A stretch of DNA of 64,000 nucleotides from an uncultured Alphaproteobacteria bacterium (GTDB lineage: Bacteria > Pseudomonadota > Alphaproteobacteria > Rhizobiales > Beijerinckiaceae). Numbering within the stretch: position 1 is the stretch's first letter; each line of letters begins with the position of its first letter. Shown piece after piece: positions 1-64,000 of the stretch. The position numbers were made by a program, and so were the translations under genes. The stretch covers positions 10,163-74,162 of the forward strand of contig CAVZKF010000023.1 in the NCBI GenBank assembly GCA_963775775.1, in the 5' to 3' direction. Under the pieces are notes generated by a model. The model was not told where the DNA came from and did not search any database. It was given only the letters and a program-made list of their open reading frames with translations.

Positions 1-123
1 TCTATAGCCGCGTAACCCGAAAAAGCTAAATCGGGGCGATTTGCACCTTACTTTCGAAGCGGCATAAGCGAGTTTCACCGCCATTCCGGGACGTGACCCG
101 GCCTTTCACGGGAATGGCAGGAA

Positions 124-405
124 ATGAATAACTCGCCTCAATATATGCGCCGCGACGCGGCGGCCCGCTACCTGAATGAGAAGTTCGGGTTCGGCAGCGT
201 GAGCTTGCTCGCCAAAGGGGTTGTTTCGGGAGATGGCCCCATATTCTTCAAGCGAGGCCATATTGTCCTCTACAAGCAGGAAGACCTTGACGAATATGCG
301 CTCGCAAAATTTCCCGGCCCGTTGCGTTCCACTCCGCCCGCGCCAGCCGCGAAGTCTTCGAAAAGACGCGGGCGCCCGTGCAAGGTCGTGGAAGCGCGCC
401 AATGA
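124..405 (+). CDS. Excisionase/AlpA-like helix-turn-helix DNA-binding protein
   Basis: YMRRDAAARYL...LAK...GDGPIFFKRGHIVLYKQEDLDEY matches the pattern of alphaproteobacterial excisionase-like proteins. Confidence 0.75.
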   Translation: MNNSPQYMRRDAAARYLNEKFGFGSVSLLAKGVVSGDGPIFFKRGHIVLYKQEDLDEYALAKFPGPLRSTPPAPAAKSSKRRGRPCKVVEARQ

Positions 406-833
406 AGCGGCGGCGGTCCATGACTGCAGAAACCAAAGCAAAAATAGCCGCTGGCGTTCGAAAGTATTGGGACACGCCCGATGCGCGTGGGCAAGCTTCC
501 GAACGAATGCGGCAGATTGCTTCACGTCCGCAGTTCCGTCAGCTCGTGTCCGAGCGAACGAAGGCGGCTATGGCCCGGCCGGAAGTGCGAGAGCGGGTCG
601 CTAACGTCGCGTCCAAATTTCGCGCGAAGATTTCTAAGGCAGTCCGCGCGGCGCTATCCACAACGGAGATGCGCGAAAAAATCTCACGCCGAACAAAGGA
701 AGGCATTGCCGCGCGCGCTGCAAGGCTCGCCGAGCTGCAAGCCTTGCGCACCGCGTGGGCGGCGGCGAGCGATATGGCGCGGCGATTGTTTATCGACGAA
801 GTGTCCGCGGGCGCCGATAGCGATGCAGGATGA
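402..833 (+). CDS. NUMOD3-like helically extended repeat DNA-binding protein
   Basis: Repeated (T/S)xETKAKI / REKISRRTK / VSERTKAAM motifs; ATGA overlap with the upstream stop. Confidence 0.55.
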   Translation: MKRRRSMTAETKAKIAAGVRKYWDTPDARGQASERMRQIASRPQFRQLVSERTKAAMARPEVRERVANVASKFRAKISKAVRAALSTTEMREKISRRTKEGIAARAARLAELQALRTAWAAASDMARRLFIDEVSAGADSDAG

Positions 834-1843
834 CCCCTACGCCTTCACCAAAAATTGGCTGGAATGCATCGCGTTCGATGACACGCTATCCCATGCCGCA
901 TGTCGGGTCGCCATCATGATTGCAATGCACCGCAACAGGGAGACGAGAGACGCTCGCGTCGGCCTCGACATGATCGCCGCCGAGGCGGGAATGACGAAAA
1001 AGGGCGCGCGCGGAATACTGCAAGCCTTGGCAAAGCGCGGTCTGCTTCGGGTATCACTGGGAGGCGGCGCTAAAAAAACCAATGTCTATTTGCCGATACT
1101 TCCAAACGGATATGTTCCACTGCTGAAACGGCCAGAGATGCGCGCCTAAAACTAGGAACGAGTGGCGACTGTTTGAATGGAGAAGCGGTCACCGGCGAGT
1201 TCCGCGAACGCTCACCGGCGGGTGACTGTTTCAACGGAGAAACGGTAACCGGCGGGTTCCAAAAACGGTCACCGGCGGGTGACCCGAACCCTTTATTAGA
1301 ACCCTTAAACCCCCAAAGCCCCCAGAAATCGAATGGTGAAGACGCCTCTTCGTCTTGGGAGGCGTTCACAGCGGTATGGCCGATCGGTCTCAATGAGCGG
1401 TGGCGGTCGGCCAAGAGGGCATTCAGTAAGCTAAGCGCGGAGGAGAGGCGACTGGCGATCGACAACGTGGGCAGCTACCTGAAGCGCTGTGCCGACCAAG
1501 GCAAAGCGCCTCTGAGCCGCAGGCAATGGAACCGCGAAAAAGGCTGGGGCTACAATTTCCCGGAGGCGAAAGCCGCAGCGCCGCAGTCGAAAGCGCCGGC
1601 CGCGCCCGGTGTTTGGGTTGACGAGACTCGCCTGAATGGCGCGCTTGGCTGAATGCCAAGGGCGTCAAATCACACCCACAAGACGCCAGGGGCGGCTGGC
1701 GCTTCCCGTCGAGACGGCCGCCAGGCCACGGCGGCGACGGCGGCGCGCTCGCCGGGACCGGCGAGAGCCTTCCCTTGGACGCCAGGGCGATCGGCGCGCC
1801 GCACGCCCTGGCTTCGACGGACGCTGGTCCGCCGCTGGCGTAG
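823..1843 (+). CDS. Replication-initiator-like protein 1 (N-terminal winged HTH), split by two frameshifts near 1140 and 1625
   Basis: LSHAACRVAIMIAMH...LDMIAAEAGMTKKGARGILQALAKRGLL...GGAKKTNVY; internal repeats; C-terminus WEAFTAVWP...SPEWRAW...GGWRFP, stop at 1841-1843. Confidence 0.6.
1167..1280 (+). repeat. 57-bp tandem duplication containing four 17-bp iteron-like repeats; putative origin of replication
   Basis: AACGGTCACCGGCGGGT variants at 1184, 1207, 1241 and 1264, followed by AT-richer CTTTATTAGAACCCTTAAAC. Confidence 0.75.
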
Positions 1844-1986
1844 GGCGCGCGCCTCGGCGGCCGTGGGTAGGGGGTTTAATTTGCGGCGAGATCAAAATCG
1901 CTGCAATCGGGCATACCCAAAGCCGCAGATTTTACGGGTTAAAAGTCGTCAAAAACAAATTTGATAACCTTCGGAAAGGCAGGCCG

Positions 1987-2472
1987 ATGATAATCAGTGG
2001 AAGACAAGCTCTCGCAGCTCGGCTGCTCCTGAAGATGGACAGGAATGACGTGTCTGCAAGAATTAATACACTCCAACGCATCCTTGGAAGCTTTGAATCC
2101 AAGGGCAGGCCGATGGGCGTCGGACGATTAGACATGCTGCAGGACTTTTTTGAGAATAACGGAATTGAATTTACTCTTGGAGGCGTCAAGATACGTGATT
2201 ATATTTCAAACGAGTCTATGGCTCCTACGCCGGAACAATGTCGCGCCGCAAGGGGACTTCTTGCCTGTTCTATGGAAAGGCTGGCGGCGCATGCTGGACT
2301 TTCGACCAGCGTAGTTTTTTGTTTGGAAAATGGCGGAAATCCTTCCAGAACCAGCGCCGCCAAGCTGTTGGGATTTTTCGACGCCGAGAAAATCGAGATG
2401 CTCCCCGGCGGCGCGCGCGACCTGGAACCCGAAAGATTTTCGATCTTTCGCGGCGGAAGGGCGCTGAAATGA
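1987..2472 (+). CDS. Protein with two tandem XRE-type HTH domains
   Basis: ISGRQALAARLLL...FENNGIEF and TPEQCRAARGLL...LENGG...EKIEM. Confidence 0.7.
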   Translation: MIISGRQALAARLLLKMDRNDVSARINTLQRILGSFESKGRPMGVGRLDMLQDFFENNGIEFTLGGVKIRDYISNESMAPTPEQCRAARGLLACSMERLAAHAGLSTSVVFCLENGGNPSRTSAAKLLGFFDAEKIEMLPGGARDLEPERFSIFRGGRALK

Positions 2473-2638
2473 CGCACGCCATGGGCGAAGCGCCGCCACG
2501 GAAAACCGCGCGTAACCGCGAAAGACGGAGCGCCGCGCTGGCCTCGACGAGGCAATCGCCGATCGCCGCGAGCGCGCCACCGGAAGCGGCGGCGGTCGAG
2601 GCAGTTTCGCGCCGCGTTATCGGCGAGGAGACGCTATC

Positions 2639-3122
2639 GTGACCCGCTCCGAGCGCGAAGAAAAATTGCGGGCCGCGCCGGAGGATGCGGCGAAGGAGTC
2701 GCCGATCGCCGCGAACTCGCCAGGCTGCGCCGACGATGAGGACGTTTCGTGGGCTGACGTGATGCTCATGATCCCGCCCCGCATCGCGCGAAAGTCCTGA
2801 ATGAGCTCTGTCGGCGCGCCCATGAAGCCACACAACTCGCCGCCGAGCTCGAAAGATTAACTCCACCACCGTCGCGCCCGCAGCGGATCGCCGCACGCGA
2901 TCGGGCGATCCGGCGCGCCGTGGCGGAACATTATCGCGACGCCCCTAAAACTGTCGCCGCAGGGGAGCTCGCCTTCGACTCAAGCTCTATGCGCAGGGCG
3001 AATTTCGCCATGGGAGGGAGCTTCCGAATGGCGCGTCGGCGCATCGACATGCCTTGCGTGAAATCTTGAAATTGAACAAAGGCAGCGCGTTGTCGAAGAG
3101 CTCAATTTGCGAGATCTTATAG
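2639..3122 (+). CDS. Hypothetical protein (frameshifted), possible transcriptional regulator
   Basis: Joined frames read ...RIAARDRAIRRAVAEHY...ALREILKLNKGSALSKSSICEIL*; not given as a single ORF in the track. Confidence 0.35.
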
Positions 3123-3217
3123 CCCGCGACGCCAGCAATTCCAGGCGATCCAGTTTTTTTTTGCAAAGCTGGATTCGATCGGCGCCATGCTCGAAACATC
3201 AATCACGGAGAGACGAC

Positions 3218-3919
3218 GTGACGCTGTTTTCGAAACTGTTTGGCGGCGCGAAAAAGACGCCCGAGGAGCTGGCGAATTTGCAGGAAGCCGGCGCCGCGCT
3301 GGAGGCGTTGCGCCAGGAACGCGCGGATGCTCGAAGGACGCTCGGCGAGCTCGTCCAGAAGCGCCGGTCCGCCCTGCTCGCCGACGAGTCGGACAAGCAA
3401 ATTCAGGCGCTCGACGCCGAGCATGATCGGCTGCTGCTCCTCCAAGAGCGTCTCGATGCGGCGGAGCCGCGCATTCTCGCGCGCATCGGCGAGCTACAAG
3501 GCAAGCAGCGGCGCGAACTGTTCGCCCAAATGCTGGGCGTATTTCGCGAGAAGGAATCCGCGCTCGACGCCGCGCTCGACGGCGCCGCCGACGCGCTCGA
3601 CGATTATCTCAACACGGTCCGACAATTCGATGTTGCGGGCTTTTCTGCGCAGGCGACGAGCGTTGTCATTCGGCCGCCCTTCATCGGCGTTGATGGCGTT
3701 GTAGCCTCCAAAAGTTTGCTGAGCAATGGCGCAGGGAGCGCGAGCGTGTCGCTGATAGACAAGCCGCCCTCGCCTCGGGACGCGAAATCGATCCGGTTCG
3801 CCCCGCTAAAAGTCGAGCATACCGTTCCGAAAGTCGCCTCCGCCGCCCGCGCCAATGTCAGTCAAGCGCGCGCCCAAGCGTTTGAGCGGCCCGGTCCCAT
3901 TCGGCTATCAGCGCGTTGA
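3218..3919 (+). CDS. Coiled-coil protein (true reading frame may extend to about 4100 through frameshifts)
   Basis: GGAG RBS, GTG start, long heptad-rich helical region. Confidence 0.6.
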   Translation: MTLFSKLFGGAKKTPEELANLQEAGAALEALRQERADARRTLGELVQKRRSALLADESDKQIQALDAEHDRLLLLQERLDAAEPRILARIGELQGKQRRELFAQMLGVFREKESALDAALDGAADALDDYLNTVRQFDVAGFSAQATSVVIRPPFIGVDGVVASKSLLSNGAGSASVSLIDKPPSPRDAKSIRFAPLKVEHTVPKVASAARANVSQARAQAFERPGPIRLSAR

Positions 3920-4066
3920 ATGCCAAATGAACAACGTCTCTTTCGAAGAAACAGATGTGCGTCATTGGTGATCAATTCGATGTCATGAAGGAAGTCGCCG
4001 ACTATGTGCTTCGTGGCGCGGCGTTCACCTTGGTCGCGTTCCCGAAAACGTCGATGACGCCGCCCA

Positions 4067-4348
4067 ATGAGCGCCTCGTCACCAAATCTCAACGTCATTC
4101 TCGGAACTGTAAAGGTGCAACGCCAATTATCGCCAATGCTTGACGGGGCGAATTTTCAGATGGGGCGGAGCGTGACGATCGGCGCGACGCCATATGCTGC
4201 GAAGCCCGCCGAAAGATTGGCCCGACGCTTGACGGCCAATCCGCAAACGATCGGGAGCGGAGTGTCGATAATCGTTTTCCAGGCGGAAGCCGCCGCCCTG
4301 GTCAATGCCGGCGCCGCGACGCTCGGCGCAATCGTCTCGAATGGATAG
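4067..4348 (+). CDS. Hypothetical phage-like small protein
   Basis: ORF in operon context ending in VFQAEAAALVNAGAAT. Confidence 0.45.
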   Translation: MSASSPNLNVILGTVKVQRQLSPMLDGANFQMGRSVTIGATPYAAKPAERLARRLTANPQTIGSGVSIIVFQAEAAALVNAGAATLGAIVSNG

Positions 4349-5035
4349 ATCGATGAAACTAGCTTCTTCTCAAAAATAATCGCAAAGGACGCGGGTTTAG
4401 GCCCCAGACAAATTCGCATCCGCGCGTCGGACACGACCGTAGATCGCGTGGGCGATGTTCTCGAGGCTTCCGGCGCTGATCTTTCGAACTACCGGAGGAA
4501 TCCGATTGTCCTTTTCAATCACGACCCCAGCCACCCAGTCGGAACGGCGAGCCTTAGCCGCAATGGCAATGCAATCGATGGCGTGATCACCTTTGCGCCT
4601 CAAGGCGCGAGTCAGAAATCGGACGAAGTTTGCGAATTGGCGAAAGCTGGCGTGTTGTCCGGCGTTTCGGTCGGATTTGATCCGATCGACGCGTCACCTT
4701 ATCCACTCGGTTTTCGCATTACAAAATGGGAGCTTCTCGAAGTAAGCCTGGTCGCAATTCCATGTAATCCTTCCGCGAGAGTTTTGGAGCGCAGATACGG
4801 ATCGTCGAGCCGCGCCGAGCGATTGGTCGAAATCGCCGAGCTCCGCGAAAGAGCTGGCCTTGGCTATCGCGACGCCACGCCGGCCGCGCCGTCCAAACTT
4901 ACGGAGCGGCAGAAGTTCATTCTCAACGAACACAATCGCGTGCTCGACATGAGCGCGCGTCTCTATGAACGCGACCCGGATGCGCAAAAAGCCGAGCGAA
5001 TTCGTGAAATCCGTAAACTGACTTCCGGATACTAG
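4349..5035 (+). CDS. HK97-family prohead protease with a C-terminal helical extension (start uncertain; ATG near 4353 is one base out of frame)
   Basis: DRVGDV, NPIVLFNHD, GVLSGVSVGF and WELLEVSLVAIPCNPSA motifs. Confidence 0.9.
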   Translation: MDETSFFSKIIAKDAGLGPRQIRIRASDTTVDRVGDVLEASGADLSNYRRNPIVLFNHDPSHPVGTASLSRNGNAIDGVITFAPQGASQKSDEVCELAKAGVLSGVSVGFDPIDASPYPLGFRITKWELLEVSLVAIPCNPSARVLERRYGSSSRAERLVEIAELRERAGLGYRDATPAAPSKLTERQKFILNEHNRVLDMSARLYERDPDAQKAERIREIRKLTSGY

Positions 5036-5036
5036 C

Positions 5037-5267
5037 ATGGCCGCGCCGCGCTCGATGTTCACGCCAGCGCTGGAACTCGCGGCCGTTATGGCGACGGGAG
5101 ACGGTCGCGCGATCCATGAAAAGATGCGCGAACTTGCGAGAAGCGAGCGGGCGTTTCTGCTTGGCGCTGGCTACGATGAGGCGGCGGCGAAATTTCTCGC
5201 GATATGTGGGATCGCGATGATCCAGGACGCGGCGAAGAAGCTCAATTGCGTGGCGGGCATCGAATGA
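5037..5267 (+). CDS. Hypothetical protein
   Basis: 76-aa ORF starting 1 bp after the protease stop. Confidence 0.5.
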   Translation: MAAPRSMFTPALELAAVMATGDGRAIHEKMRELARSERAFLLGAGYDEAAAKFLAICGIAMIQDAAKKLNCVAGIE

Positions 5268-5386
5268 GTTTCGCGCGGTTTTTCCATGGCCGCGCGGGAT
5301 GGGGAGCGGCGAAGGGCGGGGCGAGGGGCGATTGACCGACATGGCGAACTCCTCGCCCCATTCAACTTGAAACAGGAAAGAGAACC

Positions 5387-7851
5387 ATGTCGGAGAGTGC
5401 TGTCACAATTCGGTTCGGCGCGGACGTTAGTGGCCTTGACAGCGCCGTCGCCGTCGCGAAGGCCCAGCTCGCCGGCTTCAATGCCGAAATCCGCAAGCTC
5501 GCCAAGGAAGCCGCCGCGACCGGCGGGACGGTCAGCGACGATCTCGCCAAGGCGCTCCGCGAAGCTTCGGCCGGCGCGGCCGGCCTGCAGTGCGAGTTGA
5601 AGTCGCTCACGGCGAAGCCGATTATTGAGGTCGAGTCCGCCGCGAAACACTTTAACAAGCAACTCGACAACATCGCGGCCTTCGCCTGGAACAATACGAG
5701 CCTTTTCGGGAACGAAATCGAGCGAGTGGTCAATCCATTGAAGGGACTCGCCTCGACGATTGGCGTGGTTCCGACAGTGGCGACGGCGGCGGCGGCGGCC
5801 ATTGGATTTCTAGCCTATAAGACCGGATCGTTCGCGCATGATCAGCTAACGGAATTGGCTGACGCGGCGAAGCAATCCGGCATTTCCTCCACCGCGGTTC
5901 AAGGCGCGAAAATCGTCGGCGCCGGCGCTGGCGTCGACTTTGACGCGATGGTCGCCGCTCTCAAGGCGGCGAATGAAGAGTTCCAGAAGTTCAAGCGGAA
6001 CGATGGCGATTTAAAGGACGCGCTCGACAAGATCGACAAAGGCTTTTTGAAGGTTCTCGACGGCGCGAAAACCACTGGCGAGTTCATAGACCTGGTTGGG
6101 CAAAAGATCAGAGCCCTCCCGAAAGAAGAGGGAATCGACCTCGCCAAGGCGCTGTTCGATGATGCGACCGGCGAGAAGCTGTTCGAGCCGATCATCAACG
6201 GCCAGCTTGAAATGAAAAAGCTCGGCGACACCGCGCGCGCCGCCGGAACGGCGATCGACGAAGGCGTCGTCAAGGGCGCGCGCGACGCCAAATTCGAAAT
6301 CGATGCGGCGGCCGAAAAAGCAAATCAGCGTCTCCTCGTCGCGCTGGAGGGCCTCGCCGCGCCAGTCGCGGCCATGAAGCTCGAATTTTACAAGGCATCA
6401 GAAGCGATAGTCCAAGCGTCGCTTAACACGTCGGCATTCGTGTCGCAGCTGCATCAGGCGCTCGACCAATCGCGCCAGATCGCGCGCGAAATCCAGGAGC
6501 ACTCGACCAAAGGCGTCCCATTCAAACAAGCCTTCGCGCGCGAGCTCTCCGAGGGCAAGTCCCCGACCGGGAACGCCAAGCTTCCCGATCTCGATATCGG
6601 CTTAAATGCCGGATCGTCCCGCGCGCGCTACGAGGCGCGGGACAAGGACGACGACAAAAAAGAAAAAGGGCGCGAAGGACAAATCCAATGGCGACGCGCT
6701 CGCCGCCGCGCGCACAGAAATCGATGGCGAAATCCAGGCCGTCCTGCAGCAAACCGAAATCAACAAGGCGCAATACGAGCTCGACTTCGCCAACAAGAAA
6801 ATCACCGAGGACGAGAAAAGCCGCCTCGTTAAGCAGGCGGACGAACAGCAGTTCGAGGCGACCAAATCGCTCTACGAGCGCGAGGCGGCCATCGCCGGCC
6901 AGAAGCCCCAGCAACGTCAGGTGATCAATAACAAGATCGAAGCGCTCGAATCGCAGCATCAAGTGAAGATGCTCGAGCTGGCGACCAAGGAAGTCCAGGA
7001 CGCGGCGAAACTTGCCCACGAGAGGCGCCCAGCAGTTCGCCGGCACGCTCACGTCGTCGCTTTCGCAAGCGCTGATCGGCGCGGTCGAGCACACGCGCAC
7101 GAAGAACGCGGGTAAAAAACTCGCGCAATCGCTGTTTTCCGAACTCACAAATGAGTTCATGAAGAACACATTGACGGATCCTCTGGAGAAGGCGCTTGAG
7201 CCTGGTTTCAAGGCAATGGGCGACTTAATCACGTTGCCATTCCAAGACGCGATCAAGAATGCGCTCGGCGCGGTTGGCGGCGGCCTTTCTGGCGTGCTCG
7301 GGGCGACGGCTGGCGCTGCGGGCTGCGGCGCTGGGGCTGCGGCGCTGTCCACGGCTGGCCTTGGCTTGTCATCGTCAGCGGCGGAACTGACCACGTCGGC
7401 GGCGGCGCTGTCATCGGCGGCGGCCGCGATCGGCGCTGGGGGCGCTGCCGCGGGCGCTGGAGGAGCCGCGGCGGCCGGCGGCGGCGGACTGCTCGCCGGC
7501 CTCGGCGGACTGCTCAAGGCGGTGCTTCCGGGATTCGACATCGGCTCCTGGCAGGTCCCATCGCTCGGCAACTTCGACGGCAAGGGCGGTTTCCCCGCGC
7601 TGGTACACCCCGGCGAGATGATTATCCCCGCCGGTCCAGCGGGCGCACTGCGCCAAGCGGGCGCGTCTGGCGCCTCCAAATCCGCGAGCGCGCCCGGTCC
7701 CGTGGTGCACGCGCCGACCAATGTCAGCATCACCGCGATGGACGCCCGGAGCGTAGCGCGCGCGTTCAATAGCAATGATCGGGAGTTGTTCAAGGCGATC
7801 GGCCGCGCGGCCCAGCGCGGCGCGCATCTCGGCATCAAGGGACTGTCGTGA
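5387..7851 (+). CDS. Tail tape-measure-like protein of about 820 aa, frameshifted near 6660 and 7015
   Basis: N-terminal VTIRFGADVSGL, Ala/Gly-rich helical body, C-terminal GFDIG...ALVHPGEMIIPA...TNVSITAMDARS typical of tape measure ends. Confidence 0.75.
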
Positions 7852-7852
7852 C

Positions 7853-8230
7853 ATGAGCGAACAAAAGACGCAGGGTGCGTCATTCGAGGAGCTTTGCGCG
7901 GCGTTGCGCGGACGCCTGCGATCCTCTGGGTTTTGCAAGGAAGCCGCCGACGCCATCATGACGGCCGCGCGATCAAGCGTCGACTGGACGACCGCCGAGC
8001 CGCCCTACCTTGTCCCGCCGATGGCGCTGTCGGCGCTTCAAGCGCCGCGCAGCACCTGGAGCCGACGCTGCGCCGACGCGCGCGAAGTGATCGTGCGCCT
8101 GGAGGCGAACATTCATCATATGAATTACGGGTTCGGGCCGCCGCTCGGCGTGAAGGCAGCGCGGCCTGATTGGTTGCGCCCGATCGACGGCGGGAAGTCC
8201 TCCCCGCGTGGAGGCAATAACGACGAATAG
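7853..8230 (+). CDS. Hypothetical protein
   Basis: ATG 1 bp after the tape-measure stop. Confidence 0.45.
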   Translation: MSEQKTQGASFEELCAALRGRLRSSGFCKEAADAIMTAARSSVDWTTAEPPYLVPPMALSALQAPRSTWSRRCADAREVIVRLEANIHHMNYGFGPPLGVKAARPDWLRPIDGGKSSPRGGNNDE

Positions 8231-8244
8231 CTCCTTCTTAGAGT

Positions 8245-8649
8245 TTAAGACGGCTTGCTCCGCTCTGCCGCCAGGGTCTGTAAAATATTGGCTAAATCGC
8301 GTCCCCCTTGTGCAAGTCGCTTATTGTCAATTTGGAAAGTCAGAGCGAAGCCGCCAATTTGAACTGAAAGAAGAGATTTGTTTGGGTCCGGGCCTCCGGC
8401 AAGACGAAGCCCGTCCGCTGAAATTGGTAACACCGACTCTGTCATTCCCAATAATGATGCAGATGGATTGAGCGCAGCGGCTTGGCCCGCCGTCTGCGCT
8501 ATAGCCCCGATCCAGTTCGATACGTCATCGAAATTCAGAGCGACATCTAGAGTTTCTCCATCGCCGCGTTCAATGCGGAAGGCGATACCGCGAAAGCCAT
8601 CCGCTCCGGCAAAACTGGAGAGAATGGCTCTATCTTTATCATCGATCAT
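8245..8649 (-). CDS. Hypothetical protein translationally coupled to the XRE repressor
   Basis: ATGA overlap with the XRE stop; lower GC than its neighbours. Confidence 0.6.
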   Translation of the reverse strand: MIDDKDRAILSSFAGADGFRGIAFRIERGDGETLDVALNFDDVSNWIGAIAQTAGQAAALNPSASLLGMTESVLPISADGLRLAGGPDPNKSLLSVQIGGFALTFQIDNKRLAQGGRDLANILQTLAAERSKPS

Positions 8650-8888
8650 TGCTCGCCCTTCCTCAACCTCACGCCCGCCCCGCCGCCGTTCTCGGCGATG
8701 AACTCGACGCCGGCCCGTTCGAGGGCGGCGCGGATCGCGGCGACATTGTTCGCCGAAGGAACTCGACGCCCCTTTTCGAAATCTCTCACCGTGCTCTCGC
8801 TCAGATTTGAGTGAGAAGCGAGCTGAGTCTGTGACCAATCGAGGAGGCCCCGCGCCGCGCGGGATTGTTCTGGCGATAGCGTTTTCAA
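8646..8888 (-). CDS. XRE-family transcriptional repressor
   Basis: SPEQSRAARGLLDWSQTQLA...TVRDFEKGRR...ALERAGVEFIAENGGGAGVRL; TTG start inferred. Confidence 0.9.
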   Translation of the reverse strand: MKTLSPEQSRAARGLLDWSQTQLASHSNLSESTVRDFEKGRRVPSANNVAAIRAALERAGVEFIAENGGGAGVRLRKGEQ

Positions 8889-8967
8889 CGGGAAGCGTTC
8901 CTTATAAACGGAAACCGTTGACAAGGGCGTAATCAACGGTTAGCGTCACAATTACACGGTTTTCGTG
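8887..8967. promoter_or_regulatory. Divergent switch: four ACG-N5-CGT operators overlapping a sigma70-type promoter
   Basis: ACG-N5-CGT at 8888, 8908, 8936 and 8956; TTGACA(8918-8923)-N17-TAGCGT(8941-8946). Confidence 0.75.
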
Positions 8968-9046
8968 AATTTCCTAGCCCAAAGCCAACGCAAAAAGCCT
9001 TGCGGTTTATGCGAACGCTCCCGGCTTGCCTGAAAACGAGGCTCCC

Positions 9047-9169
9047 ATGTCTGGACCCGCCGTCGTCGCAACATTTCTCGCCGTTTCGTTTTTCTTGATT
9101 ACGCTGGCTTGGGCCGTCGCTCACGCCGTCGAGGTGCGCGCCATCGCCAAGCCACGGGGGCGGCGATGA
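9047..9169 (+). CDS. 40-aa single-transmembrane peptide (below the ORF track threshold)
   Basis: GAGG RBS; MSGPAVVATFLAVSFFLITLAWAVAHAVEVRAIAKPRGRR; ATGA overlap with the next gene. Confidence 0.6.
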   Translation: MSGPAVVATFLAVSFFLITLAWAVAHAVEVRAIAKPRGRR

Positions 9170-10015
9170 GTGGGCTCTGGTTTCGCGTATATGACCAGGC
9201 GCTCGACGATCCGCTCCTCCAGCGCCTCCCGTCTTCTCTTTTTCGCGCATGGTTCAACGTCCTATGCGCGGCGTCTCGCCACGGCGGCACACTTCCCGAT
9301 CTCGCCGCGCTGGCGTTCATGCTGCGCACGCGCCCTGGCGCGCTATCTCGCCGTCTGGAGGCGTTGAAGGCCGCGGGCCTCATTGAGGAAGTGGAGGGCG
9401 AGCTGCGCCCCGTCGAGTGGGAGAAGCGGCAATTTGCCGATCGACCCGCCGACCCCACGGCCGCCGAGCGGATGCGCCGCTTTCGGGAGCGCGCCGCCGA
9501 GCGTAACGGAGCCGTAACGCCGACCGTAACGAACGCGCCCATAGAAGAAGACGAAGATTTAGACCAAGACTCTCAAACCGCGCCGGCGGCGCGCGAGAGC
9601 GCGATCGACGATCATGCGGAGGAATTTCTTCGCGTCTTTCCTCGGCGTGACGGCGACCATCCGCGCGCGGCCCACGCTGGCCGCGTTCCGACAGGCCGTC
9701 GCGGCGGGCGCCGACCCCGCGCGGATCATCGCCGGGGCGAAGGCTTATGCGGCTTCCGTCGCCGGCCGCGAGCGGCGCTTCGTCGTATCGGCTGCGCGAT
9801 GGCTCGCCGAGGAAAGATGGCCGCAAGCCGCGCCGGCTCCCGGCGCGAACGCGCCGCGCGTCGCTACTGTTTGGATTTCCGCGACCTCGCCGGAATGGTC
9901 CGACTACGCCGATCGCTACCGCGCCGCCAAAGGCAGGAGTCCACCCGTCGACGCGAATGGCGGTTGGCGCTTTTCGCCGCAATGTCCCACCGCGCCGCTC
10001 GAACAAGCGGCGTAA
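9166..10015 (+). CDS. Replication-initiator/replisome-organiser-like protein 2 (frameshift near 9665)
   Basis: WFRVYDQALDDP..QRLP..LFRAWFNVLC, WEKRQF..DPTAAERMRRFRER, CGTAACG repeats at 9502, 9513 and 9525, SAARWLAEERW. Confidence 0.7.
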
Positions 10016-10037
10016 CCTCAAGCAGAAAGGAAACAAG

Positions 10038-10409
10038 ATGGAAAACCAAATCTCACGCCGCGTCGTTGCGGCCGGCCTCGTGCTGGCCCCTGTCGCCGGG
10101 ATTCCCGCCGTCGCTGGCGCGCCAATATCCGACGCGCTGGCGGGAGCCATGGAACGTCATCGGGCCGCTAACGCTATCGTTGAGGCGCATTTGGGTCCAG
10201 AGGACGTTCCCGAGCATCTTGTTGACGCCGAAACCGAGGCCTTGTGGGAACTGGCCATCACGCCATGCGCCAATGACCGCGAGCTGTTAGTGAAGCTTGG
10301 CTATCTTCTTGCTCATGAGAAGGCCTGCACGGCCGGTGGCGTCTTCTCTTTAAGCAGCCACGGTTCGCTTCCGATCGCTCTCGATTTTCATTTTAACCCG
10401 CAGGCGTGA
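10038..10409 (+). CDS. Hypothetical protein with a twin-arginine-like N-terminus
   Basis: AGGA RBS; ISRRVVAAGLVLAPVAG. Confidence 0.6.
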   Translation: MENQISRRVVAAGLVLAPVAGIPAVAGAPISDALAGAMERHRAANAIVEAHLGPEDVPEHLVDAETEALWELAITPCANDRELLVKLGYLLAHEKACTAGGVFSLSSHGSLPIALDFHFNPQA

Positions 10410-10792
10410 CCATGGAAACCAAAGCTGAAGATCGCGCCGCCGAATGCCCTGCCGTGGTGGCGCGCGCCATCCCGAGTGGCGACGATGATGCGTCTAGATG
10501 CGCTTCCGGTATCGGCCATTTGCTTGCCGAATGGCTCGCGCTTTGCGACGCCTTCAACGCCGCCGAACCCGTCCCCTTTGCGCTGCGCAGGGAGTTGGAT
10601 GATTTGGAATGGCGCATAATCGAGACCCCGGCGGCGAACATGGCCGAATTGTTACTCAAAGGGCGCGTCGCGAAATCTTGGTTCGACGATCGCCGAGCGC
10701 CAGCTTATTTTGCCGGGGAGAAGCTTGCCGCTGACGCGGCGCGACTGCTGAATTCTTGGGGTAGCGCCATGCTCGATTGCTCGGAGCGGTAA
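10406..10792 (+). CDS. Hypothetical protein
   Basis: Overlaps the upstream stop; shares a TPxxNxxELLxK motif with the upstream ORF. Confidence 0.55.
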   Translation: MTMETKAEDRAAECPAVVARAIPSGDDDASRCASGIGHLLAEWLALCDAFNAAEPVPFALRRELDDLEWRIIETPAANMAELLLKGRVAKSWFDDRRAPAYFAGEKLAADAARLLNSWGSAMLDCSER

Positions 10793-11252
10793 TATAGCGA
10801 TTGCCGAGCGCCCATCCCTGGGAAGGCTTGCGCCCGCGAATCGACTCGCTTATTCTTTGAGCAAGCGAACGGTTGCACAACCAGACGCCACGAAGCGGCC
10901 CGACCTCGGATGAACAGGCGGGCCGTTTTTGCGTTTGCGGCGCGCGACGATCAAAATCGCGGCCTGTTACTTTGATCGAAATCGCAGGCAGCTATTCCGA
11001 AACTCGCCGCCGCTGCGCGAGATTGCGGAAAAAGGCGAGCGCGAGCGCGGGCGGCGACCGAAAATCACGATCGCGCGACGCTATCGTGAAGCTCGCAGCT
11101 GCTGCGCGAGACGGCGCAGATCGTCGATCGGAGCGACGAGCCGTTTTTTTTCGGTTCGGCTCCCGCATGCTTCCCGGTGCTCCCTGGAGAAAAAGCGCTA
11201 GGCCTGGCAGCGACAGCCGGCCAGCTATTTCCCTTATTTTCAATGAGATATT

Positions 11253-11328
11253 TGGTGGAGCTGCGGGGAATCGAACCCCGGACCTCTGCAGTGCGATTGC
11301 AGCGCTCTCCCATCTGAGCTACAGCCCC
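11253..11328 (-). tRNA. tRNA-Ala(CGC)
   Basis: GGGGCTGTAGCTCAGATGGGAGAGCGCTGCAATCGCACTGCAGAGGTCCGGGGTTCGATTCCCCGCAGCTCCACCA; 76 nt, G3:U70 pair, encoded CCA. Confidence 0.97.
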
Positions 11329-11495
11329 GGTCCGACGCGGTGACTACACGGCGGACTCCGCGCTGTCAATTGCTTCTCGCGCCGCGATCCCTTTCCCGCT
11401 CGCCCGCTGGGCAAAGACCGCGCCCGCGAAGGATTGCGGCGCGGACGCCGTGAGGATAGACAAGTCTCCAAACCGTCAACGCTGGGAACCAAAAA

Positions 11496-11777
11496 ATGCG
11501 CTATGCAGTGCTAGAGCTCATTCTCACGGTCATCGATCTCTATTGGTGGGTGGTCATTGCCTCCTTCGTCGTATCGTGGCTCATCGCCTTCGACGTGATC
11601 AATACGCGTTCCCAAGCGGTCTATTCGATAAGGCGCGCCCTCGCGGCCCTCACGGAGCCGCTCTATGAGCCGATCCGCAGAGTTTTGCCGACCATGGGCG
11701 GGCTGGATTTTTCACCGATGATCGTGTTGCTGGGCCTGCAATTCGTGCGCAGCGCCATCGCGCACAGCTTTGGCTGA
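11496..11777 (+). CDS. yggT: YggT family membrane protein
   Basis: SWLIAFDVIN...LTEPLYEPIRRVLPTMGGLDFSP. Confidence 0.92.
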   Translation: MRYAVLELILTVIDLYWWVVIASFVVSWLIAFDVINTRSQAVYSIRRALAALTEPLYEPIRRVLPTMGGLDFSPMIVLLGLQFVRSAIAHSFG

Positions 11778-12107
11778 ACCCGACCCCGGCGCGGCGTGGC
11801 GCGCGGAAGAGGGCGGCGTCGCCCTGTGGCTGCGGCTGACGCCCAAGGGCGGGCGCGACGCGATCGAGGGGCTGGAAACCCTGGCCGACGGGCGATGCGT
11901 GCTCAAGGCGCGGGTGCGCGCGGCGCCGGAGGACGGACGCGCCAATGCGGCGCTGGAGCAGCTCGTGGCGAAAACGCTGGAGGCGCCCAAAAGCGCCGTC
12001 TCGATTGTCGCCGGCCACGCAGCCGCGTGAAAAAACTTTTCGTTTCGGGCGATTCCGCCCGCATCATAGACGCGCTGGCCCGGCGGCTGGCGCAAACCGC
12101 CAAATGA
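11770..12107 (+). CDS. yggU: DUF167/YggU family protein (frameshift near 12025)
   Basis: RLTPKGGRDAI...VRAAPEDGRANAAL. Confidence 0.85.
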
Positions 12108-12122
12108 GCAACGGCTGAACCC

Positions 12123-13181
12123 ATGACCAAAACGAAGTCGAATATCGGCAATTTCTTCGAGGATTTTTCGCTCGGCCAGATTATCCGCCACGCGACGCCG
12201 CGCACGGTCACGACCGGTGATTCGGCCTTTTACACCGCGCTGTATTTGCCGCGATTCGCGGTGCAGTCCTCGCGCGCCTTCGCGCAGGCGATCGGCTATA
12301 AAGAAGCGCCGATCGACGATATTCTGGTGTTTCATTTCGTGCTGGGCAAAACCGTTCCCGACGTGTCGCTCAACGCCATCGCCAATCTCGGCTATGCGGA
12401 TTTCAAATTTCTCGCGCCCGTCTATCCCGGCGACACGCTGACCGCGACGTCGGAAGTGATCGGCCTCAAGGAAAACTCCAATAAGGAGACCGGCGTCGTT
12501 TATGTGCGCTCGACCGGCACGAATCAGAACGGCGAGGTCGTGCTCGATTACGCCCGCTGGGTGATGGTCAAGAAGCGCGATAAAGACGCGCCCGTCGGCC
12601 CCGAAGTCGTGCCCGATCTGCCGAAATCCGTCGCGCCCGCCGATCTCGGCAAGGCCGTGCCGCCGCTGCACGCCGCGGCATATGACAGAGTGCTGGCCGG
12701 CTCGCCCTATGTCTGGGGCGATTACGAAAAAGGCGAGAAGATCGACCATATCGACGGCATGACCGTCGAGGAGGCGGAGCATCAGCTCGCGACGCGCCTC
12801 TATCAAAATAACTCGAAAGTCCATTTCAATCAGTATTACGAGGCGCAGGGGCGGTTCGGAAAACGCATCATTTATGGCGGCCATGTGATCTCGCTCGCCC
12901 GCGCGCTGTCCTTCAACGGGCTCGCCAACGCCTTCCATATCGCGGCGATCAACGGCGGGCGCCATGTCAATCCGCTGTTCGCCGGCGGCACGCTGTTCGC
13001 CTGGAGCGAAGTGCTCGACAAGGCGGAGATTCCCGGCCGAAGCGACATCGGCGCGCTGCGCCTGCGGCTTGTCGCGACAAAGGACAAGCCCTGCGCCGAG
13101 TTCCCGCTCACCGGCGCCGACGGCAAGCCGGACCCGGCGGTGTTGCTGGATTTGGATTATTGGGCGGTTATGCCGAGGTAG
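12123..13181 (+). CDS. mch: MaoC-family double-hotdog dehydratase, likely mesaconyl-CoA hydratase
   Basis: GNFFEDF..GQIIRHATPRTVT, VPDVSLNAIANLGYA, DLDYW. Confidence 0.85.
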   Translation: MTKTKSNIGNFFEDFSLGQIIRHATPRTVTTGDSAFYTALYLPRFAVQSSRAFAQAIGYKEAPIDDILVFHFVLGKTVPDVSLNAIANLGYADFKFLAPVYPGDTLTATSEVIGLKENSNKETGVVYVRSTGTNQNGEVVLDYARWVMVKKRDKDAPVGPEVVPDLPKSVAPADLGKAVPPLHAAAYDRVLAGSPYVWGDYEKGEKIDHIDGMTVEEAEHQLATRLYQNNSKVHFNQYYEAQGRFGKRIIYGGHVISLARALSFNGLANAFHIAAINGGRHVNPLFAGGTLFAWSEVLDKAEIPGRSDIGALRLRLVATKDKPCAEFPLTGADGKPDPAVLLDLDYWAVMPR

Positions 13182-13262
13182 CGCGGCATAGGTCGAAATC
13201 GCCGCGGCGCGAGTTATCGCATTGTCGCTTGGCGCGCCGGAGCCTTGTGCTATCCTGCCCCT

Positions 13263-13481
13263 ATGAGCAAGACACTCGACATAGCTCTATCCAGAGTGGC
13301 GGCGCTGCCAGAAGCCGCGCAGGAGAAGATTGGGCGCGATTTGCTCGATCGCGTTGAAGCTTTGTCCAAGCTGCGTGACGAAATCGACGTGGGCTTGGCG
13401 GAGTTCGACGCGGGTCTTGGAGCGCCTCTCGCGGTCGAGGATTTGATCCGGGAAGCGCGCGCGGAACATGACGGCGGTTAG
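13263..13481 (+). CDS. ParD-like antitoxin
   Basis: Short acidic ORF (LRDEIDVGLAEFDAG) overlapping a ParE-like frame. Confidence 0.6.
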   Translation: MSKTLDIALSRVAALPEAAQEKIGRDLLDRVEALSKLRDEIDVGLAEFDAGLGAPLAVEDLIREARAEHDGG

Positions 13482-13781
13482 GGCCGTCGTCTGAGCGCCG
13501 CGCGCAAAACAAGACTTGCGCGACATCTGGCGATATTACGTTCGCGTGGCGTCGCCCGAAATCGCGGATCGCATCGTGCGTGAAATCGCGTCAAGCGCCG
13601 AGCGGTTGGGTCAAAACCCGCTGGAGGGCGCGACCGCGACGAACTTCGCCCGGCTTTGCAATCCCTGCTTGTCCATCCGCACACACTTTTCTATCGAATC
13701 GAAGCCAGTACGGCGCAAGTCGTGCGCGTCCTGCATGAACGGCGAGATTTTTCGACCTTGTTCGCCGCGGATGAGGAGTGA
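13468..13781 (+). pseudogene. ParE/RelE-family toxin with an in-frame stop and a frameshift
   Basis: VV*APRAKQDLRDIWRYY...HTLFYRI...VVRVLHERRD; TGA at 13492-13494. Confidence 0.75.
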
Positions 13782-13792
13782 TCGCGCGCACC

Positions 13793-15298
13793 TCACATCC
13801 GCTCCGGAAATCTGTCCTCTTCCGCCAGATTCGAAAACTTGGTGATCTCCGCCTCGAAGGCCAGCGGCACCATGCCGGTCGGGCCGTGGCGCTGCTTGCC
13901 GAGGATCGCCTCGGCGCGGCCATGCGCGCGCTCCATCTCGCCTTGCCAGGCGATATGTTCTTCCGTGCCTTCGCGCGGCTCGCGGTTCTTTAGGTAATAT
14001 TCCTCGCGATAGACGAACATCACGACGTCGGCGTCCTGCTCGATCGAGCCGGATTCGCGCAGATCCGAGAGCTGCGGACGCTTGTCGTCGCGGCTTTCGA
14101 CCTGGCGCGAGAGCTGCGACAGGGCCATGATCGGCACCGCCAGCTCCTTAGCCAGCGCCTTGAGCCCGGTGGTGATCTCGGTCAGCTCCTGCACGCGATT
14201 CTCGGAGCGGGCGCGCGAGCCCGAAAGCAACTGCAAATAGTCCACCACCAGAAGATCGAGCCCCTTCTGGCGTTTCAGCCGCCTCGCGCGCGCTGTGAGC
14301 TGCGCGATGGAAATGCCGCCGCTCTGATCGATGTAGAGCGGAATGTTTTGCATCTCGCGCGCGGCTTCGGTGATGCGGCGAAAGTCGTCCTCGTTGATGT
14401 CGCCGCGCCGAATTTTGTAGCTGGCGACGCCCGATTGCTCGGCGATCACGCGCGTCGCCAATTGCTCGGCCGACATTTCCAGCGAGAAGAAACCGACGAT
14501 GCCGCCGTTGATCGTCTTGCGCGAGCCGTCGGGTTCGACCACGAAATCATACGCCTTGGCGATATTGAAGGCGATATTGGTGGCGAGCGCCGTCTTGCCC
14601 ATGCCGGGACGGCCCGCGACGATGATGAGGTCGGACTTTTGCAAGCCGCCCATTTTTTCGTCGAGATCCTTGAGCCCGGTCGCCATGCCCGAGAGATGTC
14701 CGTCGCGCTGATAGGCGCTGTTGGCCATGTCTATCGCGATGGTCAGAGCGTCGGCGAAACGCTGGAAGCCGCCGTCGTAGCGTCCGGTCTCGGCGATGGC
14801 GTAGAGCTTGCGTTCGGCTTCCTCGATCTGCTGGCGCGGCGAGGAGTTGATCGGCGAATCGAAGGCCGTGTTGACGACGTCCTCGCCGATGCTGATCAGA
14901 TCGCGGCGCACCGCCAGATCGTGGATCGCGCGGCCGTAATCCTCGGCGTTGATGATCGTCGTGGCCTCGGCGGCGAGACGCGCCAGATAACCCTGAATCG
15001 TGATGCCCTCGGGCAATTCCATGCCGCTCAGAAAGGTCTTGAGCGTAATGACGGTGGCGAGCTTTCCCGCGCGGATCAGCTGTCCGCAAACCTCATAGAT
15101 GCGCCGGTGCAACTCCTCGGAAAAATGCTCGGGGCGCAGGAAGTCCGACACGCGGTCGAACGCGTCGTTGTTGAGCAGCAGCGCGCCAAGCAGCGCCTGC
15201 TCCGCTTCGATATTATGCGGAGGGACGCGCGTCGCGGGCTCTCTCGGCTCGGCGACCTGATACAGTCGTCGGCCCGGCAAGGGGTCGATTGCGGGCAT
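13793..15298 (-). CDS. dnaB: Replicative DNA helicase
   Basis: PPHNIEAEQALLG, GRPGMGKT, DYLQL, LRESGSIEQDAD. Confidence 0.97.
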   Translation of the reverse strand: MPAIDPLPGRRLYQVAEPREPATRVPPHNIEAEQALLGALLLNNDAFDRVSDFLRPEHFSEELHRRIYEVCGQLIRAGKLATVITLKTFLSGMELPEGITIQGYLARLAAEATTIINAEDYGRAIHDLAVRRDLISIGEDVVNTAFDSPINSSPRQQIEEAERKLYAIAETGRYDGGFQRFADALTIAIDMANSAYQRDGHLSGMATGLKDLDEKMGGLQKSDLIIVAGRPGMGKTALATNIAFNIAKAYDFVVEPDGSRKTINGGIVGFFSLEMSAEQLATRVIAEQSGVASYKIRRGDINEDDFRRITEAAREMQNIPLYIDQSGGISIAQLTARARRLKRQKGLDLLVVDYLQLLSGSRARSENRVQELTEITTGLKALAKELAVPIMALSQLSRQVESRDDKRPQLSDLRESGSIEQDADVVMFVYREEYYLKNREPREGTEEHIAWQGEMERAHGRAEAILGKQRHGPTGMVPLAFEAEITKFSNLAEEDRFPERM

Positions 15299-15316
15299 TG
15301 GTTCTCTGGTTTTGAG

Positions 15317-15331
15317 TTAACTGTCCGTTAA
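15317..15331. promoter_or_regulatory. CtrA consensus box upstream of dnaB
   Basis: TTAA-CTGTCCG-TTAA (TTAA-N7-TTAA). Confidence 0.6.
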
Positions 15332-15537
15332 ACCTACAAACGCGACGCGGAGGCCTTTCCAGGACGCCCAACTGTCGCATGTTCGCGGGCGCGCGGGCAA
15401 TGGCCGAAGCGGCCTTATCGTGGCATGACGACGCCCGTTTTCGGCTTATGAGTCTTATTCACATGACGGAAAAATTATATCGCGCGGAAGAACTAAAAAT
15501 TCTTGCCTTCGGCGCAGAATCGGCTGCTAGCGCGATT

Positions 15538-16939
15538 CTACTCCAGCCGGCCCAGTCGGCTATGCCGCCGCCCATATAAAAAATAAACGATGAGCCCCAG
15601 GGCCAGCCACACCACGAAGCGCTCCCAGGCGACGACGGGCAATTTCGACAGCAGCCACAGCGAAAATCCGATTCCGATCAAAGGCGTGAAGGGCACGAAC
15701 GGAGTCTTGAACCAGCGCTCGGCGTCCGGGCGCGCGCGGCGCAGGGCGATCACCGCGAGACAAATCACCACGAAGGCCGACAGCGTGCCGATGTTCACGA
15801 GTTCCGCGACTTCGCGAATCGGATAGAAACCCGCGACCAGGGCGCAAAGCGCGCCGGCGACCAAGGTCGGGCGATAGGGCGTGGCGAATACGCGGATGCG
15901 GGACGGCGAACCAGGCCGGCAGCAGCCCGTCGCGGCTCATCGCGAACCAGATGCGCGCGCAAGCCAGCAAAAAGGCCAGCATCACGCTCAAAATCCCGGC
16001 CACCGCCGCCAGCGATACGATTAGCGTCACCCAGGGCATGCCGATTTGCGCGAAGGCGTTCGCCACGGGAGCCGCGTTGTTCAGCGTGTCGTAACGCACG
16101 ATGCCGGTGAGCGCCAACGACATCGCGATATAAAGCGTCAGCGAGATGGCGAGGGAGAGCAGCACCGCGCGCGGCAGATCGCGTTGCGGATCGCGCGATT
16201 CCTCGGCCGCCGTGGTCAGCGTATCGTAGCCGAACACCGCGAAGAACACCACCGCGGCGCCCTCCACGACGCCGCCGAAGCCGAAGGGCATGAAGGGGTG
16301 AAAATTGGCGGGGTCGATATGCGGCGCCGCCGCGGCGATCACCAGCAGCACCGCCGCGACCTTGATCAATACGATCGCGGTGTTGAAGCGCGCGCCCCAT
16401 TCGACGCGCAGCGTCAACAGGCCGGCGACGCCCAGACTGCCGAGCATCGCGAAAAGATCGACGCGAAACCCCTCGCCAGCGGCCGGAGCCCCTTGCGCCC
16501 AGACGGGAAGCTCGACCCCGAACAGCCGCAGCAGCGCCTGGAGATAACCGGACCAGCCGATCGACACGACCGCGACGACCAGCGCATATTCGAGCAGCAA
16601 ATCCCAGCCGATGATCCAGGCGACGAGTTCGCCAAGCACCGCGTAAGCATAGGTGTAGGCGCTGCCGGCGACTGGAATCATCGAGGCGAATTCGGCGTAG
16701 CATAGAGCCGCCGCGCCGCTGGCGACGCCGGCGATGACAAAGGACAGCGACACGGCGGGCCCCGCCTGTGTCGCCGCCACGACGCCGGTGAGCACGAAAA
16801 TGCCGACGCCGATCAGGCCGCCGAGCCCGATGCTGGACAGCTGCCATAGACCGAGCACGCGGCGTAATTGCCCGGGCCTTCCCGTTTCGGCCTGGAGGGC
16901 TTCGATTGATTTCGTGCGCAGCAGATTCTTGAGCGTCAT
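15538..16939 (-). CDS. APC-family amino acid permease (frameshift near 15885)
   Basis: IGVGIFVLTG, AGPAV, CYAEFAS, GSAYTY, multiple TM segments. Confidence 0.9.
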
Positions 16940-16997
16940 GGCGTGTCCAGCGTCGAGAGCCGCATGTTAAGCGTCCCCGCTTGTTCGGCGCGCGCCC

Positions 16998-18371
16998 TTA
17001 ATGCCCCGCCATCAGGGATGAAAGTTGAACAGGAATCCGCCGCAAGTCCTTGGCGACGCGGGCGGTGAAGGAATTGACCGCGCGCCCCACGGCGGCAAGC
17101 GGGTCCGCCGGGTCTCGTTTAGCGCCGTGAACCGCCCGTCCGCCTTGGCCTGTGCGTGACGAAGCGGTTTTGACCACGACGCATTTCTTCTTTGGAAGAA
17201 TTTCGCTTTGTTTCCCCGGCTTGGCTTCGGCGGCGGAGAACTCGTCCGGCGTCCCTGGCGCCGCCACGAAATCCCGCGGAAGCGCTGGCTTCGTCTCGAC
17301 GATCGCGGGAGGCGTCTCGTCGACCGGGGGAGTCGCCCGAGGAAGCTGCTCGGAAGCTTCGCTTGCATCGCCAAAATGGACGGGCGTTATGGGCGTCAGC
17401 GCGGCGAGATCCAAGGCGTGGCCAAGGGGAACGACGGAGGCCGGCGCTTTTTCTGGCGAGAACCCCGCCGAGGCGGTTCGCGCGCTGATCGTTGGCGTCT
17501 TCGGCGATGCCGAGATCGCACCCCAAAAGGCGTAGCCCGCCGTCAAACCGGTAACGCCGATTATCAGTGAGGCGGCGATGCTGAAAGCAAAAAACTCCCG
17601 CCTCATCCTGGTCTGATTCGTCGGGGCGTCCATGAGAATAGGAGCGCTCGCGCGAAGCGGGCTCGTCGCGAGCGCAGGGTTGGCGTTGGCGTTGGCGATC
17701 GGAAGCGTCATGGCGGAAATGGCGTCGCGCATCATGGCGCGACGCGCCATTTCGGCCTCTGGAGGCCAAAAGACTTCGGGCGCGGGTTTGAGTTCGCCAA
17801 ATAGCTCCTGGGCGACGCGGACGCGCCAAACCGTAATTCCGTCTTGTGGACTTCCAAAAAAATCGGACGATTTGCTATAAAGGTCGAGGCTCACTTGATT
17901 GCAAATGGCTTCAGGAGTCAGTTCGTCGTCTTCGTCTATTAACTCGCCGCAGTCCACAAATAATGTCGAGGAAAGTTGAATACGTAGATTGTATTTATTG
18001 GTATGCCGATTTTCACTGGCGTTAATTTGCACTTTAACCCCAAGGAAAAACGCGCGTATTAACGCTCTGGTTTCAATTTCTCCAAGTTCGATGGGAGGCT
18101 CTTGAAAATCCAAATCACATAGTTCGCATGTGAAACGCAATGGAAATTTCTTGAGTGGAAATTTGTTGCCGCCAACATAAGCTTCGTCGAGCTCAATGAT
18201 AAATCGAATGCATTCGGCGTCTGTCAGGCTATAATATGTATGCTTTGGATGTTCCTCCGGGCTTTCGACATCGCGAATGAGCGGCGGCAACATAAAGTTG
18301 TCTCCCGCCGTCCTATAGATCGCGCGACAAGCTTCAAAAAGTTCTTCCCGACCGAGGGTCGACATATTCAC
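16998..18371 (-). CDS. Hypothetical membrane-anchored protein
   Basis: 457-aa ORF with a lower-GC globular N-terminus, one TM segment and a Pro/Ala-rich C-terminus. Confidence 0.55.
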   Translation of the reverse strand: MNMSTLGREELFEACRAIYRTAGDNFMLPPLIRDVESPEEHPKHTYYSLTDAECIRFIIELDEAYVGGNKFPLKKFPLRFTCELCDLDFQEPPIELGEIETRALIRAFFLGVKVQINASENRHTNKYNLRIQLSSTLFVDCGELIDEDDELTPEAICNQVSLDLYSKSSDFFGSPQDGITVWRVRVAQELFGELKPAPEVFWPPEAEMARRAMMRDAISAMTLPIANANANPALATSPLRASAPILMDAPTNQTRMRREFFAFSIAASLIIGVTGLTAGYAFWGAISASPKTPTISARTASAGFSPEKAPASVVPLGHALDLAALTPITPVHFGDASEASEQLPRATPPVDETPPAIVETKPALPRDFVAAPGTPDEFSAAEAKPGKQSEILPKKKCVVVKTASSRTGQGGRAVHGAKRDPADPLAAVGRAVNSFTARVAKDLRRIPVQLSSLMAGH

Positions 18372-18852
18372 TCTCCCGCATTCGATCGGGTCGCGCGTTT
18401 CGACAAGTCTCGAGAACGCGACGCCGCCACCATGAAGTCAGCGCGAAATTGTCCACGAACGCGCTCCCTCGAACGCTTCGGGCGTCGTATAACCGCGAGA
18501 CAAGGAGTTACGCCGCGGGTCATGGTCGCCTGAACGCTCATCTACTCGCATGTGACCAACCGCCGGCGACGCATCGGTCGGAAAATCTTTTCAACTCACT
18601 CTTGTTACGCAGAGTTCCCAAAGTCCACACCCTATTTGCGGCAAAAAACTAGGCGTCGCGTCGACATTGAACAACCATTAGGGTTGGATAACATTAATAA
18701 CTGTGGACAACTCGCTTGAGTGGCGAATATTTCACGATCCGCGGCGAGACGACCGGAGGTTTTCGCCGCCGCGGCGGCGTGGCGCCGGAGCGCCATCAAG
18801 GCGTCATTCGCCGACTGTAGTCCAGAAAAACTCTATCTGGAAGAACTCGCGC

Positions 18853-19563
18853 ATGCATGACGCCGCCAGCCAAACCGCGCTGCTTCCCGAGGCTCTCGTT
18901 GAAGGCTACGAGGGTTTTCTTACCGGGAAATTTCCGCGAGAACGGCAAAGGTTTCAGGATTTGGCCGCGGTCGGCCAGCATCCGCACACTCTAATAATCG
19001 GCTGTTGCGACTCCCGCGTCACGCCGGAAGAGATTTTCAATGTCGAACCTGGCGAACTGTTCGATGTTCGCAACGTCGCCAATTTGGTTCCGCCGTGCTC
19101 CGCCGATAATTATCATCATGGCTCCTGGGCGGCGATCGATTACGCGGTCACGGCGCTGCGGGTGAAGCATATCGTCGTGCTCGGCCACGCCAAATGCGGA
19201 GGCGTGCGCGCCTTTGTGGAGAGCCACTCGGGCGTCGCGGAACCGGCTTTGGAGAACGACGACTATCTTGGCGACTGGATCAGATTGATCGCGCCGGCCG
19301 CGCGGCGACTTGGGCCAGTTCCAGCGGCCTTCGACGCCTCCTACGCTCGGCATCTCGGCCTTAAATCGGTCAAGCAGGGTTTGCGCAATCTGCGCACATT
19401 TCCCAAGGTCGCCGCCTTGGAGCGGGTCGAAGCCCTCAAACTGCACGGCGCCTTCTTCGAGATCGAGGATGCGCGCCTGCTCGCGCTGGACGAAGCGCGC
19501 GACGAATTTGTCCAAATCGCGGCGCCCGCGCATGAAGCGACAATAGCGCAAGCGCGGTTTTGA
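18853..19563 (+). CDS. Beta-class carbonic anhydrase
   Basis: GCCDSRV, RNVANLVPP, GHAKCGG zinc ligands. Confidence 0.93.
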   Translation: MHDAASQTALLPEALVEGYEGFLTGKFPRERQRFQDLAAVGQHPHTLIIGCCDSRVTPEEIFNVEPGELFDVRNVANLVPPCSADNYHHGSWAAIDYAVTALRVKHIVVLGHAKCGGVRAFVESHSGVAEPALENDDYLGDWIRLIAPAARRLGPVPAAFDASYARHLGLKSVKQGLRNLRTFPKVAALERVEALKLHGAFFEIEDARLLALDEARDEFVQIAAPAHEATIAQARF

Positions 19564-19777
19564 TTGGCCGCCCCGACGAGGTTCACTCACAAATCGTTTT
19601 CAGCGCCCTATTTCTCGTCGCCGAGCAGCGCGGGCGACGAGACCTTCGCGCGGGCGCGATCGTCGCAAGATTGAAACACCGATCGCTCCGGCGTTAAAGA
19701 GCTTGGAGCCAAGCGGGAGTCCGATTAAGTTGATTTTACGTTCGCGCGCCGTTCCGCGGACGAGAGGGGACGTTTCA

Positions 19778-20182
19778 ATGCGGCGTGCGATATCGGCGAT
19801 GGCCTTCGCCATTTGCGCTTTCTGGGGCGGTCCGTCATGGGCCGCGACCGTCTCGGCGGAAGCCAAGCTCCGCGCCGGGCCGAGCATTCATGCGCGCGTG
19901 CTCGGCGTGCTCGCCGAGGGCGTGGAAGTCATTGTCGAAAGCGTCCATCAAGGCGCGCGCCACGACTGGACTTTCGTCACGGTCGCCGGGCTACGCGGCT
20001 ACGTCGCCGCCGCCGAACTGGCGCCTCAGCCCTACGCGTCCACGCTCGCGGCCGAGAATCCGCATTGCGATCTCGGCTATCCTTACTCCGGCAGCAGCGT
20101 CTATTTCACCGGGCTCACGGAATTGCGCACCTCGGAGCCGCTCGGCGCCTTGCTTGGATACCATATCCAGCGGCCCTGCTGA
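19778..20182 (+). CDS. Secreted bacterial SH3-domain protein
   Basis: Signal peptide; LRAGPS...W..V...GLRGYV. Confidence 0.7.
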   Translation: MRRAISAMAFAICAFWGGPSWAATVSAEAKLRAGPSIHARVLGVLAEGVEVIVESVHQGARHDWTFVTVAGLRGYVAAAELAPQPYASTLAAENPHCDLGYPYSGSSVYFTGLTELRTSEPLGALLGYHIQRPC

Positions 20183-20407
20183 TTTTGATTCGCGAGTGAT
20201 TTTCTTTGTGGGCGACTTGACTCCGTCGCCATGTCGACGGCACTAAAGTCCTGCGACAAATTCGCGCGATAACGCGCTCTTGAGTGTCGCCAAGCGCCGC
20301 GATCGCGCGATGAGCGCACATAAATCCGCGCTATTTCGGGCGATAGGCGTGACAATGTTTCGCGCGATGTGACACTTGCGCGCAGCGAGGCCTCTAGGGC
20401 CAGCTCG

Positions 20408-20421
20408 TTGATCATTGTCAA
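20408..20421. promoter_or_regulatory. FNR/FixK box upstream of ccoN
   Basis: TTGAT-CATT-GTCAA, one mismatch to TTGAT-N4-ATCAA. Confidence 0.85.
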
Positions 20422-20553
20422 ATAACTGTAGCGTTGTGCATCGTACAATTCTTCCGAAAACCCCGAATACGTCTCGCGGGGATGCCGTGGTTTTTTCAAC
20501 GTATTCCCCGCATCTCGCTTATGCGCCCGAAAAATCCACGAGGACGTGACATC

Positions 20554-22211
20554 ATGGAGCGACTGCCTCTTATTCCGAAACGACGGACCTTTGGCGAAAT
20601 TTCGCTTTCGGCGATCCTTGTGTTGCTCGCGATCGGCGCCGCCTTCATCGCGACGCGGGCCTACACGCCGGCTTACGCCTTCCACATGGCGTTGTTTTCG
20701 CTCTGCTCCGTCCTCGCCGTCGTCGCGATCAACATGCGCTTCGACGCGCGGCCGACCTCGCCCACGCCGCTCGTCATCGACGGCAAACCCAATTACAACT
20801 ACGGCCCGATCAAATTCGCGTCGCTGGCCGCGCTGTTCTGGGGAACGGCGGGATTTATCGTCGGGCTGTATCTCGCGCTCGAACTCGCCTTTCCCGATGC
20901 TCAATTTCGATCTTCCCTGGATCAATTTCGGGCGATTGCGGCCGTTGCACACCTCCGCGGTGATCTTCGCCTTCGGCGGCAACGTTCTGTTGGCGACGTC
21001 CTTTTATGTCGTGCAGCGCACCTCGCGCGCGCGCATCGCGGGGGATCTCGCGCCGTGGTTCGTGGTGCTCGGCTACAACTTCTTCATTCTGATCGCCGGC
21101 ACGGGCTATCTGCTCGGCATTACGCGCAGCCATGAATACGCCGAGCCGGAGTGGTACGCGATTCTATGGCTGGTGGTCGTCTGGGTCGATTTATCTGCTC
21201 GTTTATCTCGTGACGCTGGCCCGGCGCACGGAGCCGCATATTTATGTCGCCAACTGGTTCTACCTCGCCTTTATCGTGACGATCGCCGTGCTGGTGCTCG
21301 GCAACAACACGGAAATCCCGATTTCGATCTATTCGTCGCAATCGGTGATCGTCTGGGCGGGCGTGCAGGACGCCATGATTCAGTGGTGGTACGGACATAA
21401 CGCCGTGGGCTTCTTCCTGACGGCGGGCTTTCTGGGCATCGTTTACTACTTCGTGCCCAAGCGCGCCGAGCGGCCGATCTACTCCTATCGCCTGTCGATC
21501 GTGCACTTTTGGTCGCTGATCTTCCTCTACATCTGGGCGGGGCCGCATCATCTGCACTACACCGCCTTGCCCGACTGGGCGCAGACGCTCGGCATGGTGT
21601 TCTCGGTGATGCTGTGGATGCCGTCCTGGGGCGGCATGATCAACGGACTGATGACGCTTTCGGGAGCCTGGGACAAGCTGCGCACCGATCCCGTGCTGCG
21701 CATGATGGTGGTGTCGGTCGCCTTCTACGGCATGTCGACCTTCGAGGGCCCGCTGATGTCGGTGAAGGCGGTCAATTCGCTCAGCCATTACACCGATTGG
21801 GGCATCGGCCATGTCCATTCGGGGAGCCTCGGCTGGGTCGGCTTCGTCTCCTTCGGCGCGCTCTATTGCCTGATCCCGTGGATCTGGAACAAGAAGCTTT
21901 ACTCGCTGAAGCTGGTTAACTGGCACTTCTGGATCTCGACCATCGGCATCGTCTTCTACATCTCGGCGATGTGGGTCGCGGGCATCATGCAGGGCCTCAT
22001 GTGGCGCGCATACACCCCGCAGGGCTTTCTCGAATATTCATTCGTCGAGACGACGGAAGCGCTGCATCCCGAATATCTCATCCGCGCGGCTGGCGGCGGC
22101 CTCTTCGTGGTCGGCATGCTGATCATGTTGGTGAATATCTACAAAACCATCGCCGCGCCCAGGGCCGATGAAATCTTCGAGGCCGCCACGTCGCCCATCC
22201 CGGCAGAGTGA
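20554..22211 (+). CDS. ccoN: cbb3-type cytochrome c oxidase subunit I (frameshifts near 20895 and 21190)
   Basis: [38 protein letters not shown]. Confidence 0.95.
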
Positions 22212-22222
22212 GGACGAGAAAA

Positions 22223-22972
22223 ATGTCGAACACGACCCAACATGCTCCCTCGGGACTGAACAAGCTGCTGGAAACCAACTCGATCATGCTGTTGCTCGGC
22301 ATTCTGCTGATGATTTCGGTGGGCGGAATCATCGAGATCGTGCCCTTGTTCTATCTCAGGAACACGATCGAGCAGGTCGAGGGCGTGCGGCCCTATACGC
22401 CGCTCGAGCTGGCCGGCTTCAACATCTATGTGCGCGAGGGCTGCTACACTTGCCATTCGCAAATGATCCGGCCGCTGCGCGACGAGGTGGAGCGCTATGG
22501 CCATTACTCGCTCGCGGCCGAGAGCATGTACGACCATCCGCATCAATGGGGCTCGAAGCGCAACGGCCCCGACCTCGCGCGCGTCGGCGGCAAATATTCG
22601 AATGACTGGCAACGCGACCACATGCGCGATCCGCGCGCGGTGGTGCCGTCCTCGATCATGCCGGGTTATGCCTTCTTGTCGAAGGCGCCCGTCGATGGCG
22701 CCCATCTCGCCGAGCAGATGCGCCTGCTGCGGGTGGTCGGCGTGCCTTACAGCGACGAGCAGATCGACAACGCGGCGGCCGATCTCGCCGCGCAGGCGGT
22801 CTCCGACGACGCGGGCGGCGCGGATTTGCAGAAGCGCTATCCCAACGCCGTGCTCGGCGACGTGGCCGGCAAGTCCTCCGTCACCGAGGAAGACGCGCTG
22901 ATCGCCTATCTGCAGCATCTCGGCGTCTCCGTGGACTTCAAGCTTTACGACGACAAGGCCAACATCAGGTGA
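22223..22972 (+). CDS. ccoO: cbb3 oxidase subunit II
   Basis: REGCYTCHSQMIRP, WGSKRNGPDLAR. Confidence 0.96.
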   Translation: MSNTTQHAPSGLNKLLETNSIMLLLGILLMISVGGIIEIVPLFYLRNTIEQVEGVRPYTPLELAGFNIYVREGCYTCHSQMIRPLRDEVERYGHYSLAAESMYDHPHQWGSKRNGPDLARVGGKYSNDWQRDHMRDPRAVVPSSIMPGYAFLSKAPVDGAHLAEQMRLLRVVGVPYSDEQIDNAAADLAAQAVSDDAGGADLQKRYPNAVLGDVAGKSSVTEEDALIAYLQHLGVSVDFKLYDDKANIR

Positions 22973-23018
22973 ATCTCATAGGGCGTCCGGCAGGACGCCC
23001 GTCCGACGGAGGCAAACC

Positions 23019-23186
23019 ATGACGACCGGAGACGTTTCCACTTTCGAGGCGTGGCGGGATTTCGCGGCGTCCTGGGGCTTCGCCTATTTCGCCCTGATCT
23101 TCATCGGCGCGCTCGCCTATGTATTGCGGCCTTCTCGCCGTGAATACTTCGACGAGGCCGGCAAAATTCCGCTGCGGGAGGACTGA
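23019..23186 (+). CDS. ccoQ: cbb3 oxidase subunit IV (55 aa, not in the ORF track)
   Basis: GGAGG RBS; FAASWGFAYFALIFIGALAYVLRP...FDEAGKIPLRED. Confidence 0.9.
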   Translation: MTTGDVSTFEAWRDFAASWGFAYFALIFIGALAYVLRPSRREYFDEAGKIPLRED

Positions 23187-23188
23187 GA

Positions 23189-24079
23189 ATGTCCGTGGAC
23201 AATCTGCACGACAGCAAAATTCGCATCGACGAGCATAGCGGCACGGCCACGACCGGACATGAATGGGACGGCATAGAGGAACTCAACACGCCGCTGCCGC
23301 GCTGGTGGGTGTGGACCTTTATCGCGACCGTGGTTTGGTCGCTTGCCTATTGCGTCATTTATCCGGCTTGGCCGCTACTGCATGGCGCGACCGATGGCGT
23401 ACTCGGATGGCACTCGCGCGCGGCGGTGGTTCAGGATATCGCCGACCTGCAAGCGACCCGCGCGCCAATACTCGCCAAGATCAAGGACGCGCCGCTGGAT
23501 TCCATGGAGAAAAATCCGGAACTGCTCGCCGCCGCGCGCACGGTGGGTCGAGTGGCCTTCCTAAATAATTGCGCCGCCTGCCACGGCGCCGGCGCGCAGG
23601 GGGCGAAGGGCTATCCCAATCTCAACACCGACGCCTGGATCTGGGGCGGCAAGCTCGCCGACATCAAGACCACGATCGAGCACGGCGTGCGTTGGGACGC
23701 GGACAAGCAAGCCCGTGCTTCGTCCATGCCCGCTTTCGGACGCGACGGCATTCTGACGCCCGAGCAGATATCCGACGTGGCGGATTGGGTGCGCACCATG
23801 GCGGACGTCCCCGACGCGCTGGCGCCCGAGACCAAGGGTGAAAAGCTCTTCAATGAGAATTGCGCCGCTTGCCATGGGGTTAACGGCGAGGGTAATCGTG
23901 ATGTCGGAGCGCCCAATCTGTTCGACGCTGTCTGGCTCTATGGCTCCGACAAGGCGACGATCGTCAACCGCATCAATCAGGGCGGCGGCGGCGTGATGCC
24001 GGCCTGGAAAGGTCGGCTCGACGACACCACTATCAAGGCGCTGACCGTTTACGTCCACTCGCTCGGCGGAGGCCAGTAA
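23189..24079 (+). CDS. ccoP: cbb3 oxidase subunit III
   Basis: TTGHEWDGIEELNTPLPRWW, two CAACH heme motifs. Confidence 0.96.
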   Translation: MSVDNLHDSKIRIDEHSGTATTGHEWDGIEELNTPLPRWWVWTFIATVVWSLAYCVIYPAWPLLHGATDGVLGWHSRAAVVQDIADLQATRAPILAKIKDAPLDSMEKNPELLAAARTVGRVAFLNNCAACHGAGAQGAKGYPNLNTDAWIWGGKLADIKTTIEHGVRWDADKQARASSMPAFGRDGILTPEQISDVADWVRTMADVPDALAPETKGEKLFNENCAACHGVNGEGNRDVGAPNLFDAVWLYGSDKATIVNRINQGGGGVMPAWKGRLDDTTIKALTVYVHSLGGGQ

Positions 24080-24082
24080 GAG

Positions 24083-24115
24083 CGCGCGCCGGCCTCACGT
24101 CGAGGCCGGCGCGCG
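24083..24115. terminator. Perfect 14-bp GC hairpin between ccoP and ccoG (terminator or mRNA stabiliser, no U tract)
   Basis: CGCGCGCCGGCCTC-ACGTC-GAGGCCGGCGCGCG. Confidence 0.6.
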
Positions 24116-24146
24116 GTTCCGCTCAAACTCAAGGAAAGGGCCTAGC

Positions 24147-25602
24147 TTGTCCAGTTCGGAGACCGCGTCCCACGGCAACGCCGACGGCGCTCTCTACGCG
24201 CCCGCGCGCAAGATCTACCCCAAGAAGGTCGACGGCGAGTTTCGCCGGATCAAATGGGGCATTCAGCTGTTCACGCTGGCGATCTACTATCTGCTGCCTT
24301 TCATGCGTTGGCACCGAGGCGCTGGCGAGCCGTCGCAGGCGGTTCTGGTCGATCTGGAACACCGCCGCTTCTTTTTCTTCTTCATCGAGATTTGGCCGCA
24401 GGAAGTCTATTACGCCACCGGCCTGTTGATTGTCGCCGCGCTGACGCTGTTTCTGATGAACGCCGTCGCCGGCCGCATCTGGTGCGGCTACATGTGTCCG
24501 CAGACGGTCTGGACCGATTTGTTCCAAATGACCGAACGCTGGATCGAGGGCGACGCGCGCGAACGCATGCGCAAGGACGCCGGCCCCTGGACCCTGCAAA
24601 GGATTCGCGAGAAAATCGCCAAACACGCGCTGTGGCTGTTGATCGCCTGGTGGACCGGCGGCGCCTGGGTGCTTTATTTCGCCGACGCGCCGACGCTCGT
24701 CCACAAGCTCATAACTTTCGCGCCGGGCTGCGGCCAAGCCTATATGTGGATCGGCATTTTCACCTTCACGACCTATGTGCTAGCGGGAGTGATGCGCGAG
24801 CAGACGTGCCTTTATATGTGTCCATGGCCGCGCATCCAGGCGGCGCTGACCGACGAATACGCGCTCAACGTCACCTACCGCTATGATCGCGGCGAACCGC
24901 GCGAATCGCTGAAGCACGCGACTCTGCTGCGGGAGCAGGGGAAGCCGGCGGGGGATTGCGTCGATTGCGGCCAATGCGTCGCCGTTTGTCCGACCGGCGT
25001 CGATATTCGCCACGGCGCCTCGCTCGGCTGCATCCAATGCGGATTATGCATCGACGCATGCGACAGCGTGATGGAGAAGATCGGCCGTCCGACGCGGCTG
25101 ATCGCCTATGACACCGAAATGAACATCAAGCGCCGCCAATGCGGCCAACCGTCGATCTATAAGCCGATCCGCGCGCGGACCATCATTTACGCGGCGCTTG
25201 ATCGTCGCCATCGGCGGCTTCATGTTGTTCACCCTGGCGACGCGCGGCGATATGCGGCTTAACGTTCTGCATGACCGCAACCCTCTGACGGTGACGTTGA
25301 AGGATGGAAGCGTGCGCAACGCCTATACGATCCGCATCTCGAACATGAAGGCGGCGACGCGCCGCTTCACGCTGGAGATCGCGGGCGCGTCGGGCGCGCA
25401 GATCGATCTCGTGGGCGAGGCGGCCGACACGCAGGGCCACCTCGTCGTCGAGGTCGGCGTCGATCAGACTCGCGAGGCGCGCGTGCTGGTGACGATGCGC
25501 GGCGCGCATGCGGCGGATGCGCCGCTGCCGCTGACCTTCACCGCGCGCGAAATCGGCGGCGACGCCAGCATATCCACGAAGGACGTATTCCTTTGGCGTT
25601 AG
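24147..25602 (+). CDS. ccoG: cbb3 accessory polyferredoxin (frameshift near 25200)
   Basis: GRIWCGYMCPQTVW, CVDCGQCVAVCPTG, CIQCGLCIDAC. Confidence 0.93.
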
Positions 25603-25642
25603 CGCTTTCGCGCAACGACGCCTTTCGAGCAGGAGAACTCCG

Positions 25643-26176
25643 ATGTCGTCTTACGATCTCGTTCCAGACAAGACTGTAGCCGACAAGGGAAGGCCGCTCA
25701 CCGGCTGGATGGTGCTTGCCATGTTGCTGGCGTTTTTCGGCGTGATCGGCTCCGTCAACGCTTTTATGGTCTATTCCGCGCTGTCCACATTCAGCGGCGA
25801 GGTCGAGCCGCATCCTTATGAACATGGAATAGCCTATAACCGCGAGATCGCCAGCGCGCGCGAACAGGCGGCGCGCGGCTGGAAGGTCGACGCCTCGCTG
25901 GAGCGTCTGTCCTCGGGCGAGACGCTGATATCAGTATTGGCTCGGGACGCCAGCGGCGCGGATATTTCCGGCGTGGAGGTCGCCGCCAATCTGGCTTCTC
26001 CCGCCGATAAGAGGCAGGACGCGCCGGCGAAACTGTTGGAAATCGCGCCGGGGCGTTTCGAGGCCCGCGTCGTCGTGGCGCCGTGGCGCGCGCGATCTCG
26101 TCCTAACGGCTTCACGGGGCGGGCGGGAGGTCTTCCGTTCGCGCAGCCGTCTGCAAATCGAGTGAACCCGCCATGA
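25643..26176 (+). CDS. ccoH: FixH/CcoH family protein (probable frameshift near the C-terminus)
   Basis: LTGWMVLAMLLAFFGVIGSVN...YNREIA..AARGW. Confidence 0.88.
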   Translation: MSSYDLVPDKTVADKGRPLTGWMVLAMLLAFFGVIGSVNAFMVYSALSTFSGEVEPHPYEHGIAYNREIASAREQAARGWKVDASLERLSSGETLISVLARDASGADISGVEVAANLASPADKRQDAPAKLLEIAPGRFEARVVVAPWRARSRPNGFTGRAGGLPFAQPSANRVNPP

Positions 26177-28381
26177 GCGCGCCCGCTCTCGACTTCGAGG
26201 CGCTTGTCACCCGCGGCGAGGACGGCTCGTTTCGCCTCGAGGCGGCGATCGAGGGGATGACCTGCGCCGCCTGCATCGGCGACATAGAATCCGCCCTGCG
26301 CAATCTTCCCGGCCTCATCGCCGCGCGCGTCAATTACACCAACCGGCGCTTGTCGCTGGAGTGGCGCGAAAGCGCGTTCGAACTCGCGGGCGTTTTCGAG
26401 CGTCTGCGCCGCATGGGTTATCGCCTTCACCCGTTCGAAGTCGCCAGCGGCGAGCGCGCGGAGGAAGAAGCCTCGAAACGACTGCTGCGCTGTCTCGCCA
26501 TCGCGGCCTTCGCGGCGATGAACATCATGCTGCTGTCCGCGGCCGTGTGGATCGGCGAGGAGACGGACATCGATCCGACGACGCGCGACATGTTCCACGG
26601 CCTCTCGGCGTTGATCGCGCTGCCGGCGGCGGCTTTCGCGGGTCAGCCCTTCTTCGAGAGCGCCTTTAACGCCCTGCGCGCGCGCCGGCTCAACATGGAC
26701 GTTCCGATCTCGCTCGGCGTCGTGCTCGCCCTGGCCATGTCGGTTTACGAGACGCTCACACATGCGCAGCGCGCTTATTTCGACAGCGCGATCATGCTGC
26801 TCGCCTTTCTGTTGCTCGGGCGCTATCTCGACGCCGCGATGCGCCGCAAGACGCGCGGCGTCGCCGCCAATCTCGCCGCGTTGCGCGCGCCGCTCGCCTG
26901 CCGCCTCGGCGCGGACGGGCGTGAGACGATGGTCGCGGCGGCGGCGCTGCGGCGCGGCGATCGCGTGCTCGCGCGTCCGGGCGAGGTTTTGCCAGCCGAT
27001 GGCGTCGTTGTCGCCGGCGCGTCGACGCTCGACGAAGGCATCGTCACCGGCGAAACCGCGCGTCGTCCCGTTTCCCGCGGCGAGCGGGTTTATGCCGGCA
27101 GCCTGAACCATGACGGCGCGTTGACGCTGGAAGTCGAGGCGGCCGGGGCCGGCACGCTGCTTGGCGAGATCGAGCGCTTGTTGGAGAAGGCGACGAGCGC
27201 GCGCTCGCGCTATGTGCGGCTCGCCGATCGCGTCTCGCGATTTTACGCGCCCGTGGTGCATCTGGCCGCGCTGGCGACCGCGCTGTTCTGGCTGTGGCGC
27301 GGCGCGTCGATTCACGACGCGCTCGTGACGGCCATCTCCGTGCTGATCGTCACCTGTCCTTGTGCGCTAGCGCTCGCCGTGCCGGCGGTTCAGGTGGTCG
27401 CGAGCGGCGCCTTGTTCCGCGGCGGCGTATTGCTCAACGCGGCCGACGCGCTCGAACGCTTCGCGCAAATCGACACTGTGGTCTTCGACAAAACGGGCAC
27501 GCTGACCGCGCCGCATCCTTGTGTCGTCAACGCCGAGGACTTCGACTCCGAGCTCGTCGAACGCGCGGCGGGTCTGGCGCGCGTCAGCAGCCATCCGCTC
27601 GCCCAGGCCGTGGCGCGCGCGCGGCCCGACGCGCCATTGCTCGCCGACGCGACCGAGGAGCGCGGGCAGGGGGTGCGCGCGCTGATCGATGGCGTCGAGG
27701 CGCGGTTGGGCTCGCCTGATTTTTGCGGACTTGAGGAGGAGGTCGCGCATCTTGGCGCGTTGGCGGCGGACGTCTCGCTGGTCGCCTTCCGCCACGGCGC
27801 GCGTCACGCGCTGTTCCAGTTGCGCCAAACCTTGCGCGGCGACGCGGCCGCGGTGGTCGCGGCGCTGGCGCGGCGCGGCCTCTCCATCGAAATCCTCTCG
27901 GGCGATCGCGCCGAGGCGGTGGAGTCCGTCGCCAGGGCGCTCGAAGTCGCGAATTGGCGGGGCGGGCTAAAGCCCGCCGAAAAGGTCGCGCGGATCGAGG
28001 CGCTGCGGGCGGCGGGCCGCAAGGTTCTGATGGTCGGCGACGGGCTGAACGACGCGCCGGCGCTGGCCAGCGCTCACGCCTCCATGTCGCCGATCGACGC
28101 CGACGCAGGTCACGCAGGCGGCGGCCGACGCGGTGTTTTTGGGAGAGCGCCTCGCGCCCGTGCTGGCGACGGTCGAGACAAGCGCGGAGGCGCGGCGCGT
28201 CATGCGCCAAAACCTCGCGCTCTCCGTGATCTACAATCTTTTCGCCACGCCGCTGGCGATGTGCGGGCTGTTGACGCCGCTGATCGCCGCCGCGGCCATG
28301 TCGGGCTCCTCCCTTCTAGTGACGTTGAACGCCCTGCGCACGGGCAAGCAAGTGCGCGGACTCGGCGAGGGCGCGCCATGA
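26173..28381 (+). CDS. ccoI: Copper P1B-type ATPase (frameshift near 28100)
   Basis: GMTCAAC, TGE, CPCAL, DKTGT, GDGLNDAP. Confidence 0.93.
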
Positions 28382-28536
28382 CCGTATTGTTGTTTCTCGT
28401 GCCGCTGGCGCTCGCCTTGGGATTTGTCGGGCTGATGGGCTTCCTCTGGTCTCTGAAATCGGGACAATTTGATGATCTCGACGGCGCGGCGCGGCGCGTG
28501 CTGTCGAACGACGACATCGATGAGGAGCGGCGGTGA
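28378..28536 (+). CDS. ccoS: cbb3 assembly protein
   Basis: MTVLLFLVPLAL...WSLKSGQFDDLDGAARRVL. Confidence 0.92.
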   Translation: MTVLLFLVPLALALGFVGLMGFLWSLKSGQFDDLDGAARRVLSNDDIDEERR

Positions 28537-29634
28537 GCGTCGACGATCTGAAAATGCGTCCGGGCGAACTGGCCTGTATCTGCGGCTCGACCGAAGGCGG
28601 CGACGACGCGCTCGATGCGCACGATCTCGGACGCCTCGCCGCCGGCTTTGGCCTTTCGGCGCTGGCGCAGGCTCTGGTGCTCACCACCTTGCCCGAGGCG
28701 AGCCGCATCTCTCGCCCCAACGCTCGACCGGCTCGGCTGGCCCTATGCGCTGCTGCTGGTCGGCGCCGCGCTCGCGACCTTTCCGGCCGCGTTTCTGATC
28801 GACGCCTTCGGGCGGCGCTCCGCCTTCGCGCTGGGCGCCAGTCTTGGCGTCGGGGGCGGATTGCTCACGGCCTTCGCGGCGTCGCGCGGAAATTTCTCCG
28901 CGTTGTGCCTTGGCGCCTTCTGGCTTGGGCTCGCTCAGGGCTTCGCCCTGTTTTATCGCCACATAGCGGCGCGCGGCTCGGCTCTGGCGACGCGCGCGGG
29001 GCTCGTGGTTCTGGCCGGCGGGGCGGTGGCGGCGGGCGGAGCGCCGGCGTTGATCCGCTTCGGCGCGCTGTTCGGCGAGGGCGTCGGACCATTGCTGATC
29101 ATCGCCGCCGCGCTGCACGCGCTCGCCTTGTGGCTGGCGACCCGCCTGCCGCATGCGATAGCCCCGATAAGATTGGAGGCGCGCCCCGTCGCCGCCTCGT
29201 CGTGGCGTTTTGTCGCCGCGACGCTCGGCGGCGCGCTGGGCTGGTTCCTGATGGCGGCCGGGATGTTGCACGGACCGTTGCAACTATCGCTATGCCAGGC
29301 GTCGCGCGGTTTTATCGGCGCGGCGATGGCGTGGCATCTGCTCGCAATGTATGGCCCGGCGGCGCTCGCCGCGCGCTGGCCGAAGCTGGCGCCGTCCGCC
29401 CTGTCCATGCTCGGCGGGCTGGCGGCGATGCTGATGGCGCTGGGCGCCGTGCGCGCCGGGACGAGCGTTTTCAGCGTGACGGCGGCGATGATGGTCATCG
29501 GGGGAGGCTGGTCCCTGGTCAATGTCGGCGCGATGCGCCTGCTGCATGATAAGGGCCGTCCGCCGCGATTGGCGCTCGCGTTGCACGATCTTTGTCTGCT
29601 GGGCGCCGCGGCGGCTGGGGCGCTGGCGCTTTAG
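28533..29634 (+). CDS. MFS-like membrane protein (frameshift near 28712)
   Basis: DAFGRRSAF motif, many TM segments, WHLLAMYGP. Confidence 0.7.
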
Positions 29635-30077
29635 GCGGCGGTCGGGGCCACGCCGTCGAGGCGCGTCTCGCGAATTATCCGATGCCGAGGAACTTCTTCG
29701 CCGGAACAAGATTGTCGCCGAATTCCTTGAAAAAACGAACGAATTGGGCGCGTTCCGTCACCGACAGGCCGACATCGGCGTCGCGAGAAAAGGGGATGTT
29801 GGAGGCGTCCAATTTGGCCAATGTTCCAGACGCCAGCGCGGGAATTCAATTTCGACGCCGCCGCCACAGAGGAGCCGCGCGCGGGTCTTTCCGCTGGTTT
29901 TTAGTTCGCGCCGCATCGCTATCGCTCGCCCCGCGCGGGCTTTTGACGGCGCGGGGCGGGGGCGCCGCCATTTTGGACGGCGCACGATCGGCGCGCGGTT
30001 CATCGCGCTGTTGCGGCGGCCGCCTCCACCATCTACAGCGTGACGTATTCCGTTGACGCGCGGATGTCGGACGAAAG

Positions 30078-31607
30078 ATGGAGACGATGAGCGTGGCCCC
30101 AAAGACAATTTCACCCGATGCCGACGCCGGCGCGAGCGGGTCAGTGAACGCCGATTGGCTTATGTTTGTGTTGTATGCGGCATATATAGTAGCGGCCTTT
30201 TTTGTTTATGAGGTTTCAAGCATTGGCTCTCCAGTCTGTTTCAGTGATTGCTTTGAATATATAGAATTGATGCAGGCAAGTGGAGGCGAATTCTTCCATA
30301 CCCTGTATACGATGTTCAGGCCTTGGGCCGTGCCGACCTTTTTCTCCCTGTTCGGCGCCTTCGAAATTTCGAGCGCCGCGCGCATCGTGCTCGCTCAAAC
30401 CTATATCGCGTTTTTGTCGTGGCTTTTGTTCGCCTATGCCTGCCAGGGAATGTTCGCGACGCGCGCGCTGAAATTCGTCGGATTCGTCCTGCTTTCCAGT
30501 CTCATGTTTGGTCAGGGCTACTATCATTTCAATCAGTTCCTGCTGTCCGACTCGCTGGCGATGTCGTCGGTTCTGATGCAATATGCGCTGGTTTTCCTGT
30601 TTCCCCGCTTCGCGAATTTTTGCGAGAAAGCCGATCACGGCAGAACTTACATCGTTCTATATTTGGCCGTGATTTTTATTGTCACCGCGTTCGAGATGGC
30701 GACCCGCGACGCCAACATCATGCTGGGCTTGTCTGGGGTCGCCTTTTTGTTCTTCGCCAATCGCAAGGGCGTGATTGGCGACGAGGCGCGGTGGATTCAC
30801 GTGATGTTCGTCTTCGTCGCGGCGTTCGGTCAATCCTGGGCCGCCCGGATGCGCCATCCCGTGAACGCGAGAAATATCTTGGCGGGAGCGGTGTTCGCCA
30901 ACGAAGACATGCGGGATTTCTTTTCAAAACATGGCATGCCGGCCAGTTTCGACGCGGCCGCCGCTGGAGCGAAGCCGCAAAGCCTGGACGCGGTCGACAT
31001 CGGTGAAGTCGACGAAGTCAAGAAGAAGATCGCGAGCGCCGAGCAGGGGGCCGAGGAAAAGAAGTTTCTCGGCGGGGTTGGAGGCGTTTACGCGTTGTAT
31101 TTCTTGACGCATCCGGCGTATGTGGTCGACAATGTCGCGCGCCACTGGCGCCTGATTTTCGCTCAGAGCGTGGACCTGGAGGCGACGATCGAGCGCGGCG
31201 GCTTCGCGAAGCCAGGCGCGCGAAAATTCGTACGTCTCGGCGAGACGACGCCCTTCATCGCGGGCGCATCGACGAAGCTCTCCGCGGGGGACTATATCCC
31301 GCCCGTCGTCGGGGTCATTCTTCTGGCGCTGTGCGCGCTGCCACCGCTGATGCGTCCCCGCGAGATGTGGTCCTTCGCGCCGCTGTTCCTCGCGGCGATG
31401 GGCCTCGTCAACGCCATCCTTGGCTTCTTCGGCGACGTTTGGGAGAGAAGCGAAATGGAGCGGCACGCCTTTGTCGGCAGCATGGTCCTGAGGCTGGGGC
31501 TGATGTTGTGCCTGCTGCGTCTGATCGAGGAGGCGCGCCGGCGCTGGACGCCCCCGAGCTGGCGTCCGCGTCCTGACGCACGAACCGGCCGCGCCTCACC
31601 CGTCTGA
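30078..31607 (+). CDS. Polytopic membrane protein, GT-C/PMT-like glycosyltransferase
   Basis: SDCFEY...FRPWAVP loop after TM1, LLSDSL motif, about 10 TM segments. Confidence 0.5.
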   Translation: METMSVAPKTISPDADAGASGSVNADWLMFVLYAAYIVAAFFVYEVSSIGSPVCFSDCFEYIELMQASGGEFFHTLYTMFRPWAVPTFFSLFGAFEISSAARIVLAQTYIAFLSWLLFAYACQGMFATRALKFVGFVLLSSLMFGQGYYHFNQFLLSDSLAMSSVLMQYALVFLFPRFANFCEKADHGRTYIVLYLAVIFIVTAFEMATRDANIMLGLSGVAFLFFANRKGVIGDEARWIHVMFVFVAAFGQSWAARMRHPVNARNILAGAVFANEDMRDFFSKHGMPASFDAAAAGAKPQSLDAVDIGEVDEVKKKIASAEQGAEEKKFLGGVGGVYALYFLTHPAYVVDNVARHWRLIFAQSVDLEATIERGGFAKPGARKFVRLGETTPFIAGASTKLSAGDYIPPVVGVILLALCALPPLMRPREMWSFAPLFLAAMGLVNAILGFFGDVWERSEMERHAFVGSMVLRLGLMLCLLRLIEEARRRWTPPSWRPRPDARTGRASPV

Positions 31608-31963
31608 TCCGCTCCGGCGAGGTCAATTCCTCGATGTATTCGCGCGGACGGGTCGGGGTTCGTTACAATGCCGTTGGCCTAAGCGAGTTTCGCGGCGGGA
31701 GTGGCGCCGATCCCACGCCTCGATCCCGCGCTTCACGGCGACGCGAAGCAGGCCGACGATGCTTAAGGTGGCGGAATTCGATGAGTTTGACGGCCTTGCG
31801 CGGGATTTGCGCGGCGCGCTGCTTTTGCAAAATTGGCGATTTGCCCTGGACGGCGGCGTCTCCGCGCGATTCTTCGTGCCGGCCAGGTCGCTCGCCGTCG
31901 AGGACTATTTCTCATGTTTACACTCCATGATTACAGCGTATCGAGCGAAGATAGCCAAATCCT

Positions 31964-33646
31964 TCACCAGAACGGCTTGTGCACGGACTTCAATTCGGCG
32001 AGTTCCGACGCAGAAAGACTCCCAATTCGATGCGAATAGTAATAGCGTAGAGCATTAATTCTTACCTCCGAAAGCAAGGGCTCCCGCGTAATCGCGCACA
32101 TAACAAAATAGAGCTGCTCAAGATACCCATCTTGCCAAGCCGTTGTCTTCTGCAAAGCATAGTCCTGCGCAAGCCGCTCTTGGTCTATAGAACTGTAACG
32201 TGGCTCCAAAGCAGCTTTCTCCATGCGAAGATATTCCACCGGAATTGGCTTTTTAACGTGACCAACATTGGAAGACGGATCAAAATAGGGAATTCTCGCA
32301 GTGAATGGATCACTGATAAATGCCCAGTGCGCCATCAGGAACTTTGTGTCATGATCTGAATAACATTCTTCACTTGCTGAATTGTCAATATAAAATGTCA
32401 TGCGAATTGGAGCGCAATCTTTTATTCTGAATATGTCGCCCCATGAACTGGGCATGCGATTAGCAATCCATTCTCTATCACGATATATCTTCCATTCATT
32501 CGCAATCCATCTACCTTGAATTTGGCCCACGCCAACATACTCCGGAGCATTAAAGCCCTTAATGAAGTCGTATGGAAGCGCGAACAAAAGGAACACGACG
32601 GGCAGAACCGAAACAGATTTTAACTGCCCGGCATGTTTCGACAAAGACAAGCTGAAAAGATAAGCGCAGGACACCCATAAAACAAACATCGCCGAGGCAA
32701 GAAATCGTCCGCGCATAAAATCTCCACCAATTGCAACACAATATATTAGCTGAAGAGCAACACCCATTAATAAAACAATCGCCGCGACGAATGACTTGTT
32801 ATTCATAAGTACTTGGGAGTCGCCCTTCAACGCGATATACGACTTGTATAGGACGTACAAAGGAACAATCACGTGCGTTGGCTCTGTGACAATATAGTCA
32901 AATATATAATGTAGGCCTCTCTGCTGCAGCGCCGCCAGCTGAACCAATTTTGCGTATGCCGTATTTGGAAACAGGAACCCATAGTAAATAAACGAGATGC
33001 CTTCCCATATAACCAGTGGCAGCAATCCTAAAAAGGCGCTGCCGACTCTGCTTCCAAGTCTTCTTTGATCGAAGCGGTCGGTCAGCAAGGCAGCGAGAGC
33101 AAGTGGCGCTATCAAAAAAACATGATCCAATCTATTTACAAGTAAAAATCCAATAGCCAACCATCCGCGTTGAGGGTAGCCCATAGAAAATGCCAAAACT
33201 GAACAGCATATAAGAAAATTTGTCAATGAGTTTTCTAGCCCAAACGTCTGAAACTGGACAAAGACGAACGAGGTTGCGCAAAACGCCGCAAGGGATATGA
33301 AAGCGATCAAACCGTAATCGCCGGCATCCCTTAAATACCTATATACCACGTATAATAGCGCTGCTGTAAGTATTATTCCTAATATAATGCTCCAATAATA
33401 GCCTTTGAGGCCGAGCGAAACCCCCGCCGCCAGCAATAAAAACCACAGCGGGTGCGTGTAAACCATCACGCGCTCGTCGGTGTTGTACCTCGCGCCGAAC
33501 CCGTCCACAAAATTGTTTACCGTTCTAATTGTCATATAAGCATCATCGCTTGACCAGGCGAGCCCGCAGACAAGTAACAAACAAAGGCACGCGGAAACCC
33601 AACACCAGAACTCAATAGATAATCTGATGCTCAAAATCGAGTTCAT
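31964..33646 (-). CDS. AftB-like GT-C glycosyltransferase, low GC
   Basis: SDDAYMTIRTVNNFVDGFGARYNTDERVMVYTHPLW, YYGFLFPNTAYAK, GGDFMRGRF. Confidence 0.75.
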   Translation of the reverse strand: MNSILSIRLSIEFWCWVSACLCLLLVCGLAWSSDDAYMTIRTVNNFVDGFGARYNTDERVMVYTHPLWFLLLAAGVSLGLKGYYWSIILGIILTAALLYVVYRYLRDAGDYGLIAFISLAAFCATSFVFVQFQTFGLENSLTNFLICCSVLAFSMGYPQRGWLAIGFLLVNRLDHVFLIAPLALAALLTDRFDQRRLGSRVGSAFLGLLPLVIWEGISFIYYGFLFPNTAYAKLVQLAALQQRGLHYIFDYIVTEPTHVIVPLYVLYKSYIALKGDSQVLMNNKSFVAAIVLLMGVALQLIYCVAIGGDFMRGRFLASAMFVLWVSCAYLFSLSLSKHAGQLKSVSVLPVVFLLFALPYDFIKGFNAPEYVGVGQIQGRWIANEWKIYRDREWIANRMPSSWGDIFRIKDCAPIRMTFYIDNSASEECYSDHDTKFLMAHWAFISDPFTARIPYFDPSSNVGHVKKPIPVEYLRMEKAALEPRYSSIDQERLAQDYALQKTTAWQDGYLEQLYFVMCAITREPLLSEVRINALRYYYSHRIGSLSASELAELKSVHKPFW

Positions 33647-33732
33647 TTCAGTTTTCCGCTCTTTGCGTTCATTTTTTGCCGAGGTGAGGTTGTCCCGACA
33701 TGTCGCCGAAATATTATCAAGCAGCGAGCTGG

Positions 33733-34235
33733 GTCGGCATCCCCTCAATGATTCCCGTTCTCACGAGAAACGTGTCGCATTCCGACAATTTCGGCAAGCC
33801 CGTTTCCGCCGGCGCGGGACAAGATGGACTTGAGAGGACGCGGCGTGGCGCCGGCTATCGAAGGCGGTCGGATTTTTTGTCATCAAGACGCGGCGCTCCG
33901 GTGGACTTTTTTCGAAGGCGCCGTGGGTGAGCAGCCCAGGTCGTTGACGTGAGCGGCGGCGGCCGCAACTCGCCGACCATCCGCAAATTGTCGGCGAAAT
34001 GGTTTCTTGGAATGGCGACCTCGGCCAGCTGAAACGCGGCAGAAGGGCCGTTGCCGTGCTGTTTCGCCCCGGCCTTGATCAGCTTTTCCTTCAGGCTCGT
34101 CGGCGACCAAACCTTCATCGCCGCCGGCGTCGCGGGCGCGCGAGCGAATTCGCCGAGATTGTGAGCGAGCGCGTGGAGTTGAAGGCGAACCGCGTTGGCC
34201 GCGAAGGATTAAACCGACAGCCGCGTCCGCTTCGC
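33733..34235 (-). mobile_element. IS1380-family remnant (transposase C-terminus with a stop, plus a degenerate end)
   Basis: TRLSV*SFAANAVRLQLHALAHNLG...WSPTSLKEKLIKAGAK...FQLAEVAIPR. Confidence 0.8.
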
Positions 34236-34381
34236 CATTCCGTTCGGCGAAAGATTCACACAGGCGATAGCCTGAAGATGTTCAACCGCTCGGGCCATAC
34301 ACGGAATTCGTGATAGTCCCGCAGCCTTCCTCCAGATAATTCCACCGCCGCGGCCCGAAAATCCCGAAACCGCCCCGCCAC

Positions 34382-36679
34382 TCACGGCCCCTTCGCGACC
34401 ATCGCCGCGCGCGCGAGCTCCATCCGCGGCTCCCGCGTGAGATAGTCGCCGAATTTGGCGCGGTAGACGACGAAGTTCTCCATCACGCGCTGGACATAGT
34501 TCCGCGTCTCCTGGATCGGGATGCGTTCGATCCAATCGACGGGATCGACATCCGCGTGGCGCGGGTCGCCATAGGCGTCGAGCCATTCCTTCACGCGGTG
34601 TCCGCCGGCGTTATAAGCGGCGAAGGTGAGGAGATAGGAGCCCTTGAGCTCGCCGAGCAGGAGCCCAAGATGCGCGGCGCCGAGCTGCGCGTTATAGGCG
34701 GGTTCGTCCAGCATTCTGCGCGGGTCGAAGCCGACGCCGACATGGACGGCGGTTTGGCGCGCGGTCGATTCGATCATCTGCATCAGGCCCATCGCGTGGG
34801 CGCTGGAGATCGCGCGCGGATCGAAGGCGCTCTCCTGCCGCGCGATGGCGTAGACGATCGACCGCGAGGCCGAGCCCGGCAGGCTCGTGAAGCGCGGCAC
34901 GCCATAGGCGGGGAAGGCGAGATCGTCGAGCGCGACGCCGCGATGCGAGGCGAGTTTCCCAAGAGCGAGCGAAACCCTGGCGTCGTGGGCTTGCGCGATC
35001 ACCTCGCCCAGCGCGGCGATTTGCGATTCGTCGGTCAGATGCTTCACCGCTTCGGCGGCGAGTGGGCCGGCCGAGTCCTTTTCTCCCGACGCGAGCAGCA
35101 ACTCCACGACCCGCACGGAATCGTCGCGCGCGTCGCCTTGAGCGGGCGTCGGCGCGGGAGCGCAAGGGCGAAGCGGTGGAGCCGAGCTTGGCGAGCGCCA
35201 ACTGGCCGTAGAAGGTGGTCGAATGCGTCGCCGCCTCGGCGTAATAGTCGTGGGCGTTGAGCGTCTTCTTCCGGCGTATGCCGCGCCTCGGCCGTTCGCG
35301 CCAGCCAATAGGCCGCGCGCGATTTCTGGCTCGGCGTTTCCGCGATTTGCGCCAGAAGACCGAAATGACGCTCGGCGCCGGGCAAGTCGTTGAGGAAGCG
35401 CAGCGCGATCCAGCCGGCGTGGAATTCCGCGTCGACCCTCGCATTGACGCCATGCGCGGAATGCTGCGCGCAGATCGCATAGGCGCCTTGCGCGTCGCCG
35501 AGGTCGAGCAGCTTTCGCGCGACCAGGCGGCGCTCGACCCACCAGGCGTCGCCGTCGATCACACGCTCGGGCTCGCGCGGGGCGTTGCGCAACAACGCGG
35601 CGGCCTCGGCGATTTTCTGCTGCTTGCGCAGGAAGTGAACGCGCGCGTAGATCAGGCCGGGATCGTTTTGGAGGGACGCCGGGACAGTGGCGAAGAGTTT
35701 TTCGCTGCCATAATCGTTACTGGCGGCGGCGCGCACCCGGGCCAGGACCACGACGTCCTTTCCGGCGAGTTCCGCGGCGCGCATGGCCGCCGCGTTCTTC
35801 TCGGCGTAGAGCAGGCGGTCGGCGCGGTATTTGTGATCGGCGACGGTCAGGAAATCCGAGAACTCCTTGCGCAGCACGCCTTCTATTGTTTCGTTGAAGT
35901 CTTCCTCGCGCCATAGCTGGCGCGCCAGCGCGCCTGCGGCCTCGAACTCGCCGTCGCGGGCGAGAACCCGGGCCAGAGCGATCTTTCCCGCCGGCGTCGA
36001 CGGTTTTTCCTGAGAGAAGAATGACTTAACGGTCGAGTTGGGGTTGTGGTCGCCAAACAGCGCCTCCTCGGCGTGGCGGCGCAGCCAATCCCGGGCCGGC
36101 CAATTCGGCTGGTCGAACATGAACCGCGACAGGCGCGAGAACCCAGCCTCGCGCGGATGCAGGCGCAGTCCCGCCCATCGCGCCGCGAGGGCCGGAAGAG
36201 GAGCCCGCAACTCGGCGGCGGCAAGGTCGCCGGCGGCGAAATCGCCCGCCTTATAGGCGGCCAGCGCCCGCGCGAAGGCGGGGGCGTCTTCGCCAAGGAG
36301 CAGCGCCGGATCGGGCAGGGAAGGAGTGTTCGCGGCGTCGTCCTGATCGGGCCACGGTTTGCTAGCTTCATAGGAAAGCAGCGCCGACTCCGGCCGCGCG
36401 AAAAGCGCATTTTCGCGCATGAGCGGACCATCCGGGAGCGCGCCAGCGCGCATTTTCGCGCGTCATTTCCCCGAGCGGCACGGGAGCGTATCGCCATTCG
36501 CCATTTCGGATCGTCGCCGCGATCGCATCGTCAAGACCGATGTCGATTTTTGCCGAGGGGTTCGTCAGCCGTTCGCGCAGAGTTGGCGCATAGAACGCCG
36601 CCCCGCCTCCGACCAGCAGCCAAAGCCCCAGTCGCGCGGCGCCGCGCGTCGTGATGCGGAAGGGCCGGAGACTTGTCAT
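34382..36679 (-). CDS. slt: Slt70-like soluble lytic transglycosylase (several frameshifts)
   Basis: AIARQESAF, GLMQM, AAYNAG, ETRNYVQRV. Confidence 0.9.
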
Positions 36680-36949
36680 TAGCCTGCTCCCCCTGGCCAA
36701 AAGGCTACGTTGCCTCCATATCATTAACGAATCGTCAACCATGACGATATTCCACACACAGCCTCGGCCGAGTCCGAAGCTTTCGCGAGCGACGCATACC
36801 AAACCCTGACCGACGCGCCGCGTTCCGGCCTCGCCTCTTTGAAACCGTCAGAAGGCCTTTCCTGAATGGCTGTCAGCGGCTATGACAGCGGGTCGGATGT
36901 TGACGGGCGAATACGGCGTCTCTGAGGCGCCAAGGAAAGTCTTGATCTT

Positions 36950-37843
36950 ATGAGCAAAATGGCGATTTTCCATGGGTCGGTCACCGCATTGGTGACGCCT
37001 TTCGAGGGCGGCATGGTCGATTTCGAGCGGTTGCGCGCCCTGGTCGATTGGCAAGTCGAAAGCGGCACGCATGGACTGGTTCCGGTCGGCACGACCGGCG
37101 AAAGCCCCACGCTTTCCCATGAAGAACATGGCGCCGTCATCACCGCGACGATCAAGGCGGCGCGCGGGCGCATTCCGGTCATCGCGGGGGCGGGTTCGAA
37201 CAACACGCGCGAAGCGGTCGCCCTCGCCGGCCACGCCGAGCGCGCCGGAGCCGACGGCCTACTCGTCGTGACGCCCTATTACAACAAGCCCAACCAGGAA
37301 GGGCTTTATCTCCACTTCAAGGCGATCAATGATTCGGTTTCGATTCCGATCATCATTTATAATATTCCGCCGCGGTCGGTGATCGACATGAGCGTCGAAA
37401 CCATGAAGCGCTTGTCGGAATTGAAGAATATCGTCGGGGTCAAGGACGCGACCGGCAATATCGGGCGCATCTCGCTTCAGCGCGACGCGATGGGGCCGGA
37501 CTTCATCCAGTTTTCCGGCGACGACATCACCGCTCTGGCCTGCATGGCGGCCGGCGCTCATGGCTGCATTTCGGTCGTCGCGAATATCGCGCCGAAGCTT
37601 TGCGCCGATCTGCAAAACGCCGCGCTCGCCGGGGACTTCAAGACGGCGCTAGCGATACAGGACAAGCTCGTGCCGCTGCAAGTCGCCACCTTTCTGGAAG
37701 CGGGAGTCACGGGCGCGAAATATGGGCTTTCGCTCCTTGGGAAAGTCGGCGAGGAGGTGCGGCTTCCGCTCGTTCCCTCGACGCAGGCGACCAAGGACCG
37801 CATCCGCGCCGCCATGGTCTTCGCCGGCCTGTTGGAGGCGTAA
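36950..37843 (+). CDS. dapA: 4-hydroxy-tetrahydrodipicolinate synthase
   Basis: [25 protein letters not shown]. Confidence 0.97.
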
Positions 37844-37852
37844 GGACGGTCC

Positions 37853-38329
37853 GTGGCCCAAAAATCAGATCCAAATTTCAAGGTTGTCTCCGACAACCGC
37901 AAGGCCCGATATAATTACGAGATCGGCGAGACCTTCGAGGCGGGCCTGGAGTTGACGGGCACCGAGGTCAAGTCGCTGCGCACCGGCAAGGCGACCATCG
38001 CCGAGAGCTACGCCCATGTCGACCGCAAGGGCGAGGCTTGGCTGGTGAACGCCACCATCCCCGAATACATGGCCGGCAATCGCTTCAATCATGAGCCGAA
38101 GCGGCTGCGCAAGCTGCTGCTGAAGCATCGCGAACTCGTGAAGCTGTCGCAGGCGGTCGAGCGCGAGGGCATGTCCATCGTGCCGCTGCGGCTTTATTTC
38201 AACGCGCGCGGGCGGGCCAAGATCCAGATCGCGCTGGGACGCGGCAAGAAACTGCACGACAAACGCGAGGTCGAGAAGAAACGCGACTGGAACCGCGAAA
38301 AGAGCCGGCTGATGCGCGACAAGGGATAG
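37853..38329 (+). CDS. smpB: SsrA-binding protein
   Basis: [25 protein letters not shown]. Confidence 0.97.
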
Positions 38330-38391
38330 GTCGGGAAAAGCGCCGCGGGGAATGGCGGGCGCCCTCCACCCGCAAATGACAAAGCGAAAAT

Positions 38392-38432
38392 AAAAAGTCG
38401 TCGCTTCCAGTTACACGAAGCGACGACTTTTT
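38392..38432. terminator. Bidirectional intrinsic terminator between convergent smpB and NYN genes
   Basis: AAAAAGTCGTCGCTTC-N9-GAAGCGACGACTTTTT. Confidence 0.88.
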
Positions 38433-38452
38433 GAATTGCGAGGAGTTGATTC

Positions 38453-39061
38453 TTACTCTTCGCCATCCTCGTGAACAGCGGCGGTCTGCGGCAACGGGCG
38501 GCGCTCCTGGAAGCGCTGCATCCGCTCGGCGCGCTCGCCGGGGTCGCGGCCGATCTTGCCGACGAGATGGATGAGATCGATGAATTCGTCGGCCTGACGG
38601 CGTAATTCGTCGGCGATCATCGGCGGCTGCGTGGTGATCGTCGAAATCACGGAAACGCGGACGCCCTTGCGCTGAACCGCCTCGACCAGCGACCGGAAGT
38701 CGCCGTCGCCGGAGAACAGCACCATATGGTCGATGTGCTCGGCCATCTCCATCGCGTCGACCGCGAGCTCGATGTCCATATTGCCCTTGACCTTGCGGCG
38801 GCCGAGGGAGTCGACGAACTCCTTGGTCGGCTTGGTCACGACGGCGTAGCCGTTGTAGTCCAGCCAGTCGATCAGCGGGCGGATGGAGGAATATTCCTGG
38901 TCCTCGATCAGCGCGGTGTAGTAAAAGGCGCGAATCAACGTGCCCTTGCCTTGGAACTCCCGGAGAAGACGCTTGTAATCAATGTCGAACCCAAGGGATT
39001 TGGCGGTCGCATAGAGGTTGGCGCCATCAATGAATAAGGCAATGCGTTCCTGGTCTGCCAT
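38453..39061 (-). CDS. NYN (LabA/DUF88) domain protein
   Basis: FIDGANLY, KGNMDIELAVD, SGDGDF. Confidence 0.93.
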   Translation of the reverse strand: MADQERIALFIDGANLYATAKSLGFDIDYKRLLREFQGKGTLIRAFYYTALIEDQEYSSIRPLIDWLDYNGYAVVTKPTKEFVDSLGRRKVKGNMDIELAVDAMEMAEHIDHMVLFSGDGDFRSLVEAVQRKGVRVSVISTITTQPPMIADELRRQADEFIDLIHLVGKIGRDPGERAERMQRFQERRPLPQTAAVHEDGEE

Positions 39062-39532
39062 CTCGGTCTCACACGTGTTTCAAGGGTTAAAAATATGGGC
39101 GCCGCAATCGTCCGCCGCCTTCGCATATTCGCGAAATCAGCATCTAACTCATACGCCCGGCTCTATGCCGCGGCAGCTTCTCTCTAGGGCTATGTGGACG
39201 TTGTTTGTCAGTTTAAGCTTAGTTCTGTTCAGCGAGAAGTCGCGCGCGCCTCCATGCCGAAGCCTCGGAGACCACTTTCCTGATCCTAAATCGCGCGCCG
39301 CGTCGAATACGTCAAGAGGCGTTCTCATGGTTAGATGCAATTTCGACACGAAAATCATGAAATATTGTTCATGGAACCCATTGAGAATGCCGACGTGTGG
39401 CGTTTGGCTCACTAATTCAGCGTTAGAGAGCCCGTATTGCGCGGCCGGAGCCGGTCCTGCCGCCGGCCATTGCCAGTCGTTCTAAGATGTAGTAGCAACT
39501 CGCTTTGTTCTCAAAGAAGGAGCTGGCTGGAG

Positions 39533-39919
39533 ATGGCGCGCGTCACCGTCGAGGATTGCGTCGACAAAATCGAAAACCGCTTCGATCTCGTGCTGCTGGC
39601 CGCGCATCGCGCCCGGCTGATTTCGTCCGGCCAGAGCATCCTCGTCGATCGCGACAAGGATAAGAATCCTGTCGTGGCGCTGCGCGAGATCGCGGAAAGC
39701 GCGTTGGCTCCCAAGGATTTGGAGGAGGATTTCATCCATTCCCTGCAGCGGCATGTCGAGGTCGACGAGCCCGAGGCCGAGATGGTGCCGGCTCTGACCC
39801 CCGTTGGGGGCGCGGAAACAGGCGCCGACGCCCAGTTCGACCGCATGACCGAGGAAGATTTGTTGCGTGGTCTGGAAGGTCTTGTTCCTCCAGCGGAAAT
39901 CGAAGACGAGGCGGAGTGA
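39533..39919 (+). CDS. rpoZ: RNA polymerase omega subunit
   Basis: [35 protein letters not shown]. Confidence 0.97.
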
Positions 39920-40060
39920 CCCGGCGATCAGGGCGCCTGTGTTTGCGGCTGGCGGCGACGCCCCCATTGCTTTAACATCGCGCCCGACGCGGCTGATTTG
40001 GCGCGGCCGGCGGGGCTTCGCCATGTTAAGACACTCTGTCCGGCTTCGGGTAGAACGCGG

Positions 40061-42265
40061 ATGATGCGGCAGTATGAACTCGTCGAGCGGGTTCGCAAAT
40101 ACAACCCCAATGTCGACGAGGATCTGCTCAACCGCGCCTATGTCTACGCCATGCAGGCGCATGGCGCGCAGAAGCGCGCCTCCGGCGATCCCTATTTCTC
40201 GCATCCCCTGGAAGTCGCGGCGATCCTGACCGATCTGAAGCTCGACGACGCGACCATCGTCGCCGCCGTGCTGCACGATACGATCGAGGACACCAGCACG
40301 ACGCGCGAGGAGATCGACCGGCTGTTTGGCCCGCGAATCGGCAAGCTCGTCGAAGGCCTGACCAAGATCGACAAGCTGGATCTCGTCTCCAAGCAGGCGA
40401 GGCAGGGCGAGAATTTTCGCAAACTGCTGCTGGCCGTCGCCGAGGACGTCCGGGTGCTGCTGGTCAAGCTGGCCGACCGGCTGCACAATATGCGAACGCT
40501 CCATTTCGTGCCGATGGAGAAACGCGCCCGGATCGCGCAGGAAACCTTGGATATTTACGCGCCGCTGGCCGCCCGCATCGGCATGCAGAAGCTGCGCGAG
40601 GAGCTGGAGGGGCTGGCGTTCCGCCATTTGTCGCCAGAGGCCTATCAGACCATCGAGACCCGCCTGCATGAGCTGCGCGCCAAGAACGGCCGGAATATCA
40701 AGCGCATCGAGGAGGAGCTGACCCGCGAGTTTTCCGCGCGCGGCATCGAGGCCGCCGTCAGCGGGCGGCAAAAGACGCCATACTCGGTGTGGCGCAAGAT
40801 GGAGCGCAAATCGATTTCCTTCGAGCAGCTTTCGGATATTTTCGGCTTCCGGATCATCGTCGGAGAGGTCGAGGACTGCTATCGCGCGCTGGGCGTCGCC
40901 CACACCAAATGGCCCAGCGTGCCCGGGCGCTTCAAGGACTATATCTCGACGCCCAAGCAAAACGACTATCGCTCGATCCACACGACGGTGGTCGGCCCAG
41001 GACACCAGCGTGTCGAGCTGCAGATCAGGACCGCGCAAATGCACGAGATCGCGCGCTTCGGCATCGCCGCGCACGCGCTCTACAAGGACGCGACCGGGCA
41101 GGAGGGGCGCGACGATCTCGCCAAGGAAAGCCGCGCCTATCGGTGGTTGCAGGAGACGTTGGAGCTGCTGGCGCATGGCGACAGCCCGGAGGAGTTTCTC
41201 GAACACACGCGGTTGGAGCTGTTCCAGGACCAGGTGTTCTGTTTCACGCCCAAGGGCGGGCTGATCGCCTTGCCGCGCGGCGCGACGCCGATCGATTTCG
41301 CCTATGCCGTGCACACCAAGCTTGGCAATTCCGCGGTCGGCGCGAAGATCAACGGCCGCGTCGCGCCGGTGCTGTCGCAACTGCAAAACGGCGACGAGGT
41401 GGAGATCGTTCGCGCCGACGACCATATCCCGCCGGCGGCCTGGGAGGCGGCGGTCGCCACCGGCAAGGCGCGGGCGGCGATTCGCCGGGCGACGCGCGAG
41501 GCGGTGCGGCGCCAATATGCGGGACTTGGCCGGCAGATCGTCGAGCGGGCCTTCGCGCGCGCCAATCGCGCCTACGCCGACGACAAGCTGAAGGGCGTGC
41601 TGCCGCGTTTGGCGCGCCATTCGGTGGACGACGTGCTGGCGGCGGTCGGGCGGGGCGAAATCTATTCAGGCGATGTGGTCAAGGCGGTCTATCCGGATTT
41701 CAGCGAGGAGCGCAAAGCCCAGCAGAAGCTCCCGGAGCCGGGCGAGCCGGGCTGGTTCGACATCAAGGCCAGCAGCAACCTCATGTTCAAGGTTCCGGGC
41801 GCCGAACACGGCGGGGCCATTCCGATTCGGGGCTTGCGCGGCGACGTGCCGGTGCGCTTCGCGGAGAAGGGCGGAGCCGTGCCGGGCGACCGCATCGTCG
41901 GCATTTTGACGCCGGGCGAGGGGATCACCATTTATCCCATCCAATCGCCGTCGCTGACCAATTACGACGATCAGCCGGATCGTTGGCTCGACGTGCGCTG
42001 GGATCTCGACGAGGAGAGCCGGGAGCTTTTCCCGGCGCGCGTGGTCGCTACGGCGCTCAATGAACCGGGGACGCTGGGCGCGCTGGCGACGCTGATCGGC
42101 GAAACGGGCGCCAATATCGACAATATCGGCTTCACCGCCCATTCTCCCGATTTTCGCGAGATGACCTTCGACCTCGAAGTCGCGGATCTCAAGCATTTGA
42201 GCGACATCATCGCGCGGCTGCGGGCCAATCCCCTGGTCAGCAAGGTCGAGCGGGTCGTGGGATAA
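40061..42265 (+). CDS. spoT: Bifunctional (p)ppGpp synthetase/hydrolase
   Basis: HD domain (LHDTIEDT), [15 protein letters not shown] and ACT domains. Confidence 0.97.
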
Positions 42266-42269
42266 GGAG

Positions 42270-43031
42270 ATGACGATGCCGCCACTGCGTCTTGGCGTTA
42301 ATGTTGACCACGTGGCGACGATCCGCAATGCGCGCGGCGGGCCGCGGCCGGACCCGCTTCGCGCCGCGCTGCTGGCCATCGAGGCCGGCGCCGACGGAAT
42401 CACCGCGCATTTGCGCGAGGACCGCCGCCATATTCAGGACGCCGACATGGCGCGGTTGAAGGCGACAATCGCCAAGCCGCTCAATTTCGAGATGGCCGCG
42501 ACCGATCAGATGCTGGACATAGCGACCTTGATCGCTCCGCACGCCGTTTGTCTCGTGCCGGAAAAGCGAACGGAACGCACCACCGAAGGCGGGCTCAACG
42601 TCGTGGGCGCGCAGGGCTATCTCGCGCCCTATGTCGACCAGTTGCGCCGCGCCGGCGTTCGCGTCTCGCTGTTCATCGAGCCGAGCGAGGAGGCGATCCG
42701 CGCCGCCAGCGCGATCAAGGCCCCCGTCGTCGAACTCCACACGGGCGCCTGGTGCCACGCGATCGAGGTCGGCGACGCGGCGCTGGCGGAACGCGAGTTC
42801 TCGCGGGTAAAACACGCCGCCGCCTTCGCCGCGACGCTGGGGCTGGAGGTGCACGCCGGGCACGGACTCGACTACGACACGGCGCGCCGCGTCGCGGCCC
42901 TGCCGCAGATCGTCGAATTGAACATCGGCCATTTTCTGATCGGCGAGGCGGTGTTCGTTGGGCTCAAGGAGGCGATCCGCCTGATGCGCGAGGCCATGGA
43001 CGAGGGGCGCGCCGGCGCGCTCGCGTCGTGA
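42270..43031 (+). CDS. pdxJ: Pyridoxine 5'-phosphate synthase
   Basis: [30 protein letters not shown]. Confidence 0.97.
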
Positions 43032-43426
43032 TTATCGGCTTTGGCGCGGATCTGTGCGACATCAGACGCATCGCGGACGCGCTGGAGCGCTACGGCGAAC
43101 GCTTCCCGCGGCGGCTTTTCACCCCGGCGGAGCGAGAGTATTGCGACGCCAGGACGGCGCGCGCCGCCAGCTACGCCAAGCGCTTCGCCGCCAAGGAGGC
43201 CTGCGCCAAGGCGCTGGGCGTCGGGATAAACCATGGCGTCGGCTGGCTCGACATGGGCGTCGTCAATCTGCCTTCGGGCATGCCGACGCTGGAATTGACG
43301 GGCGGCGCCGCGGTGCGGTTGCGACAGATCACCCCGCCGGGGACGACCGCGCGGGTTCACCTGACCTTGACCGACGAGGAGCCATACGCGCAGGCGATGG
43401 TTCTCATCGAGGCGGCGCCGTGTTAG
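43028..43426 (+). CDS. acpS: Holo-ACP synthase
   Basis: [21 protein letters not shown]. Confidence 0.95.
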
Positions 43427-43492
43427 AGCGGGGCGCGGCCGAACCGGACGCGGGCGCGATAGACAGCGCGCAACTTTAGGGAGCATGGCGAC

Positions 43493-44266
43493 TTGAGCAG
43501 GAACGTCCCGATCGCCAAACCAAGCGACGAAGGCGGATTGTGGGAGACGATCAAGGTCGTCATCCAGGCGCTCGCCATCGCGCTCGTCATACGCACGCTG
43601 CTGTTTCAGCCCTTCAACATCCCCTCGGGATCGATGATCCCGACTTTGCTGATCGGCGACTATGTGTTCGTGTCGAAATACTCCTACGGCTACTCGAATT
43701 ACTCGATGCCCTTCGGTCCCAACTGGTTCTCGGGACGCATATTGGGCGCGGAGCCCAAGCGCGGCGACGTCGTCGTGTTCAAGCTGCCGCGCGACAACGA
43801 AACCGATTACATCAAGCGCGTCATCGGCTTGCCCGGCGACCGCATCCAGATGATCGACGGGCGGCTTTACATCAATAACGTCATGGTCCCGCGCGAGCCG
43901 ATCGCCAAGGCGCACACCGAGGGGCGCGACGGGCGCGACACGGAAGTGCCGACCTATAAGGAGACGCTGCCGGGGGGCGTCGAGCACACCATCATCGAGA
44001 TCGAGGGCGATCACGGCATCAACGATAACACCGACCTTTTCGTCGTGCCGCCAGGGCATTTCTTCATGATGGGCGACAATCGCGACAATTCCACCGACTC
44101 CCGGATCTCGCCAGACATGGGGGGCGTCGGATTCGTTCCCTATATTAATCTCGTCGGGCGCGCCGAGCGCATCTTCTTTTCGGTGAGGGGCGACGCTTCC
44201 CCGCTGGCGTTTTGGCGCTGGCCCTGGACGGTGCGTTGGGACCGCTTGCTGAAATCGGCGCATTGA
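43493..44266 (+). CDS. lepB: Signal peptidase I
   Basis: IPSGSMIPTL, YIKRVIGLPGD, GDNRDNSTDSR. Confidence 0.97.
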   Translation: MSRNVPIAKPSDEGGLWETIKVVIQALAIALVIRTLLFQPFNIPSGSMIPTLLIGDYVFVSKYSYGYSNYSMPFGPNWFSGRILGAEPKRGDVVVFKLPRDNETDYIKRVIGLPGDRIQMIDGRLYINNVMVPREPIAKAHTEGRDGRDTEVPTYKETLPGGVEHTIIEIEGDHGINDNTDLFVVPPGHFFMMGDNRDNSTDSRISPDMGGVGFVPYINLVGRAERIFFSVRGDASPLAFWRWPWTVRWDRLLKSAH

Positions 44267-44277
44267 CGCGAGACCAG

Positions 44278-44988
44278 ATGGCGCGGGACGCGGGCGAGGA
44301 TCTATCCAGTCTCGAGGCGAGGATTGGTCATCGTTTCAAGGACAGAGGGCTGCTGAGGCGCGCGCTGACTCATGTCAGCGCGGCGTCCGCGCGGACGGAT
44401 TCATACGAGAGACTGGAGTTTCTCGGCGACCGCGTGCTTGGGCTCGGCGTCGCGCATATGTTGATCGGCGCCTTTGGCCAGGAGAGCGAGGGATTGTTGT
44501 CCCGCCGTCTCGCCGCGCTCGTGCGCAAGGAGACTTGCGCCGAAGTCGCGCGTGATTGGGAGGTCGGGCCGTTCATTCGGCTCGGCGAGGGTGAGGCGCA
44601 ATCGGGCGGGCGCGACAAAAACGCCATTCTCGGCGATATTTGCGAGGCCATCATCGGCGCGGTCTTCCTCGACGCGGGACCGGAGGCGGCCGAGCGTCTG
44701 GTGCGCGCCGCCTTCGGGAATCGCATGGCGTCGCCGGGCCGCGATCTCCAGGACGCCAAGACGACGCTGCAGGAATGGGCTCAGGGTCGCCGGCTGCCGG
44801 CGCCGACCTATCGGCTGTCGAGCCGCGAAGGACCCGACCATGCGCCTTTTTTCGACGTGGCCGTGGAGATCGAGGGGTTTTCCGCCGCGCAAGGGACCGG
44901 CGCCTCCAAACGCGCCGCCGAACAGGCCGCCGCCCAGGCTTTTATCGCGCGCGAGGGCATTAATCGGAATAAGGGCGGAGCCGCATGA
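44278..44988 (+). CDS. rnc: Ribonuclease III
   Basis: ERLEFLGDRVLG; dsRNA-binding domain. Confidence 0.97.
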   Translation: MARDAGEDLSSLEARIGHRFKDRGLLRRALTHVSAASARTDSYERLEFLGDRVLGLGVAHMLIGAFGQESEGLLSRRLAALVRKETCAEVARDWEVGPFIRLGEGEAQSGGRDKNAILGDICEAIIGAVFLDAGPEAAERLVRAAFGNRMASPGRDLQDAKTTLQEWAQGRRLPAPTYRLSSREGPDHAPFFDVAVEIEGFSAAQGTGASKRAAEQAAAQAFIAREGINRNKGGAA

Positions 44989-45908
44989 GCGACGGAGACA
45001 TAAGAACGGAAGATAAGCGCTGCGGCTTCGCCGCGCTGGTCGGCGCGCCTAACGCCGGCAAATCGACGCTGCTCAATCAGCTGGTCGGCGCCAAGGTGTC
45101 CATCGTTTCGCGCAAGGCGCAGACGACGCGGGCGTTGGTGCGCGGCATCGTCATCGAGGGCGCCGCGCAGATCATTCTGGTCGACACGCCCGGCATTTTC
45201 GCGCCCAAACGCCGGCTCGACCGCGCCATGGTGGCGAGCGCGCTCTCGGGCGCGAGCGACGCCGACGTGGCGGCGCTGCTGGTCGACGCGCGCAAGGGGG
45301 CCGACGAGGAGATGCTCGCCATTCTGCCGCGCCTGAGGGAAACGCGCGCCCCCAAATTGCTGGTGCTCAACAAGATCGACCTCGTGCCGCGCGACAGCCT
45401 GCTGGCGCTCGCCGCGGAACTCAACCAAGCGGCCAAATTCGACGAGACCTTCATGATCTCCGCGCTGAACGGCGATGGCGTCGGCAAGTTGCGCGCGCGC
45501 TTCGCCGCGCTAATGCCGCCGTCGCCCTGGCTTTATCCCGAGGACCAATTGTCCGACGCGCCCCTGCGCATTCTCGCCTCGGAAATCACGCGGGAAAAGA
45601 TGTTCGAGCGGCTGCACGACGAACTCCCCTATCAATCCACCGTCGAAACCTTTTCCTGGACAAATCAAAAGGACGGCTCGGCCCGCATCGAGCAGACGAT
45701 TTTCGTCGCGCGCGAAGGACAAAAGAAGATCGTGATCGGCGAGGGCGGCCGCACAATCAAGGCCATCGGTCAAGCCGCGCGCAAGGAGATTGCCGAGGCG
45801 GCGGAGCAGAAAGTGCATCTCTTTCTTTTCGTGAAGGTACGCGAAAACTGGGCCGACGATCCCGAGCGCTACCGCGAGATGCGGCTTGAGTTTCCTAAGG
45901 ACGAGTAG
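44985..45908 (+). CDS. era: GTPase Era
   Basis: GAPNAGKS, DTPG, NKID, KH domain. Confidence 0.97.
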   Translation: MSDGDIRTEDKRCGFAALVGAPNAGKSTLLNQLVGAKVSIVSRKAQTTRALVRGIVIEGAAQIILVDTPGIFAPKRRLDRAMVASALSGASDADVAALLVDARKGADEEMLAILPRLRETRAPKLLVLNKIDLVPRDSLLALAAELNQAAKFDETFMISALNGDGVGKLRARFAALMPPSPWLYPEDQLSDAPLRILASEITREKMFERLHDELPYQSTVETFSWTNQKDGSARIEQTIFVAREGQKKIVIGEGGRTIKAIGQAARKEIAEAAEQKVHLFLFVKVRENWADDPERYREMRLEFPKDE

Positions 45909-45981
45909 GGGACAAGCGGATAACATGCCGGTCTCGCGCGCGTGGATTCGCCAAACGACGAGCTAGGATGGGTGTGAGGAC

Positions 45982-46212
45982 ATGTCTTCCAATGCGCGAA
46001 AGCGTTTGACCGTTTATCGCTATCTGACCGGACCGGACGATGTGTCCTTCTGTCACCGCGTCACCAAGGCGCTCAGCATGGGCTGGCAACTCTATGGTTC
46101 GCCGACGCTGACCTTCGACTCCGCCAAGGGCAGGGTGATCTGCGGTCAGGCATTGACCAAGGATGTGGACGACGCCGAATATTCGCCCGATATGAAGCTG
46201 TCGGAGGTTTAA
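45982..46212 (+). CDS. DUF1737 family protein
   Basis: YRYLTGPDDVSFCHRVTKAL..GWQLYGSP. Confidence 0.85.
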   Translation: MSSNARKRLTVYRYLTGPDDVSFCHRVTKALSMGWQLYGSPTLTFDSAKGRVICGQALTKDVDDAEYSPDMKLSEV

Positions 46213-46219
46213 ACCGCGC

Positions 46220-46951
46220 ATGCATTGGCGGGACGAAGGTCTGGTGATTGGCGTGCGCGGGCACGGCGAGACCTCCGTTGTTCTCGAATTGATGACCAGG
46301 GAGCATGGGCGCCACCTCGGCCTCGTTCGCGGCGGCAAGGGAAGCGCGCTGCGCGCCGTGCTTCAGCCGGGCAATCAGGTTGTCGCCAATTGGCGGGCGC
46401 GGCTCGACAGCCAGCTTGGAGCCTATCTCGTCGAGCCGCTGCAATCGCGCGCGGCGCGGCTGATCGAACACGGATACGCCTTGCACGGCGTGGCTTTCCT
46501 CTGCGCGCTGCTGCGGCTGCTGCCCGAGCGCGATCCGCACGCCGAAATCCATGAGATGGCGCGGCTGATCGCGGATCGGCTCGGCTCCAAGGATCACGCG
46601 CCGGCGCTGCTGGCGCGGTTCGAGATCGCGATGCTGGGCGCGCTGGGCTTTGGCCTTGATCTCAGCGCCTGCGCGCTGACCGGCGCGCGCGAGGATCTCG
46701 CCTATGTTTCGCCGAAATCCGGTCGCGCGGTCTCGCGCGAGGCGGGCGAGCCCTGGCGCGAGCGGCTGCTGCGCTATCCCGCCTTTCTGCAAGGCGGCGA
46801 CTTCGCCGCGCGTCCCGACGAGGCCGAACTCGACGCGGCCTTTCGGCTCACCGGGCATTTTTTGAACCGCGACGTCTTCGCCCCGCGCGGCGCGCCGATG
46901 CCGCCGGCGCGCGGGTGTTATCTCAAGGCGGTGACCGCGCGGGCGGCGTGA
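46220..46951 (+). CDS. recO: DNA repair protein RecO
   Basis: MHWRDEGLV, HGRHLGLVRGG, YVSPKSGRAVS. Confidence 0.95.
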   Translation: MHWRDEGLVIGVRGHGETSVVLELMTREHGRHLGLVRGGKGSALRAVLQPGNQVVANWRARLDSQLGAYLVEPLQSRAARLIEHGYALHGVAFLCALLRLLPERDPHAEIHEMARLIADRLGSKDHAPALLARFEIAMLGALGFGLDLSACALTGAREDLAYVSPKSGRAVSREAGEPWRERLLRYPAFLQGGDFAARPDEAELDAAFRLTGHFLNRDVFAPRGAPMPPARGCYLKAVTARAA

Positions 46952-46961
46952 ACGCGCCCAT

Positions 46962-48869
46962 TCACCGCTCCTTCGCCCCGTCCTCCGGGCTCGCCGGGAG
47001 CGGGAGCAGCGACGCCGCCGCGCCGGAGCGGCGGATCAGCGCCTTGGCGTCGAGCGCGAGATTGGGTTCGTCCCAGGAACCGATAACATCGAAGCCGATT
47101 TCGCGGGCGCCTTGGCGCGGCGCGCCATTGGCGTCCGCTTCGATGGCGTGGGCCCGCAAGGCTAAGCCGCGGTCGGACACGCGCGTCGAACCCGCGAAAG
47201 CAAGAGCGAAGCCCGGCCCGAAGGCTTGACCATCCTCGAACTCCGCCACGCCGTCGACGATTTTAATCGTCGCCGAGGCTTTTTCGACGCTGGAGCGTCC
47301 CGAGCGAATGTCGATCGCGCTGGAAAGAGGCCGCTTGTCGAGACGACTGAGCGCCCGCTCGAAGTCGACGCCGGCGATGGCGCCCTGGGACAGCGTGAAA
47401 CTCGCGCGTCCATTAAGCTCGCGCGTCAGGGCGGCCATGCTGTCGCCGCTGGAGTCCAGCGTCACGTTGGAATCGAGCGACCCGCCGATGTCTTCGCGCG
47501 CGATGGCGTCCCAAAGCAAGGCGCCCGCGTCGACGCCGGTGGTTTGAGCGCTCGCGTGGATGTCGACCGCGTCCTCGGCGCCTGGGGCGAATGTCGCGCG
47601 GGCTTTTAGCGAACCCTTGTAGGCCTTCGCCCGATCGAGGGCGAGCTCCAGTCGGCCGGCGCGTAACCCCAGGCTAAATTCCGCGTCGTCGACGGAAAGG
47701 CGCGCCAGTCGCGCATGGGCCGCCGAGAGCCGCAGATCGACGTCGGCGCGGGAGAGATCGGGCAGGTCGAAGGTCTCGCGGCTCCATTGTCCGTCGCCGT
47801 TGGACAGGGAAGGCAGATAGGCGAGCATCGGCTTGAGCGAGAAATTGCCGCTGGAGAGCTTCGCCTGGAAGTTCAATCGCTCGTCTTCCCGGCGAAAGTC
47901 CGCCGCGCCCTCGAAAGCGTTATTGTCGGCCGAAAAGCGCAGTTGCGAAAGCTGGATCGAGTCCGGCTCCAGACGCGCGGTCGCCGCCAATTTGAAATTG
48001 TCGAAGGGCCCCGGCAGCGGCGGCGACAGGCCAAACATCGCGAAGGCTTGCCGCAACGACGGCGCGGAGGCGGTCAAACGCCCGACGAAGCGCGGCTTCA
48101 CATCGCTCTGCGCCATGCCTTCGGCCTCGATCGTCAATGGCGGGCCGTCGAGTCTGAGGGACAGGGGCGTCGTGTCGCCATGCGGGATCGCCTCGGGACG
48201 GGCGATCCACAAGAAGCCTTCCATGCGCTCGCCGCGCCAATCGAAAGCGCCTTTGAGCGTCGCTGGCGCGGCCGGGCCGCGCGATTCCAGCGACGCCCAC
48301 AGATGTTCCAGGCTGACGATCTTCTCGCCGTCGCGCAGCCTGACCGTCGCGTCAATCAAGGAAACGTCGCCCAATCGCGCAGTCGGCGCGGCGCGCGGCT
48401 TCGAGCCCGCCGCGAGCGGCGCCGCGCCGGAGGACTTCCCCAAATCGATCGTGACCAGGGCTCGCGCGAGCGTAATGCGGCCAAACTCGATGCGCCCCCT
48501 CATCAGAGGAAACAGGCGCAAGTCGCCGGAAAGCCTTTCGGCCTCGAGCATCGCGAAGGCGCTCGGATCGGCCAAGGCGACCCCCTCCACGACGATGCGC
48601 GGCCGCGGCAGCAAGGAGAAGGTGGTTTGTCCCTTGACCGCGACATACAGCCCGGAGGAGCCGTAAATCTCGCCGGAGATCGCATCGATCAACGCCGCTT
48701 TGGAAAAAGTCCAGGGCGCCAGGCCGGCGGCGACCGTCGCCAAGGCGGCGAGGCAAAGCGCGCCGATCAGTCCGGCGCGCAGGCGCCGCCTTTTCGGAGA
48801 AGGACGTTGACTCGGGCTCGAACCGACAAGAGGGCTCTGCTCGCCGGGCGGGCTTGAATGACTGGTCAT
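46962..48869 (-). CDS. AsmA family protein
   Basis: N-terminal TM segment, FSLLPRPRI, beta-rich body, GAIAGVDF. Confidence 0.8.
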   Translation of the reverse strand: MTSHSSPPGEQSPLVGSSPSQRPSPKRRRLRAGLIGALCLAALATVAAGLAPWTFSKAALIDAISGEIYGSSGLYVAVKGQTTFSLLPRPRIVVEGVALADPSAFAMLEAERLSGDLRLFPLMRGRIEFGRITLARALVTIDLGKSSGAAPLAAGSKPRAAPTARLGDVSLIDATVRLRDGEKIVSLEHLWASLESRGPAAPATLKGAFDWRGERMEGFLWIARPEAIPHGDTTPLSLRLDGPPLTIEAEGMAQSDVKPRFVGRLTASAPSLRQAFAMFGLSPPLPGPFDNFKLAATARLEPDSIQLSQLRFSADNNAFEGAADFRREDERLNFQAKLSSGNFSLKPMLAYLPSLSNGDGQWSRETFDLPDLSRADVDLRLSAAHARLARLSVDDAEFSLGLRAGRLELALDRAKAYKGSLKARATFAPGAEDAVDIHASAQTTGVDAGALLWDAIAREDIGGSLDSNVTLDSSGDSMAALTRELNGRASFTLSQGAIAGVDFERALSRLDKRPLSSAIDIRSGRSSVEKASATIKIVDGVAEFEDGQAFGPGFALAFAGSTRVSDRGLALRAHAIEADANGAPRQGAREIGFDVIGSWDEPNLALDAKALIRRSGAAASLLPLPASPEDGAKER

Positions 48870-48999
48870 GAGAACTTCATGGAAGGCGCGCCGCCGACGT
48901 TAACGCTTGTCAGCCGCGCTTGCTGGGACTTAAGCCTCAGTGTCGCGCGCGAGGGCGGCGATAACAAGGCGCCGTCGTCCGGCCGCCCCTTGGCGTCGA

Positions 49000-49952
49000 T
49001 CAATTGATCGGCGCGAAGCTCGGTCCGCGGTCGGAGCGTTGCTGACGACGATGGCCCTGCTGCTCGCGATGATGCTCGCTGGCGAGCGTGAACCGGCCTC
49101 GCGGCGTTTGCAGAACCCGGTCGATCGCGGCGAGCGCGCCGCGTTTCTCGATCGGCAGATCGCGGGTTTCGGCCAGGGACATGAAATCGCTGCTCTTGAA
49201 AGGATAGGCGCCGCCCTTGAACACGCGCACGCCTTTCGCCGTCACCACGGTGTCGCCGGGCCTAAGCGTCGGGTCGTTGAGGACGGCGCTGGAGTCGATC
49301 GGATTGCCGGAGGCCGAATGGCAGCCGCAAGAGGCGGGCTTCGCGTCCGAAGCTTTGATCTTGGCCATCAATTGACCATAGAGTTCGCCGCCGCGCGCCG
49401 CGGCGGCTTCGTCAATATTTTCCGAACCGGCGGGCATCACGAACAGCTTGGTCTCCGCCTCCGGGCACAGCGTGTCGCAGGACGCCTGATGCGAGGGGAT
49501 TTCCGAATTGTGATTCAGCGTCGGCGACGGGAAAGAAATAGCCGTCGCAGGTGCGCACGCAGACCGAGCGCCGACCCAAGGCGATTGTCTGCGCCGGCGC
49601 CGGATGCGCGGCCGCCAGTTGATGGCCGTCGACGGGGAAATGGCGGCGCGCGTGGCGCGCGCGTCTGGACGTGATGCGCGTAGCGCCGGGCGTGATGGCG
49701 GCGGCTGACCCGCCAGCCGTGCTCTCGCGGAGCGTAATACAAAGGCTCGACCAGGCGCTGACGATGCGGCGAGCCGAATAATTCCTCGAACAGCCCGCCT
49801 TCGGCGAGGCTTTCGGGCATGTCGAAGGCCAGCAGCGCGCCAAGGACAAGGGCGATCGCCGCTCCAGAAGTAACGGCGACGCGAGCATACGGACGCAGGC
49901 GTAAATCCGCGACCGCGGAAACGTAACGACAAAATCGTGACGTGTTCATCAT
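49000..49952 (-). CDS. DUF2865-like secreted Cys-rich protein (frameshifted)
   Basis: VCVRTCDGYFFP, CDTLCP, CGC, DPTLRPGDTVVT. Confidence 0.75.
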
Positions 49953-50088
49953 CGGCGTTAACTCACCTTAATCGGACGCGACTTTGATTAATTTAAGTAA
50001 CGCAATAGCGCGACGATCGCAAGACGGCGGCGTGGCCGGATTGCGGCTTTGGCTGAAAAATGCGGTTAACTCGAAGGAAAATGGTTTC

Positions 50089-50532
50089 TCAACCACTGCC
50101 GGCCGCCGCCAAGGCGCTTCTTAGCGTTTGCAGTATTTCTTCGATATAAAAGGGTTTTTCTACAATCGGACGGTCAAGGAACGCTTCGGGAAGACCGGCG
50201 CGGCCGCAACCCGTGGTAAATATGAACGGCTTTCCTCGCCGCGTCAGCGTCTCGGCCACAGGATCGATTTTTCGTTCGCCGATGTTGACGTCGAGCAGGG
50301 CGAGATCGATCTGACCGCTCGTCGCGAGGCGTAGCGCCTGTTCGATCGTGCTTGCGACGCCCGCGATCACCAGGCCCTGTTCGATCAACATCTCCTCAAG
50401 CGCCAGAGCGATGTAGGGATTGTCCTCGACGATCAAAATGCGCGAGCCCCGCAGGGGGTTGACGTGGCTATCGGCCTCCGTCGCGCCGCCGCCGGGCTCA
50501 GTCTTCGCGCTGGGTTGTTCCAGACCGGGCAT
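50089..50532 (-). CDS. Single-domain response regulator
   Basis: ILIVEDN, ALLDVN, FTTG, KPF. Confidence 0.9.
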   Translation of the reverse strand: MPGLEQPSAKTEPGGGATEADSHVNPLRGSRILIVEDNPYIALALEEMLIEQGLVIAGVASTIEQALRLATSGQIDLALLDVNIGERKIDPVAETLTRRGKPFIFTTGCGRAGLPEAFLDRPIVEKPFYIEEILQTLRSALAAAGSG

Positions 50533-50721
50533 AACGTATCGTGCGGCGGACGCGCCAGTTTGTCTAGCGTTACGCTAGCATTTTTTACCGCGACGCCTTG
50601 GAAGCGGTTAATCCTCGCCGATGGGCGACCGGGATTTCCGCCGGAATGGGCCGGTTTCCGTCCGCGATTTAATGGATGGGAGCCAAGAGGCGCCGGCGCG
50701 CCAGGGCTTTAACGGCCCAAT

Positions 50722-51130
50722 TTAACCACGCAAATCGCGGTCCGTCTTCACGAGGCGGATCATCGCCCAGACCGCGAGGGCGACCCAGCTCAAAATCGTC
50801 GTGGTTCCGCCGATTGGGGCGGCGTAGGGAAAGAGCCTTCCGGGGCCAAAGCGCGCGTAGCGCGAGGTCGGCGGAAAACAGGGTGACGCCGGCTTGAAGC
50901 GCGAATGTCGCGTAAATCAGCCCGCGCGGCGGCGTCGACAGCGCGCCGGCGAGAGCCGCGAGCGCCAGCCCAGCGCAGGCGTGCACCATCAAAAACTGGC
51001 TCGCGGTCGCCAAATTGGCGCTTGCGTCAAGATGGGCCGCCACGGCCGCCAGCGTTACGCCAGCGGCGCCTTGCAGGGCGGCGATCAGCAGGATGAGGGC
51101 GTGTTCGCGGCGCAATCCGTTCTCCATCAT
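50722..51130 (-). CDS. DUF423 family membrane protein (frameshift)
   Basis: AAVAAH, FLMVHA, LFSADL, AAPIGG. Confidence 0.75.
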
Positions 51131-51159
51131 TTTCGCGAGAGGCATTGGCGAGGCGCCCC

Positions 51160-52700
51160 TCAATAAGCGTTGTGTCCCTTCAGCAAGGCGAAGGGCGTCA
51201 GCGCCAAAATATAGATGTCGCGAAGAAGCGACCAGTTTTCTATGTAGTCAAGGTCGTATTCGACGCGCTTTTGAATCTTCTCGGGCGTGTCGGTTTCGCC
51301 GCGCCAGCCATTGACCTGGGCCCAGCCGGTTATGCCCGGCTTAACGCGGTGGCGCGCGAAATAGCCGTCGACCACGTCGTCGTAAAGGTGATCCGCCGCG
51401 CTGGCGTGCATCGCATGCGGGCGCGGCCCGACCAGGGACAGATTGCCCTTGAACACGACGTTGAACAATTGCGGCAATTCGTCGAGCGAGGTTCTGCGGA
51501 TGAAGCGGCCGACGCGGGTCACGCGCGGATCGTTCCTCGTGACGAGGCGCCGGGCCGCCGCGTCGAGCTGATCGACATACATGGAGCGGAATTTATAGAC
51601 TTCGATTTTCTCGTTGTTGAAGCCATATCGCGACTGTTTGAACAGCGCCGGCCCGCGCGAGTCGAGCTTCACCGCGATGAGCGACCGCGAGCATTACCGG
51701 CGACAGCGCGATAAGGCACAGGGCGCCGACGATCTTGTCGAAGGCGGCCTTCACGAACACATCCCAATCGGCGATCGGCTTGTCGAAAATGTCGATCACC
51801 GGCACGTCGCCGATATAGGAATAGGAGCGGGGCCGGAAGCGCAGCTTGTTGGAATGCGCGGCGAGCCGGATGTCGACTGGCAGCACCCAGAGCTTGCGCA
51901 ACATTTGCAGCAGGCGCTCCTCCGCCGAAATCGGCAAGGTGAAGATGACGAGATCAAGCCGCGTGTGCCGGGCGAATTCGACCAGTTCGTCAATGCTTCC
52001 AAGCTTCGGGAAGCCCGCGACGACATCGGGCGAGCGCGCGTCGGAGCGGTCGTCGAAGACGCCGAGGATGCGCAAATCGCCGTCGTCCTGAGCGGCGAGC
52101 GCGCGCAATACGGGTTCCGCCGAGGGGCCGCCGCCGACGATCGCCGTGCGCCGATCCAGCTTGCCTTGCCGCGTCAGCGCGCGCACGAAGGCGGCGAGCG
52201 CGAAGCGCTCGGTCATCAGCGCGGCGAGGCCGAAGAAATACCAGCCGGCGAGCCAGACGCGGGAGAATTGGCCGTCGAGCTTCAAAAAGAACTGCAGCGC
52301 CAGGGCGCCGACGAAGACCAGGGTCCATCCGCCCAGGATTTTGAGGCCGTGCAGCGCGGGCGCGCGCAACGCCGACACATGGTGCAGGCCCAGCGCTTGC
52401 AGCGAGATCACCGCGAGCAGCGACATGCCGGGGATAACGATCGCATAGGCCATGTCGTGTCCCCACATGGGCGCCACATGCACCTCATGCACCGCGAAAC
52501 CGACTCCGGCGAGCAACAGAAATTCGATCAGACGCACGAGGCCGCCGAGAACGATCGGCGAATAGGCTTTGTTCGGCGCGCCGCGGCTCGCGACTTCCGC
52601 GAGGGGGGACGGCGCGGCCGATTTGATCGGTTGGCGAGTCGCGCTGGGGCTCGCTGTCTCTCTGGCTCGGCTGGTTGGCGCCGACGGCGAATGCGCACAT
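51160..52700 (-). CDS. Undecaprenyl-phosphate glucose phosphotransferase (WcaJ/UppE-like; frameshifted)
   Basis: [36 protein letters not shown]. Confidence 0.92.
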
Positions 52701-52777
52701 GATTCGCGGCTCCTGTTCAGACTGCGCGCCCCCGACGAGGCGCGAGGCGCGAGCGACGCGACTTTCGCGAAATCGCG

Positions 52778-53344
52778 TCAGAAAATACGTTCCCGCACCG
52801 TGACCGTGTCTCCGGGAAGCACCAAGGTGTCGAGCGGCACCCGGCCGGTGATGGGCACGCCGTCGATCACGCGCGTAATATCCACTTCGGTCTGAAAGCC
52901 TCGCGGGTTAAAGCCGCCCGCGATGGCGATCGCTGTTCGCACGGTCATTCCTTCGACATAGGGGAATTGCCCGGCCGTTATGACTTCCCCGAGCACGAAA
53001 AACGGCCTGAAGGCCTCCACTTCGACCGAAACGCGCGGCTCGCGCACGAAGCCGGCGCGCAGCCGTTCGGCGATCTCGCGCTCCACCGCGGCGGTGTCGC
53101 GGCCATAGACCGGCACGGCGCCGATGAGCGGCATGGAAATATGGCCCGAGCCGTCGACGGCGTATGAGTTCGACAAGGCGTCCTGTCCGAACACGATGAC
53201 CCGCAAGCGGTCGCCGGCGGCGAGCGTATAGCGGTTCATGGGCGGAGCCGCCAAAAGCTCGGGCCTATAGTCTCCAGGCGCCGCGCAGCTCCCGAGAAAC
53301 AGGGTCAAGAGCATGCTGAGCGACAGGGCCGAATGTTTCGTCAT
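52778..53344 (-). CDS. Polysaccharide export (Wza/OPX) lipoprotein
   Basis: Lipobox LGSC, YTLAAGDRLRV, GEV..AGQFPY. Confidence 0.9.
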   Translation of the reverse strand: MTKHSALSLSMLLTLFLGSCAAPGDYRPELLAAPPMNRYTLAAGDRLRVIVFGQDALSNSYAVDGSGHISMPLIGAVPVYGRDTAAVEREIAERLRAGFVREPRVSVEVEAFRPFFVLGEVITAGQFPYVEGMTVRTAIAIAGGFNPRGFQTEVDITRVIDGVPITGRVPLDTLVLPGDTVTVRERIF

Positions 53345-53520
53345 TTCCGATCCAAACCTGTTTACAAATTGCTTACGCGGCGGTGGCTCGCACGAATTTT
53401 TAGGCGCGCGTGGTTAATAAAGGCTGACCGAAATCTTCACTTAACCGACACGGCGCGCCGATTAACTCGGCGGCAACCATAACCGGTTAATTTCCGCGGG
53501 AGATCAACGGAGTTGCAAGG

Positions 53521-55701
53521 ATGCGCGCGGGCGAGCGGAATGGCGACGACAGCAGCGTGACGGGAGAGATCGATCTCGCGGGCATCGCGCGGGCCATATC
53601 CGCCAGGAGATGGTGGGTGATCGCGCCGACCCTGGCGATGTTCGTGGGTTCCGCGATATTCGTGAATACCGTCAAGCCGCGCTATAGCGCGGAGGCGCGG
53701 GTCCTTCTGGAAAATCAGGAAAACTTCATTCCGCGCGCGGACAAGACCGAGCGCGTCGCCGAAGTCCTGCCCGACCCCGAGGCGGTGCAAAGCCAGATTC
53801 AACTGCTGACCTCGCGCGACCTCGCGCGGCGAGTCATAAAGGCGCTCGACTTACAGGGGAACGACGAGTTCGATCCGCTCGCGAAGGGCATCGGCGCGAC
53901 GACGCGGGCGCTGGTGATGCTGGGACTGGCGCGCGATCCCACGCAAACGCCGCCCGAGGACCGCATTCTCGAAACCTTCGCGGATAAGCTCAACGTTCTT
54001 TCTCCGACCAAGACGCGCGTTCTCTCCATCGAGTTCACATCGCGCAACCCCGATCTCGCGGCCAAGGGCGCCAACGCGGTCGCCGAGGCCTATCTCGAAT
54101 TTCAGCAGGACGCCAAACGAGACCACGCGCGGGGCGCCGCCAATTCATTGGCCGCGCTGGTGGCGCAGTTGCGCGCCCACGTTGCCGAGGCCGAGGAGCA
54201 GGCCGAGCAGTTTCGCGTGAAGTCCGGACTGCTCGTCGGCTCCAACAACACGACGATCAACGCGCAGCATTTGAGCGATCTCAACACGCAGCTGTCGCTG
54301 TCACGCTCGGCGCAAGCGGACGCCCAGGCGAAGGCGCGATTGCTGCGCGAGATGCTGCGGCAAAACCGGATCGGCGACATTCCCGATGTCGCCAATAACG
54401 AGGTGATTCGGCGATTGTTGGAGCAGCGAGTGACGCTGCGGGCTCAACTGGCGCTCGAGTCCCGCACGCTGCTGCCGGGCCACCCGCGCATCAAGGAATT
54501 GCAGGCCCAACTTCAGGATCTCGATGCGCAAGGCCGAGCGGCGGCCGAGCGCGTCGCGCGCACGTTGGAGAACGACGCCCGTATCGCCGGCGCCAGGGTC
54601 GAGAATCTGACGCGGGCGCTGGAAGAGCAGAAGACGGTGGTCGGCGCCGCCGACGCCGAGGACGTGCGGTTGCGCGAACTGGAGCGGACCGCGCGTCTCT
54701 ATAAGGAGCAGCTGGAGAGCGCCACGGCGAAATATCAGGAGGCCATGGCGCGGGAAAATTCCCAGGCCACGCCCCCCGACGCGCGCATTTTCCAACGCGC
54801 CCTGGCGCCGCAAATTCCTTCCTTCCCCAAGAAAATCCCGATTGTTTCCTTCGCGACCTTATCGGCGCTGATTCTCTCGATCGGCGGCATTTTAGCTGGC
54901 GAATTGCTTTCGGGGCGCCCGCGCGTCGCGCCTTCCGCGCCTCGCCTCGCGAGCGAGGCCGGGGATCTGGCGCCGGCGAACGGAGCAAGAGCAACCCCGA
55001 CGCTGACCGAGGACTATTCGCCCGCGCCGGCGGCGCCCGCCGCCAACGCGGACGGGGAGGAGAGCCAACCGGCGCCGGAACTCCGGCCTGAACCGACTTC
55101 GCGTTCCGAATCCGGCGACAGGCCGTCCGGCCCCGAGCGGACAATCGCCGCCAAGGCGCGGATTGTCGAGAAGATCGACACCGAACGTCTCTCCTCGCCC
55201 AGCGTCAAGGCGCTGATCTCTCGCGGCGACGACAGCCCCGCGGCGTCGGGGACCGCCCTCGCGGTGGCCCGCGCGTTGGCGCGTCGCGGAAGCGCCGTCC
55301 TCGTCGCGGCGGACGCCTCGGACAAGGCTTTCGACGGTCTGTTGGCGGGCGGCCTCGAAAATCCGAAGGGCTGGCGCGACCTGCTGTCGGGCGCCGCCGA
55401 ATTTGGCGAGGTCATTCACCGCGACGCGGGCTCGCGTCTGCATATCATTCCCGCCGGCGTCGACGAGGGCGAACCGCGATACGAGATCGCGATGACGGTG
55501 GAGGCGCTGGCGCGGACATATGATTTCGTGGTCTTCACGACGACCGACGCCGCCAATACGCTGCGCCTCGCGCCAATGTTCCACACGATTTTACTGCGGG
55601 ACGCGGACCCGGCGGCGGGAGAGCTGTTCGACGCGCTCTCGCGTTTCCACGCCGATGTGTCGCTGATCGAAGACGCGCCCGAGGAGCTTGTCGCGGCGTA
55701 G
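53521..55701 (+). CDS. GumC/Wzc-like polysaccharide co-polymerase with a degenerate kinase-like C-terminus
   Basis: EIDL, PRYSAEARV, coiled coil, PSFPKK; no intact Walker A motif. Confidence 0.85.
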   Translation: MRAGERNGDDSSVTGEIDLAGIARAISARRWWVIAPTLAMFVGSAIFVNTVKPRYSAEARVLLENQENFIPRADKTERVAEVLPDPEAVQSQIQLLTSRDLARRVIKALDLQGNDEFDPLAKGIGATTRALVMLGLARDPTQTPPEDRILETFADKLNVLSPTKTRVLSIEFTSRNPDLAAKGANAVAEAYLEFQQDAKRDHARGAANSLAALVAQLRAHVAEAEEQAEQFRVKSGLLVGSNNTTINAQHLSDLNTQLSLSRSAQADAQAKARLLREMLRQNRIGDIPDVANNEVIRRLLEQRVTLRAQLALESRTLLPGHPRIKELQAQLQDLDAQGRAAAERVARTLENDARIAGARVENLTRALEEQKTVVGAADAEDVRLRELERTARLYKEQLESATAKYQEAMARENSQATPPDARIFQRALAPQIPSFPKKIPIVSFATLSALILSIGGILAGELLSGRPRVAPSAPRLASEAGDLAPANGARATPTLTEDYSPAPAAPAANADGEESQPAPELRPEPTSRSESGDRPSGPERTIAAKARIVEKIDTERLSSPSVKALISRGDDSPAASGTALAVARALARRGSAVLVAADASDKAFDGLLAGGLENPKGWRDLLSGAAEFGEVIHRDAGSRLHIIPAGVDEGEPRYEIAMTVEALARTYDFVVFTTTDAANTLRLAPMFHTILLRDADPAAGELFDALSRFHADVSLIEDAPEELVAA

Positions 55702-55731
55702 GCCGGCGCGGCCGCTAAAATATGTGGCGGC

Positions 55732-56880
55732 TCAAAATCGGCGGAAGAGTCCGGATAGCCGCGCGCGCTCCGACAACCGCGACAACCAGGGCGTCTGCTT
55801 GATGCGCCTCTTGGCGTCGAGCAAGGTTCGCAGCAGGGGCGCCGCCAGCGCGCCGCGCGTCGTCACGGGGATGACGAGATCGTAAAGCACGATCGTTTCG
55901 TCGCAAACGGCGTCCTTGTAGCGCGCTTCGCCGACCCCGAGGTCGAAATAGGCGAAGCCGCGCGCAACGAGGTCCCGCATCACCGCGCGCAGAAGGATGT
56001 CGCCGGGGGAGCAGCGGGCGATATCCTCATCCTTGTCGTATGAATTGGCGAGGGCCGAAAACCGCCCGTCCATCGCGAGACCGACATAGGTCGCGATGAC
56101 CCTTCCGGACAAACGGAGCGCATGGACTTCCACCGCCCTAGCGTGGCAGGCGCGCTCGAGAAAAGCGCGCATCTCGGGGGCGTCGAAGACGCCGGCGGCG
56201 CCCTTGGCCGCGAGCAGAGCCGATTTTTGCGCGATCAAGGCCGCGATAACCTCGCGCGCGCGCGCGCCGCTCGCGCCATGCTCGAAGGTGAGCGCGCCAA
56301 GCTCCGCCAACCGCCTTTCCTTTTTGCGCAGCCTCTTGCGCGAGGCCTTGGAGGTTTGACAATCGAGCGCGTCGACATTGGCGGGCAGGGCGGTCCCATA
56401 GGCGAAGCTTGGGCTGGGGCAGGCGTCGCCGCCAAGCAGCGGGTTCTCGAAGGCGCCGAAGCCGCGGGGCTGGTTGCGCAGATAAAGGAGATCGGGGGGC
56501 TCTGGGCGGCCGCGCGCCGCCGCGAGCAGCAAGCCGCGCGGTTCGAGGCCGCCGCTGGGATGAAACAGTCCGATATTGAAGTTGCTTTCGCGACCGCACA
56601 AAAACTCGGCGACGCGCAGCCCGGCGGCTTGACGCGTCGCGAGTGGAAACAAGGCGAGCGGGCGCCCACCCGACCCGCGCGCGACGACGATCATCGGCTC
56701 GAAAGCGCGCGCCCGCCCGATCGTCTCGAACCAGGCGGCGACATAATCGTAATTTTGATAGGGGCTGACGGCCGCGGTTTCGCGAAGGGCGATCCAGTCC
56801 TCGCGCGCGTCGGAAAGACGGTCGAACACCACGAGGGATGGTTCAACGCGCTCGGTCGGCGTTTCCAGCTTTATAACCAT
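55732..56880 (-). CDS. GNAT (CelD/BcsL-like) acetyltransferase
   Basis: SPYQ, SPGDILL, FDLGVGEARYK. Confidence 0.85.
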   Translation of the reverse strand: MVIKLETPTERVEPSLVVFDRLSDAREDWIALRETAAVSPYQNYDYVAAWFETIGRARAFEPMIVVARGSGGRPLALFPLATRQAAGLRVAEFLCGRESNFNIGLFHPSGGLEPRGLLLAAARGRPEPPDLLYLRNQPRGFGAFENPLLGGDACPSPSFAYGTALPANVDALDCQTSKASRKRLRKKERRLAELGALTFEHGASGARAREVIAALIAQKSALLAAKGAAGVFDAPEMRAFLERACHARAVEVHALRLSGRVIATYVGLAMDGRFSALANSYDKDEDIARCSPGDILLRAVMRDLVARGFAYFDLGVGEARYKDAVCDETIVLYDLVIPVTTRGALAAPLLRTLLDAKRRIKQTPWLSRLSERARLSGLFRRF

Positions 56881-56989
56881 CCCGCTCACAAATCGTTCAG
56901 GCTTCGCGCCTATCCTTTCAAATAGCAACAAAAGGTCAACGAGAACTGGACAGGGTTCGAGCCAACGGATCTCGTTGGAGGGAACGGAT

Positions 56990-58052
56990 ATGCCGACCTG
57001 GCGGGAAATAGCGATCGACGCCGGCATGGGATTGTTTCGCGCGAGCGGAGCCCATCGACTGGCCGAGCCCTACACGCGGGGTCTAGGCGCGATCTTGATG
57101 TTTCATCGCGTGCATCACCGTCTCCAACACGGCTTCGAGCCCAATCGGGGGCTCGAAATTTCAATCGATTTTTTCGACGCCCTGCTCAAACATTTGCGCC
57201 AAAAAGGTTATCGCATTCTGTCGATGGACGACGCCCTGACGGAATTGCAAGGCGGCGGCGGCGACGAACGCGCGCCCTTTGTCGTGCTCACCTTCGACGA
57301 CGGCTACCGCGATCTCATCGAGCATGTTTTGCCGGTGCTGGAGCGCCATCGCGCGCCCATGACCGCCTATGTCACCTCCGGCTTCGCCGACGGCTCGGCG
57401 CGCATGTGGTGGGTGGAGCTTGAAGAGTCAATTCGCCGTTTGGATCGCGTCGACGTCGCCACGCTCGGGCGCCGCTTCGACGCTCCATGCGGCGACGCCG
57501 AGGAAAAAAGCCGGGCGTTCGCGGATCTCTACTGGCTCCTGCGCGACGGCTCCGAGGAGGAGCTATTGCGCGTGTCGCTGTCGCTCTGCGCGCGGGCCGG
57601 CGTGGAGCCCCGCCGGCTGACGTCGAGCCTGTGCCTCGATTGGCGAGGGCTCGCCGCAACTCGCGAGACACGAGCTTGTCACCATCGGCGCCCATTCGGT
57701 GACACATGCGCGTCTCGCCAAACTCGACGCCGACGCCTGCGCGCGGGAGATGGCCGACAGCCGCGCGGCGATCGCGCGCGAGATTGGGGTGGACGCGCGT
57801 CACTTTTGCTATCCGGTCGGCGACGCGACCTCGGCGGGAAAGCGCGAGTTCGACCTCGCGCGCGACCTTGGCTTCGTCAGCGCGGTGACCACGCGGCCCG
57901 GCATGATCTTCGCCGAGCACCGCGATCACCTGCTGGCGCTGCCGCGGCTTTCGATCAATGGCCGCCATCAAAGCCTCGATGAGGTCGACATTTTGCTGAC
58001 CGGCGCGCCTTTCGCCCTGATGAATCGCGGGCGGAAGGTTCTCGCGGCCTGA
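56990..58052 (+). CDS. Polysaccharide deacetylase (frameshift near 57660)
   Basis: ILMFHRV, LTFDDGYRD, HS.TH, FCYPVG. Confidence 0.9.
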
Positions 58053-58164
58053 GAACGCACGGAGCGGCGCAATTTCCTTCGACCCATTCGAATCTGGCCC
58101 GGACGAACTGGGCGCCTCGAAAGCGCGCGGCGTCGCCATCTCCCTGGCGGCGGGCGGCCTCGCC

Positions 58165-59039
58165 GTGTTCGTTGGAACCCTCGCGCCGCTGCTCCTCGCG
58201 CGGACGCGGGCCTCCGCGGAATTCGAGCCGTTGCGGGTCAATTCCGAGCAGATGTGGCGATGGGTCGATGAAGGCGAGAACGCCTTGGCGCGAGCGGCGG
58301 AACATGCGGGTCGGTTCGAGCTTCAGCACGCCGTCGAGTTGCAGACCCAAATCGCTTCCGCGATGATTTTGGCGCTCGTCGTCTATTTTCTCTGGCTCGG
58401 CTTGCGCAACAGGCGCTTGCGCGGCTGGTCGCCGTTTTTCTGGATCGCCGGCGTCGGGCTGGTGTTTTTCGCGCCGACCTTCGCGCCAAGCCTCACGCCG
58501 GCGCGTCTGGACTATCTCGCGACTTTTTGGATCGAAACGGAAGTCGCGCGTCGCGGCGCCACGCGCATATTCTCCCGCCCGAGAGCACGCTGATCGCGCG
58601 CGCCGTCGCCGCCGCGGTCGCCGCGGGCTTTCTGGCGCTGTGCGCGCATGATGTCGCTCATCGTCTGCGCGAGGCGCTTTGGGAATTTGGCTTTCTCGCG
58701 GACGACGACGAAGAATTTTCGCGGACCGCGCGATCCCGCGGCAGCGCGCGTTTCACGGCGGGACAAGGGAGGCCGGGCGAGTCGATGGGCTCCCCCGACG
58801 CCGAGGACGCCGACGCCAGGGGGTTCGGCCACCGCGATCCGGCCGAACTCGCCACGATGATGAGCAATCCCGAGGCGCGGGCCTGCGCCACTTTGGGCGT
58901 GCGGCTCGGCGCGAGCAAGGCCGAGATCGAGCGCGCCTATCGAACGAAAATGAAGCGCGCCCATCCCGATCACGGCGGCTCGGTCGCCCGCGCCGCCGCG
59001 CTCAACCAGGCGCGCGACCTGCTGTTGCCGCATGGATGA
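58165..59039 (+). CDS. Membrane protein with a C-terminal J-domain (frameshifted, start uncertain)
   Basis: TM segments, then LGV..GASKAEIERAYR...HPDHGGS. Confidence 0.6.
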
Positions 59040-59171
59040 ATTTGGCGGAGCCGAACCCTTCCGGATAAATTGATCTCGCAATAAACGTCAGCCCGCTTAT
59101 ATTCGGCGGATAGCGCGACCGCCTCGGCCTGAAGGCCACGCGGGCGTGGCGCGGTTTTTTCGGAGCAGTCG

Positions 59172-60407
59172 ATGACGCCCCTGGCCATGATGATCTGCGC
59201 CGCCATTGTTCTGTCCACGGGGCTCGGCGTTTACCTGCGGCTGCGGCAAATGGCCTTCGTCAGGCGTAACCGCGACGCCGCGCCGCGAGACTTCGCCAAG
59301 GAGGTGACGCTCGAGGAACACCGCCGGGCCGCCGACTACACGCTCGCGCGGACGCGATTTTCGATTTTCGAGACGGTCTACGACGGGATTCTCTCGCTGC
59401 TTTGGCTGCTTTTCTGGCTGGCGCCGCTCTATAATCTGATCGCGCGGGCGACGGCGCCGGGCCTGAACCGAAGCGTCGCCCTGTTCGTGGCCTTCGTGGC
59501 GCTCGCCGAATTACTGGCGATGCCCTTGTCGCTCGCCGACACTTTTTGGCTGGAGGCGCGTTTTGGCTTCAACCGCCAGAGCCTCGCCAGCTTCCTGGCC
59601 GACTGGCTCAAGGCCGGAGCGTTGCAACTGGCCATCGGCGCGCCGCTGCTTTACGCGATGTTCGCGCTGCTTCAGGCGGCGCCCGACTATTGGTGGCTAT
59701 GCGCCTTCGTCGGCTTCATGGCCTTTATCGTCGCGATGATGGCGGTCTATCCAACCTTTATCGCGCCATTGTTCAACAAATTCTCGCCGCTCCCCGAGGA
59801 CGATCTGCGGCGGCGGCTGGAGGCTCTGCTGCAAAAATGCGGGTTCGAGTTGCGCGGGCTCTATGTAATGGACGCCTCGACGCGATCCGCGCGCGGCAAC
59901 GCCTATTTCACCGGCTTCGGCAAGGCCAAGCGCATCGTGTTGTTCGACACGCTGCTCGCCAAGCATACGCCGGAAGAGATCGAATCGATTCTCGCCCATG
60001 AACTGGGCCACTTCAAATTCGGGCATATTCGCCAGATGCTGGCGATGGCGGCGGGCCTCGCTTTCGTCGGCTTTGCCGCGCTGCATTGGGCGCTGGGGCC
60101 GCAAGGGTTGTCGGTCGTCTTTTCGCTGCCGGCCGACCCCGGTCTGGCGTTGATTATCGCGGTGCTCGCCAAGGACCCGCTGATGCATATTCTTTCGCCG
60201 CTGATGGCGTGGCGCTCCCGCCGGGCCGAGTTCGAGGCCGACGACTTCGCCAAAAAGATGGTTGGCAAGGAGCCGATGATCGCGGCGCTGACGCGGCTCA
60301 CCCGCGACAATCTGGCGACGCTGACGCCCGACCGGCTTTACGCGCTATTCTACTATTCGCATCCGCCCGTGCCGGTCCGGGTTGCGCATCTGCGCGGCGA
60401 GGCGTAG
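59172..60407 (+). CDS. M48 (Ste24-like) metallopeptidase
   Basis: NAYFTGFG, AHELGH, EFEAD, YSHPP. Confidence 0.93.
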   Translation: MTPLAMMICAAIVLSTGLGVYLRLRQMAFVRRNRDAAPRDFAKEVTLEEHRRAADYTLARTRFSIFETVYDGILSLLWLLFWLAPLYNLIARATAPGLNRSVALFVAFVALAELLAMPLSLADTFWLEARFGFNRQSLASFLADWLKAGALQLAIGAPLLYAMFALLQAAPDYWWLCAFVGFMAFIVAMMAVYPTFIAPLFNKFSPLPEDDLRRRLEALLQKCGFELRGLYVMDASTRSARGNAYFTGFGKAKRIVLFDTLLAKHTPEEIESILAHELGHFKFGHIRQMLAMAAGLAFVGFAALHWALGPQGLSVVFSLPADPGLALIIAVLAKDPLMHILSPLMAWRSRRAEFEADDFAKKMVGKEPMIAALTRLTRDNLATLTPDRLYALFYYSHPPVPVRVAHLRGEA

Positions 60408-60475
60408 GGCTTCGCGCGCGCCGACACGCGATTTTGCGCGCTCTGTTTTGTTTTCGTTCCCCCACGAGCCGCCTC

Positions 60476-62266
60476 ATGTCCGATCCCCGCGGCGACGCCT
60501 TTGGGCGTCGAATGCTCCTTGCTAGGCCGGCGTTGGCAGGCGCGCCTCGATGCCGCCGGAGAGGCCCGGGCGGCGGCGATCGCGCAGGCGCACGGGCTCG
60601 ACGCCATCCTCGCTCGGGTGCTGGCGGGCAGGGGGGTGGGCGTTTCCGACGCGCCAGCCTATCTCAATCCGACGCTACGCGAATTAATGCCGGAACCGCT
60701 GACGCTGCGCGACATGGACCGCGCCGTCGGTCGTTTCGTCGAGGCGATCGAGGCCGGCGAACAAATCGCGATCTTCGGGGATTACGACGTGGACGGCGCC
60801 TGTTCGGCGGCCTTGCTGGCGCAATTTCTGACCGCCGCGGGGGCCCCGCCGCCCCATATTCATATCCCCGACCGGATTTTGGAGGGCTATGGCCCCAATG
60901 TCGCGGCCATCCGCGAATTGCACGCCCGAGGGGCTCGCGTGCTCGCGACGGTGGACTGCGGCACGACCAGCATCGAGGCGTTGGCGGAGGCGCGCGCGCT
61001 CGGGATCGAGACCATCGTGCTCGATCACCACCAGGCGCCGGAAATTTTGCCGCCGGCGATCGTCGTCAATCCAAACCGCCAGGACGACCTTTCGGGGCAG
61101 GGGCGGCTTTGCGCGGCGGGCGTGGTTTTTATGGCCCTGGCGGCGCTGAACCGCGAATTGCGGCGGCGCGGACATTGGACGCAGGCGCGGCCGGAGCCGG
61201 ACCTTTTGGCCGGGCTCGATCTCGTCGCTCTGGCGACCATCGCCGATGTCGCCTCCCTCACGGGTTTCAACCGCGCCCTGGTGGTCAGGGGGCTGGCGGT
61301 CATGCGCCAGCGCGGACGAGTTGGGCTCGCGGCGCTCATGGACGCCGCCCGAATGGATGGCCCTCCGAGGCCCTATCACCTCGGCTTCGTGCTCGGCCCG
61401 CGCATAAACGCCGGCGGGCGGATCGGCGACGCGGGGCTCGGCGCGCGCTTGCTGATGCTCGACGACAAGATCGAGGCGGCGAGGATCGCTCGGGAATTGG
61501 ACCGCCTCAACACCGAAAGACAGGCTCTCGAAAAAGTCACGCTTGAGTTCGCCGAGGGGCGGCGGAGCTGGAATTTCGTCGCTCCAACAAGCTCAACTGT
61601 CTCGTCGTGGGCAGCGAAGATTGGCATCCTGGCGTGGTCGGCTTGATCGCCTCAAGGTTAAAGGAGAAGTTTAAGATTCCTAGCTTTGCTATTGCTTTTA
61701 AAGAAGAAATTGGAACAGGTTCAGGTAGAAGTTTAAGTGGCGTCGATCTTGGCGGCGCGGTTCGTCGAGGGCTTGACGCCGGCGTGGCGGTCAAGGGCGG
61801 CGGCCACGCCATGGCCGCCGGCGTGACGCTCGCTCGCGGCGGTCTGGACGCCTTTCGCGATTTCATGAATCTGACTTTGGAACGGGAAGTCGAGGCCGGG
61901 CGCCGGGACGACGTTTTGCGCATCGACGCCGCGATTACCTTGCGCGGAGCCTCGAAGGAGTTCGCGCGAGGGGTTGGATTGGCTGGACCGTTCGGGCAGG
62001 GGAATAGCGAACCTGTTTTTGTGATGCCAGCCCTAACGGTGAGCCACGCCTCGGTGGTCGGCGCCCATCATGTGCGGGCGCGACTGCGCGCTGGCGACGG
62101 GGTGGAGATGGACGCGATCTGCTTTCGCGCGCTCGAATCTCCGCTCGGCGAGGCCTTGCTGCGCGGACGCGGCCAGAGCTTTCATGTCGCGGCGCGGCTG
62201 TCATTGGGCTCGTTTCGGGGCAATGAAAAGCTCGATGCGCAGATCGTGGACCTCGCCCCTTCATAA
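60476..62266 (+). CDS. recJ: ssDNA exonuclease RecJ (frameshifts near 60495 and 61560)
   Basis: GDYDVDG, DHH, GPRINAGGR, GGGHAMAAG. Confidence 0.95.
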
Positions 62267-62601
62267 GCGCCAGCCGCCGCCGAAGGGCGCCGGCGCGCTC
62301 CGAAACGCCCGACATTAACAACCGTTAATCAATTCAGGGCCGTCTCGAGCGGAGGTCAACGCCCCGCCTTTTCACCAGGATTTGGCGCAAGGCACGGATC
62401 GGGCCGCATTTTCGTCGCAATCGCGAGGCTCTCTAGTCGCTAGACCTTGGCCCATCGTTCGGTTTGGGGGCTCGGGCAATGTTAACGTCGATGTAATGAA
62501 ATTCAGACAGTCTGCGTGATTTGCGCGGGCGGGACCGTGGAAGCGCTTCTGGCTTGGCCGGGGCGGCGCTTCCAAGTGAACCCATTGGCAAGGACCGTGC
62601 G

Positions 62602-63615
62602 ATGCGATTGATTGGCGACGGAATGCGCGTGTCGGAGATTATGACTTACATCGATCCCTCGCGCATTTCGTCCGCGCCCGCTTTGCCGTTAAAAAAATCC
62701 GCCGCCCTGCTGGCGATGTTGGCTTTCGCCGGCTGCGCCGCCGCCCCACCGCCCGCGCAGCGCTACTCGAGCCGCGAGCAGGGCGCCATCGATCCCCGCT
62801 ACGGCGTGCGTCCAAGCCCCCGCGTCGTCGCCGACGGCGAGGAAGTCCCGCAAGGGGGCGGTCGCTATCAGGTCGGCAAGCCATATCAGATCGCCGGCAA
62901 GACCTATGTTCCGAGCGAGAAGCCCTACGCGGTCGTGGGAGCGGCTTCCTGGTACGGCTCGGATTTCCATGGCCGCAAGACGGCCAATGGCGAAGTTTTC
63001 GACCGCGCTTCGCTCAGCGCCGCGCATCCGACCATGCCGTTGCCGAGTTACGCCCGCGTCACCAATCTGCGCAATGCGCATTCCGTCATCGTGCGCGTCA
63101 ACGATCGCGGCCCCTATCATGGCGGCAGGGTGATGGACGTTTCCGAGCGCGTGGCCGAGGCGCTGGATTTTCGCTCCACCGGCACCGCGCGCGTAAAGGT
63201 CGAGTGGGTCGGACGCGCCGAGCTTTCGGGCTCCGACACCAATAAACTATTGGCGTCGCTGCGCACGGACGGCCAACCCGCCACGCTCGAGGGAATTGAG
63301 TCCCCCGTGATGGTCGCCGAGCGCGAGGCGCCAATGCGGACCGCTTATAATGAGCCTCCACGCCGTGATTTTGTCGATGGCGGGGACGGAGCCGCCGGTT
63401 CCTACGCCCCGGCCTCGGAGACGCAGGGCCGTTCCGGTCGGGACGAAATGACCGCTCTGGTCAAGAGCGTCGACGGGGAAGCCAACAATACGGGCTCCAT
63501 CTCATCGAGGGCGGGTTCGCGCTCGCCCGGGGCCATCGCCCCGCTGCCGCCCACCCGGCCGTTCGATCTCGGCGGCGCGTCAAGTCAAAAAGGCGTCAAG
63601 GAGGCGTCGAATTAA
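62602..63615 (+). CDS. rlpA: RlpA-family septal lytic transglycosylase lipoprotein (start uncertain)
   Basis: Lipobox FAGC, ASWYG, AAHPTMPLPSY, VRVNDRGP. Confidence 0.92.
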   Translation: MRLIGDGMRVSEIMTYIDPSRISSAPALPLKKSAALLAMLAFAGCAAAPPPAQRYSSREQGAIDPRYGVRPSPRVVADGEEVPQGGGRYQVGKPYQIAGKTYVPSEKPYAVVGAASWYGSDFHGRKTANGEVFDRASLSAAHPTMPLPSYARVTNLRNAHSVIVRVNDRGPYHGGRVMDVSERVAEALDFRSTGTARVKVEWVGRAELSGSDTNKLLASLRTDGQPATLEGIESPVMVAEREAPMRTAYNEPPRRDFVDGGDGAAGSYAPASETQGRSGRDEMTALVKSVDGEANNTGSISSRAGSRSPGAIAPLPPTRPFDLGGASSQKGVKEASN

Positions 63616-63788
63616 TCACGGGCTTTTTTTTTCGAAGTTTCGCGGCCTGGCGTCTTTAATAATCGCGAGGAAAGGTTACTTTTGCCGATGGAGTCGGCCG
63701 AGGCGCGGAGATTGCGTTCCGAGCGACGTCGCCGCATCCTTCATTGGTCGCGGCCGAAACCAAACAGGCGCCAAACGGAATCACGCAC

Positions 63789-64000
63789 GTGCCAAATAAG
63801 ATTGTTGGATATTTGCTATATATTGCTGTCGTCGCGGGGTTCTTGCTCGTGGCGGAAGCGCCGGTGCGGGCGCAGGGTTTCCAGACGAGCTTTCCCCACG
63901 CGATTTTGATTGACGCGGGTTCTGGGGCCGTTCTTTACGAAAAAGCGGCCGACGAATTGGTGACGCCCGCCTCCACGGTCAAGATCATGACCGCCGAACT
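63789..64000 (+). CDS. dacA: D-alanyl-D-alanine carboxypeptidase, 5' part (runs off the window)
   Basis: Signal peptide; AILIDAGSGAVLYEK...PASTVKIMT SxxK motif; follows rlpA. Confidence 0.85.
   Translation, partial: MPNKIVGYLLYIAVVAGFLLVAEAPVRAQGFQTSFPHAILIDAGSGAVLYEKAADELVTPASTVKIMTAE

Follow-up and report, generated by a model that had tools for sequence, protein, structure and literature searches.

A probable decayed member of a recurrent family of capsid-less, tRNA-integrated elements in methanotroph-type Alphaproteobacteria

To our knowledge, tail genes are rare in phage satellites, and the sole precedent that we found is a preprint on the EPIPs. These satellites of Mycolicibacterium aichiense carry a tape measure protein (TMP) gene and a small terminase gene, lack most virion genes, and encode a serine integrase as well as a head-to-tail adaptor, a stopper and a scaffold; according to a proposal of the authors, the TMP alters the tails that these satellites hijack (preprint, December 2025, PMC12822802). 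In SatelliteFinder, tail (and holin) genes are forbidden components for PICIs (PMC10085698). Since satellite detection excludes on tail genes, elements of the kind described here would be systematically missed.

The window analysed is a 64,000-nt stretch of contig C23 in the genome of a methanotroph-type alphaproteobacterial genus, a MAG that is 84% complete with 3.75% contamination. From the DNA letters alone, an earlier note had read its first 11.3 kb as a tRNA-Ala-integrated, compact and translationally coupled gene set, and as a candidate helper-dependent satellite of a new type. The integration at tRNA-Ala was borne out. The upstream flank, which the earlier note had proposed to recover, contains a tyrosine integrase (Pfam Phage_integrase and Arm-DNA-bind_3) and, adjoining it, a second copy of the tRNA 3′ end, perfect over 48 bp (contig C23 7965-8012 against window 11253-11300, 48/48 identity). 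With this distal att copy 2.2 kb outside the left edge of the window (window −2197 to −2150), both boundaries of a genuine element are exactly placed; it measures 13,450 bp, of which the window holds the right-hand 11.3 kb, and it is present once in the assembly. The identity of the att copies suggests that the insertion is not very old. In an Rfam scan the tRNA alone was found. Taken together, the window copy is probably a decayed member of a recurrent capsid-less, tRNA-integrated family, the intact members of which are most likely satellites of siphophages of the type found in genome G003 of the same genus.

Table 1. Features of the element within the window (window coordinates).
Feature	Position	Strand	Evidence
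Excisionase-like ORF, 93 aa, apparently intact	124..405	+	42-44% identity to xis ORFs of relatives L080 and L090
Rep1, N-terminal winged-helix part	748..1149	+	phrog_270 replication initiation protein, E 2.6e-6; 34% identity to G072 Rep N-terminus
57-bp x2.1 tandem repeat, iteron-like sub-repeats, candidate origin	1164..1283	.	
ORF with Rep C-terminal motif, frame differs from Rep1	1173..1652	+	
p180 pseudogene, conserved family core gene	2723..3116	+	homology to intact p165/p174 across frames 2, 1, 3
Coiled-coil core gene (family marker), C-terminal third frameshifted	3218..4067	+	single-frame 299-319-aa homologues
p97 homologue, 93 aa, open ORF	4067..4348	+	hhalign against p97 alignment: probability 97.8%, E 7.6e-13
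Short-form HK97-type prohead protease, body single-frame, native start lost	4349..5035	+	Pfam Peptidase_S78 E 1.7e-8; PHROG 80/617
76-aa ORF between protease and TMP	5037..5267	+	same position as p86/p117 of relatives
Tape measure pseudogene, frames 2 to 3 to 1	5387..7851	+	PHROG 58/8125; homologous to 917-aa G003 TMP
XRE-type regulator, 96 aa, intact	8646..8936	-	PHROG repressor families; 53-54% identity to XRE of G474 and G057 elements
Second Rep/DnaD-like gene (Rep2), frameshifted	8993..10021	+	phrog_10469, phrog_270
Conserved tRNA-proximal ORF, signal-like N-terminus	10038..10397	+	50% identity to L090 2413-2799 (G057 element)
attR, 48-bp direct repeat inside tRNA 3′ end	11253..11300	.	partner at C23 7965-8012
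tRNA-Ala(CGC), integration target	11253..11328	-	ARAGORN

The neighbouring genes named in the earlier note (xis-like gene, rep gene with repeats, XRE regulator and coiled-coil protein) are all present, and its "NUMOD3-like" ORF (378-833) was without Pfam or PHROG support. The window xis-like ORF gave no Pfam match; its counterpart in the relative G470 matches HTH_17 (E 1.6e-10). The ORF with the Rep C-terminal motif may represent either a separate gene or the C-terminal half of Rep1 detached by a frameshift, and window positions 1628-1720 match the C-terminal Rep2 homologue of G474 at 65%. For the p97 homologue, the pairwise comparison by itself was not significant, and the 76-aa ORF had no family match in Pfam or PHROG and no detectable similarity to p86/p117.

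The prohead protease was confirmed, with 35.2 bits against a curated Peptidase_S78 cut-off of 21. It is a full-length short form of about 228 codons, which aligns to residues 5-239 of 240-aa homologues and corresponds over its whole length to proteases of 225-255 aa in other capsid-less elements. Its NHD and GVSVGF-type segments, which we take from general knowledge of the family to be the catalytic His and Ser motifs, are conserved in comparison with the G003 protease. The tape measure assignment stood as regards homology, but the gene is a pseudogene with broken frames: residues 3-77 of the G003 TMP (the N-terminal part) correspond to window 5390-5614 in frame 2, residues 561-650 to 6690-6959 in frame 3 and residues 810-915 to 7519-7848 in frame 1. 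For its middle part (5729-6640, frame 2), the match is with intact TMPs of 695-788 aa in relatives, and the intact element TMPs match Pfam TMP_2 (E 7e-19). As the earlier note had stated, the element shows no gene for capsid, portal, large terminase, tube or lysis: comparison of more than 20 ORFs with Pfam and PHROG gave none, and tblastn with all G003 phage proteins and HMM searches of the whole genome in six frames agreed and found no fragments of these genes. A small terminase (TerS) homologue was not found in the window copy. The claim that protease and TMP are the only virion genes is incomplete: both are there, and a conserved p180/coiled-coil/p97 module lies alongside.

The picture of a compact, translationally coupled gene set did not hold, as most of the conserved genes are frame-broken, with at least 13 frame breaks relative to intact homologues. 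Compared with an intact homologue that is 64% identical over the catalytic part, the integrase switches frame about five times within 500 bp (frames 2, 1, 3, 2, 1, 2) and contains in-frame stops; its open frame spans 273 aa, versus 430-520 aa in the homologues of the genus. Two breaks each were found in the p180 gene and in Rep2 (window frames 2, 1, 2 versus a single frame in G006), and at least one in the coiled-coil gene, which runs in frame 2 to 3727 and then in frames 1/3 to 4067, its HMM match being split and containing two TGA. In the protease, a 1-nt deletion at codon 4 leaves the ATG at 4353 out of frame, with 8 codons followed by TAA. The frame of the protease body opens past a TAG (4346-4348), and its first canonical start is a GTG at 4448; because the start codon is lost, expression of the window protease appears doubtful. 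The TMP is frameshifted twice, the first time within 6641-6689, where A6 and A5 runs occur. Neutral evolution of both genes, named in the earlier note as an argument against its own proposal, is what the three-frame TMP and the out-of-frame protease ATG display. The perfect att sites, the open xis, p97 and XRE ORFs, the single-frame protease body with its conserved motifs and the satellite-like architecture of the family would fit a working satellite that depends on a helper and brings protease and tape measure of its own, a reading made very improbable by the integrase with its frame switches and stops, the TMP in three frames, the lost protease start, the broken p180, coiled-coil and Rep2 genes and the undetected TerS.

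Core genes served as controls. Both rpoB and rpoC are intact, without stops (open frames of 1419 and 1406 aa), and the genome holds 28 ORFs of at least 1000 aa; its coding density is 78% (mean 306 aa), compared with 49% for the element. Since rpoB, rpoC and the genome-wide ORF statistics are normal, the window copy itself appears to be decayed. A short synteny control against G474 comprised one 354-aa gene in a single frame. Other phage-like regions of the genome are frame-broken as well (TMP and portal in C31, tail genes in C15), which is compatible with decay or with mobile DNA having been assembled less well in places. Between the two C15 copies, substitutions outweigh gaps (424 mismatches versus 33 gaps), which points to real divergence. 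Because the genome is a MAG, some indels in the window copy could be consensus errors, and the frame changes in C31 and C15 and the TMP shift within A6/A5 runs would suit such an origin. That errors of the metagenome consensus explain the frame breaks as a whole, with the element intact in the real organism, is nevertheless improbable: the core genes are clean, there is no second element copy in the assembly to cause cross-polishing, the C15 differences are mostly not gaps, the protease deletion lies outside a homopolymer, and five integrase switches in 500 bp plus stops are above usual error rates.

The same gene order without capsid recurs within the genus in 13-16.5 kb tRNA-integrated elements in which the genes are intact. 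The recurrent layout consists of integrase, xis, replication genes, small terminase, p180, coiled-coil protein, optionally p97 plus short protease, optionally the tape measure gene, cargo and XRE. This order is kept in G474, G470, G056 (four times), G072, G057 and G049, and partly in G461. Three relatives are bounded (13,374, 13,065 and 16,518 bp) by tRNA direct repeats of 49-66 bp at tRNA-Ala, -Thr and -Gly sites, and no capsid, portal or TerL gene was detected inside them. The pair of protease and TMP does not define the family, as members carry either gene or both: G474 and G056 have the protease only, G072, G057 and G049 the TMP only, and the window copy and G470 both. Small terminase matches were found in four relatives (phrog_57, E 3e-27, 8e-19 and 4e-8; phrog_83, E 3e-10), and none was identified in G474 or G470. 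The replication genes of the relatives include a P4-type primase, Toprim and AAA_25 helicase, or SSB.

The coiled-coil marker was present in 18 of the 78 genomes of the genus, with about 30 of 38 loci uninterrupted, and its family has 398 cluster representatives in a 1.84-billion-protein library. A protease search at the level of the order gave 3/401 genomes and a coiled-coil search at the level of the class 0/396, both from an even draw with few scored candidates and denoting rarity, not absence. A scan of genome contigs with the protease returned only two remote matches, and a word-based homologue search only 3 proteins. In G472:C7, an apparent "long protease" beside the coiled-coil gene proved to be fused to a piece of an integrase and does not belong to a complete phage. 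Selection was argued from ORF integrity across divergent copies because synonymous sites are saturated (available pairs share 35-60% protein identity). Judged by its genes, the architecture of the family is satellite-like, and the family is apparently undescribed so far. The intact members are most likely phage satellites of G003-type siphophages, going by gene content and size only. The idea of a helper-dependent satellite was therefore partly right for the family, with its intact genes, TerS and shared layout, but wrong for the window copy with its broken genes.

The G003 prophage is complete (TerL, portal, protease, MCP, adaptor, tube, TMP and tail block), with a virion module of about 20 kb in which protease and TMP are 8 kb apart and the TMP occupies its canonical site between the tail chaperones and the distal tail protein. 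Tail modules related to the G003 type also occur in the window's own genome (C31 and C15). The G003 protease domain is 54% identical to the window protease and the TMP 37-63% identical to that of the window, with an N-terminus that shares 63% with the window and 79% with the G470 element. An ordinary cryptic prophage remnant, that is, a G003-type siphophage at tRNA-Ala that lost about 7.5 kb between protease and TMP plus other structural genes and is now decaying, would account for these matches and for the pseudogenes. However, the G003 protease is a long form of 458 aa, and the window protease is no stump of it but full length when measured against the capsid-less elements. Moreover, coiled-coil gene, protease and TMP are also adjacent in G470, the bounded G474 element, whose integrase is intact, has the entire integrase-to-tRNA layout, and the missing genes left no fragments, which together make a prophage remnant unlikely. 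Unlike the element family, the G003 phage has neither p180 nor coiled-coil genes.

For the p180 model (pLDDT 81) no match was obtained at E ≤ 0.1 in PDB or BFVD, and for the coiled-coil model (pLDDT 69.6) the matches were generic helical hairpins only (Z ≤ 11). In the ESM Atlas, Psu was the named cluster nearest to the coiled-coil protein (0.80, a score that the tool rates as a lead only); the lead was not backed by a PDB profile search. Because neither the p180 nor the coiled-coil protein can be assigned to a fold or family, a capsid role for them is a guess.

On the most probable reading, the element entered the tRNA-Ala 3′ end by tyrosine-integrase recombination. In intact members, TerS would redirect packaging to the element, the p180/coiled-coil/protease module may work on helper procapsids, and the element TMP, with an N-terminus 63-79% identical to the helper-type TMP, would be loaded into helper tails. 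In the window copy, the frame disruptions would then have cost the element its integrase, p180, coiled-coil gene, protease start, TMP and Rep2, leaving a non-functional fossil stuck at its att site. More tentatively, the intact relatives could form an undescribed satellite family, missed by current finders, in methanotroph-type Alphaproteobacteria that remodels both ends of the hijacked siphophage particle, with TerS, p180, coiled-coil protein and short protease acting on packaging and head and the satellite TMP on the tail; we hold this to be possible, at somewhat less than even chances.

The locus is first of all a correction, as a tidy-looking "new satellite" appears to be a pseudogenised fossil that is unfit as a type example. 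It leads, however, to intact satellite-like relatives with a tape measure and/or prohead protease gene and no capsid, which are worth studying. If they are satellites, G474-, G057- and G072-type strains together with G003-type phages would offer a tractable system in ecologically important methane oxidisers.

Like satellite P4, which remodels helper capsids with small proteins of its own, the elements are integrative; they differ in replication and regulation genes, and no Pfam or PHROG match to the P4 Psu-Delta-Sid proteins or alpha primase was seen in the ORFs. With the cf-PICIs the family shares two genes, those for an HK97-type prohead protease and a small terminase, whereas cf-PICIs also encode a major capsid protein, portal and head-tail connectors, none of which was found here by Pfam, PHROG, tblastn or six-frame HMM searches.

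The resemblance to PICIs (including SaPIs and Gram-negative PICIs) extends to a size of about 13-16 kb, a tyrosine integrase with a fixed att site (here 48-66-bp repeats around 13.1-16.5-kb elements, the window integrase being a pseudogene), xis/AlpA-type genes (HTH_17 xis in G470) and own replication genes, either Rep with iterons, as in the window, or primase/helicase. PICIs also have a small terminase beside a small morphogenesis-like operon, as do the four relatives with TerS matches; none was detected in the window copy, G474 or G470. Capsid, portal, large terminase, tail tube and lysis genes are lacking in both. In contrast to PICIs, the window copy, G470, G072, G057 and G049 carry a tape measure gene; p180, the coiled-coil protein and p97 are unlike CpmA/B, Ppi, Rpp and Rcm, and the host belongs to an alphaproteobacterial methanotroph-type genus.

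For a TMP within a satellite, the EPIPs are by now a precedent (PMC12822802). The present elements nonetheless fall outside the EPIP class, with a tyrosine recombinase as integrase, no adaptor or stopper matches and a host of another phylum, a separation made by description only. TMPs encoded by satellites are a very recent finding, made in mycobacteria; a second, unrelated lineage in Alphaproteobacteria would, if confirmed, point to TMP replacement as a general strategy of tail hijacking. Both the EPIPs and this family are small, combine a TMP with a small terminase and dispense with most virion genes.

Contig C23, of which the window spans positions 10163-74162, extends 10.2 kb leftward beyond it, and there the 3′ end of the tRNA-Ala gene is duplicated perfectly over 48 bp at contig positions 7965-8012 (window −2197 to −2150). 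A tyrosine integrase gene (Pfam Arm-DNA-bind_3, E 3e-15; Phage_integrase, E 3e-16) directly follows this distal repeat. Both features that the earlier note had proposed to look for upstream were thus recovered, and together they give an element length of 13,450 bp, of which the window contains the right-hand 11.3 kb. Capsid and terminase genes directly to the left, named in that note as evidence against a satellite, are absent; an IS630-type transposase and chromosomal genes are found there instead. Just beyond the distal attachment site are the transposase (DDE_3 and HTH domains), at 6103-7167 (−) of the extracted locus L001, and a gene for a DUF4062 protein, at 5025-5525 (+). The closest intact integrase (locus L022, 18-560 and 640-2121, on G007:C29) also abuts a sequence resembling a tRNA 3′ end, and the left flank of this locus has its homolog in the sequence to the left of the distal attachment site of the window element, which hints that a related site in G007 is occupied by a different element. 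Near the tRNA-proximal end, a non-coding stretch of ~100 bp (window 10837-10946) recurs with 77-91% identity in G006, G014, G024, G013, G016 and on contig C36 of the window's own genome, G000. It had no Rfam match and may represent either a small RNA or a conserved site at the element end.

We ran Pfam and PHROG searches on more than 20 ORFs of the element, which contains two Rep/DnaD-like genes and XRE regulators in addition to the features listed in the table. None of these ORFs matched capsid, portal, large terminase, tail tube or lysis families. When the full set of 38 ORFs from a related complete prophage was compared to the element by tblastn, only the protease and the tape measure protein (TMP) gave matches, and six-frame HMM searches, run genome-wide with Phage_capsid, Phage_portal and PHROG large terminase (TerL) profiles, detected nothing on contig C23. 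The claim that the element has no recognisable capsid, portal, terminase, tail tube or lysis genes therefore holds. One XRE gene, at 8646-8936 (−), includes a ~100-bp core (window 8657-8754) that occurs with 73-95% DNA identity at many sites in almost all genomes of the genus, with as many as 6 or more copies in a single genome, and also on contigs C25, C35 and C36 of G000. This core appears to represent a very widespread multi-copy regulator family tied to mobile elements.

Features of the window copy of the element (window coordinates)
Feature	Position	Strand	Evidence
57-bp tandem repeat, 2.1 copies, with iteron-like sub-repeats	1164-1283		
p97 homolog, 93-aa ORF	4067-4348		hhalign 97.8%
Peptidase_S78 prohead protease	4349-5035		Pfam/PHROG
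Tape measure protein, weak matches	5387-6832		Pfam/PHROG
tRNA-Ala(CGC), sole tRNA in the window	11253-11328	-	ARAGORN

A complete siphophage block in G003, from the same genus, encodes TerL, portal, a 458-aa protease, major capsid protein, adaptor, tail completion protein, a tube-like gene, a 917-aa TMP and a distal tail protein. On comparison with this block, it first seemed that 7.5 kb had been lost between protease and TMP, which would make the window copy the stump of a prophage. However, short-form proteases (225-255 aa) from G056, G470 and G474 could be aligned end-to-end with the window protease (residues 5-239 of 240), and each of them has the same ~300-aa coiled-coil gene upstream. 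In G474 the entire arrangement lies within a 13,374-bp element in the same tRNA-Ala, with a 52-bp direct repeat and an intact integrase of 433 aa; its right flank is syntenic. The G470 locus reads int, xis, p165 (the counterpart of the conserved family gene p180), coiled-coil, protease and TMP N-terminus; the TMP piece, at which the contig terminates, shares 79% identity with its G003 counterpart. As the short protease is full length and the layout recurs in G474 and G470, a simple prophage stump was rejected.

The window copy carries at least 13 disruptions within 13.4 kb. The TMP, a single frame in G003, is spread in the window over frame 2 (residues 3-77, 63%), frame 3 (561-650, 49%) and frame 1 (810-915, 37%), the first shift falling within 6641-6689, where A6 and A5 runs are located. 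The protease body aligned from homolog residue 5; relative to it, the ATG at 4353 is shifted by one base and runs into a TAA after eight codons, and the frame of the body opens past the TAG at 4346-4348, with GTG 4448 as its first canonical start. Compared to the intact G007 homolog (64% identical in the catalytic part), the integrase runs through frames 2, 1, 3, 2, 1 and 2 with in-frame stops, and its open frame is 273 aa as opposed to 430-520 aa in homologs of the genus. The second Rep gene occupies frames 2, 1 and 2 but a single frame in G006, p180 occupies frames 2, 1 and 3, and the coiled-coil gene departs from frame 2 past 3727.

These breaks most likely reflect real decay of mobile DNA; that they are local consensus errors of the assembly (44 contigs, 2.59 Mb) we consider improbable. 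The rpoB (1419-aa open frame) and rpoC (1406 aa) genes have zero stops, and 28 ORFs of at least 1000 aa are present in the genome. In a crude codon-usage gene call the coding fraction was 78% genome-wide (mean 306 aa) and 49% in the element. A second copy of the element was not found in the assembly. Two other phage-like regions, on C31 and C15, are likewise frame-broken, and the mobile DNA of G000 is either broadly decayed or made up of strain variants. The C31 prophage (38.5-57.9 kb) has its TMP and portal split over frames. At its two ends (1-6572 and 29001-36868), C15 carries a G003-like tail module as an inverted pair, the copies of which are 92.7% identical and differ by 424 mismatches versus 33 gaps; such a substitution-dominated difference looks like real divergence. 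Two pmoA/amoA-type genes (PF02461, E about 1e-108; C12:72652-73353 and C10:114425-115129) and a G+C content of 63-64% suggest that the host is a methanotroph-type alphaproteobacterium.

The window copy is a decayed member of a family, and it is this family, rather than the copy itself, that is of interest. The coiled-coil profile matched 398 cluster representatives in a library of 1.84 billion proteins (188 at E <= 1e-10) and, within the genus, 18 of 78 genomes, several of which have 5-9 copies, while in a class-level sample none of 396 evenly drawn genomes was matched. About 30 of the 38 coiled-coil loci gave a stop-free match. Mapping reference proteins onto 20 loci revealed a consistent order: int, xis, replication genes, small terminase (TerS), p180 and coiled-coil, then p97 and protease in some members, TMP and a small ORF in some, cargo and XRE. 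The replication genes are Rep, a P4-type primase, Toprim plus AAA_25 helicase, SSB or Pol A; cargo includes MT-A70 methyltransferases and HicAB. In relatives, TerS matched phrog_57 (E 3e-27, 8e-19 and 4e-8) and phrog_83 (E 3e-10), and intact TMPs of 695-788 aa matched Pfam TMP_2 (E 7e-19) and many PHROG TMP families. Two further relatives could be bounded, one in tRNA-Gly (16,518 bp, 49-bp repeat) and one in tRNA-Thr (13,065 bp, 66-bp repeat), and neither had a capsid, portal or TerL gene among its remaining larger ORFs.

G056 (C116, C150, C106, C71, C54, C146, C149 and C133), G472 and G057 contain 5-9 marker copies each on separate contigs, with integrases and replication genes that differ between copies, a pattern that resembles a swarm of related elements within a single host or a single bin. 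In the G474 element (L045 13830-15993), an MT-A70-type DNA methyltransferase and a 365-aa phrog_25593 protein lie between the protease module and XRE, together with a HicA/HicB-like pair assigned from sequence inspection alone. In G472:C7, a 515-aa ORF (L079 5421-6968) fuses the protease domain with an integrase fragment (phrog_1, residues 252-463); this locus is a rearranged family member.

Integration at tRNA 3′ ends, the conserved order, intact TerS, protease and TMP in relatives and the lack of capsid, portal and TerL are all observed at the level of the family. From these sequence features, it is probable that intact members exploit G003-type siphophages in the manner of PICI-type satellites. 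The helper packaging motor would be diverted by TerS, p180, coiled-coil, p97 and protease may act on helper procapsids, and the TMP, with an N-terminus 63-79% identical to that of the phage TMP, could join helper tails through this helper-like part. The coiled-coil protein was modelled with long helices, a disordered proline-rich linker and a small C-terminal domain, and resembles a scaffold in predicted shape only. The G003-like tail modules in G000 indicate that a helper-type phage was once present there. The window copy is now incapable of any of these steps. The observation in the earlier note is confirmed in part, and its idea of a helper-dependent element with its own protease and TMP finds partial support in the family, the copy on which it was based being a fossil.

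Compared to known satellites, the family departs from the PICI model (PMC10085698) in carrying a tail gene, the TMP, and agrees with it in most other tested features. It does not belong to the cf-PICIs, since it is without capsid, portal and connectors. EPIP satellites of Mycolicibacterium, described in a December 2025 preprint, encode a TMP and have altered tails; according to this preprint, no other satellite was known to have a TMP, save for a proposal for PLE11 (PMC12822802). EPIPs belong to another phylum and differ from the family in integrase type and gene set, but with them the idea of a satellite TMP already has a recent precedent.
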